Origin: Oscillospiraceae bacterium
Lineage (GTDB): Bacteria > Bacillota > Clostridia > Oscillospirales > Acutalibacteraceae
Assembly: GCA_031275995.1 (NCBI GenBank)
Contig: JAISNY010000016.1
Span: forward strand, 12,690 to 76,689
Direction: 5' to 3'
DNA length: 64,000 bases
Both the position numbers and the translations under genes were made by a program. The notes under the pieces were generated by a model. It saw only the letters and a program-made list of their open reading frames with translations. It searched no databases and had not been told where the DNA came from. Below are positions 1-64,000 of the stretch, piece after piece. Within the stretch, counting starts at the first letter, position 1. Each line of letters opens with the position of its first letter.

Positions 1-1716
1 TTAGAGCCAGGTGAAACTTTCCTTTTAATGGGAATCATTACTAAGAATAGAGGAAATTTTGAAATAATCTGTCCTAAATTTCGCAACATAAAATTTTTAG
101 ATAGAAAAATTTTTCCGATTTACTCGCAAGTGTGCGGACTTCCAAGCTGGCGTATTTCAAATGCAATTAATAATGCACTTAAATTATTGCCTTTTCAGCA
201 GGACGCTCTGCCGGAGTTCATTGTCAGGAAATATTCTCTGGTTTCGTTTGATTTTGCAATTAGAAAAATTCATTTTCCTGAAAACAAAAGTGAACTTGAA
301 TTTGCCCGCAGGCGTCTTGCTTTTGGGGACTTACTAGTATGGCGCCTCGCGATGGAACGCATCAAGAAATTCGGAACTGATAAAATTAAATATAATTCTG
401 TTAAGATTAAAGATTTTTCTAATGAATTTATTAAAAATTTGCCATTTAAACCTACGGGTGCTCAAATCAGAGTAATAAAGGAATGCACGATTAACATGAA
501 GTCAACTATTCCGATGCGGCGCATGCTTCAGGGCGACGTAGGTTCAGGCAAGACAGCTGTAGCTGCAACGTTGGCTTACAATACTGTTAAATCAGGATTT
601 CAAGTTTCAATTATGGTTCCAACAGAAATTTTAGCGTTTCAACATTATGAAAATTTCAAAAAAATGATGCCTGATTTTGAAGAAATTTACTTAATTACTG
701 GTTCAACTTCCAAAAAAAAGAAAAATGAGATCATCGAAAAATTTTTATGCGGCATTCCCGGTATATTAGTTGGTACGCAAAGTCTTATTTCTGAAGGGAT
801 TAGATTTAAAAATTTGGCACTTGCCATCACCGATGAACAACATCGTTTTGGGGTAGGGCAGCGCAGTAAACTTGCTCAAAAGGGGAATAACCCTCACACT
901 TTGGTGATTTCAGCGACTCCAATACCGAGGAGTCTTGCATTAGTCCTTTACGGAGATATGGATTTTTCCGTCATAGATGAATTTCCACCTGGCAGAAAAG
1001 CTGTTCAAACTTTTATAGTTAGCAGTGAGAAACGCGGAGAAGTTTTAAAATTTCTTGAACTAAAGCTTCGTTCCGGTACCCAAGCTTATGTTGTTTGCGC
1101 TGCAATAGAACCCGACCCAGACTTGCAAGAACCAGAAGAAAAAATTATTGACGTTGAAAATTATAGAAAAGATTTTCTTACGCAGGAATTTTTAAATGAA
1201 TTCAAGACAGAAATTGTGCACAGCAAAATTAAATCCTCAGAAAAAGAGAAAATTATGAAGGATTTCTGCCTTGGAATTACTAAGCTGTTAATTTCTACTA
1301 CTGTTATAGAAGTTGGGCTCGACGTTCCTAACGCTTCTTTGATGATAATAGAAAACGCAGAAAGATTCGGATTAGCAGTACTCCATCAACTACGCGGCCG
1401 CGTTGGAAGGGGTACTGAGGAAAGTTATTGTATATTGATTTCTGATAAAAAATGGGGCGATGCCAGAGTACGTCTTAAAGCGATAAAAACTTCTAATGAT
1501 GGTTTCTTTCTTGCTAATCAAGATTTAAAACTGCGGGGTCCAGGTGAATTTTTCGGCAAAAGACAACATGGAGCGCTCGACCCACGTTTGGCTAGCGCTC
1601 TCCGCGACGCAAAAATAGTTGAAGAATGCATTCTTGCATCTCATGATTTATCTTTCGAAGAAACCCTTCCTTTGGCTATTGAAACTAAAATCGAAACACT
1701 TATAGAAAGTATATGA
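1..1716 (+). CDS. recG: ATP-dependent DNA helicase RecG (5' end lies outside the window)
   Basis: The frame is open from nt 1. It has Walker A GDVGSGKT, a DEQH box (ITDEQHRFGV) and helicase C motif QLRGRVGRG, with a TGA stop at 1714-1716. Confidence 0.9.
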   Translation, partial: LEPGETFLLMGIITKNRGNFEIICPKFRNIKFLDRKIFPIYSQVCGLPSWRISNAINNALKLLPFQQDALPEFIVRKYSLVSFDFAIRKIHFPENKSELEFARRRLAFGDLLVWRLAMERIKKFGTDKIKYNSVKIKDFSNEFIKNLPFKPTGAQIRVIKECTINMKSTIPMRRMLQGDVGSGKTAVAATLAYNTVKSGFQVSIMVPTEILAFQHYENFKKMMPDFEEIYLITGSTSKKKKNEIIEKFLCGIPGILVGTQSLISEGIRFKNLALAITDEQHRFGVGQRSKLAQKGNNPHTLVISATPIPRSLALVLYGDMDFSVIDEFPPGRKAVQTFIVSSEKRGEVLKFLELKLRSGTQAYVVCAAIEPDPDLQEPEEKIIDVENYRKDFLTQEFLNEFKTEIVHSKIKSSEKEKIMKDFCLGITKLLISTTVIEVGLDVPNASLMIIENAERFGLAVLHQLRGRVGRGTEESYCILISDKKWGDARVRLKAIKTSNDGFFLANQDLKLRGPGEFFGKRQHGALDPRLASALRDAKIVEECILASHDLSFEETLPLAIETKIETLIESI

Positions 1717-1778
1717 ATAATGAATAAAATGTTAATCATACTATTAAAACTTTAATATTTAACCAAACTTTTGGCAAC

Positions 1779-1811
1779 AAAAACCTCGGCACCCGTGCGG
1801 ACACCGAAGAG
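1779..1811 (-). terminator. Putative intrinsic terminator between convergent recG and the small membrane-protein gene
   Basis: A GC-rich hairpin (cctcggcacc-cgtg-cggacaccgaagag, with several G-U pairs) is followed by a TTTTT run on the minus strand. Confidence 0.45.
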
Positions 1812-1864
1812 TTGTAAAACAATACGAAAGCTAGCTAGAGGACTTGCCTTCGGTCTCTACAGTC

Positions 1865-2062
1865 TTACTTGTGGCTCTTACTTACATCTGGTTTATCGTC
1901 CGAAACAGCACGATCCAAAGTTCCTTTCAGACTTTGCCCCATCTCTCTAGCTTTATTGGTGTACTTCTCAGGAATTAACGCTGACACGAAAGCGATTATT
2001 AACGGTGAAACAACAATTAAAGCTACAGTACCTAAAAAACCCGTAATATCTCCAAGATCCAT
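1865..2062 (-). CDS. Small single-pass membrane protein, function unknown
   Basis: The ORF has one hydrophobic helix (ITGFLGTVALIVVSPLIIAFVSALI) and a charged tail. I chose the internal ATG at 2062 because AAGGGG lies about 10 nt upstream; the track ORF start at 2095 has no SD. Confidence 0.4.
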   Translation of the reverse strand: MDLGDITGFLGTVALIVVSPLIIAFVSALIPEKYTNKAREMGQSLKGTLDRAVSDDKPDVSKSHK

Positions 2063-2560
2063 TATAATTGCACCCCTTATTGTTTTTTCAATCATCAGAA
2101 GTTAAACAAAGTTAAACTCCAAACTCACTGAATCTATAAATAATTGTATAATACTTCAAACCCATTGTCAATACATTTTATGGAAAACAGTCGAACGAAA
2201 ACAAAATGATTAGTTGATTTTTAAATCCGCACTCGCAAGACAAAATATTTTAAGCAATTATCATAAAAGATTTCTCATATTGTATTGATGTATTGATGTA
2301 AAAACTTACGTAACCGACGGCTGAAATCGTACGATTTGGTTGATCCTGAGAAATATCATTTATCAAAATCTTTGTAAATTATCGAAAATTCTGTATTGAT
2401 TTTTATGTAAAAAGCATTGTCACATGAGGTTTCAGCAATGCTGTTTTCATATTAATTTAAAAACTTCCGCCGCCTTTTTGAAAATTCAGGGATGACCTTG
2501 CTGTGTTATGATTATTTCTTCAGGAAATTGGGGATAATGAATAAAAATTTCCAAAAATAC

Positions 2561-2589
2561 TTGCAAAATTATTTATTTTATTTTATCAT
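2561..2589 (+). promoter_or_regulatory. Sigma70-like promoter for the surface-protein gene
   Basis: TTGCAA (2561-2566), a 17-nt spacer and TATCAT (2584-2589), about 80 nt upstream of the ATG at 2670, which has an AAGGGGGAG SD. Confidence 0.5.
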
Positions 2590-2669
2590 TCCCCCATGGA
2601 TCAAAAGCCAAGATTTCCGCGGTGTCAGGGGCTGTTGGGAAATTAGGCTAACCTAAGGGGGAGTGAAAT

Positions 2670-4796
2670 ATGGATTTTAGAAAAACAACCAGAAAATTTT
2701 GGGCTCTCGTGTTTGCGGCAGGTTTTGCTGTGTGGAGCCCGGCGATCAGTGCAGGCGGAGTGCAGTGGCAGGGTCATGGTGAGGTTTTTAAAGTCAAAGG
2801 TGGAAGTGCCCCAGGGCAGCCCCAGAATCCTTTAAGATCTGGTAGGCTTGCTAGTGCCGCTAGTGCCGCTAGTAGTATTAATGATATTCTTGAGGAATAT
2901 GATGCGTGGATTCCCAAAGATGCATTAAAGGGCAAGAACTTTATAGTTAGTGATTTTACAACCGATGGTCTTAAGATTACTTTGGGTGGAGACCCAGGCT
3001 GGAGACTTTTGGCCGTTGATGGAGATGGCCAAAGAGGTTTAGTGGTTCATGTTGATGATTGGAATGAAACCGAGGATTTGTCACCAGACAGTTTAGATGA
3101 ATGGGCAAGTGATAAACTTGGATATTTAGGTGCTGCTAATCTTCTTTCTACGGTAGAAGTTGAGTTTGTTGCTCTTTATGATGCTGGTACTGGTACTGAT
3201 ACTAGTATTAGTACTAGTGTCGAGGAGTTCGGATCAAAATGTTTCCTTCCGACGGTTAGTGATGTTAATGAAGCTAATGGTAGTTTTACTCAGGCAAAAC
3301 TAGATCTTGGGTTTATCGATGCAAATGTGCCGGCTAAGAACATTGCAATTTATGGAGAGTATATTAACGGACCCTTGGGAGTTATAAAAGGAAATTTGTC
3401 TTCAATCCCTAACGGTTCAGTTGGTTGGCTCGTACCGCGTATGGTGGTTTTAAATTTTACAAATCTTGTGGGGTTGCGCGGAGATAACATGATTAGCAGT
3501 AACCATACTCCTGTGTTCGGCGATGGTTCAGCTCCAGGTTCTAAAGATAGTTTTCCTACAGGAACCGTTAAAGAAGACGTTCCTAACTATAGGTTTACGG
3601 TCGACGGTGTTGACAAGGATGACATCGGGAAAGAAAACTTGATAGTGAATGTTGGATTTGATACAAATATATCAGACTTTAGCCAATACTACGAATTTTC
3701 CTATGAGTTTAAAATTGACTCAGATAACTTTTCAATAGACTTTGAAAAAATTTTGGAGAAAGCTGCAAATGATTTAGCCATGATACCTGGTCAGAGTGCG
3801 ATGCCCTTTGACTTATTGACGTCAGAAGGTGTAAGGTTGAGTGCTTTCCTTGAAAAGGAGAAGAATACAATCCATCGCACAAATTCATCATCGGCTTTTG
3901 AAGTCGTTTTGAAAAAGTGTGTGAAGATAAGATTTTTAACGGAAGATCAGAGGAAAGTAGATAATCTTCCAAGATCTGGTCTTTATCAAGTGGGAGATGT
4001 GATCACTCAGGAGCCGACTCGTCCTCATTACCTTTTTGATGGGTGGATGCTTTGGGATGGCGATCTCGACGAAAGTGATCTCCTGGATAGCATAACTGTT
4101 GGAGATAGTGACGCGATTTACTTTGCGACCTGGACACCTAGTATTGCAGACGAAGAACAAAATGTTGAAGACGATGAAAGTGACTATGGAAGCGGTGAAA
4201 GTGACTATGGAAGCGATGAAAGTGATGAAAAATTTTTTGTAGGTTATTATGGAGAGTTGTACGATTATGAGACAGGAGTTGGGGTAAAGGGCTGGTTTAA
4301 TAGAGACCCTAAAACACTGGAGGTCACTGTCGTAACAGGAAACAAGGATGTCCTTGATGAAGTGGATAATCCAGAAAACATTGAAAAAATAAAGATCGTT
4401 GACATAAAAGTATTTGATGAATACGGGGAATCTTGTCAGCCTGTTGACAGCGTCACCGTGGATGTAAGGCTTGAAGGTAGCTGGGATGCAAGTGAGATTG
4501 AAGCGAGATATGTTTCATTGGGAACCGATGAAACGGTAAAATTAACGGGCACTTACAAAGACGCTAATGATGGTAATGTACATGCTGTATTTGAAGTTAC
4601 TCATCTGAGTCCATACGCTGTAATTGACAGAAGAGTGGGCAACGAAACGACGGATCCAGTATTCAAAAGCGTATTAGGATATAACCCGAAAACGGGCGAA
4701 AGTATTACAGTCGCCGTGCTTTGTCTAGCATCTTTGAGCTTGGCTTGCGCAATGTTTATTGTTGCAAAGAGAAGTAAAATAAGAGACGAAGAATAA
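2670..4796 (+). CDS. Cell-wall-anchored surface protein with an NPKTG sorting signal
   Basis: N-terminal signal peptide (FWALVFAAGFAVWSPAISAGG). The C-terminus is NPKTG, then a 23-aa hydrophobic stretch, then KRSKIRDEE, which is the classical sortase sorting-signal architecture. There is also an acidic ESDYGS repeat. Confidence 0.8.
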   Translation: MDFRKTTRKFWALVFAAGFAVWSPAISAGGVQWQGHGEVFKVKGGSAPGQPQNPLRSGRLASAASAASSINDILEEYDAWIPKDALKGKNFIVSDFTTDGLKITLGGDPGWRLLAVDGDGQRGLVVHVDDWNETEDLSPDSLDEWASDKLGYLGAANLLSTVEVEFVALYDAGTGTDTSISTSVEEFGSKCFLPTVSDVNEANGSFTQAKLDLGFIDANVPAKNIAIYGEYINGPLGVIKGNLSSIPNGSVGWLVPRMVVLNFTNLVGLRGDNMISSNHTPVFGDGSAPGSKDSFPTGTVKEDVPNYRFTVDGVDKDDIGKENLIVNVGFDTNISDFSQYYEFSYEFKIDSDNFSIDFEKILEKAANDLAMIPGQSAMPFDLLTSEGVRLSAFLEKEKNTIHRTNSSSAFEVVLKKCVKIRFLTEDQRKVDNLPRSGLYQVGDVITQEPTRPHYLFDGWMLWDGDLDESDLLDSITVGDSDAIYFATWTPSIADEEQNVEDDESDYGSGESDYGSDESDEKFFVGYYGELYDYETGVGVKGWFNRDPKTLEVTVVTGNKDVLDEVDNPENIEKIKIVDIKVFDEYGESCQPVDSVTVDVRLEGSWDASEIEARYVSLGTDETVKLTGTYKDANDGNVHAVFEVTHLSPYAVIDRRVGNETTDPVFKSVLGYNPKTGESITVAVLCLASLSLACAMFIVAKRSKIRDEE
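4173..4229. repeat. 21-nt in-frame tandem repeat (about 2.7 units) encoding (D/G)ESDYGS
   Basis: gatgaaagtgactatggaagc, then ggtgaaagtgactatggaagc, then a partial gatgaaagtgatgaa. Confidence 0.85.
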
Positions 4797-4824
4797 GTCT
4801 GTTAGGGAAAGAAATAGATCAAGC

Positions 4825-4856
4825 AAAAAACCGCCTGAATTTCAGGTGGTTTTTTA
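4825..4856 (+). terminator. Rho-independent terminator of the surface-protein gene
   Basis: aaaaaaCCGCCTGAAtttCAGGTGGttttt: a 9-bp stem (one G-U pair) followed by a T5 run, about 30 nt after the stop. Confidence 0.75.
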
Positions 4857-5092
4857 CTGTGAGAAATTGTCTATTGAAATTTCGAAAACCTAATAAAAAT
4901 GCTTGATAAATTATTAAATAAACTTGATAGAATCAGAGTTTCTATTTTGGTTTTTATTCCTCCAATATAAGCATTTAGTTCAATTAAAATCATTAAACGC
5001 AGATGAATTCTTAAAATAATTGTGGTATTGTGATGTTGTCATTTAGAAACTAAACTTTTAGCCGAAACCATAAATAACGAGGCGGGACTTTC

Positions 5093-5977
5093 GTGAAGAT
5101 ATCTCAATGGGAAAACTATGAATTGCTTGATTGTTCTAACGGAGAACGTTTAGAACGCTGGAATGATATTATTCTTGTGCGTCCTGATCCTCAGGTTATT
5201 TGGAAGACTCCTAAACTTGAACCGCATTGGAATTTGCCTCATGCTAAGTATTTTCGTTCAAAATCAGGCGGTGGAAGCTGGAAATTTCTAAAAGATTTCA
5301 AAAGGCCATGGCAGATTTGCTACAAAGATTTGAAATTCACAGTTAATACAATGGGTTTTAAGCACACCGGTGTCTTCCCCGAACAAGCTGCCAACTGGGA
5401 TCTGATTCGAAAACTATTGGTAGGAAGAAATAATGTTAATGTTTTAAACCTTTTCGCTTACACAGGAGGGGCTACCCTCGCTTGCGCGAAGGCAGGGGCC
5501 TTTGTTTGTCATGTGGATTCCGCAAAATCGATGGTCCGTTTAGCTCGAGAAAACGCATTAAATTCAGGCCTGCTGGAGCGTAAAATCAGGTGGATTGTAG
5601 ACGACTGTAGAAAGTTTTTGCAAAGAGAAATTAAGCGAGGCGTTAAATACGATGCGATCATCATGGATCCGCCTTCATATGGGAAAGGTCCTTCTGGAGA
5701 AGTTTGGAACCTTGAGAGTGATATTTTTGAACTGATTTTATGCGGTAGCAAAGTCTTATCGAATAAACCTTTATTTTTTATGTTAAATTCCTACACTTCA
5801 GGAATTTCCTGTGAAATAACAAAATGCTTGCTTGAACAAACTATCAACAAAGTTTTTTCAGGCACTGTAGAAGGGTATGAATTGGGAATAAAAGTAAAAA
5901 ATGTTGGTATAAGTTTGCATTCAGGTTCCACGTCTGTTTGGATAAACCGTAAGTTGGGATTCGATTTCTGTATTTGA
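5093..5977 (+). CDS. Class I SAM-dependent methyltransferase (RlmI/PF10672-like)
   Basis: Motif I-like VLNLFAYTGGATLA and a post-motif DPPSYG (IIMDPPSYGKGP). GTG start with an upstream GAGGCGGG. Confidence 0.7.
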   Translation: MKISQWENYELLDCSNGERLERWNDIILVRPDPQVIWKTPKLEPHWNLPHAKYFRSKSGGGSWKFLKDFKRPWQICYKDLKFTVNTMGFKHTGVFPEQAANWDLIRKLLVGRNNVNVLNLFAYTGGATLACAKAGAFVCHVDSAKSMVRLARENALNSGLLERKIRWIVDDCRKFLQREIKRGVKYDAIIMDPPSYGKGPSGEVWNLESDIFELILCGSKVLSNKPLFFMLNSYTSGISCEITKCLLEQTINKVFSGTVEGYELGIKVKNVGISLHSGSTSVWINRKLGFDFCI

Positions 5978-6039
5978 GTGTCAGAAAAATGTTGGACACT
6001 TACAATAGATTTTTCATCGCCAAATGTTGAAATCGAATA

Positions 6040-8712
6040 TCAAAGTGAAGCTCTGTCGTCAAATAAGATTTTTTTTAATTTTTTGGGCATAAATATTTTT
6101 CTTTTGCGCGCAAAAAATTTTTCGGTTTCGGAAACCACAATCGAAAGCGAAGCAAGTAGCATCACAATTGTCCACTGAAAGAGCGTGAGATTTTTCGTCA
6201 TGAAAAGTTTATTAAGCTGCGGAACTAATGCTACAATTACTTGCAGGAACGCACAAAAAGCTATCGCTGTAATTAATTTAAAATTATTTAAAATTTTTGT
6301 TTCAAAAATAGATTTTTTGCTCTTTACATTAAATGCATGCGCAAGCTGAGAAAGCCCAAGAGTCATAAACGCCATAGTCTGACCTATGATAGGAGCTTTC
6401 AAATCAGAATCGAATAAATTCCTTCCAATTATGAACGCAAGGATAGCAACTACCCCCATAAAACAACCTTCAATTAGGATGTTATACCCCATAGAACCTG
6501 AAAATAAACTTTTTTTAGAATCAACAGGTCTGTTTTTCATGATGTTTTCTTCAATCGGCTCCATTCCTAATGCCAACGCCGGGAATGAATCTGTAACGAA
6601 GTTGATCCAAAGTAGCTGAATCGCAATTAGCGGCGGCGGAAGATGCATAACAAACGCTAAAAATACTGCTATGATTTCACCGACGTTTGTTGAAAGAAGA
6701 AAATGTGTAGTTTTCTTTATATTTTCATAAATTCCCCTGCCTTGCCGAGCGGCCTCCACAATGCTTGAAAAATTGTCGTCGGCAAGAATTATATCAGAAG
6801 CCGATTTCGCTACGTCAGTTCCAGAAAGACCCATTGCACATCCTATGTCGGAAGCTTTAAGCGCAGGAGCGTCATTGACTCCGTCGCCGGTCATAGCCAC
6901 TACCGCTCCGCCCGCTTGAAACGCTTTTACGATTCTTACTTTATGTTCGGGCGAAACACGCGCAAAAACGGAGTATGAGAAAATATTTTTTTCCAGAGTC
7001 TGCTGATCCATTTCGTTAAGCTCTTTTCCAGTAATTGCGCAACTAGGGCATGTCATAATCCCCAATTGGTGGGCGATGGCTTTAGCCGTGAGGACATGAT
7101 CGCCCGTAATCATTACCGGCTTTATTCCTGCTTCAATACACCTTTTAACAGATGCTTCAGCTTCTGGGCGCGCCGGGTCGATTATGCCGATTAAACCTAA
7201 AAAAATTAAATCACACTCTGCCTGGGTCGGTTCTTCTGAAGACTCTTTAAACGCTACCGCCAAAACCCTGAGAGCTTTCGAAGCCATTGATTCATAAGTT
7301 TTTTTAATTGCTCTAACGGTATTTTCATCAATCATTTTAATCTTTTCGCTAGAAAGATATTTAGAGCAAAGCGGCAAAAGAAAATCTGGAGCGCCTTTTG
7401 AGATAACTTTATAGTGATTATTTTCTTTCTTATGAATTGTAGTCATAATTTTTCGGCTTGAATTAAAAGGAATTTCTTTAACGCGTAAAAATTTTCTTTC
7501 AAGCTCTGTTTTAATTTTGCCTATTTTTGAGGCTGCGTCTAAAAGAGCGTTTTCGGTAGGTTCGCCCATAATTTTGCCTGCGCTTTGTTTTGAATTATTG
7601 CACAGCGCAGCACAACTAATTATTTCCGCAGCGACAGCAGAGTATTCCGGTTCTATTCCTTTTATGCTGCGAATTTCAACTACAGTCATCTTGTTTTGAG
7701 TAAGAGTTCCTGTTTTGTCAGCGCAAATGACGGTAGCTCTCCCTAAAGTTTCAACTGCCGGAAGCCTTCTTACTATAGCGTTTTTCTTGGCCATACGCTT
7801 AACTCCTATGGCAAGAGCAATTGTAACGACGGTAGGAAGACCCTCTGGAATTGCTGCTACAGCAAGACTTATTGCAATCATGAAAACTTCAAGCGGATTT
7901 ATATGTTGAAAAAGACCCAATATAAAAATTATGGCGCATATTATTAATGTTGCAATTCCAAGAACCTTTCCTGTTTTTGCAAGACGCAGTTGTAACGGAG
8001 TCTGCGGAGTTTGAGTACGATTAATCATTCCCGCAATTTTCCCGACCTGTGTCTCCATTCCGGTTTGAGTTACAATAGCCGTAGCTCGCCCTGAAGTTAC
8101 AAAACTTGTTGCAAAAATCATATTTGACATTTCGGCAACAGGAGTATCTTTAAGAAGAATATCGCATCCATTTTTAGACACAGACGAAGATTCTCCGGTA
8201 AGAGTGGATTCTTCAACTCTAAGATTCCTTGACGTTATTATTCTTGCATCTGCGGGAATTGAATCCCCAGTTTCAATGATTAAAATATCGCCAGGAACAA
8301 GATCTTCGGAAAGAATCTTTTGATGTCTTCCGTTCCTTATGACTTTAGCGTAAGAAGCAGAAAGTTTTTTAAGCGAATCTATAGCTTTTTCGGCTTGATT
8401 TTCTTGTATAACTCCTATTATTGAGTTAAAGGTTACTATTGTAAGAATTATTATTGAGTCTATGTAATCGTTATTTTTGTTTATAAACGATGTTACAAAT
8501 GAAACTGCTGCAGCAATTAGAAGAGTTATTACCATGAAATCTGAAAATTGCTCCAAAACCTTTTTAAGAAAGCCTTTCTTTTTACCTTCTTTCAGTATAT
8601 TTTTTCCGAATTTACGCTGCTGTTTTGCTACTTCTTTAAAATTAAATCCACGTTCGGGGGTTGATTCAAAAATTTTTATAACTTCTTCAATTTTAAGCGT
8701 TTGCCACTCCAA
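6040..8712 (-). CDS. P-type cation-transporting ATPase (P2-type, Ca2+-ATPase-like)
   Basis: Phosphorylation motif [14 protein letters not shown], hinge motif [13 protein letters not shown], and about 10 TM segments in 890 aa. Confidence 0.9.
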
Positions 8713-9618
8713 AAATTATCAACTCCAACAATATTAGACAACTTTCAATGCTACCATTTATATGGGAAAGTTTTGCGTACAATGACTTGAACTTGACTTC
8801 AAAGCGTAAATTTTAAAAAATCTTAGAATTCATAATAATATAAAGATAAAATTTGAATTTAGAAACATAACTTTTTGCAGCCCTAGTTTTTGTTTTCATG
8901 GTGTACACTGTACCCATCAAGGCAGTCTCGGGAGATGCGAATGACTCGATGATTCTGGAAATTTGTGGTTTTGATCGTGATTTGGTGCGTACTGTTTTAA
9001 AGATGGTTACCACAAACCTCGACGGGACCCCCCCGGCGAAGTTCTCTCGCCCGTTTGTCGGAAGCTAAGGTATCGAAAATGATCCAATTCTTCCTTCTGC
9101 TCAGAGGGGATTCTTTTCAAATATTTTTTATTCGGTAAAAAAGTTTTTTAAACGAAAGGAAAAGATTCATTTTGTTTTTGAGGCCGTTGCCTTAACATCA
9201 GCAGGTGGCGCAGAAGGAGAAAGTGAGGCCTCGATTCCCAAAAGCTTCCCTAGATTGATGAATTTTGCTTTGCTAGTCTGAACCATATGCATTTGTAATT
9301 TTTGCACAAACATCTTTGTTGACTCTTAACAAAGCCGCATTTCGGGCGTTTAATTTTGTTGTTCATAAAAATATTTTAGCGATTAACTTTTTTAGCAATA
9401 CCATATTTATAACAAATTTGGTATCCTATCTGAAAAACACCGCTTTTTTTATAAATTTGATCTCTTATTTTTTCTCTAATTTGTCCATTCCTATCATATG
9501 AACTTTTTTGATAAAATGTTAGAATTAATGCTTATTATCATTACTATTAAAATTAAATATACGTAAAGGTCTTTAAATTCTGGTTCAAATACAAAGCTCA
9601 TCTCACAATAGGATCGTC

Positions 9619-11094
9619 TTACGGCTTGAGTTTTGATGCCTGAAGAGCAGCTTCCAATCTTTGCAACGTTTGGTCTTTTCCAATTATTTCAAAGATTTCA
9701 ACTGCTCCCCCAGGCGTGACAGCTAAACCCGAAACCGATATCCGAGCAACCCACATTACTGCGGCGTCTTTTACTCCAACTTCGGAAGCAACTTGAGAAA
9801 AGATTGAACGAATTCCAGCATATGACCAATCCTTAAGTTTTTTCGTTATTTCAATCAAAGCTAAAAGTATTTTTGGAACATTTTCCGGAGTCGTTTTGCT
9901 TTTTTTGTTATAGAAAATTTCAAAATTAAAATCTTTAACTTCGAATAAAAAATCTATCTTTTCGGGTATATCTCCTAATTTTTCAACTCTTTGATGCAAA
10001 ATTTTAGAAAGTTTCAGTCGGTTAGTTCCCTGTAAAACCTTGATAATTTCATTCTTTTTCAATGATTGTCCATTAGATATAAAATTTTCCACAATTTCAA
10101 CAAAATTTTCAACACTTTTACTTTTCATATACTCGAAATTCATCCACAGTAATTTTTTAACATCGAATACTGAAGGAGATTTACCTATGCGGTCGATGGT
10201 AAACTCTTTTTCAAGCTCTTCAAGAGTAAAAAATTCACGTTCTCCTTTGGGGTTCCAACCTAAGAGAGCTATAAAATTGACTATTGCTTCCGGAAGAAAT
10301 CCCTGCGAAACGAGTTCCTGAAAGCTTACGGATCCGTTACGCTTAGAAAGTTTCGAAGTAGTGCCATCTGGATTCTTACCCAAGATTAAAGGAAGATGAA
10401 TATAATTGGGAATGCTCCAACCGAAAGCATCGTAGAGCAAGTTATATTTAGGAGTTGAAGAAAGATACTCACTTCCTCGAACAACGTGAGTAATATTCAT
10501 TTCATGGTCGTCCACCACATTTGCAAAGTTGTATGTTGGAAATCCATCAGATTTTATTAAAATTTGGTCTTCCAATTCTTCATTTTTTATAGAGATCTCA
10601 CCAAAAACCATATCTTTAAAGAAAGAAACGCCCTCAAGCGGCATTTTTTGCCGAATCACATATGGAACGTTCTTCATTAATTTTTGATTTATTTCGTCTT
10701 GGCTCAAAATTCGACATTTTCGATTATATCCATGTGATTCCCCCTCGGCGCTGTGCCCTTCTTTTTCGCAAAAGCAATAATATGCACCCCCCTTAGACAA
10801 AATTTCTGAAGCGTATTTTAAATAAATTTCCCTCCTTTGGCTTTGAACATATGGAGCATAAGGCCCGCCAATGTCAGGGCCTTCGTCATGTTTGATTCCT
10901 GCCAATTTCAACGTTTTATAAATCACAGATTCCGAACCAGCAACATAACGAGAACGGTCGGTATCCTCAATTCTTATTATAAACTTGCCATTCAAAAATT
11001 TAGCAATCAGATATTCAAAAAGTGCCGATCGCAAATTTCCAATATGCATAAAACCTGTAGGACTCGGTGCAAAACGAGTACGAATTGGAAGCAC
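9619..11094 (-). CDS. gltX: Glutamyl-tRNA synthetase
   Basis: RFAPSPTGFMHIGN (HIGH motif) and KLSKR (KMSKS motif); 491 aa. Confidence 0.92.
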   Translation of the reverse strand: MLPIRTRFAPSPTGFMHIGNLRSALFEYLIAKFLNGKFIIRIEDTDRSRYVAGSESVIYKTLKLAGIKHDEGPDIGGPYAPYVQSQRREIYLKYASEILSKGGAYYCFCEKEGHSAEGESHGYNRKCRILSQDEINQKLMKNVPYVIRQKMPLEGVSFFKDMVFGEISIKNEELEDQILIKSDGFPTYNFANVVDDHEMNITHVVRGSEYLSSTPKYNLLYDAFGWSIPNYIHLPLILGKNPDGTTSKLSKRNGSVSFQELVSQGFLPEAIVNFIALLGWNPKGEREFFTLEELEKEFTIDRIGKSPSVFDVKKLLWMNFEYMKSKSVENFVEIVENFISNGQSLKKNEIIKVLQGTNRLKLSKILHQRVEKLGDIPEKIDFLFEVKDFNFEIFYNKKSKTTPENVPKILLALIEITKKLKDWSYAGIRSIFSQVASEVGVKDAAVMWVARISVSGLAVTPGGAVEIFEIIGKDQTLQRLEAALQASKLKP

Positions 11095-11117
11095 AGTAAT
11101 TCAACTCCTGAGAAATA

Positions 11118-12839
11118 TTAAGTTTTAACAGGCCAGTTTAAACTTTTTGTATCTTTAAGATAACAAATCACAGATTCTTTAATAGAGTTTACCCGAGATT
11201 CTGACTCAAATTTTGTTTTACCATTTGCCAGTATATAAAATTTAATCAGAGGCTCAGTACCAGATGGCCTCACAATCAAACGGTTACCACCTGATAATTC
11301 AAAAGATAACACGTCGGAAATCGGTAAATCTATCTTATTTTTAATATTTTTAATCAAATCATGATGAGTTGAACTACGGTAATCACAAACCACTAAAACT
11401 TTTAAAGTTCCGAAACTGTATTTATCTTTGAGAATTTTCATCACTTTTTCAACTTTCGCAATTCTTTTTGAATCAACTACTTCACAGGATAAAGTCAATT
11501 CCGAATAAAAACCATAAGTTTCATATAAATTTTCCAGAATATCCATTAAATTTAGTCTTTTATGTTTAAAATACGCAGTCATTTCACAAGCAATACAGGC
11601 CGCATGAATTCCATCTTTATCGCGAATATAAGGTTCAAAAAGAAATCCTCCGCTTTCTTCAAAACCCATAAGGAAACATTTTGAAGCCTCTTTAAATTCC
11701 AGCTCCTGAAGCTGTTTCCCGACATATTTAAACCCAGGCAAAGTTTCTATTATTTTAATTTTATTTCGTTTTGCAACTTCATCTGCCAGACCACCACTAA
11801 CAATGCTTTTAATAAGTACATTTTTTTTTGTTCCACGCTCGATAAAATAGAAAAGAAACAAAGCCGCAAGTGTATTACCGCTAAGAACCTGATACGAACC
11901 ATTAAACGGAACCGCAACGCCCAAACGGTCGCCGTCAGGGTCGTTTAAGATGATGATATCCGAATTTTGGGTTTTAGCTAAAACGAACGCTTGTTCGAAT
12001 GCTTCTAACTTTTCCGGGTTTGGAACCTGACATGAAGTAAAATTTTCATCAGGAGCCTCCTGGAGTTTTACAATATTTAAATTTTTAAATCCAGTCCTTT
12101 TTAGAATCTCTTTTAAAATTTTCCCAGCGCAGCCGTTAAGCGGAGAATAAGTTAAATTTAATCCATGGGGCGCAAAACTAAATTGACTCAAATCGATTAT
12201 TTTTTTTATATAATTTTCTATTAAATTTTCATTAACAAATTTCGCAGCTCCTTGGGAAAAAGCATCCTTTAAACCTAATGTTTTCACATCGTTGAATACG
12301 TCTATTTTTTCGAAATATTCACATATTTTACCGACATCAACAATTTGAGATCCTAAATCATCATAAACTTTATAACCATTATATTGAGCCCCATTATGGC
12401 TGGCCGTTATCATAATTCCTGCTGAAGTTTTCAATTGTCGAACTGCAAACGAAAGAAGAGGAGTCGGCTGAAATTCTTTAAATATATAAACTTTTATCGC
12501 ATTTCCAGCAAAGACTTCCACTGCTTTAACAGCAAAAAGTTCGGAATTTTTTCGGGTATCATAAGAAATCACAACCGAAGGGTTTACAAATTTATCTAAT
12601 ATAAATTTTGAAATAGCCTGCGTAATTTGAGCGACAGTATACACATTAATTCGGTTAGGCCCAGCACCCATTAATGCACGCACTCCAGCAGTACCGAACT
12701 TTATAGAGTCTCCAAACCTGCTGAAAATTTCATTTTTATCGTCTTTGATGCTTAAAAGCTCTTCACTAACACTTCTATTATCAAAAGTTTTATCTAACCA
12801 CTTGTTATAAAGATCAATCAAATTCACGTTATTCAACAA
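11118..12839 (-). CDS. Alpha-D-phosphohexomutase (phosphoglucomutase/phosphomannomutase family)
   Basis: Active-site loop TASHNGAQYNGYK, metal loop DPDGDRLG and sugar loop GFEESGG. Confidence 0.85.
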   Translation of the reverse strand: MLNNVNLIDLYNKWLDKTFDNRSVSEELLSIKDDKNEIFSRFGDSIKFGTAGVRALMGAGPNRINVYTVAQITQAISKFILDKFVNPSVVISYDTRKNSELFAVKAVEVFAGNAIKVYIFKEFQPTPLLSFAVRQLKTSAGIMITASHNGAQYNGYKVYDDLGSQIVDVGKICEYFEKIDVFNDVKTLGLKDAFSQGAAKFVNENLIENYIKKIIDLSQFSFAPHGLNLTYSPLNGCAGKILKEILKRTGFKNLNIVKLQEAPDENFTSCQVPNPEKLEAFEQAFVLAKTQNSDIIILNDPDGDRLGVAVPFNGSYQVLSGNTLAALFLFYFIERGTKKNVLIKSIVSGGLADEVAKRNKIKIIETLPGFKYVGKQLQELEFKEASKCFLMGFEESGGFLFEPYIRDKDGIHAACIACEMTAYFKHKRLNLMDILENLYETYGFYSELTLSCEVVDSKRIAKVEKVMKILKDKYSFGTLKVLVVCDYRSSTHHDLIKNIKNKIDLPISDVLSFELSGGNRLIVRPSGTEPLIKFYILANGKTKFESESRVNSIKESVICYLKDTKSLNWPVKT

Positions 12840-12932
12840 CTTTAATCAAACTTTTTATAGCCAACTTGCAATGATTATCAAAGAAAACCAAGTCTGACGC
12901 TCTGCAAGGAACAACCTTTCCTAATGATAAGT

Positions 12933-13625
12933 TCAACCAAACTTTACAGAGTTAACTCTAATGCCCGGCCCCATAGTACTCGCTACAGTACAACTTTTAA
13001 CGTACTGCCCCTTGCTTGCTTCTGGTTTAGCCTTAACGATCACGTCCATCAAAGCTTCAAAGTTCTCACAAAGTTTTTCTGGACCGAACGAAGCCTTGCC
13101 GATAGAACAATGAATAATATTGTTCTTATCAAGTCTGTATTCGATTTTACCGGCTTTTGCTTCCCGAACGGCCTTACCGATTTCTGTCGTAACGGTACCA
13201 GCCTTTGGATTTGGCATTAAACTACGCGGTCCCAAAACCTTACCTAACCGCCCTACAGCCGGCATCATATCTGGAGTTGTTATTAAAACATCAAATCCAA
13301 ACCAATTTTCATTTTGAATTTTTTCTATATAATCTTCAGCCCCAACGTAATCAGCGCTGGCTTCAGAAGCGAACTTTTCATTTTCTCCCTTGCAGATTGC
13401 CAAAACCTTAACGGTTTTTCCTGTTCCGTTAGGTAAAACCACCGCGCCACGGACCTGCTGATCAGCATGACGGGAGTCTACACCCATTCTTATATGAATT
13501 TCAACAGTTTCATCAAATTTTGCTTTAGCAGTTTGAACACAAATTCCCAATGCCTCTATCGGCTCGAAAGACGAATTTTTTTCGTAAACTTTACAGATTT
13601 GAGCATACCTTTTTCCTCGTTTCAT
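12933..13625 (-). CDS. rplA: 50S ribosomal protein L1
   Basis: uL1 family sequence (MKRGKRY...). The start was moved to the ATG at 13625, which is preceded by GGAGG; the upstream extension in the track ORF has no SD. Confidence 0.93.
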
Positions 13626-13678
13626 GAACATTCCTCCAAAATAGTGGTAAAACCGGAACAAATCCTCCCACAGAACAC

Positions 13679-14110
13679 CTAAGCCTTTATAGTAACGCCC
13701 ATACTTCGAGCCGTGCCGGCGACCATACTAACAGCCGCATCAAGTGTGGCAGCGGTAAGATCAGGCAATTTTTGTTCGGCGATAGCCTTAAGCTGTCCCC
13801 GAGTAATCTCCGCCACCTTGGATTTGTTGGGCACGGCGGACCCCTTCTCAAGGCCACACGCTTTTTTGATCAAAACCGCGGCAGGAGGAGTTTTAGTCAC
13901 AAATTCAAACGAACGATCAGCATATATCGTTATAACAACTGGGATGATCGTGTCGATATCATTTTTTGTACGATCATTAAATTCTTTAGTGAAATTTACC
14001 ATATTCACTCCATGGGGACCAAGTGCCGAACCAAGAGAAGCCGGAGTCGCTTTCCCCCCGGGAATCTGCAATTTAACCTGCGTCACAATTTTTTTTGCCG
14101 ATGTCGCCAT
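13679..14110 (-). CDS. rplK: 50S ribosomal protein L11
   Basis: uL11 family sequence ([24 protein letters not shown]...), 143 aa, immediately upstream of rplA. Confidence 0.95.
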
Positions 14111-14366
14111 TTAACCGCCTCCAAACGTTTTCTGTTCATTGAATACCACTAGCCTCTTCATCAATCATTAAGATATTGATTGAATTTGGCTGTGATCATC
14201 CTTAACTTAAAACTACTGTTATTATTGATTATAAACAAAACGCCGACCGAACGCAAACCAAAACAAATCTTTATTAAACAAGAAAACTTTCCGCCAAACA
14301 CAAAAAAACACTCTCAAAAATGATCATAAACTTATTTTGATAACCTTATTCAAATATTAATCTAAA

Positions 14367-14906
14367 TTACTTTATAGGTGAAACATCATCTAAACGCAAT
14401 TCAACAGGAATTTTTTTACCAAACATAGGAACATTAACTTTTACAACTCCACCATCCAAATCAATTTCAGAAACATCGCCTTCGGAACCTTGGAGTGGCC
14501 CAACCAAAATCTCTACCAGATCCCCTTCTCCGTAACTAATCTCAAGCCCGCTGTTTACACCAACTCCAAACGTCTCAACGTCCTTCTCATCCATGGGGAG
14601 CGGCTTGGATGAAGAAGTTCCTACAAAACCAACCAAACCTCGAATGCTTCTTAACATATGATAAAAATCATCAGTTAAAACTAATTTTACAAAAATGTAT
14701 CCTTGGTAAAGTTTTCGTTCAACCGTACGCCTTTTGCCTTCTTTTACTTCAGTGAAGGTCTCGGTAGGGATTTTCACACCATGGAACAAATCCGCCAAGC
14801 TATTATTTTCAACAACCTTTAAAATGTTAGCAGCCACATTATTTTCATACCCAGAATATGTTTGAACCACATACCATTTGGCTTCCTCCAGCTTAAGCAC
14901 CCCCAT
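14367..14906 (-). CDS. nusG: Transcription termination/antitermination factor NusG
   Basis: NGN start KWYVVQTYSGYEN, a C-terminal KOW domain, and the conserved secE-nusG-rplK order. Confidence 0.93.
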   Translation of the reverse strand: MGVLKLEEAKWYVVQTYSGYENNVAANILKVVENNSLADLFHGVKIPTETFTEVKEGKRRTVERKLYQGYIFVKLVLTDDFYHMLRSIRGLVGFVGTSSSKPLPMDEKDVETFGVGVNSGLEISYGEGDLVEILVGPLQGSEGDVSEIDLDGGVVKVNVPMFGKKIPVELRLDDVSPIK

Positions 14907-14930
14907 ACAACCTAACTTTATTATGTTTAA

Positions 14931-15164
14931 TCATCGTGAAACATTCATAACGGCGCTTAATGCATGAATCAAGCCCAAATCCACCAAAAAAACAAATATA
15001 CCGACAACAAAAATCATCGCGAGCGTGATGCCCGTATTCTTAAATGTCTCTCGAGGGGTCGGCCATACAACCCTTTTAAATTCCCTAAAAAATTCTTTGA
15101 CCTTTAAAACAGTTGCTAATTCTTTCTTTTTTTCTCCACCGCTATTGTTACCCTCAACAGCCAT
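14931..15164 (-). CDS. secE: Preprotein translocase subunit SecE
   Basis: 77 aa with a single C-terminal TM segment and the motif FFREFKRVVWPTPRET. It sits between rpmG and nusG. Confidence 0.88.
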   Translation of the reverse strand: MAVEGNNSGGEKKKELATVLKVKEFFREFKRVVWPTPRETFKNTGITLAMIFVVGIFVFLVDLGLIHALSAVMNVSR

Positions 15165-15196
15165 GCTTCCACCTCCATAAAACGACCAAAAACAAG

Positions 15197-15346
15197 CTAT
15201 TTTGTCTCTTTATGCTCGGTATGCTTCCTGCAAAACCGACAATGCTTACGTAAGACTAAGCGATCAGGGTCGTTTTTTTTGTTTTTTACTGTGTCAAAAT
15301 TTCGGTGCTTGCACTCTTCACACGCAAGTGTGATTTTAATCCTCAT
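15197..15346 (-). CDS. rpmG: 50S ribosomal protein L33 (Cys4 zinc form)
   Basis: [17 protein letters not shown]...[13 protein letters not shown] chose the ATG at 15346, which is preceded by GGGGGAGAGGG. Confidence 0.9.
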
Positions 15347-15598
15347 GTTAGCCCTCTCCCCCTTATGTCTTCCGAGCACACAACCACACATTGGAGTATA
15401 ACATAACCGTTGATTAAAGTCAAATGCAAAATAGCAGCAAGGATTTACCACAGATATGCTTGAGTAATTAAGCTCAGATGCAATCTAAAAATACAAAATC
15501 CAAGATGAAACATTTTACCACGCCGTAAATTTAAGGCCCGGATAACCTTGATTTCTAAAAGATGAGAGCAAAGGTTCCTTTAAAGCAAGCATTAAAAT

Positions 15599-16009
15599 TC
15601 AGCTGCAATAATCTTCCAATATCTTACTTAACTCTTCTTCATTTCTGGCTGAAATTCCATATTCCAAAAACTTTCTGTCAGCTTCAGGTAGATCTTTCAC
15701 GTAAACGGAAAGAACTTCTCCTGGTTCGGTTGAGCCTTCTCCGAAAACTGCAACCTTTCCATTGTAGGATTTTACCACAAACCCTTGAAGCACTTCCTGT
15801 GAAACCATGAGTTCAGATTCCTGTTGAGGTTCTTTCAACCATTGAGGTTCTTCTTTTGTTTGAATTAATTCAGAGGGATAAGCTAACGTTTTTGAATTTT
15901 TGTAAAATTTCCACACGAACATACAACAAAATAAAAAACAAAAAACAAAAAGACTCAATAAGGTTACTTTGGATCTTTTCACTAGCACCACCACTTTTAA
16001 TTTGCTCAA
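15599..16009 (-). CDS. Membrane-anchored protein with a BofC-C-terminal-like domain (tentative)
   Basis: N-terminal TM segment (LLSLFVFCFLFCCMFVW). The C-terminal pattern NGKVAVFGEG...PGEVLSVYVKDLPEADRKFLEYGISARNEEELSKILEDY recalls the BofC C-terminal domain. The start is uncertain: it is TTG with no SD. Confidence 0.35.
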   Translation of the reverse strand: MSKLKVVVLVKRSKVTLLSLFVFCFLFCCMFVWKFYKNSKTLAYPSELIQTKEEPQWLKEPQQESELMVSQEVLQGFVVKSYNGKVAVFGEGSTEPGEVLSVYVKDLPEADRKFLEYGISARNEEELSKILEDYCS

Positions 16010-16060
16010 AATAATTAATTTTATCCATTAACATGTTTTCAATCATAAATTTTTGAATTT

Positions 16061-16089
16061 TTGACAAAATTTTATATTATATCCATAAT
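16061..16089 (+). promoter_or_regulatory. Sigma70-like promoter of the orphan two-gene module
   Basis: TTGACA (16061-16066), a 17-nt spacer and CATAAT (16084-16089), about 45 nt upstream of the first ORF. Confidence 0.5.
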
Positions 16090-16135
16090 TTAATTAACAA
16101 AAAGTTTCATAATTTATTGATTTTAATCAAAGGAG

Positions 16136-16777
16136 ATGAATGTAATCATGGGACTTGCGTCTAGATTTTGTAAATTTTTTAATGTAGGGGAGTTTTTTAC
16201 CGTGGAGGTTCACACTCAAACGATGAATTTTGGTCATCGCACAAAACATCAAGTTTTAACGATGAAATTTAATAAAAAAAATAAAAATGGTGGAGATGTG
16301 GATGTGAGACATGTCTTGAAAATGTGTTTAAGAAAGAAACCAACAGCAATGAAAAATGCAGGGATTTATTCAGCGGACGATTGCGTAATACGTAAAGAAG
16401 CTGTGACGGGTGGTGTCTTGGAACATGTCCTCAGATTGAATCAGCTTGTTATAGCCGGAAATAAAGTTCCGATTAAGTTATATTTTTCACGGAAGGATGT
16501 CGAAATCAAAGTTTTTTCGAACGATTTAAGACATAAAACAATAAGCGTTAACGTTCCTATAATTGCAACTAAAACAGAAATCATTTACTGCGTTCATAGA
16601 GATTTTAAAGATTTTGGTGACGGTTCAGGATGGTTGTTTTTAGATACTGGGCAAGAAAACATAAGATTTCATGAAAATCAAGCAATACGGTATTTATTCG
16701 AAAATCTGAGGCCTGACACCCCCTTAAAAACAATAAACAAGGTAATTGTAAAAAAAGAACTAGCTATGAGGGGATGA
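16136..16777 (+). CDS. Hypothetical protein A (213 aa); no recognisable family
   Basis: Long ORF on the coding strand with AAAGGAG upstream (start at ATG 16136 or 16148). It has no signal peptide, TM segment or catalytic motif that I can identify. Confidence 0.6.
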   Translation: MNVIMGLASRFCKFFNVGEFFTVEVHTQTMNFGHRTKHQVLTMKFNKKNKNGGDVDVRHVLKMCLRKKPTAMKNAGIYSADDCVIRKEAVTGGVLEHVLRLNQLVIAGNKVPIKLYFSRKDVEIKVFSNDLRHKTISVNVPIIATKTEIIYCVHRDFKDFGDGSGWLFLDTGQENIRFHENQAIRYLFENLRPDTPLKTINKVIVKKELAMRG

Positions 16778-17013
16778 AACAACGAGGAATGTGGAACTCG
16801 GTAAAACTTTAGGTCCCAGTTTAATCTTAATGTAGTAGAAGTTTTTTGATTTTTCAGTTGCTTACGAAATTATTTAGTATTTTGTTGCAAAGATACTAGG
16901 GCGAAAAAAGTGCTATTTTAAATATGACAAATTCTAAGTTGCATGTTTCGGTAAGTGAAATCCAGTGCATGGATTAAGGTTACATTTCAAGACAAGGGAG
17001 GGGGAACAAAATT

Positions 17014-18888
17014 ATGGGTAATCCGAAAGATAAAAAAAAGGGGTCGCTTCTTCAAATTTCAAGGAAGTTTTTAAAAAAAGTAAAAAGAACATTGGGGATT
17101 ACTACTGCCCTTGAATTCATAGTAGAACATTTTGAAACCAGGAAAAAAGTTATTACTTTTTTTCATTCAAGTGATAATATGGGAAAAGTTTCATCTAAGG
17201 CCACGCGGGAACTCAGAATCCGTTCTGATGCCAATACTGAATTCGGCCTTTTTTACAAAATAGGAGGAAATTTTTCTCGGATAAGAGATAATACTCGTGC
17301 ATTCACAGTATTCAAAGTCTTACAGAAGTCGCCAAAAAATCAAAGGAAGATTTTTTTAGGTCGAATTTGTAAAATTTGTATTTTAGACTATAAAAACGAA
17401 GTCATCTGGGGTACCGAATTGTTTCCTCCTCCTACTAATCGAAAATGTGTTATTGAGCAAGTCCAAAAAGAATTATCTGGGAATTGTGAATATGAATTCG
17501 AACTCTTTGCAAAGGTGAGCGATAATTGGAAAGCAATTAAAGATTCTGATATTAAGCATTCTTCCACCATTGGGGTCAGGGCAGTTGAAGTTGTTAGTAT
17601 TCAAATTGGAGAATTTGATTTTAAAGCCCGCGAAGATCTAAAAATCGTTGATGTTATAAAAGGACATATTCCGGTTGGTGTAGAGGTTTGCAGCAGTTTA
17701 GATTGTACTCCGTTTCAAGAAATTCCCCAATTAAGTGCAGTGTCTAAAGTTAAAAATGCTTTTAAGGTAGGAGAATTATCTAGATACTCAAAGAAATGGG
17801 TTACTTGTGTTAGGGTAAATAAAAGTTTTGTAGAAATAGATAAAAGAACTACTTACAGAGGAATTTTAGAGAAATTCGCTACACACGAAACCATAGATGA
17901 AAAAAGGCTCTTTAAATTACCGCCAGATATAAATCCTGATGCTGTGGTTTGGGGTTCGAAAATTCCTGAAGGAGGAATTAATCTTGTAGCACCTACAAGA
18001 ATTAATTTGAAGGCACCACATAATTCACTTAGTTTTTTTCTTTCTTTGCCTTGCAGTCAGGACGAGGCGGTTAATGCAATTAAAGAACAAACTAGACAAA
18101 TCAACGAAAATTGTTGTATCTTTTTTCAAGATAAGCTAGCAGCAGATGAACTTGCTTCTATTGGAAAGCCTCCGGAAAGTGGAACTTTAGATTTGGGTTG
18201 CCGTTGGATGTTTTTTTACGAAAAGGAAGGCGGTGGTTCTGGCCGGGTAGAAGTTCCTGAAGCAAAAACTAATTTTTATCAACTTCAAGAGGCCATTTCA
18301 AAAAATGAAGGAAAAAGAATGGAACTTAGTTTTCCAATCCACGTTGCAGGTAGTCCTGTTATTAGCATCCAAGTAAGTAGCACAAACAAAAGTGGCAAGA
18401 TGGTTGCATCACCGGCTAAAGATGTATTCGACTTAGTTATGGTAACCATTTATAATTTTGGTACATGCGGAAAAATAGTTCAATTTAATAAAGGGAAGTC
18501 TAACGAGATACGAAAAGATATAACTGTAAAAGAACTTAGACAAAGGGTTGCTGTTGAGCTTGGGATACCTTGCTGGTTTCAAATGGGAAGTACCACAAGA
18601 GATGGAGAAGTAATTTATGAGGATTCTAAAAAACTTTCCGAATTGACCAGAAATGAAAAAGAACTTAGTTTTTCATGTAATGCGTCTGTATTTTGTAGAT
18701 ATCCAGATGGGAAAAAAGTACTTGTGCAAATGCGTGAACCCCAACAAAGTTCAAAATTAGGAGATATTATTAAGACTCCAGGAATGGCTTTGGAGGGCGC
18801 AAACGAATTAGCGTCAAATTACGAAGGAGACGACCCGGATCTAGTTTTTCAACTATCAAGCCTTAAGCCTAAAAACCTGATTCGATAA
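17014..18888 (+). CDS. Hypothetical protein B (624 aa); no recognisable family; possible repeated beta-grasp/ubiquitin-like modules
   Basis: Strong SD (AAGGGAGGGGG) 8 nt before the ATG. The 624-aa ORF has a basic N-terminus and no signal peptide or TM segment. The Ubl-like sequence pattern is inference only. Confidence 0.7.
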   Translation: MGNPKDKKKGSLLQISRKFLKKVKRTLGITTALEFIVEHFETRKKVITFFHSSDNMGKVSSKATRELRIRSDANTEFGLFYKIGGNFSRIRDNTRAFTVFKVLQKSPKNQRKIFLGRICKICILDYKNEVIWGTELFPPPTNRKCVIEQVQKELSGNCEYEFELFAKVSDNWKAIKDSDIKHSSTIGVRAVEVVSIQIGEFDFKAREDLKIVDVIKGHIPVGVEVCSSLDCTPFQEIPQLSAVSKVKNAFKVGELSRYSKKWVTCVRVNKSFVEIDKRTTYRGILEKFATHETIDEKRLFKLPPDINPDAVVWGSKIPEGGINLVAPTRINLKAPHNSLSFFLSLPCSQDEAVNAIKEQTRQINENCCIFFQDKLAADELASIGKPPESGTLDLGCRWMFFYEKEGGGSGRVEVPEAKTNFYQLQEAISKNEGKRMELSFPIHVAGSPVISIQVSSTNKSGKMVASPAKDVFDLVMVTIYNFGTCGKIVQFNKGKSNEIRKDITVKELRQRVAVELGIPCWFQMGSTTRDGEVIYEDSKKLSELTRNEKELSFSCNASVFCRYPDGKKVLVQMREPQQSSKLGDIIKTPGMALEGANELASNYEGDDPDLVFQLSSLKPKNLIR

Positions 18889-20014
18889 TTTCTTCGGTTA
18901 ACTTTTCGGCATTTTTATTGGCTTCTATAACTGATTCTAAGGAATAAATTGGTTTGAAAGCAACTGATTCAAACACTTTTTTGACTACTCTCGGAATATC
19001 CGAAAATCCAATCCGGCCGCTTAAAAATGATTTAACGGCAACTTCATTGGCTGCGTTAAGAGTACATATGGCTTGTTCCCCCATCCGCAATGCTTTTCTG
19101 AACATCTCAAAAATTTGTTCATAGTCCTCTTTAGGCTTTATAAAGGTAAGGATTCCTTTTTTAGTCAAATCCATAGATTTTGAATTGTTTTTTACACGCA
19201 AAGGAAAAGAAAGAGCGCAATGGATTGCAATTTTCATATCAGGTTCTGACATCTGTGCAATCAGAGAGCCATTTACGAATTCAACCATGGAATGTATTAT
19301 GCTTTCGCGGTGTATTACAACTTCTATGGAATAGGGGTCGACACCAAAAAGGTATGCAGCTTCCGCGATTTCAAGACCTTTGTTGATTAATGTAGCGCAA
19401 TCTACGCTGATTTTCGGGCCCATTTGCCAATTCGGATGATTTATTTTTTCGGGAGTAACTTTCTTTAATTCTTCTTTAGAATATCCGAAAAACGGGCCGC
19501 CGGAGCATGTCAAAATCAACTTCTTAACCTCTCCGGAAGTTTTAAGGGTCCCGCCCAAACATTGCCAGATAGCGTTGTGCTCGCTATCGAGAGGAAAAAT
19601 CTGAGCACCGTTTTCCTGAACACATCTCATAAGAATATTTCCGCCTGAGACGATTGATTCCTTATTAGCAATAGCTATTTTTTTACCGCAGCGTGCTGCC
19701 GCAAAAGTAGGCTCTAAACCAGCAAAACCTGAAACAGCATTAACCACAACTTCACAATCTGAAAGAGTCGCTACTTTGCAAAGTCCTTCCTTCCCACTCA
19801 TAAACGATGCTTTATAATTTTTTGAAAGTTCCTGAGCGTCACGGGAATTTTTTACACAAACAAACGCCGGAAAAAATTCTTCTATTTGTTTTTTTAATAA
19901 TTCTATATTTTTCCCTGCTGATATTCCTTCCACTTTGAAGCCCAATTCTTTTGCTACTTCAAGCGCCCGAACTCCTACTGAACCTGTTGAACCTAAAATA
20001 ATTATCTTTTTCAT
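18869..20014 (-). CDS. dxr: 1-deoxy-D-xylulose-5-phosphate reductoisomerase
   Basis: N-terminal NADPH motif ILGSTGSVG, LANKES-like motif IANKESIV, and the conserved core NHPNWQMGPKISVDCATLINKG. Confidence 0.93.
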   Translation of the reverse strand: MKKIIILGSTGSVGVRALEVAKELGFKVEGISAGKNIELLKKQIEEFFPAFVCVKNSRDAQELSKNYKASFMSGKEGLCKVATLSDCEVVVNAVSGFAGLEPTFAAARCGKKIAIANKESIVSGGNILMRCVQENGAQIFPLDSEHNAIWQCLGGTLKTSGEVKKLILTCSGGPFFGYSKEELKKVTPEKINHPNWQMGPKISVDCATLINKGLEIAEAAYLFGVDPYSIEVVIHRESIIHSMVEFVNGSLIAQMSEPDMKIAIHCALSFPLRVKNNSKSMDLTKKGILTFIKPKEDYEQIFEMFRKALRMGEQAICTLNAANEVAVKSFLSGRIGFSDIPRVVKKVFESVAFKPIYSLESVIEANKNAEKLTEEIIESGF

Positions 20015-20104
20015 ATTTCGGATTATATCAGAAATTAATTTAAATTTCTAGCAACATCGATATTGGTTATTGCTAAAAAAGGTAAATTTTTTCACAAACA
20101 TTAA

Positions 20105-20358
20105 AACAGAATTAGAAATCATAACTTAATTGATCTTAATAAACATATTGCCGGGGAAGCTCATACGCATACTGTTGAAAAAATAAATCGTCTTTTGCGC
20201 CGTTATTTGGCAAGATTTGCGAGAAAAACATACTGTTGGCCGAAAAGTTTGGCAATGAGAGAAAACTCTGTTTTGCTGTTTATGAATAAATGTATATTGA
20301 TTTATCAATGCCTTTTAAGATTGGCTATTGTAAACGTATTAAGTTTAATGTAGCCTAT
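20105..20358 (+). mobile_element. IS1-family transposase C-terminal remnant (no start codon, no DDE core)
   Basis: The plus-frame translation ...GEAHTHTVEKINRLLRRYLARFARKTYCWPKSLAMRENSVLLFMN... aligns by eye with the E. coli IS1 InsB tail [41 protein letters not shown]. Only about 80 codons are open, bounded by a stop at 20102. Confidence 0.55.
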
Positions 20359-20388
20359 GCCTGAATTTATGGAATTAAGGGGGAAACT

Positions 20389-22458
20389 TTGGTTAAAAAT
20401 TTAGTTATTGTGGAATCTCCAGCAAAAGCTAAAACTATAAAGAAATATTTAGGCAATGGTTTTAACGTTATTGCCTCTATGGGCCATGTACGAGATTTGC
20501 CGGCTAAAAGGCTTTGCGTGGACATCAAAGATAATTTTAAGCCGAAGTATGCTATAATCAAAGGTAAAGAAGAAATAGTTCGTGAGATAAAGTCAGAATC
20601 GGCAAAATCAAACAAAGTCTTTCTTGCTGCCGACCCAGATCGTGAAGGCGAAGCGATATCTTGGCATCTTGCGCATATCTTGGGGCTTGATCCGGAAGAA
20701 AAAAATAGAATCACTTTTAACGAGATTACCAAAACCGGAATCAAAAATGGGATTTCATCTCCGAGAACCTTGAACTCTGATTTAATAAACGCGCAGCAGG
20801 CACGGCGTATACTCGACAGGCTTGTTGGATATAAACTTAGCCCGTTTTTATGCCAAAAGCTTCAAAAAGGACTTTCTGCGGGCCGGGTTCAGTCGGTTGC
20901 TTTAAGGATTATTGTTGACCGTGAAAATCAAATCCGTGCTTTCATCCCTCAGGAATATTGGACAATTATTGCCAGTCTTACTGTTAGTGGCGGTGGAAAT
21001 AAAGTTTTTCAGGCTCAATTTTATGGAAAAGAAAAAGAAATAAAACTTAAAACTCAAGCTCAAGTTGAAAAAATTTTGGAGGATCTTGAGGGTGCTCAAT
21101 ATGTTGTGAATAGCGTAAAGAAAGGTAAGCGTAATAAAAATCCGGCGCCTCCGTTTATAACCTCAACAATGCAGCAGGAAGCTTCGCGCAAGCTTAATTT
21201 TTCAGCTAAGAAGACAATGAAGACGGCGCAAGAACTTTACGAGGGAGTTGAGGTGGAAGGCATCGGTGCCGTCGGGTTAATAACTTATATGAGAACTGAT
21301 TCTTTACGTATTTCTCAGGAAGCCGCCAAGGAAACATCCGATTTTATTGAAAAAAAATGGGGCAAAGATTATTTGCCGTCTGTTCCGAGGCGCTTTAAGG
21401 TAAAGGCCGGTTCTCAAGATGCTCACGAAGCCATAAGGCCTACTATGCCTTCTTTCGACCCCGAAAGGGTTAAAATTAGTCTCACTTCAGATCAGTTTAA
21501 ACTTTACAAATTAATTTGGGCCAGGTTCGTTGCCAGCCAGATGGCGGTTTGCGTGCAGAACACAGTAAAAGTGGAACTTTCTGCTGCGGGTTACATTTTT
21601 AGAGCCTCAGGATGCTCGGTTTTATTCGATGGATTTACCGTTCTTTATACCGAAAGCAAAGATGAAAAAGAATCAGACGAAAAAATGTTGCCTCCGCTTA
21701 AAGAAGGAGACGTATGCAAGCTTAAAAAAATTGAAAATGCTCAGCATTTTACTGAACCGCCGCCGCGTTATACGGAGGCATCCTTAATAAAGGCTCTTGA
21801 GGAGCATAGAATAGGGAGGCCTTCTACTTACGCGGTAACTATTTCCACTATTCTTTACCGAGAATATGTAGTTAAAGAAGGTAAAATTTTTAGGCCTACT
21901 GAACTTGGAGAGGCCGTTAACGGGATTATGGTAAGTTACTTCCCCAAAATAGTGGATATTGGTTTTACTGCCAGCATGGAAGAAGAACTTGATTCGATAG
22001 AAAGTGGAAATATGCTATGGACCGAGACTCTTGGAAATTTTTATAGCGGATTTGAAAAAACACTTGAGGACGCAAAAGAAAAGACTAAGGATTTGAAAAT
22101 TCATCTAAAAGAAAATGAAACTGATATAATTTGTGAAAAATGTGGTAGGCCTATGGTCGTTAAGCACGGTAGGTTCGGTAAGTTTATTGGTTGCTCGGGA
22201 TTTCCGGAGTGCGAAAACATAAAGAAATTCGTAAAAAAGGTTGGAGTTAAGTGCCCGAAATGTGGGGCTGAAGTGGTAAAAAAAGCTTCAAAAAAAGGTC
22301 GAGCGTTTTATGGTTGCGAACGGTTTCCGGAATGTGATTATGCTGCTTGGAACCAGCCGACAAATGAGATATGTCCAAGTTGCGGTAGGATGCTCTATAA
22401 GAACACCAAAAAGATTTTTTGTGCTGAGCCCGATTGTAAGTATTCAAGGAACCTTTAA
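20389..22458 (+). CDS. topA: DNA topoisomerase I
   Basis: TOPRIM start LVIVESPAKAKTIKKYLG, the region TYMRTDS containing the active-site Tyr, and three C-terminal CxxC...CxxC zinc ribbons. TTG start after AAGGGGGA. Confidence 0.93.
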   Translation: MVKNLVIVESPAKAKTIKKYLGNGFNVIASMGHVRDLPAKRLCVDIKDNFKPKYAIIKGKEEIVREIKSESAKSNKVFLAADPDREGEAISWHLAHILGLDPEEKNRITFNEITKTGIKNGISSPRTLNSDLINAQQARRILDRLVGYKLSPFLCQKLQKGLSAGRVQSVALRIIVDRENQIRAFIPQEYWTIIASLTVSGGGNKVFQAQFYGKEKEIKLKTQAQVEKILEDLEGAQYVVNSVKKGKRNKNPAPPFITSTMQQEASRKLNFSAKKTMKTAQELYEGVEVEGIGAVGLITYMRTDSLRISQEAAKETSDFIEKKWGKDYLPSVPRRFKVKAGSQDAHEAIRPTMPSFDPERVKISLTSDQFKLYKLIWARFVASQMAVCVQNTVKVELSAAGYIFRASGCSVLFDGFTVLYTESKDEKESDEKMLPPLKEGDVCKLKKIENAQHFTEPPPRYTEASLIKALEEHRIGRPSTYAVTISTILYREYVVKEGKIFRPTELGEAVNGIMVSYFPKIVDIGFTASMEEELDSIESGNMLWTETLGNFYSGFEKTLEDAKEKTKDLKIHLKENETDIICEKCGRPMVVKHGRFGKFIGCSGFPECENIKKFVKKVGVKCPKCGAEVVKKASKKGRAFYGCERFPECDYAAWNQPTNEICPSCGRMLYKNTKKIFCAEPDCKYSRNL

Positions 22459-22694
22459 AAATCCGTTGCTTTCCATGCCTTGAAAATCTGCGTTCCCAAC
22501 ACAATTAGTTTCCGCATCCTGGACGTTTGTTCACTATTGCTTTGCGCTTATGGATTCCCGGTAATGGGAAAATGTACATTGCCGAGAAAAGATAAGACTT
22601 GGAACGGGGCCTGATAAAAAATGCGGCGGAGATCAAATTACCTGCATAAATCTTGCAGACGACTTTGCAAACGAAGAGCAAGCTTGGAATTTAC

Positions 22695-23125
22695 TCACAC
22701 TGTTATGTAATCTTTTATTCTGTTAAAAATTTCATCTTTTATTCCATTTACCTTCTTGATATCTTCTATCGTTGAAAAATTTCCAAATTCTTCTCGGTAT
22801 GCAATAATCGCATTTGCTTTTACTTCACCAATTCCATCAAGTGTTTTAAGTTCTGTGGAAGTCGCCAAATTTATATTTATCTTTTTTGACTCACTAGTGG
22901 TACTAACTACATGATAACGAAGGCGATGGCCAAAACGATAAATTTTTATTGCATTAGCTAGTAGGGTGTTGCCACTGGTCATTTCTGGATAACCATTTGA
23001 TATCTCAGCGAGAAATAGGGGGGGTCGAACCTGCCTTCTGCTTTAACGGGTGCAAGCATAAGCAGCGACAAAACAAAGGTGGATAACGCAACGTTGGCCC
23101 CCTTGTAAAATTTCACATTAAACAT
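22695..23125 (-). pseudogene. comEA: ComEA-like helix-hairpin-helix DNA-binding protein, split by a frameshift in a G7/C7 tract
   Basis: The ATG at 23125 (GAGGAG SD) opens a signal/TM segment, MFNVKFYKGANVALSTFVLSLLMLAPVKAEG. The HhH domain (INLATSTELKTLDGIGEVKANAIIAYRE) lies in the -1 frame (track ORF 22695-22982). The two frames meet at the homopolymer at 23018-23024. Confidence 0.7.
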
Positions 23126-23218
23126 AAAAACATCACTCCTCTAAGTAATTATATACTATTATAAATATTAGGGTTATGCAAAAGAAAGTTTCAAGGTGTA
23201 TTTGCCTTAAAATAATGG

Positions 23219-23247
23219 TTGACAGTTCGTAATTTTTACAGCACAAT
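23219..23247 (+). promoter_or_regulatory. Sigma70-like promoter upstream of tRNA-Arg
   Basis: TTGACA (23219-23224), a 17-nt spacer and CACAAT (23242-23247), about 50 nt upstream of the tRNA. Confidence 0.5.
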
Positions 23248-23300
23248 GGCATAAAAGTTTGCTATTATATCGTTTTAATCCTTGGATTTTTTGATCAAAA

Positions 23301-23377
23301 GCGCCGATAGCTCAGCAGGATAGAGCAACTGCCTTCTAAGCAGTAGGTCGGGGGTTCGAATCCCTCTCGGTGCGCCA
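23301..23377 (+). tRNA. tRNA-Arg (anticodon UCU), CCA encoded
   Basis: The cloverleaf can be read directly: acceptor GCGCCGA/TCGGTGC, D arm GCTC-AGCAGGATA-GAGC, anticodon arm ACTGC-CTTCTAA-GCAGT, T arm GGGGG-TTCGAAT-CCCTC, and discriminator G followed by CCA. Confidence 0.9.
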
Positions 23378-23439
23378 ATATGATGTTAGTTAAGGAAAAG
23401 ATTCCCTTAACAAAACATTAAAGTAGGGGTGGTTTTATT

Positions 23440-23844
23440 ATGAATATAGCACTTCTTGCTCATGAGCGTAGACGCGAGTTAATGGTTAGGTTTTGTATTG
23501 GTTATCGTAATGTTTTGAGTCAGCACAGTCTATTAGTTATGCCGAATTGTATTGAGGCGATTCGTGGCGCTGTTAAATTAGCGGTAGTTCCTTGTTCGGG
23601 TAATTCGTTAGATGGGTTTCGTCAGATTATATCAAAGATTTCTTGCCATGAGGTTGATTTGTTATTGTTTTTTCGCTATGCTTCACCTTATGTTACGATT
23701 ACTCCTGACGAGATCGAGCTTTTAAGAATTTGTGATTTTAACAGTGTTCCATACGCCACTAACATCGCCACGGCAGAAGTTTTGATTAAAGGTCTTGAAC
23801 GAGGAGATTTTGATTGGCGGAATGCTGGCGACCCGATGATATAG
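23440..23844 (+). CDS. Methylglyoxal synthase-like (MGS-fold) protein with a degenerate active site
   Basis: It aligns by eye with MgsA (IALLAHE..., DLLLFF, VPYATNIATAEVLI). It lacks the TGTTG loop, the GGDQQ motif and the PHDPD histidine. Confidence 0.6.
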   Translation: MNIALLAHERRRELMVRFCIGYRNVLSQHSLLVMPNCIEAIRGAVKLAVVPCSGNSLDGFRQIISKISCHEVDLLLFFRYASPYVTITPDEIELLRICDFNSVPYATNIATAEVLIKGLERGDFDWRNAGDPMI

Positions 23845-23864
23845 TGTGAAAGGATGGATTTGCT

Positions 23865-25130
23865 TTGGATAGAATTCGTGGTATGCAGGATATTTTTCCG
23901 AACGAAAGTGATAAATGGCTTTTTGTAGAAGGAGTTATGCGTAACTGTGCTGAAACCTTGGGGTTTGGTTACGTTCGTGTGCCTATCATGGAGTTTACTG
24001 ATCTGTTTTGTCGTTCAGTTGGAGATCTTTCTGACATTGTTCAAAAAGAAATGTATACTTTCGAGGATAAAGGCGGGCGTTCCGTAACTTTGCGCCCAGA
24101 ATTTACTGCGGGAGTTTTGCGTGCGTTTTTGAATATTTCCAAAGATACTGTTTTACCGGCTAAGTTTATGTGTTTTGGGCCATGTTTTAGGTATGAAAAG
24201 CCGCAATCAGGAAGATATCGTGAATTTTTTCAGTTTGACGCTGAAATTTTTGGTGGAAATTCAGTTGCAGCGGACGCTGAATTAATTTTTTTAGCGAAAT
24301 CTATATTCAAAGAATTGGGGATTTTCGATTTAGATTTGCAAATAAACGCAGTCGGATGTCCAGAGTGCCGTGCTGGATATCGTGATATTCTTTTCTCTTA
24401 TTTTGAAGCAAATGCGGATAATTTTTGTGATATTTGTTCTGAAAGATTGGTTAAAAACCCGTTGAGAATTTTTGACTGTAAAAATAAAATTTGTAAGAAA
24501 ATTTGCGAAGATGCTCCGCATACGATTGAGCATGTTTGTCCGAACTGCAAGAAAGATTTTGAACAATTTAAGTTATATTTGAATGTGGCCGATGTAAAAT
24601 ATTCTGTTAATTCGAGAATGGTGCGCGGTTTAGATTATTATACAAAGTTAGTTTTTGAATTTGTTACTCGGGTTCAAGGCTCTGATTTGACGGTTTGTGG
24701 CGGCGGTAGGTATGATGGCCTTTCAGAAAAATTTGGCGCTCCAAACTTTTCTGCTACTGGTTTTGGAATCGGTGTGGAACGAGTAATTTCAGTTATGGAA
24801 AGTTTAAATTTTAAATTTCCAATTTTTAATAAGCGTGATTTGTTTGTTGTTTCGGTTGATGATTTTAGCACGGAAGCGGTAAAGTTGGTTATTAAATTGC
24901 GTGCAGGAGGTATTTCTGCTGATTTTGATTTGGTTGGCCGTAACGTTAAATCACAGATGCGTTTTGCCGACAAAATGGGCTACAATTTTACTATCGTCTT
25001 AGGCCCGGAAGAAATTTTAAATAATAAAGTTGAAGCTAGGCGTATGAGCGATGGTGCTATTTTTACTTTAAATTTAGATGAGAATTCAGTTGATTCTTTT
25101 TATGAAATATTAAACCATGGTGGGTTATGA
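23865..25130 (+). CDS. hisS: Histidyl-tRNA synthetase
   Basis: Class II motifs: RGMQDIFP near the start, LRPEFTAGVLRAF, FRYEKPQSGRYREFFQFD and GGGRYDGL. TTG start. Confidence 0.92.
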   Translation: MDRIRGMQDIFPNESDKWLFVEGVMRNCAETLGFGYVRVPIMEFTDLFCRSVGDLSDIVQKEMYTFEDKGGRSVTLRPEFTAGVLRAFLNISKDTVLPAKFMCFGPCFRYEKPQSGRYREFFQFDAEIFGGNSVAADAELIFLAKSIFKELGIFDLDLQINAVGCPECRAGYRDILFSYFEANADNFCDICSERLVKNPLRIFDCKNKICKKICEDAPHTIEHVCPNCKKDFEQFKLYLNVADVKYSVNSRMVRGLDYYTKLVFEFVTRVQGSDLTVCGGGRYDGLSEKFGAPNFSATGFGIGVERVISVMESLNFKFPIFNKRDLFVVSVDDFSTEAVKLVIKLRAGGISADFDLVGRNVKSQMRFADKMGYNFTIVLGPEEILNNKVEARRMSDGAIFTLNLDENSVDSFYEILNHGGL

Positions 25131-25167
25131 CGAGTTTTTTTAAATTTAATGATTTTTGGATGTTCTC

Positions 25168-25196
25168 TTGACTTTATTATCGTATGTTTGTACAAT
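25168..25196 (+). promoter_or_regulatory. Near-consensus sigma70 promoter of the zinc-ribbon protein gene
   Basis: TTGACT (25168-25173), a 17-nt spacer and TACAAT (25191-25196). This implies a leader of about 150 nt before the ATG at 25348. Confidence 0.55.
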
Positions 25197-25347
25197 TCTT
25201 GTGAGGTTTGTTTATTTTTGTCCTCGGTTTTGTTGTCGTTGATATTTTGTGGCCCAAGTAGCTTAGTTTTTTAGAGCGTTGTTGATTCAGAGGCGTCGGT
25301 GTGAGGCCGTCCTTAGGGCAAGTTTAAGATAAAGTGAGGTTAGAGAG

Positions 25348-25707
25348 ATGGGAGAAAATGAGGTGGCCGGTAAGTTTGAGGATAGGACTCTTGTTTGTAT
25401 GGATTGCGGTAGATCATTCACATTCACTTCAGGTGAACAGGAGTTTTATGCCTTAAAGGGTTTTGCGAATGAACCTAAGCGGTGTCCAGATTGTCGCGAT
25501 CGCAAGAAACAGGCGAGATTTGGTCAGGATTCCAGAGAGGAGCGACAGATGTATACTGCGACTTGTGCGGCCTGTGGCGGCCCGGCTGAAGTGCCTTTCA
25601 TGCCTAATAGCGATCGCCCGGTTTATTGCAGCAATTGTTTTGCGAAAATTCGTAGCGATGGACATGACGATAATAAATCGTCTCATGGTCGTTATTCGAA
25701 TTATTAG
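25348..25707 (+). CDS. Double zinc-ribbon protein (CxxC-x18-CxxC, then CxxC-x19-CxxC)
   Basis: CMDCGRSFTFTSGEQEFYALKGFANEPKRCPDC and CAACGGPAEVPFMPNSDRPVYCSNC. SD GTGAGG. Confidence 0.75.
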   Translation: MGENEVAGKFEDRTLVCMDCGRSFTFTSGEQEFYALKGFANEPKRCPDCRDRKKQARFGQDSREERQMYTATCAACGGPAEVPFMPNSDRPVYCSNCFAKIRSDGHDDNKSSHGRYSNY

Positions 25708-25736
25708 TTTTTGGATTCGGAAGACCAACCACAATT

Positions 25737-25764
25737 CCTTGCTGAAGTTTCAGCAAGGTTTTTT
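25737..25764 (+). terminator. Rho-independent terminator
   Basis: CCTTGCTGAA-gt-TTCAGCAAGG is a perfect 10-bp inverted repeat followed by TTTTTT. Confidence 0.85.
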
Positions 25765-26206
25765 GGTTGAGAAAAGCCAATCAGATAAAAATATATAAAC
25801 TTATGTACGGAGAAATAATTTTCAAACAACGAAATTTTGATTCTAATCGGGAGAAATTTAACATAAAATACAGCTTTAATATTTGACATGTTCGATCATT
25901 TAAAACAAAACACCAAACTTAAATGTTATAATTTTATTTAATGCAGAAAACCTCACTAACATAGAATCAAACTTTATGTCATTCGTTCAATTAATTCCAC
26001 TTATAAACGCTCTTATAATTTTATTTCAAATTTTTTAAAGGGCTGAAATATTTTAAATTTTTTAATTTGAGAAGCCTACTTCTATTTTCTCAAAAACGCA
26101 AATACTTGAAAAACAACACCATTCTATAATTTTACCTATGGATTTATGATGGATCAAACTTGAATTTTTGTAATTAACAAGGCTTAAACCTGGGAATCTA
26201 GCTTGT

Positions 26207-26986
26207 CTATTTAATCTCACGCTTCCAAAACGTAATCATGCCCACTGCAATAGAAAACACCAAGTAAGAGAGCGATACAATTAATATTCTAGGAATTTCT
26301 GAACTCGGGACCCCTCCTTGATTCACTCCAAGATAACCTGTAATCCAGTAATTGTTAAGATCTATCTTTAAGTTAAACCAACGTAAAAGTAGATATTGGC
26401 CTCCGGCTAAAATTACGCCCATGAACGAGGTTGCTGCAATACTTGTCCCAAGAGCTCCACCAGTGCTTCTTATCAAAAAAGCAAGCATAGCTATAAAAGA
26501 ATATACAGCCGCACTAACCAATAAAAATAAACCAAACCCTTGAGCAAGATGGAGTAACAATTCTTGCTTGGGTTCACCCATGCCCCAGAGATAACACCCG
26601 GAAGCAAAACTGGCTCCACAGCAAGCAAGAGTGTACATTGTAACCATCGAAAATACTACAATCAACTTGGAGGCATAAACCGCAAATCTATTTTTTCCTC
26701 TGATCAAAACATTTCTAATCGTAGAATTAGAAAATTCGTTCGAAATAAAAAGTACCGTCGTTATCATTGCGAACAACATGACCGAAGAAGCACCCTGCGT
26801 TAATACCATGAATCCATTGTAACCAAACATTTTTAGATCCAAATCTGGCATACCATACGGTGCACCCACTGTATAACCTAAAGTAAAAACCCCAATCGCC
26901 GAAAATGCAACGGCAAGAATCATGCAAATGTAAAATACCTTCCTGTGGAAAAGCTTATAAAAATCAGAAGCTAATAAACCTAACAT
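26207..26986 (-). CDS. ABC-2-type transporter permease
   Basis: 259 aa with about 6 TM segments, downstream of the ABC ATPase, with a strong SD (AGGAGGAGG). Confidence 0.75.
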   Translation of the reverse strand: MLGLLASDFYKLFHRKVFYICMILAVAFSAIGVFTLGYTVGAPYGMPDLDLKMFGYNGFMVLTQGASSVMLFAMITTVLFISNEFSNSTIRNVLIRGKNRFAVYASKLIVVFSMVTMYTLACCGASFASGCYLWGMGEPKQELLLHLAQGFGLFLLVSAAVYSFIAMLAFLIRSTGGALGTSIAATSFMGVILAGGQYLLLRWFNLKIDLNNYWITGYLGVNQGGVPSSEIPRILIVSLSYLVFSIAVGMITFWKREIK

Positions 26987-27191
26987 TATGATCCTCCTCC
27001 TATAATTTCGTCTAACACCTTTGTTAATGGAAACTACTACACTTTAAAACTATCAAACATTTCTTAATATAGATCTACTTTCTTATCCTTATGCTTTTAT
27101 CTTGCAAACTTCACTTAACATCCTTATCAATTCGAGAATCATCCTATCTTAACAGTCACCCGAATTAACGTGAAATAAAGCGTTCCATCCT

Positions 27192-28097
27192 CTATGATGA
27201 GCTTCCTTCCATCAATTTTATAAAATACCCTTCATAATCGTTGCTGTTACTTGATATCGATTCTACAATCACGTCGTTCTTTGCTAATACCGAGTTTATT
27301 TCACTAACACCTACTCCATCGCGAACATGAATTTTTAGTTCATTCTCTTCAATTTGGTATTCATTCAACCCAAGCTCTTCTGTTATCGCGGTTACCGCAC
27401 GTTGAACATCATTAACCTTGACAACCACAAGACCTTTGATGCTGCTTTCAAGTTCTTCAGAACTAAACTGTTTCACGAGTTCTCCACTGTTTATAACACC
27501 ATAATTGGTTGCAACCTTAGTCAGCTCACTGAGTATGTGGCTCGAAATCATAACCGTAACGCCATTTTCATGGCTAAGACTATTAATCATATCCCGAATA
27601 TCCCGAATACCTATAGGATCAAGTCCGTTAATGGGTTCATCGAGAAACAAAAATTCAGGATCTCCTACAAGAGCTACCGCGATCGCAAGTCTTTGCCTCA
27701 TTCCTAAAGAAAAGTCTTTGACTTTCTTAGAACCCGCGTCTCCAAGACCAACTAAATCGAGTAAACGCTTAATTACAGACTTATCACGAACTCCTAAAGC
27801 CAAACGCTGTGTTTCCATGTTTTGAGCAGCGCTCATATAAGTAAAAAGTGCGGGCTCAATTACTGCACTGATCTTAGCTCTCATACCAGGTTTTGCAAAA
27901 TCTTTAGAAAAACTTATCTTTCCGGAAGTTGGTTCTGCGAGTCCGGTGATCATCCTTATGATAGTAGTCTTACCTGAACCGTTTTTCCCGATAAGCCCAT
28001 AAATCGCACCTTTATTGATCTGAAGGCTTACTTCGTTAACAACCTTTTTTCGGGAATAAACTTTAGTTAACTTTTCAGTTTCCAATATATAATCCAT
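27192..28097 (-). CDS. ABC transporter ATP-binding protein
   Basis: Walker A GKNGSGKTT, signature FSLGMRQRL, Walker B LFLDEP and an H-loop SSH. Confidence 0.9.
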   Translation of the reverse strand: MDYILETEKLTKVYSRKKVVNEVSLQINKGAIYGLIGKNGSGKTTIIRMITGLAEPTSGKISFSKDFAKPGMRAKISAVIEPALFTYMSAAQNMETQRLALGVRDKSVIKRLLDLVGLGDAGSKKVKDFSLGMRQRLAIAVALVGDPEFLFLDEPINGLDPIGIRDIRDMINSLSHENGVTVMISSHILSELTKVATNYGVINSGELVKQFSSEELESSIKGLVVVKVNDVQRAVTAITEELGLNEYQIEENELKIHVRDGVGVSEINSVLAKNDVIVESISSNSNDYEGYFIKLMEGSSS

Positions 28098-28149
28098 AAT
28101 TTTTCCTCCCGAAGACAGTTTCTTTTAGTGAATTAATACTACTTCAATA

Positions 28150-29712
28150 TTACATGCGAGTCAACCCATTGGCAAAATCCTTTACGACTTTGCCGGCGAC
28201 TGAAGATAAAAAAATGAGTTGTTTATCTTTACGGAAAACGATTATATTTATTAGTGTGGGAAGAGTCAAGCATATCAAAAAATTTATTGAAATTTGTAAA
28301 ATCAAAGACGGAGCTACTATAAAACCAGTCAATTTGTATGTGGCAATTGTGTAAAAAATTGTTAGGGTTGTATACAAAATATATTTCTTGTAATATTCGA
28401 TTAACTTTTTATTAAACACAATTTTATATATAAAATAAGGTTGTGAAATGAAAGGAACCAAGATTGTACTTAAAATTCCTCCAATTATGGCTCCGATTAT
28501 TCCGAATTTTTTAGCTAATATGAACGAAACAATAAAATTTAGAGTAGTTTCCAGAATAGGAATGAATCTATCTTGCAAAAAAATTCCGGCGCTCGATTTT
28601 ACCATATCTACAGATTGTTTCATTCCGTAAAGATAAAGGTTAACCGTAATCGCTACAGTTAAGGCCGGAGAGAAAATTGAGTTTTCGGTCCCAATCCAAA
28701 TTTTCATAAAAGGTGAAACTGTGTTTAAAAATATTGCTGAAAAGGATGAATATATTAAGAAATTTAAGAAGAATATAACTTTAAAATTTTCATAAACTTT
28801 TTCTTCAGATTCTGTTGTAAGCAAATTACCGAAGCTTGCGCTTATACCGTTAAAAATTTCACTTGTGATTCCTAAAACTGCACCCGTAATTAGGAGGTAG
28901 TTATAAAAAATTCCATTTTCTCTTAATGTAGCAAAAATTAGAACTATAACTCCTGAAATTTGTTTTATGCTTGCGCCTCCAATTCTGTGAAAGAGCATGG
29001 CCTTTATGTTTTTTAAAATTTCTTTTCTTTCGTTGGGTTCTAATTTTTTTGAATTTGTTAAATCGATCAGAGGATAATGTTTTTTAAAAAAATAAGAGAT
29101 TAAAATATTTTCTAAAATTCTGAATGTTATTTTCGTTATAATATAAAGTTCAAACGATTTTAAAAATATTAATACGAAAATTTGCGATGAAACAGTTAAT
29201 ATAATGATGGGAATTTTAATTAAATTATTTATGTAGCTTTTTTGGTCAGCGATGAACATTGTACGTTTATGAAAAAAAAGATAGGAAGATATGACATCCA
29301 ACGTATAGAGCAGGAAAATTATTCTTAATTTAAGGTTTGTTAAACCACTGTCTTCACCTATGAGTTTTACTAAAAATAGAGAAAAAATTATCGCGGAAAT
29401 CAAAATTATTGATGAAATTACTACGTAGGTTTTCTTTAAAAAATTTAAGAAGTTGGAAATTTTCAACCAATCTTTCTTGAAAATTGGTTCATATAACTTA
29501 TAACTCATTCCAATTCCGAGCCCCAGCTCAACAACGGCTAAAATGGAAACTATGTTTGAAAATCCGCCGTCGATACCAACCAGCGCAAGTCCAAGCACAC
29601 GAGAGAACATTTGCCTTACTACAAAAGTGGCAACCATAAACACTAAGTAACACAGGCAGTTTACCAGAATATTAACTATGCTTTTTTTTGTTCTCATCAA
29701 CGTTCTCATCAA
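28150..29712 (-). CDS. Polysaccharide/oligosaccharide flippase (Wzx/MOP-superfamily-like)
   Basis: 520 aa, about 12-14 TM segments, very AT-rich, adjacent to the glycosyltransferase. Confidence 0.65.
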   Translation of the reverse strand: MMRTLMRTKKSIVNILVNCLCYLVFMVATFVVRQMFSRVLGLALVGIDGGFSNIVSILAVVELGLGIGMSYKLYEPIFKKDWLKISNFLNFLKKTYVVISSIILISAIIFSLFLVKLIGEDSGLTNLKLRIIFLLYTLDVISSYLFFHKRTMFIADQKSYINNLIKIPIIILTVSSQIFVLIFLKSFELYIITKITFRILENILISYFFKKHYPLIDLTNSKKLEPNERKEILKNIKAMLFHRIGGASIKQISGVIVLIFATLRENGIFYNYLLITGAVLGITSEIFNGISASFGNLLTTESEEKVYENFKVIFFLNFLIYSSFSAIFLNTVSPFMKIWIGTENSIFSPALTVAITVNLYLYGMKQSVDMVKSSAGIFLQDRFIPILETTLNFIVSFILAKKFGIIGAIIGGILSTILVPFISQPYFIYKIVFNKKLIEYYKKYILYTTLTIFYTIATYKLTGFIVAPSLILQISINFLICLTLPTLINIIVFRKDKQLIFLSSVAGKVVKDFANGLTRM

Positions 29713-29725
29713 TAAGCTAAAAAAA

Positions 29726-30802
29726 TTACAAAATTTCCAACACGGCGTTCCAACGAAAAATCACATACGAATACTCGAAGCTTTCAAGGTTAAGACGACA
29801 GTTTTCAGAAAATTCGATCCTTTTATCTCTGTTTTCAATTAAATAATTAACCTTCTCAGCCATCTTCAGGGTATTGTAGCATTCAATTAGGAACCCGTCA
29901 AATGAGTTTTTCAAGATTTCACTTGGACCTGCAGGGCAGTTAAAGCTTACGCTAGGCAGTTTGTTAACCTTGGCTTCCAGAAGAGCGAGTGAAAATCCTT
30001 CCCTTAATGAAGGCATCACGAAAATAGAATACTTATTGTATACATTGTAGACGTCTTTGTATTTACCTTTTAGGATTAGATTGTTTTCTAGGCCTTTTTC
30101 TTTAATCAATTGCTCTATTTTATGTTTTTGTTCGCCTTCTCCATAAATGTGCCAACTCCAGTCCGGATGTTTCTTAAAAATAATTTTGGCGACTTCAACG
30201 GCTAAATGGAATCCTTTTTCATAAGAGATTCTGCCTACGGAAATTATCATTTTTGTATCTGGATTGTATTTATGATTGCTTTTTGTCGATTCTAAAAAGT
30301 TGTAAATTTGGATGAGTTTATCGCGTGATTTCGGAATTTTTGTATAATAATCTTTAAAAGTTTCTTGCGTAATAACTAAAATTTTATTACTTAAAATACA
30401 AGCCATTTTACGAAAAAAAACAGATTTCCAATCTCGTCCTCTTAAGGATTCATGGTCCCAGAAAATGATTTTGCATTTAAGAAACGGTTTAATAAAAAAC
30501 ACACTTGGAATACCTAAGCTTCCGCTTACGATTAGTATATTAATTTTATTTTTATTAATATAGTCTTTGATTTTAAATGACGAATGGAATAAAGAATCCC
30601 GTGCTCGGCAATTTTCATCCATTCCTAAACTTTTGATTTTTATGTTTTTATTAATTAAATAATTTTCTGTTTTATCAAATTTACAAACAACTAATAAATG
30701 AACTTCATAATTTGCACAGAGCTTGTTCGCAACTGAAACCGTCATTTTTTGTGCTCCGCCGATTATGTTGAAATTAAATGCCAAGAAACAAATTTTTTTC
30801 AT
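29726..30802 (-). CDS. Glycosyltransferase family 4 (GT-B fold)
   Basis: C-terminal EGFSLALLEAKVNKLPSVSF...GPSEIL motif (E-x7-E type). I chose the ATG at 30802, which overlaps the upstream stop as TAATG. Confidence 0.8.
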   Translation of the reverse strand: MKKICFLAFNFNIIGGAQKMTVSVANKLCANYEVHLLVVCKFDKTENYLINKNIKIKSLGMDENCRARDSLFHSSFKIKDYINKNKINILIVSGSLGIPSVFFIKPFLKCKIIFWDHESLRGRDWKSVFFRKMACILSNKILVITQETFKDYYTKIPKSRDKLIQIYNFLESTKSNHKYNPDTKMIISVGRISYEKGFHLAVEVAKIIFKKHPDWSWHIYGEGEQKHKIEQLIKEKGLENNLILKGKYKDVYNVYNKYSIFVMPSLREGFSLALLEAKVNKLPSVSFNCPAGPSEILKNSFDGFLIECYNTLKMAEKVNYLIENRDKRIEFSENCRLNLESFEYSYVIFRWNAVLEIL

Positions 30803-31818
30803 TATAGTTCCCACTTAAAAGCGGTTTTGAATGGAGTACTTAGATCTTTTTCAAAAACTTTATGTATATCCTTAATACTTTTGACCGGTTTGTCTACAAA
30901 AATAATGTTTGCAACACGCTCGCGAAAGTTCTTTTTTTCTAAAAGCTTAACAGCTTGTATAAAATCTCTCGAACCGGAGCGGCTTGCCCCAATGATTGTG
31001 AGTCCTTTCTCCAGTACATCCCGTGTATTAATAGCTGGTTTTTCTTCACTTACTCCTAATAGAACAATTGTACCTTGAGGTCGAATAAATCTTATCATAT
31101 CTTCGATTGCATACGCACTGCCGGTCCCTCCGACGCATTCGAAAGCATGGTCAATTTCTAAATTGTTTGGGATTTCATTAATTAAATAAATATTTTCTGC
31201 AAATGAAAACATAGCAAGTTTTTCATAATGTTTGCCTACAATGATAATTTCAGATTCTGGAATCATGTTTTTAAAAGTTAAAGCTAACAGATAAGCCACG
31301 CTTCCGTCTCCCCAAATTCCAATTTTTTTACGATATTTATGTGCTGAACCAGAAAAACGAATTATAGCGTGGACTGCAACGCTTATAAGCTCACATATGC
31401 ATGCTACATGTTCTTCTTCGAACTCAAATGGAATGACTCTATCGGGTTTGAGAGCTACCAATTCTTGCATGAAACCATCATACCCGCTCGAAAGAAATCC
31501 AGAGCCGGTTTGATAGTTTTCAAAAATTTCACTCAACGGATTTGAGGCAAGGATATTTGGAATCATGATTACGTGTTGGCCCGGTTTTAAAACGTTAGTG
31601 TCGTCAAAAACTACGTCTCCGCAGCATTCATGGATAAGTGACATTGGAAGTTTCTTTTTTAAAATTTCAACCGGTCTCAATCCTCGATAATATCGTTGAT
31701 CGCTGTGGCAAATAGACATGAATTTCGGTCTTATCAAAATTTTAGATCTGAATTCTATGTTCTGGAATGCAATGTCAAAGCATTTTGGGTATACCAACCT
31801 GAACAGGTGATTTATCAT
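30802..31818 (-). CDS. tarJ: TarJ-like ribulose-5-phosphate reductase (MDR zinc-dehydrogenase family)
   Basis: It is collinear by eye with S. aureus TarJ as I recall it: MIN...RP.FMSIC..DQRYY.G, LPMSLIHE, DGFMQE, GIWGDG, DHAFECVGG, LLGVSE, LEKGLT.IG.SRSG.RDF. Confidence 0.65.
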   Translation of the reverse strand: MINHLFRLVYPKCFDIAFQNIEFRSKILIRPKFMSICHSDQRYYRGLRPVEILKKKLPMSLIHECCGDVVFDDTNVLKPGQHVIMIPNILASNPLSEIFENYQTGSGFLSSGYDGFMQELVALKPDRVIPFEFEEEHVACICELISVAVHAIIRFSGSAHKYRKKIGIWGDGSVAYLLALTFKNMIPESEIIIVGKHYEKLAMFSFAENIYLINEIPNNLEIDHAFECVGGTGSAYAIEDMIRFIRPQGTIVLLGVSEEKPAINTRDVLEKGLTIIGASRSGSRDFIQAVKLLEKKNFRERVANIIFVDKPVKSIKDIHKVFEKDLSTPFKTAFKWEL

Positions 31819-31899
31819 CTAGACTCCTTTAAACTAAAGTTTATCGATGCATGTGGAGATAGAATAAAAATTACTTTTGTAATAAATTTCAATTTGTTA

Positions 31900-32760
31900 T
31901 TACACCTTAAAATCATTCGTATAATTTTCATCATAAATCCCGATAAAAACTTTAACAGCTTCGCCAATCATAAAAACTTCTTTTTTTCTAAAATCTATTT
32001 TAAGTTTTCCTCCGCGTAAATGAACGTCGATGCTATGTTCTTTTTTGCAGTAACCGCAGAGTACAGAGGCTACTGCTGCTGCACAAGCTCCTGTTCCGCA
32101 GGCTAAAGTTTCTCCGCTTCCTCGCTCCCAAACACGCATGTTAAGCGTTTGAAGTCTTGCGACCTGTACAAATTCGACATTAACACCTTCCAGGAAATAT
32201 CCGGAGTTTTGTATCGCAAGGCCTTGTTGTTTAATGTCAATATTTTCAATATCTTCGACAAAAATCACACAATGAGGATTCCCCATAGAAATGCAAGTTA
32301 TTCTAAAATTAAAGGACCCGAACTCGAAATGATCATTAATTATTTCTTTATTTATTTCAGTTTTGAATGGAAGCTTTTTGGCCTGTAGATTCGGGGAGCC
32401 CATATTGACCATGACGATTGATTTTGTAAGGGTCGATTCTAAAATATTCAAGCATTTTATTCCTGAAAGAGTTTCAATTAATAAGTCATTTTTGCGGATT
32501 TTTTTTTCATCAAACAAATATTTTGCAACGCAGCGAATTCCATTCCCGCACATTTTTGCTTCGCTGCCATCGGAATTGAATATTCTCATTTTCGCGTCGG
32601 CAACTTCAGAAGGGCACATAAGAATCAAACCATCAGATCCAATTCCATAGCGCCTATTTGAAATTTTTTTGGCTAAATTTGATGGATTTTTTATTTCAGT
32701 TTTAAAACAGTCCACATAAACATAATCATTGCCGCAACCATGATATTTAAAAAAATTCAA
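31900..32760 (-). CDS. dapF: Diaminopimelate epimerase
   Basis: YHGCGNDYVYVD, NSDGSEAKMCGNGIRC (first catalytic Cys) and ETLACGTGACAAA (second catalytic Cys). Confidence 0.9.
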   Translation of the reverse strand: MNFFKYHGCGNDYVYVDCFKTEIKNPSNLAKKISNRRYGIGSDGLILMCPSEVADAKMRIFNSDGSEAKMCGNGIRCVAKYLFDEKKIRKNDLLIETLSGIKCLNILESTLTKSIVMVNMGSPNLQAKKLPFKTEINKEIINDHFEFGSFNFRITCISMGNPHCVIFVEDIENIDIKQQGLAIQNSGYFLEGVNVEFVQVARLQTLNMRVWERGSGETLACGTGACAAAVASVLCGYCKKEHSIDVHLRGGKLKIDFRKKEVFMIGEAVKVFIGIYDENYTNDFKV

Positions 32761-32955
32761 ATTTATTCCTCACTTTGAATAGTTTTTTAAACATTAAAGA
32801 CAATCACCCGTAAATCTTAGTTACCGAACGGTCTAAACTTTTGAGAGAACCCTTGTTGCGGTGCCGTTCGACGTATTTGGCTTTGAAAAATTCACATAAA
32901 GTTCAGCTTTAAAATAGCCTAGAAAGTTTTTGTTCAAACCTTTAGGAACCGTGAT

Positions 32956-35019
32956 CTACTTTCTAATTTCCATAACAATTGGCAAAATTACGGGGTTTCG
33001 GCGCGTTCGATCGTGAAAAAGTTTGCATAAGTCGTCGCGTATTTTAGTTTTAATAATAGCCCAGTCAAAAATTTCTTGCTCAAAACAAGAAAGAATTGCA
33101 TGCGAAGCAGTTTTTCGCGCTTCGTGCATGAGGCCTTCAGATTCTTTCACATAAACGAACCCGCGTGAAACAACGTCTGGTCCGGCGACGATTTTTTTCT
33201 CTTTAATGTTTAAGGCTGTCACCATTACTATAAGTCCGTCTTGCCCCAGATGCTTACGGTCTCTTAGAACTACGCTTCCGACGTCCCCGACTCCTATTCC
33301 GTCGACCATAATCATTTCGGAAGGTACTGTTGAAGTCTTTTTCATCTGATTTTCAGTAATTTCTATCACGTCGCCGGTTTCGCCCACAAAAATTTTGGAA
33401 CTCTCAAGCCCCATGCTTCTTGAAATAGCCGCGTGAGCCTTAAGATGTTTACATTCTCCATGAATCGGAATAAAAAACTTTGGTTTAGTAAGACCTTGCA
33501 TGGTTTTCAGTTCCTCTTGGCACGCATGACCAGACACATGAATTTCATACATAGATTCATATATAACCTCGCATCCAAGCTTCATCATTCCGTTAACGAC
33601 AGTTCCGACCATCTTTTCATTACCTGGTATTGGATTTGCAGAAATAATTACGAAATCGTTAGGTCCCGCTTCGACTTTTTTGTGTTCCGAAAAAGCCATT
33701 CTGTAAAGTGCAGACATGGGTTCGCCTTGGCTGCCCGTAGTTATTAAAACTATCTCGTTTGCAGGATATTTACCAAGTTCATCAATGTTTACAATAACGT
33801 CTTTAGGGGCGCAGATGTAACCAAGTTCGCAGGAAATCGAAACATAATTTATCATGCTGCGTCCTGAAAACATAACCTTTCGTCCATGCCTTACGGCGCA
33901 ATCTACAATCTGTTGGATTCTTCCTATGTTGGAAGCGAAGGTAGCGACTATAATTCTACGTTTTTCAGCTCTTTCAAACAAGTGTTCAAACGATTCATTT
34001 ATACCTTTCTCGGTGCTGGTATATCCTGGTCGATCGGCATTTGTCGAATCTGCAAGCAACGCCAGAACTCCTTCTTTGCCAAGTTCTGCAAATCTTGCCA
34101 AATTAATCATTTCTCCCCTTGCCGGGGTGAAATCTATTTTGAAATCTCCGGTGTGTATTATCGTGCCTAAAGGAGTGTGAATCGCTAAGGCTACAGCATC
34201 GGGAATTGAATGATTTATGTGGACGAATTCAACGTCGAAGCATCCTAATTTTATGATTTCCCCGGCTTTCACCGAATTAAGCTTTGCATTGCCTAGCATA
34301 CGGTGTTCCTTAAGTTTCGCGCTAATCAAACCTATGGTTAGAGGAGCTGAATATATAGGAATATTGATTTTTTTCAGAAGATATGGAATCGAACCGATAT
34401 GGTCTTCGTGCCCGTGAGTTACCACAAGACCTTTGATTTTTTCTTTGTTTTGTTCTAAGTAGGTAAAATCCGGGATCACGAGATCGACGCCGAGCATTTC
34501 CCCATCTGGGAAGGCCATACCGCAATCTACGATTATTATATTTTGTTCGAATTCGAAGGCGGTCATGTTTTTGCCGATTTGATTGAGTCCGCCTAGAAAA
34601 ATAATTTTGATTGGAGGCAATTTGGCCGCGAAAGCATTGCGAAAAGATGCAAAATTTTTATTTGAAATCCTAGGTTTCCCTATAATTCTTCCCGTGCTTG
34701 TTGCTAATCCGAGCGGGCCAGGGGAACTACGAACCAATATTTGGTTTTTAATTTGAGTGGGTCTGTTTTTTGTTTCCTGAAAACCCGAGAGAGAATTGAT
34801 GTTTGATGTTGGCGTGTTATTTTCATTAGATCTCGTTGAAGCTTCGATGTATCCTATAGATTCAGCGACCTTATCAGAAGAAAGGTTATCGTTTATATCT
34901 TTGTTTTGTTTAACATTTTTTCTTACGTAATATCTTCTTGTTTGAATTCTTTTAACAACTGCCGCATTATTGGATGGATTCACAGATTCAGATTCATGGC
35001 TATTTTTAGGTTTTTCCAT
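32956..35019 (-). CDS. rnj: Ribonuclease J with an N-terminal low-complexity extension of about 135 aa
   Basis: Metallo-beta-lactamase motif VTHGHEDHIG, beta-CASP region, and IIFLGGLNQIGKNM marking the canonical N-terminus. ATG with an AAGGGGG SD at 35019. Confidence 0.88.
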   Translation of the reverse strand: MEKPKNSHESESVNPSNNAAVVKRIQTRRYYVRKNVKQNKDINDNLSSDKVAESIGYIEASTRSNENNTPTSNINSLSGFQETKNRPTQIKNQILVRSSPGPLGLATSTGRIIGKPRISNKNFASFRNAFAAKLPPIKIIFLGGLNQIGKNMTAFEFEQNIIIVDCGMAFPDGEMLGVDLVIPDFTYLEQNKEKIKGLVVTHGHEDHIGSIPYLLKKINIPIYSAPLTIGLISAKLKEHRMLGNAKLNSVKAGEIIKLGCFDVEFVHINHSIPDAVALAIHTPLGTIIHTGDFKIDFTPARGEMINLARFAELGKEGVLALLADSTNADRPGYTSTEKGINESFEHLFERAEKRRIIVATFASNIGRIQQIVDCAVRHGRKVMFSGRSMINYVSISCELGYICAPKDVIVNIDELGKYPANEIVLITTGSQGEPMSALYRMAFSEHKKVEAGPNDFVIISANPIPGNEKMVGTVVNGMMKLGCEVIYESMYEIHVSGHACQEELKTMQGLTKPKFFIPIHGECKHLKAHAAISRSMGLESSKIFVGETGDVIEITENQMKKTSTVPSEMIMVDGIGVGDVGSVVLRDRKHLGQDGLIVMVTALNIKEKKIVAGPDVVSRGFVYVKESEGLMHEARKTASHAILSCFEQEIFDWAIIKTKIRDDLCKLFHDRTRRNPVILPIVMEIRK

Positions 35020-35579
35020 GAGCTACCCCCTTGCCTCTTAATTAGATAATCCTGATAAAAGGATAAAAACACTTTATTTTTTGTTTAAAAATTTTGATTC
35101 ATGAAATATTTTGTTTGGATATGTTTTCTAAGTAATTACTGTTCCGCCTACAGGCGAGATTGTGATTTGGGTTGCCGTCTTAAAATTTCTTCATATAATT
35201 TCCTCCTTTAAATTTCCAAAATTTATAAAAAATTCACTTCTTTAATTTAAGTAATAAGTGTAAAAAATTACTGTTTTTAAAACTAAAATCACGCGGAAAA
35301 TCGAACTTTTCGAATCCTGCCAAGACCAAAAGAATAGAAAATACATCGTTCCCATAACGATCTAACCCGACGAAACCTCTTGAAGATTTAAATATAAATT
35401 TCAAAAATCCTAAAAATCAAACTTTTTTGTTATAAAAATTGAACATCCAAATCAAACGTCAAACATTTTGTTGTACCCAACGAACTAAAGAATAAAAAAG
35501 AGTAAAGTTAAAATGAGCTTACTGCCGTTTGAAATGAATGTCAAACATGGACAAGCGCCTTCCTGAAAATTCAATGCCT

Positions 35580-37079
35580 TCAAAAATGCTTGCTTTTTTT
35601 GGTCGCAACCTTACTTAACGTATTTGCCGCAGATATGGATAACGCAATGGATATAATTGCCACGCAAATAAAGTTTAATCCTGTTTGAGGGTTATTAGTC
35701 GGTGTTTTACCTCCGGACCCAGAACCACCGCTTCCACCGTTTCCACTGCCTCCACCGGAGCCCTTTTGACACAAGTTATATGCGGTTACTGAACCATCGT
35801 TGCTGTCTTTAGATTCTACCCAAGCGCGAAAATCTGTTTCATTACTTAAATTAATGTTACCTTGCCTGCCGCTTATGTCGCACGTATATTCATAATACTT
35901 TTCGCCGGAACGTTGGGAGCATATCACGAGCGTCGCATTTTTTTCAAAATCTCTAGCATCATAAAAAAGAGTGTCTTCTTGATTTGTAAGTATCGCTTTG
36001 GTTGTCGAATCATTCTTTAATCTGAAGTGACTTACGTATCTTCCCTCTTCGTCTGGAATGATTTCTGAAAATTTGCCGTGTGTTTCCTTCCCTGAGGCTG
36101 CGCTGGCAAAAAATACATTTTCCAATGAAATGTTAAGGGCGGGAACTGCGAAAAGTTTATCTTGAGGGATTTTGAGTACATTTGTAATCTGACCGTCTCT
36201 ATCTGCGTAAAATATCCCTCTTTTTTCCATGTCGTCCATCGCCATGGATCTTGTTATCCAGCAGCAATTTACGGCGTTCGGATCCCAAAGTAATGACAGG
36301 TCTGTAGGCTTTATTTGCCTTGAGACAACTGCCCGCGGAGGATCCAGCGAATCGAATCCGTATAAAGTTTGATTTAACTCGCTTGTGCTTCCTCCGATAT
36401 TAAATCCAGAGGTGCTGTTGGGGTTACCCGAAAGTGAGAAAGAAAATGCTACTTCTTCCTTTGTTTCGTAATTTCCCCACGTGTATGTTCCGTCTTTGTA
36501 ATGCGCTATGGGCAGATCTACCTTAGATGGCAACACATTTGGTGAATAATGTTGCTTGATCGTTTTGCTCAACTCACTTGATAATATTTGAGCTGTAATT
36601 CCCCCTGAATCATTGCTCGGAAGTAACGCTTTTTCAGAAAGCAAAAACAATTTACCGTCGTAGCAATTTAAAATGCGGAAAACAATCTCTTCTTTTCCAA
36701 AATAGTGATCGACACTGTTGTAATTTAACCTTAATGTTGAACCATCAGATGAAACAAAAGGGTATACATGCTGTCGGTAGGCTGAGTCGCATGGTGTATA
36801 ATTCAGCTTTTTTGCTTCAGATAATTTCCCGTTTGTCAGCTCTTTTTGCCAAAAGCTTAAAAAAGCTATATATTGTCCCGAGCCGTTTCCTTGAATAATG
36901 TCTCCTCCAAGTTTATTAGCGTGGTCAAGTGTTGTTTCGAATTCGTTCGGCATAGAAAAAATGCTCCGAGAGAATTTAACGTTTTCTACGGCAAAAACCA
37001 TCGGACTTAAAATCGATGCAATCGAAAAGATGAAAGCAAAGATTGGAAGTAGGATTTCTGTTTTAGTTTTTTTATACAT
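35580..37079 (-). CDS. Cell-wall-anchored surface protein with an NPQTG sorting signal
   Basis: Signal peptide MYKKTKTEILLPIFAFIFSIASILSPMVFA, a Gly/Ser linker, then NPQTG, a hydrophobic stretch and KKSKHF. The start is either ATG 37079 or the upstream TTG at 37094. Confidence 0.75.
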   Translation of the reverse strand: MYKKTKTEILLPIFAFIFSIASILSPMVFAVENVKFSRSIFSMPNEFETTLDHANKLGGDIIQGNGSGQYIAFLSFWQKELTNGKLSEAKKLNYTPCDSAYRQHVYPFVSSDGSTLRLNYNSVDHYFGKEEIVFRILNCYDGKLFLLSEKALLPSNDSGGITAQILSSELSKTIKQHYSPNVLPSKVDLPIAHYKDGTYTWGNYETKEEVAFSFSLSGNPNSTSGFNIGGSTSELNQTLYGFDSLDPPRAVVSRQIKPTDLSLLWDPNAVNCCWITRSMAMDDMEKRGIFYADRDGQITNVLKIPQDKLFAVPALNISLENVFFASAASGKETHGKFSEIIPDEEGRYVSHFRLKNDSTTKAILTNQEDTLFYDARDFEKNATLVICSQRSGEKYYEYTCDISGRQGNINLSNETDFRAWVESKDSNDGSVTAYNLCQKGSGGGSGNGGSGGSGSGGKTPTNNPQTGLNFICVAIISIALSISAANTLSKVATKKSKHF

Positions 37080-37304
37080 TTTAACCACATCCAAAATTAT
37101 TTTGTTATTGTAAATCTACAATTTTTAAGTGTCAACAGTCAAATTCAAGATTCTGCCTTAAATTTTGGAGACGGTTTTGGGAGTATTTTTGGATGCGTTT
37201 TTAAATTCGCCTTCAAATTGTGGTAAGAGTCATGGTAAAAAATTTTTATTTGGTGTATTAGTTACTTTAATAGCGAATATTTCTAATTTTATGGTGCTGC
37301 TTTT

Positions 37305-37790
37305 ATGAGACGCGACAAACATAATTACTATCTTGATGTAGCGGAAACTATTTTAAAGCGGGCGTCCTGCATCAGACGTAACTTTGGCTCGGTCATTGTT
37401 AAAAATGATCAAATTATCTCATGCGGATATACTGGAGCTCCGCGTGGTCGTGCTAATTGTCTTGACATCGGATGTTGTGTGCGCGATAAGTTCAAGGTTC
37501 CTAGAGGTCAACGCTATGAAATGTGCCGCTCTGTTCACGCGGAAGCTAATGCGATAATTCATGCCTCACGCAAAGAGATGCTCGGTTCAACGCTTTATTT
37601 GGTCGGCAAGGAGAAAAAATGCGGAAGTTACGTTGACGGCACTGCGCCATGCGCAATGTGTAAGAAGTTAATTATAAATTCCGGAATAGAAAGAGTAATT
37701 TCAAGAGAAAATATTGATAAATTTTTGGTTACTGAAGTAGAATTATGGGTAAGAAGTGATGAATCGCTTGATGAGATTTTTGGATATTAG
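37305..37790 (+). CDS. Deoxycytidylate (dCMP) deaminase
   Basis: Zinc motifs HAEANAI and PCAMCKKLI. Confidence 0.88.
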   Translation: MRRDKHNYYLDVAETILKRASCIRRNFGSVIVKNDQIISCGYTGAPRGRANCLDIGCCVRDKFKVPRGQRYEMCRSVHAEANAIIHASRKEMLGSTLYLVGKEKKCGSYVDGTAPCAMCKKLIINSGIERVISRENIDKFLVTEVELWVRSDESLDEIFGY

Positions 37791-37809
37791 ACTTTGGGAA
37801 GGTTGAGAC

Positions 37810-38715
37810 GTGAATTTTTTTGAAAAAATAAAGGAAGGATTGAGGAAGACTCGCGAAAAAACAATGAGCGGTTTGCGTAAGCTTTTTGGCGTGTTCGTTA
37901 AAGTCGATGAGAATTTTTTGGACGAGCTAGAGGAGATCCTTATTTCGTCGGATGTTTCGGTTTCATCTGCTGAAAAAATAAAAAATGAGTTGAGAAAGAG
38001 ATCGAAGGAATATAACATTAAGGGTGCGCAAGATGTTTTAGATTTGCTTAAGCAAATAATTAAAGATATTTTGGGAGAAAGTTCTGAGCTTAAAATTTTG
38101 CCCTCCCCAGCTGTTATAATTTTAGCGGGCGTTAACGGCGCTGGTAAAACTACCACTGTAGGCAAGCTCGCTCAAAAATTCAAAGACGAAGGGAAAAAAG
38201 TACTCGTCGCCGCGGCGGATACGTTCCGTGCAGCCGCTGTGGAGCAGCTTGAAGTTTGGGTTCGTCGTGCAGGCTGTGAGATGATTAGTAGGCCCGAGGG
38301 CAGTGACCCCGGTTCGGTAGTTCATGATTCATTATGTGTAGGCAAAGATGAAGGATACGACATAATTATTTGTGATACTGCTGGCAGGTTACAGAACAAA
38401 GGTGCTCTTATGGCGGAGCTTGCTAAAATTGGAAGGATAGTCGAGAAAAAGTTACCGGATTCTTCTTGTGAAGTCCTTTTGGTTTTAGATTCTTCTACCG
38501 GTCAAAATGGAATTTTACAGGCGGAGGAATTTTCTAAAATTCTTAAAATAACAGGAATAATTTTAACTAAACTTGATGGCACTGCACGCGGAGGAGTTGT
38601 TATTTCAATTAAGGATAAACTTGGAATCCCGATAAAATACATTGGAGTGGGGGAGAAAATCGAAGACCTTCAGCCTTTTAATGCCGAAGAGTTTGTTGAA
38701 GCGTTGTTCGATTAA
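37810..38715 (+). CDS. ftsY: Signal recognition particle receptor FtsY
   Basis: NG domain with [24 protein letters not shown] and [13 protein letters not shown] start. Confidence 0.92.
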
Positions 38716-38778
38716 CTCTTAAGAAACGATTCTTGGTGGCATTAGAATCCTGTTTTCCAGATTTATTAACGATTTTGT

Positions 38779-39855
38779 TTACATCGAACCTTCTGCGCTG
38801 AGCATTTTGGCGCGCATAGCAGTTATAAGAGAATCGACAATTTCGTCCATATCTCCGTTGAGAATCGATTCTAACTTATAAAAGCTCATCCCTATTCTAT
38901 GTTCGGTTACTCGATTTTGCGGGTAGTTGTAAGTTCTTATTCTTTCCGAACGGTCGCCTGTGCCAACCTGGAGTCTTCGTTCACTAGCTAATGTGTCAGC
39001 CTGTTCCTCGCGTTTTGTTTGCAAAAGTCGTGATTTCAATATTTTCATAGCTTTATCTTTATTTTTATATTGGCTCCTTTCATCTTGGCATTCAACAATT
39101 ACTCCAGTAGGCAAATGCGTAATCCTTATAGCAGATTCAGTTTTATTAACGTGCTGGCCTCCTGCACCACTTGCTCGGTAAGTGTCAATTTGCAAATCGG
39201 CGGGATTAACGTCAATTTCAGCATCTTCGGCCTCGGGCAAAACCGCTATGGTTACTGTGGATGTATGCACCCTTCCTTGAGATTCAGTTTCCGGAACCCT
39301 TTGAACTCTATGAACTCCGCCTTCATACTTCAGTCTTGAATAAGCGCCTTCTCCTGAAATCATCATGCAAACTTCCTTGAAACCTCCAAGCTGAGTTTCA
39401 TTAAAGCTTACAATCTCAAGCTTCCAGCCTCGGTTTTGAGCATACATGCTGTACATTCTTAGAAGAGCTGCCGAAAACAGCGCGGCCTCCTCTCCGCCTG
39501 CTCCACCGCGAATCTCGATTATTACGTTCCTTTCATCGTTTGGATCTTTTGGGAGCAGCAAAAGTTTAAGCTCATTTGAAATTTTTTCTATGTTATTTTT
39601 TATTTCTTCGATCTCGCTGCTAGCCATGTCACGAAGCTCTTTGTCGCCACCACTGCCTCTAAGTACCTCTTTAGCACCTTCTAAATTTTTATGTTCCCGT
39701 TTATATTCACGATATTTTCCGATTATCGGTTCCAAAATCTTAAGTTCTCGCATTAGCGATTTATAATTTTCAGGTTCGGAGGCAAAGTTTATCTGACAAA
39801 GTTCTTCTTCAATTTCGAGGAAACGTTTTTCAGTTTCCTCAAGTTTGTCAAACAT
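38779..39855 (-). CDS. prfA: Peptide chain release factor 1
   Basis: GGQ motif SGAGGQHVNKTESA. The codon-recognition region VQRVPETESQGRVHTS is RF1-type PxT. Confidence 0.92.
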   Translation of the reverse strand: MFDKLEETEKRFLEIEEELCQINFASEPENYKSLMRELKILEPIIGKYREYKREHKNLEGAKEVLRGSGGDKELRDMASSEIEEIKNNIEKISNELKLLLLPKDPNDERNVIIEIRGGAGGEEAALFSAALLRMYSMYAQNRGWKLEIVSFNETQLGGFKEVCMMISGEGAYSRLKYEGGVHRVQRVPETESQGRVHTSTVTIAVLPEAEDAEIDVNPADLQIDTYRASGAGGQHVNKTESAIRITHLPTGVIVECQDERSQYKNKDKAMKILKSRLLQTKREEQADTLASERRLQVGTGDRSERIRTYNYPQNRVTEHRIGMSFYKLESILNGDMDEIVDSLITAMRAKMLSAEGSM

Positions 39856-40104
39856 AATTATACCTCCCTAATTTTTGACATATTCTATATTAAAACTTAG
39901 TGTCTTGCAAAATTTTACAAAATCTTGTTTTTATTCTAGAAGGGTGGCAATTGTATCTTAAAAATCTTGTATTAAAATGGGTTTTGAGAATACCGTATAA
40001 CTTCAGACTGTTATGTGGTAGAGGCGTTTAAGGCTAAAAATAAGATAAATGGAATGTATGAAATTTTTGAAAACGTTTATGTATTCCAGTTTGCGAGGGA
40101 TTTT

Positions 40105-42741
40105 ATGGGCAGATTTGTCTATTCATTTTCAGAATCGGGAGAAGTGATAAAAAAATCAGACGATGAAAAATTAGAAAGTATGCGCTCTTTGCTTGGCGGC
40201 AAGGGGTTCCATTTGGCAAAGATGAGTTCTATGGGTTTGTCGGTTCCGTGTGGATTTACTATAACAACAGAAGCTTGCAAAAATTATTATGAAAATAATA
40301 AAGTTCTTTGCCCTAAAATTATTACAGAAATTTATGAATCGGTTAAAAAGCTGGAAGTTTCTTCAAATAAATCTTTTTTCCATTTGGATCAATATAGCGC
40401 GAATAAATTCCCGCTTTTAGTTTCTGTGCGCTCTGGCGCGCGAAGCTCTATGCCCGGGATGATGGATACAATTCTTAATATTGGCATGAACCGAATAGTT
40501 GCCGAAAGATTACTTTCTCATATCAAAGATGAAGTTTTTGTTTTAGATGTATATATCAGGTTTTTGCAGATGTTCTCGGAGATAGTCGGTGAAGTTTCAA
40601 AATCGGAGCTTGATTTTTATAATGGGCGTGCTTCAGAGGACAAAGTTAGAATTTTTAAAAAGCTTTACGAAAGAAATACCAAAAAAACTTTTCCTGAAGA
40701 ACCGAAAGAGCAATTAATTGAGGCTGTCAAGGCGGTCTTTAGGTCCTGGGAGAACCCTCGTGCAAAATTTTATAGAAAAATGCACGGGATATCTGAAAGT
40801 GAAGGTACGGCAGTCAATGTTCAAATGATGGTATTTGGTAACCTTGGAAAAAATTCAGGTACCGGAGTCGCCTTTAGCCGAAGTCCTATAACCGGAGAAA
40901 AAGGCATTTTCGGGGAATTCCTTGAAAAGGCTCAGGGTGAGGATGTTGTCGCCGGTTTAAGAACCCCCTTGCCGCTAAGTGAATTAAAAAATAAAATGCC
41001 AGAAATTTATTCTGAATTTTCAATGATTTCAGAGTACCTTGAAAATGAATACAGAGATATGCAAGATATCGAGTTTACAGTCGAGCGAGGAAAGCTTTAT
41101 TTACTTCAGACCCGTACCGCAAAGCGCAGCGCGGAGGCAGCTTTGAAAGTTTCTGTTGATTTTGTCAGAGAAGGCAAGACGACTAAACAAGAAGCTGTTT
41201 TGCGTTTAGATCCAGGGCAAATTGAGCGTTCAATGTACCCTTGTTTTGATTACCATGCTTTAAAGAGCGCGAAACTCATTGCTTCCGGGCTTGCAGCTTC
41301 GCCGGGGGTTGCGGTTGGTCGTACGGTTTTTTGTGCTAAAATAGCAAAAGATTTGGTTAATACTGGTGAAAAGGTCATTCTAGTACGAAGAGAAACCTCT
41401 CCTGAAGATATTGAAGGTATGCAGGCCGCTGAAGGGATCTTGACTGCTTGTGGCGGGATAACTTCACATGCGGCCGTTGTTGCAAGAGGTATGGGGCGTT
41501 GTTGCGTGGTTGGTTGTGAAAAAATTAAAGTGGGAGAAACAAGCTTTACGGTTGATGAACTTACAGTTAACGAGGGCGATTTTATTTCTATCGACGGAAG
41601 TTCTGGCAAAGTTTATTTGGGTGAAGTTCAAGCTGTTGGAGCAAAGTTTTCGCCTGATTTTGAGGTTGTTATGTCTTGGGCGGACGAATTGCGCCGGTTG
41701 GGAGTTTATGCCAATGCAGACAGCGCTGCAGACGTGCGGCATGCCCTCAAACTTGGCGCGCAAGGAGTCGGACTTTGCCGAACTGAGCATATGTTCTTTA
41801 AAGAAGAGCGAATAAAAGCAATTCGTGAGATGATTTTGTCAAAGACGGATTTAGAGCGTCAAAGTGCTTTAAAGTGTCTTTTGCCTTTTCAAAAATCCGA
41901 TTTTAAAGAAATATTTTCTGTTTTGGAAAGTAAACCTATAACTATCAGACTGTTGGACCTTCCTTTGCACGAATTTTTGCCGGAATCTGACGAGAGTCTG
42001 GAGCCAATCGCTCATGACCTTGGCGTTAGCAAATCTCAATTGCTTGAAGCTGTTAATTTGCTCAGGGAGTTCAACCCGATGATGGGTCACCGTGGATGCA
42101 GGCTTTTTGTTTCATATCCGGAAATTGCAAAAATGCAAACGCAAGCTATAATTGGAGCGGCTGTCGAGGTCTTTTTTGAATTTGGTTATAAAGTTGAGCC
42201 TGAAATTATGATTCCGTTGGTCGGCGACGTGGAAGAAGTTAGGTTCATAAAAAAAATAATTACAGAAACTGCAGAAAATCTGATTTTGGAATCTCATTGT
42301 GAAAGCTTCGTAAAATATAAGGTAGGAACTATGATCGAGGTCCCGCGAGCTGCTGTTTTGGCTGATAAAATTGCGTCTGAAGTTCAGTTTTTCAGTTTCG
42401 GAACTAACGATTTGACTCAAATGACTTTTGGTTTCAGCCGCGACGACGCTTCTAAGTTTCTTAATAATTATTACGAAAAAAATATTTATAAGTTCGATCC
42501 ATTCAAGCACATTGATTGCGAGGGTGTGGGAGCTTTAATTAAATCTGCCGTAAGAATGGGGCGCAGTATCAATTCGAGGCTTAAAATAGGTGTTTGCGGT
42601 GAGCATGGAGGCGACCCCGAATCTATAAAATTTTTTAATGAACTTAAAGTAGATTACGTTTCATGTTCGCCCTACAGAGTACCCGTTGCGCGTTTAGCTG
42701 CAGCTCAGGCGGAGCTTGCTCGAAACTATAATGTTTTTTAG
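40105..42741 (+). CDS. ppdK: Pyruvate, phosphate dikinase
   Basis: ATP-grasp N-terminus LLGGKGFHLAKM, phosphohistidine motif GGITSHAAVVARGMG and PEP-utilising C-terminus GVCGEHGGDP. I preferred the ATG at 40105 (GAGGGA SD); the open frame extends to a GTG at 40015. Confidence 0.9.
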   Translation: MGRFVYSFSESGEVIKKSDDEKLESMRSLLGGKGFHLAKMSSMGLSVPCGFTITTEACKNYYENNKVLCPKIITEIYESVKKLEVSSNKSFFHLDQYSANKFPLLVSVRSGARSSMPGMMDTILNIGMNRIVAERLLSHIKDEVFVLDVYIRFLQMFSEIVGEVSKSELDFYNGRASEDKVRIFKKLYERNTKKTFPEEPKEQLIEAVKAVFRSWENPRAKFYRKMHGISESEGTAVNVQMMVFGNLGKNSGTGVAFSRSPITGEKGIFGEFLEKAQGEDVVAGLRTPLPLSELKNKMPEIYSEFSMISEYLENEYRDMQDIEFTVERGKLYLLQTRTAKRSAEAALKVSVDFVREGKTTKQEAVLRLDPGQIERSMYPCFDYHALKSAKLIASGLAASPGVAVGRTVFCAKIAKDLVNTGEKVILVRRETSPEDIEGMQAAEGILTACGGITSHAAVVARGMGRCCVVGCEKIKVGETSFTVDELTVNEGDFISIDGSSGKVYLGEVQAVGAKFSPDFEVVMSWADELRRLGVYANADSAADVRHALKLGAQGVGLCRTEHMFFKEERIKAIREMILSKTDLERQSALKCLLPFQKSDFKEIFSVLESKPITIRLLDLPLHEFLPESDESLEPIAHDLGVSKSQLLEAVNLLREFNPMMGHRGCRLFVSYPEIAKMQTQAIIGAAVEVFFEFGYKVEPEIMIPLVGDVEEVRFIKKIITETAENLILESHCESFVKYKVGTMIEVPRAAVLADKIASEVQFFSFGTNDLTQMTFGFSRDDASKFLNNYYEKNIYKFDPFKHIDCEGVGALIKSAVRMGRSINSRLKIGVCGEHGGDPESIKFFNELKVDYVSCSPYRVPVARLAAAQAELARNYNVF

Positions 42742-42759
42742 TTTTAACAGGAGGTATTT

Positions 42760-43605
42760 TTGCTTAAAAATCCAATAGGTGTATTTGATTCCGGAATAGG
42801 AGGGCTTACGGTTTTTAAGGAAATAGTAAGGCTGCTTCCTGACGAAGATGTTGTTTATTTTGGCGATACTGCCAGAATGCCATATGGTGGAAAAAGCATG
42901 GAGATTGTGGAACTTTACACCAAACAGGGAATTGCTTTTTTAAAATCTTGTGGAGCAAAATTAATTGTTACTGCTTGCGGCACGGTTAGTACTGTTTTAC
43001 TAAAAAATAGAATCTATTTCGACGAAGAAGAAAGTCAGGTTGAGTTGTTGGGCATTGTAGAGCCTTCTTGCAGGGCGGCCGTCGCAAAGGCGTGGAACGG
43101 CAAAATAGGAGTTATAGGAACGACTGTAGCTATTGAAAGTGGAAAATATGAAGATGTTATAGGTTCGATTAACCCTAACATTGAAGTATTCAAGGCTGCT
43201 TGTCCCCTACTTGCTCCGCTCATAGAAAGTCGGTTTTCAGACGAAAATGACGAGACGTTCTATCGTGTTTCAGCTTCTTACATAGAGCCTCTTTTGAAAC
43301 ATGGTATATCCGTGCTTATCCTTGGATGTACGCACTATCCGATAATTAAAAATATAATTTCCGAGATCGCTCCCAATCTTGTTTTAATTGATTCAGGTTT
43401 CGAAACCGCTTTTGCTTTGCAGCAAAAAATCTTAGATTCTGGATATATTTCGAAAACTTCACACGGCAATTACGAATTTTTTGTTAGTGATATTCCCGAA
43501 CATTTCATAAAAAATTCGGAATTGTTTCTGGGAACCAAAATAAATGGGAAAGTACGAAGAGTTGATGTCACAAAAGTCTTGGAATATGATTTCAAAAAGT
43601 TTTAA
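42760..43605 (+). CDS. murI: Glutamate racemase
   Basis: IGVFDSGIGGLTV, with catalytic Cys motifs TACGT and LGCTHYP. Confidence 0.9.
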   Translation: MLKNPIGVFDSGIGGLTVFKEIVRLLPDEDVVYFGDTARMPYGGKSMEIVELYTKQGIAFLKSCGAKLIVTACGTVSTVLLKNRIYFDEEESQVELLGIVEPSCRAAVAKAWNGKIGVIGTTVAIESGKYEDVIGSINPNIEVFKAACPLLAPLIESRFSDENDETFYRVSASYIEPLLKHGISVLILGCTHYPIIKNIISEIAPNLVLIDSGFETAFALQQKILDSGYISKTSHGNYEFFVSDIPEHFIKNSELFLGTKINGKVRRVDVTKVLEYDFKKF

Positions 43606-43669
43606 AATAATCTGAGGAAGTTTTATTAAGTTAGTCTCTGATTTTTCAGATTAGATTTTATTTATTATT

Positions 43670-44596
43670 TTGGAGTATGTTTTGAACAACCTCGAGGTGG
43701 AGCTTGGCGTTTGGAAGCTTGAAAATCCGGTAATACCTGCAAGCGGTACTTTTGGATTTGGCCATGAATTTGCGCAGTGGTTTGATCTCAATATTTTAGG
43801 CAGTATAAGTTTGAAGGGAACTACTTTGGAGCCTCGCTTTGGTAACCCAACGCCGCGTGTTGCGGAATGCTCTTCGGGTATGCTTAATTCGATAGGATTA
43901 CAAAATCCTGGTGTGGAAGCCGTGATAAACCAAGAATTGCCTAAGCTTTTCAGATGCTTTAATAAGAAAGTAATTGCCAATGTAGCGGGAAATTCAATTG
44001 AAGAATATTTAAAAGTTGCTTCGATGTTTGATAAGGTGCCGCAGGTAGCGGTTCTTGAGGTAAATTTAAGCTGTCCCAACGTAAAAATTGGCGGAATGTC
44101 TTTTGGTGTTTCTGTGGATTCAGTTAGAAATATATGTTTTGCTTTAAAAAAGATTGTGAATAAACCTATCTTTGTTAAACTTTCTCCAAATGTTACAAAT
44201 ATTTCCGATATTGCCGTTGCTGCGGAAGATTCTGGGGCGGATGGTCTTGTGCTTATAAATTGTTTGCTGGGATGCGCAATTAATCCGATAAGCGGTAAGT
44301 TTGTTGTTTCCACCAAATTTGCGGGTTTCTCTGGCCCTGCCATTAAACCTGTAGCGCTTAGGATGGTAGCTGAAGTTTATTCTAAAGTGAAAATTCCGAT
44401 AATTGGTGTTGGGGGTATAACTTGTGCCGACGACGTTATTGAATTCCTTTCAGCTGGCGCTTCTGCCGTGGAAGTGGGTACTCAAAACCTTGTTGACCCG
44501 CGTGCGTGTTTCAATATAATAAAAGAAATTCCAAATAAGATGAAAAATTACGGAATAAAAACTTTAAGAAGTATAATCGGAAGGAGCCATTCCTAA
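43670..44596 (+). CDS. pyrD: Dihydroorotate dehydrogenase, class 1 catalytic subunit
   Basis: NPVIPASGTFGFG, LEVNLSCPNV and IIGVGGI. No pyrK lies upstream in this window. Confidence 0.9.
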   Translation: MEYVLNNLEVELGVWKLENPVIPASGTFGFGHEFAQWFDLNILGSISLKGTTLEPRFGNPTPRVAECSSGMLNSIGLQNPGVEAVINQELPKLFRCFNKKVIANVAGNSIEEYLKVASMFDKVPQVAVLEVNLSCPNVKIGGMSFGVSVDSVRNICFALKKIVNKPIFVKLSPNVTNISDIAVAAEDSGADGLVLINCLLGCAINPISGKFVVSTKFAGFSGPAIKPVALRMVAEVYSKVKIPIIGVGGITCADDVIEFLSAGASAVEVGTQNLVDPRACFNIIKEIPNKMKNYGIKTLRSIIGRSHS

Positions 44597-44830
44597 AAGT
44601 GAGGTTTTATTATGGGAAAAGAGGTAATAATTGCATGCGATTTTCCTGATAGGCAGCGGCTTTTTATTTTTTTGAATAAGTTTTTAGACCGCATAAAAAC
44701 TTTAAGAAGTATAATCGGAAGGAGCCATTCCTAAAAGTGAGGTTTTATTATGGGAAAAGAGGTAATAATTGCATGCGATTTTCCTGATAGGCAGCGGCTT
44801 TTTACTTTTTTGAATAAGTTTTTAGACCGC
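44555..44830. repeat. Tandem direct duplication, 2 x 138 bp with 1 mismatch, spanning the pyrD 3' end, the intergenic RBS and the pyrF 5' end
   Basis: 44555-44692 equals 44693-44830 except T at 44667 versus C at 44805. I read this base by base. Confidence 0.95.
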
Positions 44831-45430
44831 AGGCCATTTTTAAAAGTAGGGATGGAGCTTTTTTATTCAGAAGGTCCAGATCTTATAAGAGTTCTTAAAT
44901 CTAATGGTTTTAGAGTTTTTCTTGATTTGAAATTGTATGATATTCCTAATACCGTTGGCAGAACCATTAAAAATTTGGTGAATCTTGAAGTTGAATTTAT
45001 CAGTATTCATGCGTCCGGCGGGAAAGATATGATGCTTGCCGCCAAAGAATCAGCTTGCGGAAGAGGTACAAAACTTTTAGCGGTGACTATTCTTACCAGT
45101 ATTTCGCAATGTCATCTTAAAAGTGAACTGTTAATAGAGAATACTCTTGATGAATCTGTGAAGCATTTTGCCAAAATTGCCTACGCGTGCGGAATCGACG
45201 GAATTGTGTGTTCGCCTTTCGAGGTCGAAATTGTAAAAACTTCTTTTAACGATCTTTTATGTGTAACTCCAGGAATAAGATATTTTAACGAAACCGACGA
45301 TCAGAAACGTTTTGCTCAACCCGCTCAAGCAAAAGAATTTGGCAGTGATCTGATCGTTGTAGGCCGCCCCATTACAGGTGCGGTTGATCCGGTTGAATCT
45401 TATGAAAAAATCAAAAGTGAATTTATCTAA
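44750..45430 (+). CDS. pyrF: Orotidine-5'-phosphate decarboxylase
   Basis: IIACDF, FLDLKLYDIPNTV and VVGRPIT motifs. It starts in the second copy of the 138-bp duplication. Confidence 0.92.
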   Translation: MGKEVIIACDFPDRQRLFTFLNKFLDRRPFLKVGMELFYSEGPDLIRVLKSNGFRVFLDLKLYDIPNTVGRTIKNLVNLEVEFISIHASGGKDMMLAAKESACGRGTKLLAVTILTSISQCHLKSELLIENTLDESVKHFAKIAYACGIDGIVCSPFEVEIVKTSFNDLLCVTPGIRYFNETDDQKRFAQPAQAKEFGSDLIVVGRPITGAVDPVESYEKIKSEFI

Positions 45431-45583
45431 CAAAATGTTTTGCTCTTCGATACTACAGTAAATTGATTTATAAGAATCTTAACTTTGATGATTGTTAGAT
45501 GATTTGGTAGGATATTTGGGAAATCTGAAAATGGTTCTCACATGAAATGAAATTTATTTTAATAATATTAATCAAATTAATAA

Positions 45584-45604
45584 CCCGCCTTCCAAGAAGG
45601 CGGT
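45584..45604. terminator. Putative bidirectional terminator hairpin between pyrF and the small peptide gene
   Basis: CCGCCTTC-caa-GAAGGCGG is an 8-bp GC-rich stem. The T-rich tract on the minus side (GTTATTAATTTG) is weak. Confidence 0.45.
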
Positions 45605-45630
45605 AACGGATTACTTTAAATCAATTTTGA

Positions 45631-45747
45631 CTATTGACCGCATCCGCAGCTGCCGTTATTGTCGTTGTTGTCGCCCAACAAGCATGAAAGAAGCAACACA
45701 GTCATTAATGTAGAGCATGAATTGTTGCCGCCGAATAAATTGCGCAT
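45631..45747 (-). CDS. Unannotated 38-aa Cys/Gly/Asn-rich peptide with a hydrophobic core (MRNLFGGNNSCSTLMTVLLLSCLLGDNNDNNGSCGCGQ)
   Basis: ATG at 45747 preceded by GGGGGA at 7-nt spacing, TAG stop at 45631-45633, and a GC hairpin about 27 nt downstream. It is too short for the ORF track. Confidence 0.5.
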   Translation of the reverse strand: MRNLFGGNNSCSTLMTVLLLSCLLGDNNDNNGSCGCGQ

Positions 45748-45815
45748 AAGGTAATCCCCCTTGAGTTTGATATAGTATAATATTCGGTGTGGTAAAAATT
45801 GTTGCATCCTGAATT

Positions 45816-46889
45816 TTAAAAAATTTCTGAAATTATTTTTTCCGTGACTTTATCGATGGCTTCGAAGTCCATGGCTTTGATGTAAAAGCTTTCCAGTTCA
45901 TCGTGGATTTCTTTAGCTTCTTTCATCACAGATATAGCTTCAGCAATAAGAGAGCTTTCTGTTTTTTTGTTAAAATCACTGTAATAACTTTCTTGGCCGT
46001 CATATAAAAATCTTTTGGCATAAATTTTTTTGGTTTCTATTTTTTCTGAAATTGAATGCCAGAGGTTTGAAATCACTACTGCCGTATTTAGCTCGGGGAA
46101 CAACAGGCTTTCCAGTCTTTCGTTAAGTGAAAGTGGATTAAAACATGTTATAACATCAAAACCATGATTCAATGCGTCCGACCTTACTATCCTCAAAAGA
46201 AGGTCACCTGCGATTCCATGCTGGTCTACGATTTCGTAAATATTTTCAAATCGCTTTAGATTATCTTCGTAAAAAATTATCCCTTGCGGTGAAATTGCGC
46301 TTATGAAACGTAAGTATTCTTTAGATTCCTTCGCTGGGGTTTCTGTGAAAATTTTTTTGGATAACTTCTTTGCGTAAGATTTTATTTTTCCAAAATCAAT
46401 TTTATTTATTTCTGTTTCTGTTGTATCGCTGTTTATTGCACCGTAAGATGCAAGATACTTTTTTGCTTTTGAGTGGAGTTCAACGTTGGCATTATTGCTG
46501 CCGATGATTTTTTCTCTGGAAGAGCGGAGTAATTTTGGGTTCCAGAATTCTCCTAGGTTAATGATATGTTCTACTGCTCCTGGATAAATAGGGTCCATGC
46601 TATGAGGCGCTGTACCGTCTATAACACATGTTTTAAGTTCTGGTAAAACTACTCCGTCCAAAGAATCGGGGTCTGAAGAACAGTAAATGTATTGAGTTTC
46701 TGTTTTATTTTTTACTCCCGCTTCCGCTACTTTTTTAATTAAATTTGATTTTCCGCATCCTGGACTTCCTTTTAAGATACGGCAGTACCAGCCGTCCTTA
46801 GGTTCGTAGAGCGAGTCAAACTTGGAGTAAAATCCGCGAGGCGAACTAGATCCAAGAAAAAAACGCATCGTCTTTGAGTTTTTTGCCAT
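45816..46889 (-). CDS. P-loop NTPase of unknown function (resembles the Firmicutes PRK06851-type family)
   Basis: Walker A KGSPGCGKSNL, then CSSDPDSLDGVV and DGTAPH, as in the conserved Bacillus/Clostridium hypothetical ATPases I recall. Confidence 0.6.
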   Translation of the reverse strand: MAKNSKTMRFFLGSSSPRGFYSKFDSLYEPKDGWYCRILKGSPGCGKSNLIKKVAEAGVKNKTETQYIYCSSDPDSLDGVVLPELKTCVIDGTAPHSMDPIYPGAVEHIINLGEFWNPKLLRSSREKIIGSNNANVELHSKAKKYLASYGAINSDTTETEINKIDFGKIKSYAKKLSKKIFTETPAKESKEYLRFISAISPQGIIFYEDNLKRFENIYEIVDQHGIAGDLLLRIVRSDALNHGFDVITCFNPLSLNERLESLLFPELNTAVVISNLWHSISEKIETKKIYAKRFLYDGQESYYSDFNKKTESSLIAEAISVMKEAKEIHDELESFYIKAMDFEAIDKVTEKIISEIF

Positions 46890-47017
46890 GATATTTTTTC
46901 ATTACCTCCTTAAAATCAACCTATTCAAATTATTTGAAAATTGTGAATTTAAAAATTATTGATTTTATGGTTCCTTTTAACTGAAAATTAAAAAATCAAA
47001 AAAATACTTGCATTTTT

Positions 47018-47046
47018 AAAAAGGTTTTGATACACTTACTTCGAAA
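47018..47046 (+). promoter_or_regulatory. Sigma70-like promoter of the S10 operon
   Basis: TTGCAT (47018-47023), a 17-nt spacer and TACACT (47041-47046), about 78 nt upstream of rpsJ. Confidence 0.5.
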
Positions 47047-47123
47047 AATCTTGTGCCTTAATTAAAGATAGTCGCAGAATTTACGGCTGCTTTTTTTGGC
47101 CTCAATTTAGGTGGTGTACTACG

Positions 47124-47432
47124 TTGTCAGCAGGGAAAATTAGAATACGTCTTAAAGCTTACGATCATGGTTTATTGGATCAATCTGCAGAAAAGATTAT
47201 TGGGACGGCACAACGGACAGGCGCGCAAGTTCGCGGGCCCATTCCGTTGCCTACTGAGAAGCAGATTATAACTATTTTGCGTTCGACTCAAATCAATAAG
47301 GATAGTCGTGAACAGTTTGAGATGCGTACTCATAAAAGGTTGATTGATGTTTGGAATTCGAACGATAAGACGGTTGAGTCTCTTAGTAATTTAGGGTTGC
47401 CTGCGGGTGTTGATATCAACATAAAAATTTGA
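47124..47432 (+). CDS. rpsJ: 30S ribosomal protein S10
   Basis: [17 protein letters not shown]...GPIPLPT. TTG start after TAGGTGG. Confidence 0.95.
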
Positions 47433-47469
47433 GTTTTACAGTTAAATCATTTGTATGGGAGGTTTTAGA

Positions 47470-48108
47470 ATGCTAAAGGCTATTATTGGGAAAAAAGTCG
47501 GTATGACTCATATTTTTGACGAAGGCGGGAGTTTTGTACCGGTTACGGTTATAGAGGCTGGGCCGTGCGTAGTTTCGGCGCGAAAGACTCCTGAACTTGA
47601 TGGATATTCGGCTGTTCAACTTGGTTTTGGTGTTCCTAAAATGAGCCGCGTAAAGAAGCCGCTTAGAGGGTTCTTTGAAAAATCACAGGTTGCTCCTAAG
47701 AAGTTTTTAAAGGAGTTCAGGGCCGAAAGTTTGGAAGGTATTAGTGTGGGAGACGTTGTAAAAAGCGACGTATTTGCGGTTGGAGAACGTGTAGATGTTG
47801 TTGGCAAAAGCAAAGGTAAAGGTTATGCTGGCGTTATTAAGCGGTGGAATTTTAGACGTTTGAAAGAGACTCATGGTTCTGGGCCCGTTGTTAGGCACGG
47901 GGGCTCTATAGGTATGTGTTCTGATCCATCTCGTGTATTTAAGGGCAAAAAGATGGCGGGCCGTTTGGGCGGCGGACGTGTTACCGTTAAGAATTTGAGA
48001 GTTGTTAAGGTTGATTCCGAAAAAAATTTTATCGCGGTTTGTGGCGCTGTTCCCGGGGCAAACGGCGGGATTGTTTATTTAACCGACAGTGCTGGAAGGA
48101 GGGGTTAG
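47470..48108 (+). CDS. rplC: 50S ribosomal protein L3
   Basis: MLKAIIGKKVGMTHIF... I chose the ATG at 47470, which is preceded by GGGAGG. Confidence 0.95.
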   Translation: MLKAIIGKKVGMTHIFDEGGSFVPVTVIEAGPCVVSARKTPELDGYSAVQLGFGVPKMSRVKKPLRGFFEKSQVAPKKFLKEFRAESLEGISVGDVVKSDVFAVGERVDVVGKSKGKGYAGVIKRWNFRRLKETHGSGPVVRHGGSIGMCSDPSRVFKGKKMAGRLGGGRVTVKNLRVVKVDSEKNFIAVCGAVPGANGGIVYLTDSAGRRG

Positions 48109-48109
48109 G

Positions 48110-48733
48110 TTGCTTGTAACTAGGGTGTTGAATATGGTTGGAGAGCAAGTTGGAGAAATTAATCTCTCCGAGTCTGTCTTCGGTGTGACTCCGAATGAAT
48201 CGGTGATGCATTCTGCGGTTGTTTGTTTTTTAGCAGGTCAGCGGCGTGGAACTAAATCAACGCTGACTCGCGCAGAGGTTTCAGGTGGAGGCAAAAAGCC
48301 TTGGCGTCAAAAAGGTACAGGGCACGCGAGGCAAGGTTCAACCAGAGCTCCACAGTGGAGACACGGTGGTGTAGTTTTTGCTCCCAAACCTCGTGATTTT
48401 TCTGTTTCAATCAATAAAAAAGTTAGAAGACTTGCTATTAAATCGGCCTTTTCTCTTAAATTTTCGAGAAACGAGTTAATAGTTTTGGAAGATTTGCGTA
48501 TGAATTCTGTTAAAACCAAGCATATGTCAAAAATTTTGCATTCAGTTGGGGCGCTTGGTAAGTCGTTGGTGATTTTGCCTGAAGTCGATGAGATTCTGAT
48601 AAAATCGGCGATGAATCTGGAAGGTGTGATTACTTCTCAAGTCCAGAATTTGAATGTTTATAATCTTATATATTCGGGTGTTTTGGTTATTCCCCGTGCT
48701 GCCATTACCAAAATAGAGGGGGTGTATGCTTGA
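48110..48733 (+). CDS. rplD: 50S ribosomal protein L4
   Basis: uL4 sequence (GGGKKPWRQKGTGHARQGS). I chose the TTG at 48110, downstream of GGAAGGAGGGG. Confidence 0.93.
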   Translation: MLVTRVLNMVGEQVGEINLSESVFGVTPNESVMHSAVVCFLAGQRRGTKSTLTRAEVSGGGKKPWRQKGTGHARQGSTRAPQWRHGGVVFAPKPRDFSVSINKKVRRLAIKSAFSLKFSRNELIVLEDLRMNSVKTKHMSKILHSVGALGKSLVILPEVDEILIKSAMNLEGVITSQVQNLNVYNLIYSGVLVIPRAAITKIEGVYA

Positions 48734-49023
48734 TGAGGGCGCATGATGTATTGATCAGGCCTATAATTTCAGAAAAGTCAACTCGGGGTGTTTCTGAGCA
48801 AAAGTATTCTTTCAAGGTTTGTAAGAACGTTGGTAAAATTGAAATTAAGCGTGCGGTTGAAGAAGTTTTTGGGGTTAAGGTGGCTAAAGTTAACACGCTC
48901 AATGTTCGAGGACGGGCTAAACGTAAGGGGCATACCGTTGGTTTTACTTCTTCTTGGAAGAAAGCAGTTGTTTCCTTAAGACCCGGTCAAAAGGGCATTG
49001 AGTTTTTTGACACTATGATTTAA
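48730..49023 (+). CDS. rplW: 50S ribosomal protein L23
   Basis: DVLIRPIISEKST...KYSFKV... The start (TTG 48730 or ATG 48733) overlaps the rplD stop. Confidence 0.93.
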   Translation: MMRAHDVLIRPIISEKSTRGVSEQKYSFKVCKNVGKIEIKRAVEEVFGVKVAKVNTLNVRGRAKRKGHTVGFTSSWKKAVVSLRPGQKGIEFFDTMI

Positions 49024-49094
49024 ATTGATGATAGTGCAATTGGGGTATTTTCAAAGCAAATTGGAATTCATTTAAAAAGAGGGGTGTGGAACAA

Positions 49095-49925
49095 GTGGGA
49101 ATCAAGAGTTACAGGCCTGTTACGCCTTCACGCCGTGGCATGACGGTTATGGATTTTGTTGAAATCTCCGGCAGTCCGCCGCAGAAGAAGTTGCTTAGGC
49201 CACTAAAAAAGCATGCCGGTCGTAACAATTTGGGAAGGATTACGGTTCGCCACAGGGGCGGTGGAAATAGGCGCAAGTATAGACTTATTGATTTTAAGCG
49301 CAGGGTTTTAGGCGGCGGAACGGTTCGCAGTTTAGAATATGATCCTAATCGTTCGGCTAACATCGCTTTAGTAGAACATAGTGATGGCAGATTTAGTTAT
49401 ATTTTGGCTCCATTGGGTCTGACCGTGGGGCAGCGGCTCGATGTTGGTGAGGAAGCGGATATAAAACCTGGAAATGCGCTTCTTTTAAAAGATGTCCCTG
49501 TAGGAACTTTTGTTCATAATATTGAGCTTTATCCCGGTCGGGGAGGGCAATTGGTTCGTTCTGCCGGTGCCATGGCTCAGCTAATGGCTAAGGAAAATGG
49601 TTTGGCGTTGTTGCGGCTCCCTTCTGGTGAGTTACGTAATGTTTCACAAAATTGTGCGGCGACCGTTGGGCAAGTTGGAAATTTAGATTATGAAAATGTG
49701 AAAATAGGTAAGGCCGGCCGGAAAAGGCACATGGGTTGGCGTCCTCAAGTGCGTGGTTCGGTGATGAATCCGTGCGATCATCCGCATGGCGGTGGCGAGG
49801 GTAAGTCTCCTATCGGTAGAAGCGGTCCTTTAACGCCTTGGGGAAAGCCTACGCTTGGGTACAAAACAAGAAAACGTAACAAAATTTCCGACAAAATGAT
49901 TGTTAAGCGACGTGGCAGCAAGTGA
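49095..49925 (+). CDS. rplB: 50S ribosomal protein L2
   Basis: [15 protein letters not shown]...[16 protein letters not shown]...HPHGGGEG. I preferred the GTG at 49095 for its SD spacing; the ORF opens at 49086. Confidence 0.94.
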
Positions 49926-49944
49926 ATTTAATTGAAGGGGTTGA

Positions 49945-50241
49945 ATGATGAGTAGGAGTTTGAAGAAAGCGCCGTTTGTTGCGCCTAAGTTGATGAAGGT
50001 AGTGAAAGCGCTTAATTCTGGAGGAAAAAAGAAAGTAATTAAGACCTGGAGCCGTGCTTCTACGATTTTTCCGGATTTTGTAGGGCATACTTTCGCCGTC
50101 CATAACGGGCGTAAGCACATGCCAATTTATGTAACAGAAGATATGGTAGGCCATAAGTTAGGTGAGTTTGTTTTAACGCGTACTTTTACGGGGCATTCTG
50201 GATCGAAAACTACGGCCGTTAAGCAAGTTTCTAAAAATTAG
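49945..50241 (+). CDS. rpsS: 30S ribosomal protein S19
   Basis: [10 protein letters not shown]...[25 protein letters not shown]. Confidence 0.95.
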
Positions 50242-50274
50242 TGTTAAGTTAAGTTTTTTTCGAGGAGGTCAGTA

Positions 50275-50637
50275 ATGGAATCGAAAGCTCATTTAAGGTA
50301 CGTGCGTATTTCGCCGCGTAAAGTTACGATTGTGCTCGATTTAATAAGATGTAAGCCCGTTAAGTTTGCTATGGCTGTTTTGAGGCATACTCCGAAGGCC
50401 GCGAGTGAATATCTTGGGAAATTGTTAAAATCAGCGGTAGCTAATGCGGTTAATAATCATGGTATGAGTGAATCGGATTTGTATATTTCTCAGTGTTTTG
50501 TTTGTTCCGCTTCTACTGCAAGGCGTATGAGACCTGTCTCAAAGGGGCGCGGTCATAAGATTTTGAAGAGATCTTCTCATATAACTTTGATGTTGAAAGA
50601 AAGCGTGAAGGGGGTAAGTTGTGGGTCAAAAAGTTAA
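50275..50637 (+). CDS. rplV: 50S ribosomal protein L22
   Basis: uL22 sequence ([18 protein letters not shown]...) with an AGGAGG SD. Confidence 0.95.
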
Positions 50638-51301
50638 TCCGCACGGTTTGCGTGTGGGGATAAATAAAAATTGGAGTTCGAGATGGTTTGTTAAACCGGG
50701 CTTGATTGCATCCACTTTGGTGGAAGATTATAACTTGCGTAAATCTTTGAAAAGAAGGATGTTTACTGCCGGTGTTTCAAAGATTGAAATAGAGCGTGAC
50801 AGTGTTAAAGTGCGTATTTTTGTTTACTGTGCTAAGCCTGGAATTATTATAGGGCGCGCCGGTTCAGGCATCGAAAAGGTAAGGGTTTATTGTGAGAAGT
50901 TAACTAAGAAAACTGTGCTCATAAATATTGTTGAAATAAAAAAACCTGATACGAATGCTCAGCTTGTAGCTGAGTCTGTTGCTCAACAGCTTGAAAAGAG
51001 GATTTCTTTTCGGCGTGCTGTTAAGCAAGCTATTAGTCGAGCTATGAAGGCTGGTGCCCGTGGGATTAGATTGCAGGTTGGCGGAAGGCTTGGCGGAGCG
51101 GAAATTGCCAGAAGTGAGCGCTATCATGAAGGCAGTATTCCTCTCCAGACTTTTCGCGCCGATATAGATTATGGTTTTGCTGAGGCCTTTACTACCTACG
51201 GTATGATTGGTGTTAAAGTTTGGCTTTATAAGGGTGAGATTTTTAAAGGTAGTGTAAAACCGGAATCTACACAGGGGGGTGTTGGAAGTGCTGTTACCTA
51301 A
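50621..51301 (+). CDS. rpsC: 30S ribosomal protein S3
   Basis: [13 protein letters not shown]...; KH domain; [12 protein letters not shown]. Confidence 0.95.
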
Positions 51302-51797
51302 GCGCACGAAATATCGAAAAGCTCACAGGGGACGCATGAAAGGCAGAGCAGTTCGCGGTTCTTGTATTGCTTATGGTGATTTTGGGTTGCAAGCGTTGGA
51401 GCCTCATTGGATAACTTCTAATCAAATTGAAGCGGCTCGTGTTGCTATGACGCGTTTTTGCAAGCGAATGGGGAAGGTTTGGATAAAAATTTTCCCTGAT
51501 AAGCCGATTTCGAAGAAGCCCGCTGAAACCAGAATGGGCAAAGGGAAGGGTGCTCCTGAGTACTGGGTTGCGGTGGTCAGGCCAGGTAGAATTATGTTTG
51601 AGCTCTCTGAGGTCAATGAGAAAACAGCGCGCGAAGCTATGCGCTTGGCCGCCAGTAAGCTTCCGATTAAATGTAAGTTTATTAGACGTAGCGAGGTTAC
51701 CTCAGGTTTGGCCGGTCATGAGGAAGTTTTGGATTCAAAGGGCTTGATTATAGATTCGCGAGTTAGCTTTGAGGTGGGGGATAAAGATGGAATCTAA
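51288..51797 (+). CDS. rplP: 50S ribosomal protein L16 (with a C-terminal extension of about 25 aa)
   Basis: (M)[18 protein letters not shown]... I chose the GTG at 51288, after AGGGGGG. The tail overlaps the rpmC start by 11 nt. Confidence 0.93.
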
Positions 51798-51987
51798 AGA
51801 AATTCGTTCACTTTTACCCGAAGAGATTAATGAAAAGGTGAAAGGTTATAAATCTGAACTTTTAAATTTACGGTTTCAGGCTAGCGTTAAACAGCTTGCC
51901 AATCCTATGAGGATTAGAGCTGTTCGTAAGAATATCGCAAGGCTGATCACAATTTTTAAGGAAAAAATTAATTCGCAGGAGGTGTGA
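51787..51987 (+). CDS. rpmC: 50S ribosomal protein L29
   Basis: [31 protein letters not shown]... ATG after GAGGTGGGGG. Confidence 0.93.
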
Positions 51988-51992
51988 AGTAG

Positions 51993-52277
51993 GTGCAAGA
52001 GGTATCTTGTGGGGTTAAGCTCAGGTCGATGCGGAAGATTAAAGTCGGTGAGGTAATTAGTAACAAAATGCAGAAGACTATTGTAGTCGCTGTTAGTTAT
52101 TTCGTAAAACATGCACTGTATAAGAAGGTTATTAGGCGTACTACAAAGCTTAAAGTGCATGATGAAAATAATGAGTGTAAAATTGGGGATAAGGTTAAAA
52201 TTATGGAAACACGTCCTCTTTCTAAGGAAAAGCGGTGGCGTTTGATTTCTGTTATTGAAAAAACTCAGAAAATTTGA
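51993..52277 (+). CDS. rpsQ: 30S ribosomal protein S17
   Basis: [18 protein letters not shown]...[30 protein letters not shown] start 9 nt after GGAGG; an alternative ATG lies at 52029. Confidence 0.92.
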
Positions 52278-52295
52278 ATTCGGGGGGTGTAATTT

Positions 52296-52664
52296 ATGGT
52301 TCAGGCTCAGACATTACTTTCAGTGGCGGATAACACCGGTGCTAAAAAGCTCATGTGTATAAAAGCCTTGGGGGGAACCCGGCGAAGATATGCCAGTGTG
52401 GGTGATGTGATAGTCGCCTCTGTTAAAAAGGCAGCTCCCGGAGGCATGGTCAAAAAGGGCGATGTCGTGAGAGCTGTGGTTGTGCGTACCAAAAAAGAAA
52501 TTAGGCGCGGAGATGGCTCCTATATACGTTTTGATGATAATGCCGCAGTGATAATAAAAGATGATAAGGCGCCTCGCGGTACTCGAATTTTTGGTCCGAT
52601 GGCGCGCGAACTTAGAGAGAAGAATTTTACTAAAATCGTGAGTTTAGCGCCTGAGACTTTATAG
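52296..52664 (+). CDS. rplN: 50S ribosomal protein L14
   Basis: [23 protein letters not shown]... Confidence 0.96.
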
Positions 52665-52695
52665 TGATTGCCTGTTTTTTGTGGAGGTGAGAAAA

Positions 52696-53034
52696 TTGTT
52701 AAAGAAAGATACTTCCTTTAAGAAAATTCATGTAAAGACTGGCGATAAAGTTGTGGTTCTTTGCGGAAGAGATCGAAATCAGCGTGGTAAGGTTTTAGCT
52801 GTTAGCCCTAAGGAAGCGAAAGTTATTGTCAGCGGTATCGGGATGGTTTCGAAGCATGCGAAGCCGAGGCGCGCTGGGGAAGAAGGTGGCATCATAAGAA
52901 CTGAAAGCGCTATTTATTCCTGTAAAGTTCAGCTTGTTTGCGGGCGTTGTGATTCTCCTACTAGGATTGCCCATAAATTTGCTGAGGATGGCAAAAAGTT
53001 GCGTATGTGCAAGAAGTGTGGAGAAATTATATAA
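52696..53034 (+). CDS. rplX: 50S ribosomal protein L24 (with a C-terminal Cys4 motif)
   Basis: KOW motif HVKTGDKVVVLCGRDRNQRGKVL. I chose the TTG at 52696, 6 nt after GGAGGTG. The C-terminus reads CGRC...CKKCGE. Confidence 0.92.
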   Translation: MLKKDTSFKKIHVKTGDKVVVLCGRDRNQRGKVLAVSPKEAKVIVSGIGMVSKHAKPRRAGEEGGIIRTESAIYSCKVQLVCGRCDSPTRIAHKFAEDGKKLRMCKKCGEII

Positions 53035-53058
53035 ATTTTTTTGAGTGGGAGGTTTTGG

Positions 53059-53601
53059 ATGGCGAGGCTAAAAGAAGTTTACGATAAAGAAATAATTCCC
53101 AGATTGATGGATAAGTTTGGGTTTTCTAATGTTATGGCTGTGCCGCGCCTTGAAAAGGTTGTTTTGAATGTAGGTGCGGGAGAATCTCGTGAGAACTCTA
53201 AAGTTATCATCTCAGTGATGAGTGATTTAGCTAAAATTACCGGGCAGAAGCCTGTTGCTTGTTGTGCGAAAAAATCGGTTTCTAATTTTAAGGTCAGAGA
53301 AGGCATGAAGATTGGTGTGAAGATTACGCTGCGGGGTAGGCGTATGTTCGAATTTGTTGATAGGCTCTTTAATTTGGCTTTACCTCGCGTTAGAGATTTC
53401 CGTGGTATTAGTCCTAAGTCTTTCGATGGTCGCGGAAATTATAACATGGGAGTTAAAGAACAATTAATTTTCCCTGAAATTGAGTATGATAAAATCGATA
53501 AAATTCGTGGAATGGATATCTGTTTTGTTACTACTGCAGAGAGTGACGATCATGCTAAGGAGCTTCTTGAACTTCTAGGAGCGCCGTTCGCCAAAAGATA
53601 A
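53059..53601 (+). CDS. rplE: 50S ribosomal protein L5
   Basis: [42 protein letters not shown] after GGGAGG. Confidence 0.95.
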
Positions 53602-53615
53602 GGGGGGTGATTTGA

Positions 53616-53801
53616 ATGGCTAAGGCTTCGTGGAGAGCTAAGCAGAAGCTGGTTCCTAAGTTTCCGACTAGGGCTTATTCGCGTTGTGGCATTTGTGGCA
53701 GATCGCGTGCTTATCTTCGGCGTTTTGGTGTTTGCCGTATATGTTTTAGGGTGTTGGCGCATAAAGGGGAAATTCCGGGCGTTAAAAAAGCAAGTTGGTA
53801 A
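53616..53801 (+). CDS. rpsN: 30S ribosomal protein S14, type Z (61 aa, zinc form)
   Basis: [22 protein letters not shown], i.e. CxxC...CxxC, and 61 aa long. Confidence 0.95.
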
Positions 53802-53835
53802 ATTTATGAGTTTTTTAAAATGGGGGGTGAAAACT

Positions 53836-54234
53836 GTGCAGATTACAGATCCAATTGCAGATTTTCTCACACGCATAAGGAATGCTTATTGTGCTAAGCA
53901 TGATTCGGTAGATGTTCCTGCTTCAAAAATTAAAAGAGAAATGAGTAAAATTTTGGTTGATGAAGGTTATGTGCGTAGATTCAGTTTTTTGGCTGATGGT
54001 AAGCAAGGAATTATAAAAATTATTTTAAAATATAATGAAATGAAAGTTCCGGCTATAACTGGTTTGAAGCGGGTATCTAAACCTGGGTTTCGTGTTCATA
54101 GTGGCGTCGGAAGCTTGCCTAAAGTTATGAAGGGGCTTGGCGTTGCGATTATTTCCACTCCTAAAGGGATCATGACCGATCGTCATGCGCGTTTCGAGCG
54201 TGTTGGAGGGGAAGTTTTGGCTTATGTTTGGTGA
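53836..54234 (+). CDS. rpsH: 30S ribosomal protein S8
   Basis: (M)[16 protein letters not shown]... I chose the GTG at 53836, after GGGGGG. The resulting length of 132 aa matches the family. Confidence 0.94.
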
Positions 54235-54320
54235 TCTATTTTATGCCGAGATTTTGTTGGGGTTGCGTTTTTAATTATTAGGCAATTTCAACAAAATATT
54301 GTGTAGGAGGTGTTGGAGAT

Positions 54321-54866
54321 TTGTCCAGAATTGGAAGAAAACCTATAAATATTCCTCAAGGCGTGGAGCTTAGTTTTTCTAATAATGTTTTTCGTGTCAA
54401 GGGCGCGAAAGGAGTATTAGAGCAAACTATTCATCCGAATATGCGTCTTGAAATTGGTGAGGGGACTGTAGTTGTTACTCGCCCTAATGATGAAAAGTTC
54501 AATCGTTCGCTTCATGGTTTGACCAGGTCGTTGGTTGCTAACGCGTTGGAAGGCGTGACAAACGGTTTTGAAAAAATCTTAGAAATCAATGGAGTGGGTT
54601 ATCGGGCGCAGAAGCAAGGTTCGAATTTGCTTATGAATCTCGGATTTTCGCATCAGGTTATTGTTTCAGAAACCGACGACATAAAAATTGATGTTCAAGG
54701 TAATAAGGTTAAGATTAAGGGCATCGATAAGCAAAAAGTTGGTCAATTTGCTGCAAATGTTAGGTCAAAGAGGCCGCCGGAACCATACAAAGGTAAGGGC
54801 GTTAAGTATCTTGACGAAATTATCCGTCGTAAAGAAGGAAAGGCTGGTAAGTCTGTTAAAAAGTAA
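54321..54866 (+). CDS. rplF: 50S ribosomal protein L6
   Basis: MSRIGRKPINIPQGVEL... TTG start after AGGAGG. Confidence 0.95.
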   Translation: MSRIGRKPINIPQGVELSFSNNVFRVKGAKGVLEQTIHPNMRLEIGEGTVVVTRPNDEKFNRSLHGLTRSLVANALEGVTNGFEKILEINGVGYRAQKQGSNLLMNLGFSHQVIVSETDDIKIDVQGNKVKIKGIDKQKVGQFAANVRSKRPPEPYKGKGVKYLDEIIRRKEGKAGKSVKK

Positions 54867-55125
54867 TGTTTAAGAAAAGGAAAAGAGCTCCTGATTTTCT
54901 GTTCCGTGCGTAATAAGCGGGTCTTTTATTTGTTGCAGGGAAGAGCAAATAATTTAGCGGACAAGAAAGCGGTAAATGTCTTGAGTGCTTTATGTTGCGA
55001 ATGTAGATCGCATGAGTTGTGTTAGATTGGTAAGTAGAAGCTTTTTAAAAATTCAAAATAAGGTGAGTATTTTTTAAAAAATTAAATGTTCAATTTCTAA
55101 AAATTGTTTCAAGGAGTGAGAAAAG

Positions 55126-55485
55126 GTGATTTTAAGGCGCAGTAAGAATGATTCGCGCTTAAAAAGGCATAAGCGTGTTCGAGCCAAGATTAAAGGAACT
55201 GCTCAGTGCCCTCGTCTTAGTGTGTTCCGTTCCCTTAATCATATCTATGCGCAGATTATAGACGACTGCTCTGGTGTGACACTTGTTTCAGCTTCCAGCA
55301 TTGAAAAATCTTTTGTTGGGAAAGGTCGTGATAAGGTGGCTGCACGTGAGGTGGGCAAGATTTTGGCTCAGCGTACCGTTTCGTCTGGCATAAAATCTGT
55401 TGTTTTTGATCGCGGAGGATATTTGTTTCATGGAAGGGTAAAAGAGCTTGCAGAAGGTGCTCGTGAAATTGGATTAAAATTTTAA
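55126..55485 (+). CDS. rplR: 50S ribosomal protein L18
   Basis: [36 protein letters not shown]... GTG start 9 nt after AAGGAG. Confidence 0.94.
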
Positions 55486-55489
55486 TTAA

Positions 55490-56023
55490 GTGGGGGTGTT
55501 TTTAATTAAAACTGATAGAAGAGAAGATAGAAAAGATGTTAATAAGAGTGAATTTAAAGAGCGATTAGTTGCGGTCAATCGTGTTTCTAAGACTGTCAAA
55601 GGTGGAAGAATTTTTAAATTTTCTGTTCTCATGGTAGTGGGCGATGGAAAGGGTTTAGTTGGGGCAGGAATTGGGAAATCAGGTGAGATTCCTGACGCAA
55701 TCCGTAAAGGTATCGAGGATGCAAAGAAAAACGTGATAAAGGTTACGCTACGTGGCGGAACTATTCCTCATGAAATCGTGGGTGAATTTGGCGCTGGCAG
55801 AGTTCTTTTAAAGCCTGCACATCCTGGTACGGGTGTGCTTGCTGGTGGTTCGGCACGTACGGTTATAGAGGCGGCCGGAATAAAAGACCTTCGTGCTAAA
55901 TCTTTGCGTTCGAATAACCCGTGTAATGTTGTTAAAGCTGTGATAAATGGGTTGCGTTCAGTGCGTTCTGCTTCGCAGGTTGCTCAGATGCGCGATAAAA
56001 CTATCCAGGAAATCTTTGGTTGA
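55490..56023 (+). CDS. rpsE: 30S ribosomal protein S5
   Basis: [30 protein letters not shown]. The exact start codon (GTG 55490 or 55496) is uncertain. Confidence 0.93.
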
Positions 56024-56184
56024 TTCATTGTAATGATTATCGTAATTTTGAAATGTTGCTTTTGAATCATTGCTAGTTAAGTTCGAGCAGGTTCAGCCTC
56101 AAAGGCCAGTTAGTCAGGTGCACGGCGGGACTATCCAGGAAATTTTTGGTTCATTCATGGCGATGGTTGCTGTAATTTTGAAAT
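56000..56184. repeat. Imperfect direct repeat: the rpsE 3' tail plus downstream sequence is duplicated 130 nt further on
   Basis: 56000-56054 (actatccaggaaatctttggttgattcatt...gtaattttgaaat) versus 56130-56184 (actatccaggaaatttttggttcattcatg...gtaattttgaaat). About 47 of 55 positions are identical, and weaker similarity extends about 25 nt upstream of each copy. Confidence 0.85.
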
Positions 56185-56270
56185 AATGTTAGAATCCTTA
56201 TCCAGTTGTTAGAGTGGCTTAGAATGTTCTTGTTTTGGGTGTTTGTTTTGGGAATAAGGAGGTGGAATGA

Positions 56271-56711
56271 ATGGAAGCTTTGAATTTACGTCCTGTGGAA
56301 GGTGCAAGGCAACGTCGTCGACGTCTTGGGAGAGGTCATGGTTCTGGTTGGGGAAAAACTTCCGGCAAGGGACATAAAGGGCAGAAAGCACGCTCCGGTG
56401 GTACGATTCGTTGGGGTTTTGAAGGTGGTCAGATGCCTCTTCAGCGCAGAATTCCTAAGCGTGGGTTTAATAATATTTTTGCACTTAAGGTGATTGCTGT
56501 TCAGGTTGGAAAGTTGAATGTTTTTGAAGAAGGTTCAGTTGTCGACGATAAATTGTTAATCGAATCTGGAATTGTTAAGAAGAAATTTGACAAGATTAAG
56601 ATTGTTAGCGGTGGCGAGCTGAACAAGAAGTTGAATGTGAAACTCGGTGCTTTTTCTGAATCTGCCAAAAATGTTATTGAAAGTTTTGGCGGGATTGCGG
56701 AGGTGATTTAA
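56271..56711 (+). CDS. rplO: 50S ribosomal protein L15
   Basis: LRPVEGARQRRRRLGRGHGSGWGKTSGKGHKGQKARSG. Confidence 0.95.
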   Translation: MEALNLRPVEGARQRRRRLGRGHGSGWGKTSGKGHKGQKARSGGTIRWGFEGGQMPLQRRIPKRGFNNIFALKVIAVQVGKLNVFEEGSVVDDKLLIESGIVKKKFDKIKIVSGGELNKKLNVKLGAFSESAKNVIESFGGIAEVI

Positions 56712-58037
56712 ATGTTTGCGGCTGTAAAACAAGCTTGGAAATCTGGTGATCTCAAAAAAAAGTTGTTTTATACCATCCTAATAATGATAGTTTTCAGGAT
56801 TGGTTCGATGATTCCGGTTCCATTTCTTAATGCGGTTGCTCTTAAAGGGTTTATGGGTAACCTTTCTGGAGGCGGAGCGCTACTTGCTTATTTTGATACG
56901 CTTTCGGGTGGAGCTTTTGGTCAAGCTACGCTTTTTGCGATGTCGGTGCAACCATATATTAATTCGCAGATCATAATGCAACTCATGGTTGTGGCGATTC
57001 CCGCCCTCGAAGTGATGCAGCGTGAGGGCGAGGAAGGACGTAAGCGAATTTTAGCTATCACAAGGTTTGTAACAATTTTTCTTGGTATTTCTCAAGGACT
57101 TATGTACTACTTATTTTTAAGAAATCATTCGTTCAGAGGAGTCCCGATAATCAAATATATCAAAGGTCCGGAAGGAATCTTTGTTATGTTTGTGATTATT
57201 TCGGTCTTTACTGCCGGTACGGCGCTGATGATGTGGCTCGGTGAGCGAATTAATGAAAAAGGTGTTGGCAACGGTGTTTCTGTGCTCATGTTTGCTGGTA
57301 TAGTTTCCAGAATGCCGGCGTTAGTAGTTCATGCTGCCAGCTATATATATCTGGCAATTACAGACCCTGTTCAGCATTGGTTATATTATGTTTTTGTTCC
57401 GCTTTTTATTTTAGTTTTTTTGGGTATGATGTGGTTAATTGTTTTCATGAGCGATGCGGAGCGTCGTCTGCCGATTCAATATGCCAAGAGAGTTGTGGGT
57501 CGTAAGATGTATGATGGAAGAAGCAGTCATTTGCCGCTTAAGATAGGCTTAGCAGGCATTATGCCGATTATTTTTGCGTCAATGATTTTATCTATTCCCA
57601 GCATGATGAATTTGTTCATTCAACCTTCGGGTTTTTTTAAGATGTTTTTAGATGCGCTTTCTGTGAATGGTTGGATATATACTATTATATATTTCTTTTT
57701 GATAATAATGTTTTCGTACTTTTATGTTTCCATTTCCTATAACCCCATCGAGATTTCTAACAATTTAAGGCAGAGTGGCGGTGCTGTGCCGGGGATAAGA
57801 CCGGGAAGACCTACCACTGAGTATATTGCCAAAGTTCTTTCGAGAGTGACGTTGATGGGTGCTTTGTTTTTAGCTTTTATTGCAATATTCCCTATGTTTT
57901 TTTCTGGGTTGACTTCTTTGGGTGGACTTTCTTTAAGCGGTACTTCTATTGTGATATTGGTTGGTGTTGCTTTGGAGACGGTCAAAATGATAGAATCGCA
58001 AACTATGATGCGGCAGCACAAGGGGTTTCTTGATTAG
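56712..58037 (+). CDS. secY: Preprotein translocase subunit SecY
   Basis: 441 aa, 10 TM segments, the conserved start ...LKKKLFYTILIMIVFRIGSMIPVPF, and a position after rplO. Confidence 0.95.
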   Translation: MFAAVKQAWKSGDLKKKLFYTILIMIVFRIGSMIPVPFLNAVALKGFMGNLSGGGALLAYFDTLSGGAFGQATLFAMSVQPYINSQIIMQLMVVAIPALEVMQREGEEGRKRILAITRFVTIFLGISQGLMYYLFLRNHSFRGVPIIKYIKGPEGIFVMFVIISVFTAGTALMMWLGERINEKGVGNGVSVLMFAGIVSRMPALVVHAASYIYLAITDPVQHWLYYVFVPLFILVFLGMMWLIVFMSDAERRLPIQYAKRVVGRKMYDGRSSHLPLKIGLAGIMPIIFASMILSIPSMMNLFIQPSGFFKMFLDALSVNGWIYTIIYFFLIIMFSYFYVSISYNPIEISNNLRQSGGAVPGIRPGRPTTEYIAKVLSRVTLMGALFLAFIAIFPMFFSGLTSLGGLSLSGTSIVILVGVALETVKMIESQTMMRQHKGFLD

Positions 58038-58054
58038 TTTATATTATTTTATGG

Positions 58055-58855
58055 GTGGTTTATGTGATTTTTGAAAAATTTTCAAATGTTGATCGTTCTG
58101 TGGAGGATAATATTAATTCCTCTGTTAGCCAAATGTTGGGGGTTCCCAATATTTCGAGCGAGGGTATTATCCATGCGGAGCTTCAGAAAGATGGCGAAAA
58201 ATCTGATGCCTGTGTGCTAAAGAATTTTATATTTCTCGGGGCACCCGGTGCAGGAAAAGGTACTCAAGCATCTCATGTTAGCAAAGTGCTAGGGATTCCT
58301 AGTATTTCGAGCGGGGATATTATCCGTGCGGAGCTTAAGAAAGGTGGCGAAAAGGCGGAAAAATTTAAGCTTTATTCTGAAAAAGGTCTGTTGGTTCCGG
58401 ATGAAATGATCGTTGAAATTATTTGTGATCGTATCAAAGAGGAAGATTGCTGTAACGGTTTTATTCTTGATGGGTTCCCTCGCACGATTTCACAGGCTCA
58501 GGCCTTGGAAAAGATGGTGCATATCGATAGAGTCATAAACATAGTTGTAGATGCTGAGACAATTTATAAGAGAATGTCTGGACGTTGCGTGTGTGAAAAA
58601 TGTGGCGCTGTTTTTAATTCAGTGGCCGAGATGCGCCCTAAATCAGAAGGCGTTTGTGATTTATGTGGCGGCGCGCTTGTTCGTAGAACTGATGATGAAG
58701 AGCAGACTGTACGTGAACGTTTAAAGGTGTATCACGATCAAACTTTTCCGCTCGAGGAGTTCTATACAAAGAAAGGTGTGCTTGTTTCCATAGATGGCAG
58801 CCGTGATTTTTCGCTTACTTCACTTGATGTGCTTAAGGCCGTAGGTGTTCAATGA
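58055..58855 (+). CDS. adk: Adenylate kinase with an in-frame N-terminal extension of about 53 aa (a degenerate self-duplication)
   Basis: P-loop FLGAPGAGKGTQ at residues 60-71 of the ORF and a Cys4 lid (CEKCG...CDLCGG). Possible starts are GTG 58055/58064 (long form) or GTG 58214 (canonical length, no SD). Confidence 0.88.
   Translation: MVYVIFEKFSNVDRSVEDNINSSVSQMLGVPNISSEGIIHAELQKDGEKSDACVLKNFIFLGAPGAGKGTQASHVSKVLGIPSISSGDIIRAELKKGGEKAEKFKLYSEKGLLVPDEMIVEIICDRIKEEDCCNGFILDGFPRTISQAQALEKMVHIDRVINIVVDAETIYKRMSGRCVCEKCGAVFNSVAEMRPKSEGVCDLCGGALVRRTDDEEQTVRERLKVYHDQTFPLEEFYTKKGVLVSIDGSRDFSLTSLDVLKAVGVQ
58124..58353. repeat. Diverged direct repeat inside the adk ORF (offset 153 nt, i.e. 51 codons)
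   Basis: 58124-58200 versus 58277-58353 are roughly 80% identical by eye. They encode VSQMLGVPNISSEGIIHAELQKDGEK versus VSKVLGIPSISSGDIIRAELKKGGEK. Confidence 0.85.
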
Positions 58856-59601
58856 TTCCACTTAAATTTGGAAAAGAATTGGAGTTTATGCGTGAAGCCG
58901 GCAGGATCTCAGCTTTGGCCTTGAAGGCGGCTGGAGAGGCAATTAAGCCTGGCGTTACTACGAAACAGATTGATGAAGCAGCGCGCAGATGTATTGAATC
59001 TTATGGTGCTAAGCCTTCGTTTTTGGGTGAAGGTGGCTTTCCCGCTGCTGCGTGCATTTCTGTTAACGACGAGGTTATCCACTGTGTCCCCGGAGAAAGA
59101 GTGATCGAGTATGGAGATATTGTGAGCGTTGATGTAGGCGCCTACATACATGGGTTCCATGGGGATAATGCTCGGACCTTTGCTTGCGGTGAGATAAGTG
59201 ACGAAGCTCAAAGGTTGCTTGAAGTTACGGAAAAAAGCTTGCATGACGCTATCAAAGTTGCTAAGATTGGTTCGAGGATAGGTGACATTGGTTTTACAGT
59301 TCAGAATTTCGTTGAAAAAAATGGTTTTTCGGTCGTGCGTAAGTTTGTAGGGCATGGCATCGGACGCAGTGTACATGAGGAGCCTAGTGTTCCTAATTTT
59401 GGTGTTCCTGGCTCCGGTGGATTGTTGGTTAAAGGTATGGTGATTGCGATTGAGCCAATGGTAAATGTCGGTAAAGAAAAAGTTAGGATTCTTGATGACG
59501 GTTGGAGTGTTGTTACGGCCGATGGTTCTCTTTCTGCACATTTCGAGCATACAGTTGCGATTACTGAAGATGGTCCGTTAATTTTGACTATTCCTTACTA
59601 G
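58852..59601 (+). CDS. map: Methionine aminopeptidase type I
   Basis: Metal ligands in context: DIVSVDVGAYIHGFHGDNARTF, FVGHGIG, AIEPM and HFEHTV. An ATGA overlap links it to the adk stop. Confidence 0.93.
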   Translation: MIPLKFGKELEFMREAGRISALALKAAGEAIKPGVTTKQIDEAARRCIESYGAKPSFLGEGGFPAAACISVNDEVIHCVPGERVIEYGDIVSVDVGAYIHGFHGDNARTFACGEISDEAQRLLEVTEKSLHDAIKVAKIGSRIGDIGFTVQNFVEKNGFSVVRKFVGHGIGRSVHEEPSVPNFGVPGSGGLLVKGMVIAIEPMVNVGKEKVRILDDGWSVVTADGSLSAHFEHTVAITEDGPLILTIPY

Positions 59602-59618
59602 ATGTTATCAGGTGTTTT

Positions 59619-59867
59619 ATGAAATTTGTTGAAGGGTCAGTTGTGCGTTCCGCAGCGGGTCACGATAGAGGAGATTTTCAATTGGTGATTTCTGTCGAAG
59701 GCGAATTCGCTTGGGTTTGCGATGGTAAACATCGTCCGCTTGAGAAATTAAAAAAGAAAAAAAGAAAGCATCTTTTTTTAACGAATACGGTCTTGGATAT
59801 TTCTTCGCTTAATTCCAATCGTGCTATTTTTAAGGCATTATCTTTGTTTAGGGATTCTGTTCATTAG
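59619..59867 (+). CDS. KOW-domain RNA-binding protein (the small gene commonly found between map and infA in Firmicutes)
   Basis: GSVVRSAAGHDRGDFQLVISVEGEFAWVCDGKHRPLEKLKKKKRKHL. Confidence 0.7.
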   Translation: MKFVEGSVVRSAAGHDRGDFQLVISVEGEFAWVCDGKHRPLEKLKKKKRKHLFLTNTVLDISSLNSNRAIFKALSLFRDSVH

Positions 59868-60003
59868 TTTTGAAAGTTCAAATAAGGTGAGGATTATCAA
59901 GTAGTGATGTATGACGTTGTTGAGGTGATGAGTTCGAAAAGGTGTTATTTTCGTTTTGAGGATGCCGCGTCAGTTTCGAGTATTCATAAGAGGAGGTTGA
60001 GCA

Positions 60004-60315
60004 ATGGGGCGGGACGATGTTATTGAGGTTGATGGCTGTGAAGTCGTCGAGGTTTTACCAAATGCTATGTTTAGAGTTAGATTGAAAAAAAATGAAGAAC
60101 AAGCTAATATTAGTGGCAAGTCTCAGAATGATGTGACCGTTTTATGCCATATTTCTGGGAAGCTGAGGCAGAACTATATAAAAATTCTGCAAGGTGATGT
60201 CGTTAGAATAGAGATGTCTCCTTATGATTTGACTCGAGGGCGTATAGTTTGGCGGTCGCGCGGCAAGTCGTTTGATTCTGGCTGGCAGGTAAAGTCTGCC
60301 GGCGGTGATAAGTAA
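60004..60315 (+). CDS. infA: Translation initiation factor IF-1 with an internal insertion and a C-terminal extension (103 aa versus about 72)
   Basis: [20 protein letters not shown]...[44 protein letters not shown]. Confidence 0.88.
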
Positions 60316-60330
60316 AGAGGTGATTAAAAT

Positions 60331-60442
60331 GAAAGTTAGGCCTTCCGTTAAGAAGATGTGTAGTAAATGTGTAGTAGTCAGGCGTAAGGGTGTCGTAAGG
60401 ATTATCTGTGAAAATCCAAAGCATAAGCAGAGGCAAGGTTAG
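60331..60442 (+). pseudogene. rpmJ: 50S ribosomal protein L36 gene, reading frame broken by an apparent 2-nt deletion
   Basis: ATG 60331 encodes [10 protein letters not shown] and then TAG TAA. The +1 frame from 60359 encodes [27 protein letters not shown]. The total of 112 nt is 2 short of an intact 38-codon gene. Confidence 0.8.
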
Positions 60443-60470
60443 GATTGAAAAACCAAAAGGAGGGAATGGA

Positions 60471-60848
60471 ATGGCTCGGATATCAGGTGTTGATTTGCCT
60501 GCCGGAAAGCGTATTGAAATTGGGTTGACTAGTATTTTCGGCATTGGTTTGTCTACTGCAGCTAAAATTTTGGCGCATACGGGCGTAGATCCGAACGTGC
60601 GTGTTAGAGAGATTTCAGAAAGCGATGTTGCGAAACTTAGGGAATATATAGATAAGAATTGTAAAGTTGAGGGTGATTTGCGTCGTTTTGAGGCGCTTAA
60701 TATCAAGAGGCTCACTGAAATCAGTTGTTATCGGGGCGTCCGTCACAAAAAGGGGTTGCCGGTTAGAGGGCAGCGCACAAAGACTAATGCACGTGTTCGG
60801 AAAGGCCCTACTAAAACGGTTGCAGGTAAGAAGAAAGAAAAAAAATAA
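60471..60848 (+). CDS. rpsM: 30S ribosomal protein S13
   Basis: [26 protein letters not shown]... ATG after AAGGAGGG. Confidence 0.95.
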
Positions 60849-60865
60849 ATTAACGGGGGGTATTT

Positions 60866-61267
60866 ATGGCTGTTCAATCTGGTAAAAAGGCTGTGCCTCG
60901 CAAGCGCAGAGAACGTAAGAATGTTGAAAAAGGTACTGCTCATATTCAATCTACTTTCAACAACACTATTGTTACGATTGCTGATATGCAGGGCAATTCA
61001 ATTTCTTGGTCCAGTGCGGGTTCTTTGGGATTTAAAGGTTCTAAGAAATCTACGCCTTTCGCGGCGCAATCGGCTGCTGAAGCCGCCGCGCGTGGTGCCA
61101 TTGGTTACGGTATGAGGCTTGTAGAGGTTTTTGTTAAAGGTCCGGGTGCCGGTCGAGAGGCTGCTGTTCGAGCGCTTCAAGCAACCGGTTTGGAAATAAG
61201 AATGATTAAAGATGTTACTCCGATACCGCATAATGGTTGTCGCCCACCTAAGCGGCGCAGAGTTTAA
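60866..61267 (+). CDS. rpsK: 30S ribosomal protein S11
   Basis: [22 protein letters not shown]...[11 protein letters not shown]. Confidence 0.95.
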
Positions 61268-61280
61268 TGGAGGTGAAATA

Positions 61281-61916
61281 ATGGCAAGATATATTGGTGC
61301 ATCTTGTAGGTTGTGCCGTGCTGAAGGACAGAAGCTTTTTCTTAAGGGAGCTCGTTGTTATTCTGGCAAATGCTCAGTTTTGAGGCGTTCTTATGCGCCG
61401 GGACAGCATGGACAAGGGGGGCGTAAAAAGGTTTCTGAGTTTGGGCATCAGTTGCGTGCTAAACAAAAGGCGCGTAGATATTATGGCGTGTTAGAAAAGC
61501 AGTTTAATCATTATTACGATCTCGCCGAGCATGAAAAAGAAGGCAAAGCGGGCGAGAGCATGTTAGCGCTTTTGGAATCGAGGTTTGATAATGTAATTTA
61601 TCGTCTTGGCTGGGCTAATTCTAGGGCTCATGCTAGGCAGCTACTTTTGCATGGCCATTTTAATGTAAATAATGGGAAGGTTAACATTCCTTCTTACCTT
61701 TTAAAGGTAGGGGATTTTGTTTCGCTTTCTAAAAAAGGGCGTTCTTCCGATGTTTTGAAGGAAATTATTGCTTCAAATTCTTCAAGAGGTTTGCCTAAAT
61801 GGCTTGAATTTACTGGCGGGGAACATTTTGAGGCGAAGGTTCTTGCTAAGGCAGAGCGTGTCGACATAGATTTAGAAGTTGACGAAACATTGATAATTGA
61901 GCTTTATTCAAGATAA
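61281..61916 (+). CDS. rpsD: 30S ribosomal protein S4
   Basis: MARYIGASCRLCRAEGQKLFLKGARC... ATG after GGAGGTG. Confidence 0.95.
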   Translation: MARYIGASCRLCRAEGQKLFLKGARCYSGKCSVLRRSYAPGQHGQGGRKKVSEFGHQLRAKQKARRYYGVLEKQFNHYYDLAEHEKEGKAGESMLALLESRFDNVIYRLGWANSRAHARQLLLHGHFNVNNGKVNIPSYLLKVGDFVSLSKKGRSSDVLKEIIASNSSRGLPKWLEFTGGEHFEAKVLAKAERVDIDLEVDETLIIELYSR

Positions 61917-61952
61917 CTTTAAATGTTGTCCTAATAGTTTTAGGAGGATTCA

Positions 61953-62957
61953 ATGGTTGGTGTCGAAGAAACAAAAGTTGAACTGGTTGATGGCTCAGGT
62001 AGCGGAAATTATGGAAAATTTGTCGTAGCTCCGCTGGGGAGAGGTTATGGAAATACGCTTGGCAATAGCATGCGGCGCGTACTGCTTTCTGGTTTGCCGG
62101 GCGTTGCGCCGTGTGCTGTGAAAATTGCCAGAGTAACTCATGAATTTTCTGCAATTTCCGGAATAAAAGAAGATGTTGCGGAAATTATTTTGAATGTTAA
62201 AAATTTGATTGTTCGCCTTGAAAATTGTGACTCTAAGACCGTGATATTAGACGCAAACGGCCCCGGAGAGATAACTGCGGGTCAAATTATGGTGGACAGT
62301 GATGTGGAAATTTTGAATCCTGAATTGCTTATTGCCACGCTGGATGATGGTGCAAAATTGCGAATGGAAATTACTTTGGGGCGTGGAATAGGTTACCTTC
62401 CGGCGGAACAGAACCGTACGGTTACTAGGGGACTTGGTATAGGCTCGATTCCGATCGACTCTATTTTTACTCCCGTTGTAAAAGCAAATTATGTGGTTGA
62501 AAATACGCGCGTAGGTCAAGTTACCGACTACGACAAACTTATATTGGAAGTTTGGACCAATGGTGTGGTTTCTTCTGCGCAAGCTGTTGTTTTAGCCGCT
62601 AACGGTCTGATCGAACATTTCGGAATCTTGGCCGATCTTCCTACTGAGTACATCGGTTGCATGAATAAACCCGTCGACCCTCCGGTTTCTCGATTTTTGG
62701 AAAATGATTTAAACATTGACGAGCTGGGTTTGTCGGTTAGATCTTATAATTCTTTAAAGCGTTCGGGTGTTAACAAATTGAGTGACCTTATGAATCTTTC
62801 TAGGGATGATATTGCAAAGGTTCGGAATTTAGGTAAAAAATCTTATGACGAAGTAATTGAAAAACTTGCTTCATATGGTTACAATTGCGTAGGAGAAGGA
62901 TCAAGTGAAGATGTTCACGATATTGCCGATGAGCTTGATATGGAAGGTGATGAATAG
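61953..62957 (+). CDS. rpoA: DNA-directed RNA polymerase subunit alpha
   Basis: N-terminal domain GNYGKFVVAPLGRGYGNTLGNSMRRVLLS, C-terminal domain ELGLSVRSYNSLKRSGVNKLSDL, and an acidic tail. Confidence 0.95.
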   Translation: MVGVEETKVELVDGSGSGNYGKFVVAPLGRGYGNTLGNSMRRVLLSGLPGVAPCAVKIARVTHEFSAISGIKEDVAEIILNVKNLIVRLENCDSKTVILDANGPGEITAGQIMVDSDVEILNPELLIATLDDGAKLRMEITLGRGIGYLPAEQNRTVTRGLGIGSIPIDSIFTPVVKANYVVENTRVGQVTDYDKLILEVWTNGVVSSAQAVVLAANGLIEHFGILADLPTEYIGCMNKPVDPPVSRFLENDLNIDELGLSVRSYNSLKRSGVNKLSDLMNLSRDDIAKVRNLGKKSYDEVIEKLASYGYNCVGEGSSEDVHDIADELDMEGDE

Positions 62958-63302
62958 ATGTATGTAAGAAAACTTAATAAAGCAACAGATCACAGGCTTG
63001 CTTTGCTTAAGAATTTAGTTAGATTTTTGTTACAAAAAGGTAAGATTCAGACTACTTTTGCACGTGCGAAAGAAGTTGGCGTTTTAACTGAGAAAATTAT
63101 AACCAAATCTAAATGTAATACTTTGCATAACAGGCGTAACGTGTTAGCTTTTTTGGATGATGAAACGGTCGTTTCTTCGCTTTTTAGCGAAATAGCTCCT
63201 AAATTTTCTCAGCGTAATGGCGGATACACTAGGATAAACAAGTTGGGGCCTAGGCGTGGTGATGCTGCCGAAATGGCTTTGATAGAGCTTATGCCTGTGT
63301 GA
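62958..63302 (+). CDS. rplQ: 50S ribosomal protein L17
   Basis: RKLNKATDHRLALLKNLVRFLL...GGYTRINKLGPRRGDAAEMALIEL. Confidence 0.95.
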   Translation: MYVRKLNKATDHRLALLKNLVRFLLQKGKIQTTFARAKEVGVLTEKIITKSKCNTLHNRRNVLAFLDDETVVSSLFSEIAPKFSQRNGGYTRINKLGPRRGDAAEMALIELMPV

Positions 63303-63343
63303 ATCATTTTTCATATAGTAGTTTTATTTGTTGGAGGGTTTAA

Positions 63344-64000
63344 GTGGAACCGATTTCTTATGTGCTTTTAGCATCGACCTTAGCGCTGTTTTTTGCTATC
63401 TTTTTATTTGTAAAGACGAAAAAATTTTCGATGGGGGATGAAAAATCGGTTAAAATATCTAATGCGATCCAGAGAGGAGCCGTCGCTTATTTAATGCGTC
63501 AATATAAGGTTGTTTCCCTCTTTTTTGGTACGGTTTTTGCTGTTTTGTTTATCTTATCTCTCTTCGGCATAGTAGGTCAGTTTGTGCCATTTGTGTTTTT
63601 GTTGGGTGGCTTTCTTTCAGCTTTTTCTGGATACATAGGTATGAAAACTGCCACTATGGCAAACTCGCGTACTGCGGTGGCGGCTTCTCAGAGTCTTAAC
63701 GCGGGTTTAAGAGTCGCGTTTTCTGCGGGTTCTGTAGTTGGTTTTGTGGTAGTTGGGGTCAGTCTTTTAGGGGTTTCGACTTGGTTTCTCTTCTTGAGGT
63801 ATTGGTACACGTCGGTTCAAGTTGTTTCAAGTGAATCTGAACTTTTGCGTGTAATAACTTCCAACATGCTTACTTTGGGTATGGGCGTTTCGGTCATGGC
63901 GCTTTTTTCAAGAGTCGGAGGAGGAATATTCACTAAAGCTGCCGACGTTGGAGCTGACTTGGTTGGTAAAATTGAGATAGGGATACCAGAAGACGATCCA
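63344..64000 (+). CDS. hppA: Membrane-bound proton/sodium-translocating pyrophosphatase (3' end outside the window)
   Basis: GTG start after GGAGGG. The frame is open to the window end and ends on the conserved ...SRVGGGIFTKAADVGADLVGKIEIGIPEDDP. It is missing from the ORF track because no stop is reached. Confidence 0.88.
   Translation, partial: MEPISYVLLASTLALFFAIFLFVKTKKFSMGDEKSVKISNAIQRGAVAYLMRQYKVVSLFFGTVFAVLFILSLFGIVGQFVPFVFLLGGFLSAFSGYIGMKTATMANSRTAVAASQSLNAGLRVAFSAGSVVGFVVVGVSLLGVSTWFLFLRYWYTSVQVVSSESELLRVITSNMLTLGMGVSVMALFSRVGGGIFTKAADVGADLVGKIEIGIPEDDP

Follow-up and report, generated by a model that had tools for sequence, protein, structure and literature searches.

Two orphan genes beside dxr in a sparsely sampled Oscillospiraceae lineage and a tentative ubiquitin-like segment in the larger product

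Two genes located next to dxr, here called A and B, are probably genuine, long-resident and lineage-restricted orphan genes belonging to an Oscillospiraceae lineage that has been very sparsely sampled. The 64-kb stretch of DNA in which they were analysed, referred to in full as the window, comes from an uncultured genome of gut type. The source lineage is almost unsampled, having been sequenced only once, and it is most likely that the apparent uniqueness of the pair is, for the most part, an effect of this single sampling. We found no evidence that A and B form a new multi-component system and have no reason to think so; the link between them in the locus consists of adjacency and a probable shared transcript, and nothing further.

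A preliminary description of this DNA had placed a pair of genes (213 aa and 624 aa) beside dxr, separated by a spacer of 236 nt, with a sigma70-like promoter ahead of A, a very strong Shine-Dalgarno sequence ahead of B and a convergent 20-nt overlap between B and dxr lacking a terminator. All of these elements were recovered, and the locus comprises the following features:

15599-16009, minus strand: divergent upstream neighbour encoding a small membrane-anchored protein with an N-terminal hydrophobic segment and a sub-threshold BofC_C match
16061-16089, plus strand: sigma70-like promoter candidate upstream of A, TTGACA-17 nt-CATAAT, its putative role taken from its position only
16130-16135, plus strand: Shine-Dalgarno sequence AAGGAG for A, as read from the sequence
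16136-16777, plus strand: ORF A, 213 aa (or 209 or 184 aa), basic (pI 9.8), predicted soluble, family-less
16778-17013, plus strand: non-coding spacer between A and B, 236 nt, with negative coding scores in all six frames
16996-17004, plus strand: Shine-Dalgarno sequence GGGAGGGGG for B, 9-12 nt upstream of the ATG, as read from the sequence
17014-18888, plus strand: ORF B, 624 aa, basic (pI 9.2), predicted soluble, 15 Cys, singleton, family-less; hypothetical protein MDR2074100.1 in NCBI
18869-18888, no strand: overlap of 20 nt where B and dxr converge at their 3' ends, from the ORF coordinates
18869-20014, minus strand: dxr (DXP reductoisomerase), with Pfam DXP_reductoisom, DXP_redisom_C and DXPR_C, used as the lineage marker

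Both A and B are encoded on the strand opposite to their two neighbours and lie between unrelated housekeeping operons. With 11 of 12 consensus positions matched, the promoter candidate is the top site in the 5-kb region 15400-20400. Sites of this quality are not statistically rare, five being present in the AT-rich window compared with 2.8 +/- 1.8 in shuffled sequences. Three pipelines placed the start of A differently, at 16136 (213 aa), 16148 (209 aa) and 16223 (184 aa). Because AAGGAG directly touches the ATG at 16136, the in-frame ATG located 12 nt downstream, at 16148, appears the more plausible start. The spacer yielded no Rfam match, no excess of RNA structure (fold z = 0.08) and, on the plus strand, neither a promoter-like nor a terminator-like site, and no terminator-like site was found in the overlap between B and dxr.

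A and B are genuine protein-coding genes. The probability of an open frame of this length arising by chance is 1e-23 for the 624 codons of B and 1.4e-8 for the 213 codons of A. In frame, B scores 0.242 bits/codon in both of its halves and A scores 0.176 bits/codon, values that fall among those of 32 genes with Pfam support (0.286 +/- 0.058, minimum 0.152), and the five other frames of each gene have negative scores. Codon positions follow the order GC1 > GC2 > GC3 with a purine-rich first position, the same as in neighbouring genes, and an independent Logan assembly carries exactly the same sequence for the locus. The lack of homologues would also be expected of spurious or decaying functionless ORFs, a highly improbable reading that we reject on these coding statistics, given the open-frame probabilities, the frame-specific and host-like codon usage extending over both halves of B, and the proper Shine-Dalgarno sequences ahead of the two genes.

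No relative of A or B was recovered from any of the libraries and collections searched, curated profile libraries included, which upholds their initial designation as orphans. A word-indexed search among 5.8 billion clusters returned only B itself, as did an exhaustive phmmer search of 1.84 billion representatives. The exhaustive search covers B; A, for which only itself was recovered, is covered by the word-indexed search and by tblastn of smaller collections. Comparison with Pfam and NCBIfam revealed no HTH and no other family in either protein, and nothing was found in viral and metagenome collections scanned as contigs or in phage and plasmid collections searched by tblastn. Whole A and B against Pfam, NCBIfam, PADLOC and PHROGs, and ten 120-aa tiles of B against Pfam, gave matches at noise level only (Beta-prop_HVO_0234, E 0.05; LON_substr_bdg, E 0.18; phrog_17544, E 0.14). 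The same was true of phmmer searches of the PDB with whole A, whole B and four segments of B (acylphosphatase, myosin, FCHo2), with the exception of ISG15. Tblastn against a tiny database also aligned residues 514-596 of B, at E values of 0.06-0.15, to ORFs of the BamA region at three gammaproteobacterial loci, and these alignments were judged to be due to chance. No similarity between A and B was detected. Both genes combine coding signals with the lack of any homologue outside the lineage, established by exhaustive search in the case of B only.

The claim that these were the only sizeable genes of the window without a family proved too strong, since five further genes also lack a Pfam family:

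2670-4796: 708 aa
35580-37094: 504 aa
28150-29712: 520 aa
45816-46889: 357 aa, with sub-threshold P-loop matches only
23440-23844: 134 aa

The pair is not uniquely dark, as at least four other large genes of the window lack Pfam families. The length of B, 624 aa, is unusual for orphans, published ones tending to be short. As for protein features, the original list of absences stands: neither A nor B contains a Walker A or HExxH motif, a hydrophobic stretch of transmembrane (TM) grade (maximum KD19 1.19 and 1.33, respectively) or a signal peptide. B also lacks any other export signal and contains a single CxxC. Single-sequence AlphaFold2 models of both proteins were poor, with a mean pLDDT of 30.8 for B and 39.2 for A and no residue above 70, because there are no homologues from which to build an alignment.

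The isolation of the lineage is apparent from Dxr, whose best GTDB species representative is 49% identical and whose matches in metagenome contigs do not exceed 44%; the source organism itself is in neither of these two collections. Synteny scans anchored on dxr across GTDB genomes and metagenomes detected nothing above 49% identity and no common gene order. The nearest sampled relative, GCA_031265995.1, comes from the same SRR series. In this genome the A-B pair is not beside dxr, and no A-like or B-like ORFs were found in about 40 kb of it. It encodes a USP/UCH-type deubiquitinase (DUB) scoring above the Pfam threshold; when the source genome was searched for a DUB with this UCH protein, the query protein alone was returned. 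We attribute the apparent uniqueness of A and B mainly to the nearest sequenced relative being so distant that fast-evolving proteins can no longer be recognised in it.

Multiple ubiquitin-like (Ubl) modules of the beta-grasp type had been proposed in A and B from their sequence pattern. This proposal holds up weakly for one segment of B and does not for the rest. Two regions of B are concerned:

18430-18678, plus strand: candidate Ubl (beta-grasp) module, B residues 473-555, unproven, suggested by ISG15 matches in the PDB, a Ubl HMM and hhalign
18001-18885, plus strand: C-terminal half of B, residues 330-624, with four consecutive stretches of about 70-85 aa, each scoring weakly against the Ubl profile

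The three top PDB matches of the B segment ITVKELRQRVAVELGIP..., one of those originally quoted, are ISG15 Ubl domains, at non-significant E values of 0.59-1.5. ISG15 is a tandem Ubl, and residues 499-536 of B align to its residues 19-56 in the beta2-alpha1-GxP-beta3 register. Using a home-made Ubl profile HMM built from 16 sequences, B obtained P = 7e-5 and ranked first among 1999 ORFs, with 1 of 10,000 shuffles reaching its score, and the module at residues 473-555 obtained P = 4.4e-5. The Ubl probability given by hhalign was 58% for the B segment (32 columns) and 12% for whole B. Resemblance to ISG15 and to integral Ubl domains ends there: the similarity is non-significant (E 0.59), Pfam ubiquitin-family models match neither whole B nor its 120-aa tiles, B has no C-terminal Gly-Gly, the model has a pLDDT of 31, and in every module of B the profile alignment is confined to the first half of the fold (beta1-beta2-alpha1). 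The signal is non-significant after correction for ~25,000 possible families, and it does not amount to independent confirmation, because the same signal prompted the original idea. Judging from these alignments, the C-terminal part of B may hold at least one integral Ubl beta-grasp module (residues ~473-555), a possibility that we take seriously but place somewhat short of even.

For several modules the data are less favourable. The four C-terminal stretches obtained P values of 8e-3, 2.6e-3, 4.4e-5 and 1.3e-3 against the Ubl profile, compared with 0.07-0.15 for four N-terminal stretches, with the C-terminal module boundaries set after the hits were seen. Self-BLAST of B returned the identity match only and no internal repeats, Smith-Waterman comparison of modules with shuffles gave a best P of 0.02 over 45 pairs, and MAFFT, run unguided on the four C-terminal modules, gave an incoherent alignment, so that repeat units recognisably related to one another were not found in B. 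The other B segments gave only noise against the PDB, and A showed no signal against the Ubl profile (P = 0.033).

These results bear directly on the alternative that B is a poly-Ubl of 4-8 tandem beta-grasp modules, possibly working with A, that acts as a mimic or decoy for the ubiquitin machinery of a eukaryotic host. It draws on the weak scores of the four consecutive C-terminal stretches, the first rank of whole B among the ORFs, the fact that the top PDB matches belong to a tandem Ubl, and the deubiquitinase encoded by the nearest relative. We nevertheless consider it unlikely, given that the modules are not detectably alike and none of them aligns over more than half of the fold, that the N-terminal half of B and the whole of A give no signal, that B has no means of export recognisable as a signal peptide or otherwise, and that no eukaryotic homologue of B was found among the 1.84e9 representatives. 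Further support for the mimic comes from a reduced, small-genome 'energy parasite' clade of endosymbiotic Oscillospiraceae ('Acutalibacteraceae'), whose eukaryote-like UCH and RING genes are thought to manipulate protist hosts (Takahashi et al. 2023, PMC10579323). The source of the window belongs to the same family by NCBI naming and shares its low GC, and its nearest relative has a UCH-type deubiquitinase resembling those of the clade. In contrast to the effectors of that clade, A and B carry neither a recognisable eukaryote-type domain nor a signal peptide, nor a TM segment, and the window retains genes for pyrimidine, MEP-pathway and DAP biosynthesis (pyrB, pyrC, pyrD, pyrF, dxr and dapF), which are lost in the published parasites. 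A mimic of this sort would suit a gut-protist-associated or otherwise host-associated Oscillospiraceae lineage. In its most developed form, B would be a new kind of bacterial poly-Ubl, in which a basic N-terminal region precedes at least four highly diverged beta-grasp modules in tandem and which is encoded without conjugation machinery. B and A would jointly serve as decoy or adaptor towards the ubiquitin/ISG15 pathway of a eukaryotic host, in a gut Oscillospiraceae lineage with a USP-type deubiquitinase in its nearest sampled relative, and we regard this as quite improbable.

The composition of the locus is close to that of its surroundings. The region had been described by eye as AT-rich, and it is modestly so: GC is 0.346 in A and 0.358 in B, compared with 0.399 +/- 0.037 in 40 other genes of the window, that is, ~1.1-1.4 sd under the gene mean, and 3-4 of those 40 genes have a lower GC than A and B. 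Relative to stretches of the same size, the A-B region is at the 93rd percentile for dinucleotide signature and at the 79th for tetranucleotide distance, which is high without being an outlier. Most species-specific orphans of the gut microbiome match the GC of their host and show purifying selection (Vakirlis and Kupczok 2024, PMC11293555), and the host-like GC of that pattern agrees with a native origin of A and B. Like those orphans, A and B lack homologues outside the lineage and similarity to phages, have a composition near that of the host, and show a slightly lower GC and a higher pI than conserved genes; they differ from them in that B is much longer than is typical and in that the lineage has been sampled once.

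The mild dinucleotide deviation leaves room for an old acquisition. It could be taken, along with the slightly AT-richer composition, the position of the pair between unrelated housekeeping operons, with both neighbours encoded on the other strand, and its absence beside dxr in the nearest relative, as a sign that A and B are cargo of an old element acquired horizontally from a donor that has not been sampled, be it a prophage remnant, a defence island or an integrative element. This absence is uninformative, however, because the entire dxr neighbourhood lacks synteny in the relative, and the codon usage of A and B is inside the host range. The surroundings of the pair contain neither an integrase nor a tRNA, the only repeats found there, direct or inverted, are AT-rich and at chance level, and the closest tRNA is at 23301. 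Neither protein matched anything in PHROGs, PADLOC, IMG/VR contigs, GenBank phages or PLSDB plasmids. Cargo of this kind is quite unlikely, and a mobile element as such was rejected for want of its hallmarks (integrase, tRNA target, repeats, and phage, plasmid or defence similarity).

Spore-coat-type proteins in Clostridia are typically fast-evolving orphans, and A and B might accordingly be lineage-specific sporulation or cell-envelope morphogenetic proteins, such as spore-coat components. Both are basic, and B contains 15 Cys. The divergent neighbour at 15599-16009 matches Pfam BofC_C, a sporulation family, at E = 0.0054, and the -10 region CATAATTTA would also fit the SigK-type consensus, CATA---TA. 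The BofC_C score, at 17.2 bits, is nevertheless below the cutoff of 21, promoter resemblances come cheaply in AT-rich DNA, A and B match no coat-protein family, and the 64 kb contain no bona fide sporulation gene. We consider a role of this type very unlikely.

Bacterial Ubl proteins have been described that carry beta-grasp domains after N-terminal regions of diverse kinds; their operons also encode E1, E2 and DUB, and the proteins are conjugated via the C-terminus (2024, PMC11601603). B might have such an architecture, but its surroundings differ: in line with the initial observation that no E1, E2 or DUB partner is nearby, no ThiF, UQ_con, JAB or UCH domain was detected by Pfam in any sizeable gene of the window. 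B ends in ...SLKPKNLIR and lacks Gly-Gly, and A, which ends in ...ELAMRG with a terminal glycine, gives no Ubl signal, so that neither protein is a Ubl with an exposed C-terminal glycine. A Bil/Bub-type conjugation module with B or A as the conjugated Ubl, which the weak Ubl signal of B and the terminal glycine of A might recall, is scarcely credible and was rejected because its partner genes are missing from the 64 kb; neither A nor B has a PADLOC match.

Returning to A and B as native orphan genes, the two would probably share one transcript, started at the promoter-like site 16061-16089, with translation of each gene from its own Shine-Dalgarno sequence. Their products are predicted to be soluble, basic and presumably cytoplasmic. 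As they lack catalytic and nucleotide-binding motifs, a non-enzymatic role is most likely, that of binding or scaffolding other proteins. B has the look of an alpha/beta protein with several domains, and its Ubl module, if present, would be a built-in docking domain rather than a conjugatable tag.

If this ordinary reading is true, the locus exemplifies 'dark' protein space as an effect of sampling, in which a well-formed, host-adapted gene of 624 aa is invisible to 1.84 billion sequences because its lineage has been sequenced once. Since sequence methods are exhausted here, the A-B pair is a target for structure-first annotation, using language-model or experimental structures. If the Ubl reading were true, a stand-alone multi-beta-grasp protein outside any E1/E2/DUB context would join the list of bacterial Ubls, and it would hint that gut Oscillospiraceae outside the published endosymbiont clade also interfere with host ubiquitin.

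ORFs A and B, the adjacent gene pair beside dxr, are best explained as genuine, native-looking, lineage-restricted genes. The preliminary description had given the layout of the pair accurately, including the 236-nt spacer, the promoter-like site and the strong SD of B:

16061-16089: promoter-like TTGACA-17-CATAAT
16130-16135: SD of A, AAGGAG
16136-16777 (+): A, 213 aa
16996-17004: SD of B, GGGAGGGGG
17014-18888 (+): B, 624 aa
Flanks, both on the minus strand: the rpmG-secE-nusG-rplK-rplA cluster on one side, dxr on the other

The convergent overlap with dxr was likewise borne out, with the stop codon of B 20 nt inside dxr and no terminator-like site seen between them. Promoter-like sites as good as that at 16061-16089 are not rare in such AT-rich DNA, with five of equal quality in the window vs 2.8 +/- 1.8 in shuffles. 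The spacer contained no Rfam family and no structure in excess of expectation, and A and B probably share one transcript. The start codon of A is uncertain, as the protein has 213 aa according to JGI, 209 aa according to Prodigal/Logan and 184 aa according to PGAP. At 15599-16009 (-), divergent from A, lies the gene of a small membrane-anchored protein. Its last 55 residues gave a sub-threshold BofC_C match (E 0.005), and nothing else in the 64 kb hints at sporulation.

Both ORFs are genuine genes. With the local stop-codon frequency of 0.081, the chance of an open frame is 1e-23 for B (624 codons) and 1.4e-8 for A (213 codons). Using a codon model trained on 32 window genes with Pfam support, which themselves score 0.286 +/- 0.058 bits/codon (minimum 0.152), we obtained in-frame scores of 0.242 for B, equal in its two halves, and 0.176 for A, while the score was negative in all five other frames of both and in every spacer frame. 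Their codon-position composition resembles that of the neighbours (GC1 > GC2 > GC3, first position purine-rich), and the Logan assembly of run SRR14710916, made independently, contains the identical locus.

No positive sign of foreign origin was found for either gene. Their GC contents are 0.346 (A) and 0.358 (B) vs 0.399 +/- 0.037 in other genes, and among equal-sized windows the pair lies at the 93rd percentile for dinucleotide signature and the 79th for tetranucleotide distance, a deviation that is highish without being an outlier. The surroundings of the pair showed neither a tRNA nor an integrase and no flanking repeats of note, and neither gene had a match in PADLOC, PHROGs, IMG/VR contigs, GenBank phages or PLSDB plasmids. 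In gut microbiomes, the majority of orphan genes fit the composition of their own genome and are not phage-derived (PMC11293555); A and B resemble them in their near-host composition and lack of phage matches.

The compositional extremes of the window lie elsewhere, in a gene for a surface protein and in a cluster of polysaccharide type. All sizeable genes of the 64 kb have either a Pfam assignment or a verified absence of one, and the earlier claim that A and B are the only sizeable genes without a family fails, since ORFs of 708, 504, 520, 357 and 134 aa also lack one. Four of these, and a neighbouring gene order, are as follows:

2670-4796 (+) and 35580-37094 (-): 708 and 504 aa, each starting with a signal-like segment and carrying towards its C-terminus NPKTG or NPQTG, then a hydrophobic stretch and lastly a basic tail, a layout of sortase-anchored surface proteins judging from these motifs; the dinucleotide signature of the 708-aa gene deviates more than any other in the window
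28150-29712 (-): 520-aa polytopic membrane protein, 30% GC, flanked by a glycosyltransferase and an ABC transporter, with a tetranucleotide deviation larger than anywhere else in the window; the region resembles a variable locus for surface polysaccharide (flippase/polymerase-type)
45816-46889 (-): 357 aa, clear Walker A motif (GSPGCGKS), sole Pfam matches sub-threshold P-loop (NPHP3_N, AAA_5); it directly adjoins the upstream side of the S10 ribosomal protein operon, in divergent orientation
11118-15451 (-): rpmG-secE-nusG-rplK-rplA, then phosphoglucomutase and gltX; the usual rplJ-rplL-rpoB-rpoC is not there

Rfam gave no above-threshold ribosomal leader RNA in any part of the window, whose sole RNA gene is tRNA-Arg(TCT) at 23301-23377.

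B matched itself alone among 5.8 billion clusters and in an exhaustive phmmer search of 1.84 billion representatives (NCBI record MDR2074100.1, 'MAG: hypothetical protein LBP36_01885 [Oscillospiraceae bacterium]'), and in a word-indexed search the sole matches of A were its own three start-codon variants. Sequence searches of both against Pfam, NCBIfam and PDB were empty at E <= 1-10. A and B probably look orphan because their lineage is almost unsampled. The best match of Dxr, the conserved DXP reductoisomerase serving as lineage marker, among 185,579 GTDB species representatives was only 49% identical and came from the MAG Gx481_bin36 (GCA_031265995.1; neighbouring run SRR14710922), and nothing in a collection of metagenome contigs exceeded 44% identity to it; neither set includes the organism itself. 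In this relative, gene order around dxr differs from that of the window, and no A-like or B-like ORFs were found in ~40 kb of its genome. At such a distance, any protein that diverges at a few times the rate of Dxr would escape detection, and the uniqueness of the pair is probably apparent, arising from sparse sampling and fast divergence.

Lacking homologues, AlphaFold2 gave unusable models (pLDDT 30.8 for B, 39.2 for A), and the proposal of multiple ubiquitin-like (Ubl) modules was therefore examined by sequence. The best three phmmer matches of B 481-624 in the whole PDB were ISG15 Ubl domains, not significant at E 0.59-1.5, with B 499-536 (IRKDITVKELRQRVAVELGIPCWFQMGSTTRDGEVIYE) pairing with ISG15 19-56 in beta2-alpha1-GxP-beta3 register; the remaining segments of B returned unrelated noise. 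We also built a Ubl profile of 16 sequences (ubiquitin, NEDD8, ISG15 N and C, SUMO1/2, parkin, HR23A, ubiquilin, FAT10 N and C, elongin B, Rub1, Dsk2, Hub1, USP14). Among 1999 long ORFs, taken from the window and from 165 fetched loci, B ranked first, at a P of 7e-5 that re-measures the local similarity first noticed and becomes an E-value near 1 when corrected for the families open to matching. The real score was reached by 1 of 5000 shuffled sequences globally and 0 of 5000 locally. By module, with boundaries set after the hits were known, P was 4.4e-5 (473-555), 1.3e-3 (556-624), 2.6e-3 (397-472) and 8e-3 (330-396), and 0.07-0.15 for four N-terminal stretches. Comparison by hhalign over 32 columns gave a probability of 58% for the B segment and 12% for whole B; the Ubl alignment never extends past the first half of the fold, and no Pfam ubiquitin-clan model matched B, tiles included. 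What stands of the proposal is this sub-significant signal, strongest at 473-555; A gave none (P = 0.033), and BLAST, shuffled Smith-Waterman and MAFFT found no internal repeats in B. Weighing these results, we regard one or more Ubl-like beta-grasp modules at B 473-555 as possible, somewhat short of an even chance, and a tandem array as improbable.

A role of B in host interaction is kept alive by a eukaryote-type USP/UCH deubiquitinase in the relative, the nearest one sampled, membrane-anchored or secreted with an N-terminal signal/TM segment:

L002:17403-19090 (-) = L165:10001-11688 (+), the same stretch of contig JAISBW010000020.1 in loci L002 and L165: USP/UCH gene

It scores 34.9 and 46.2 bits against PF00443 (cutoff 23.9), and the 5.8e9-cluster search found no close homologue of it. 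NCBI and Logan assemblies alike break the gene into two ORFs, of 461 and 112 aa. The relative's dnaG (L165:14831-16575, +) is also called as two overlapping ORFs, one of 137 aa with the zinc-ribbon part and one of 469 aa; the two split genes together suggest frameshift errors or ongoing pseudogenisation in this genome. The deubiquitinase is of the same kind as in endosymbiotic Acutalibacteraceae, a small-genome clade from the same family as the present organism that comprises termite-gut protist endosymbionts and related gut MAGs, in which eukaryote-like UCH, Peptidase_C19 and RING genes are supposed to serve host manipulation (PMC10579323). However, unlike the published parasites, the window retains pyrB, pyrC, pyrD, pyrF, dxr and dapF, and no export signal was found in A or B.

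A ubiquitin-type system is rejected, since Pfam detected no E1, E2, JAB or USP among the sizeable genes of the window, the E1/E2/DUB operon context that defines bacterial multi-beta-grasp Ubls (PMC11601603) is missing and B ends in ...KNLIR; nothing shows A and B to be a 'system'. A ends in ...KKELAMRG, with a terminal glycine as in conjugatable Ubls, probably by coincidence given the absent profile signal.

We thus return to native, lineage-restricted genes, whose products would be soluble, basic, non-enzymatic proteins. As a lead, B may contain a built-in Ubl-like docking module. For now the interest of the locus is modest, and it would grow if structure revealed a beta-grasp array.
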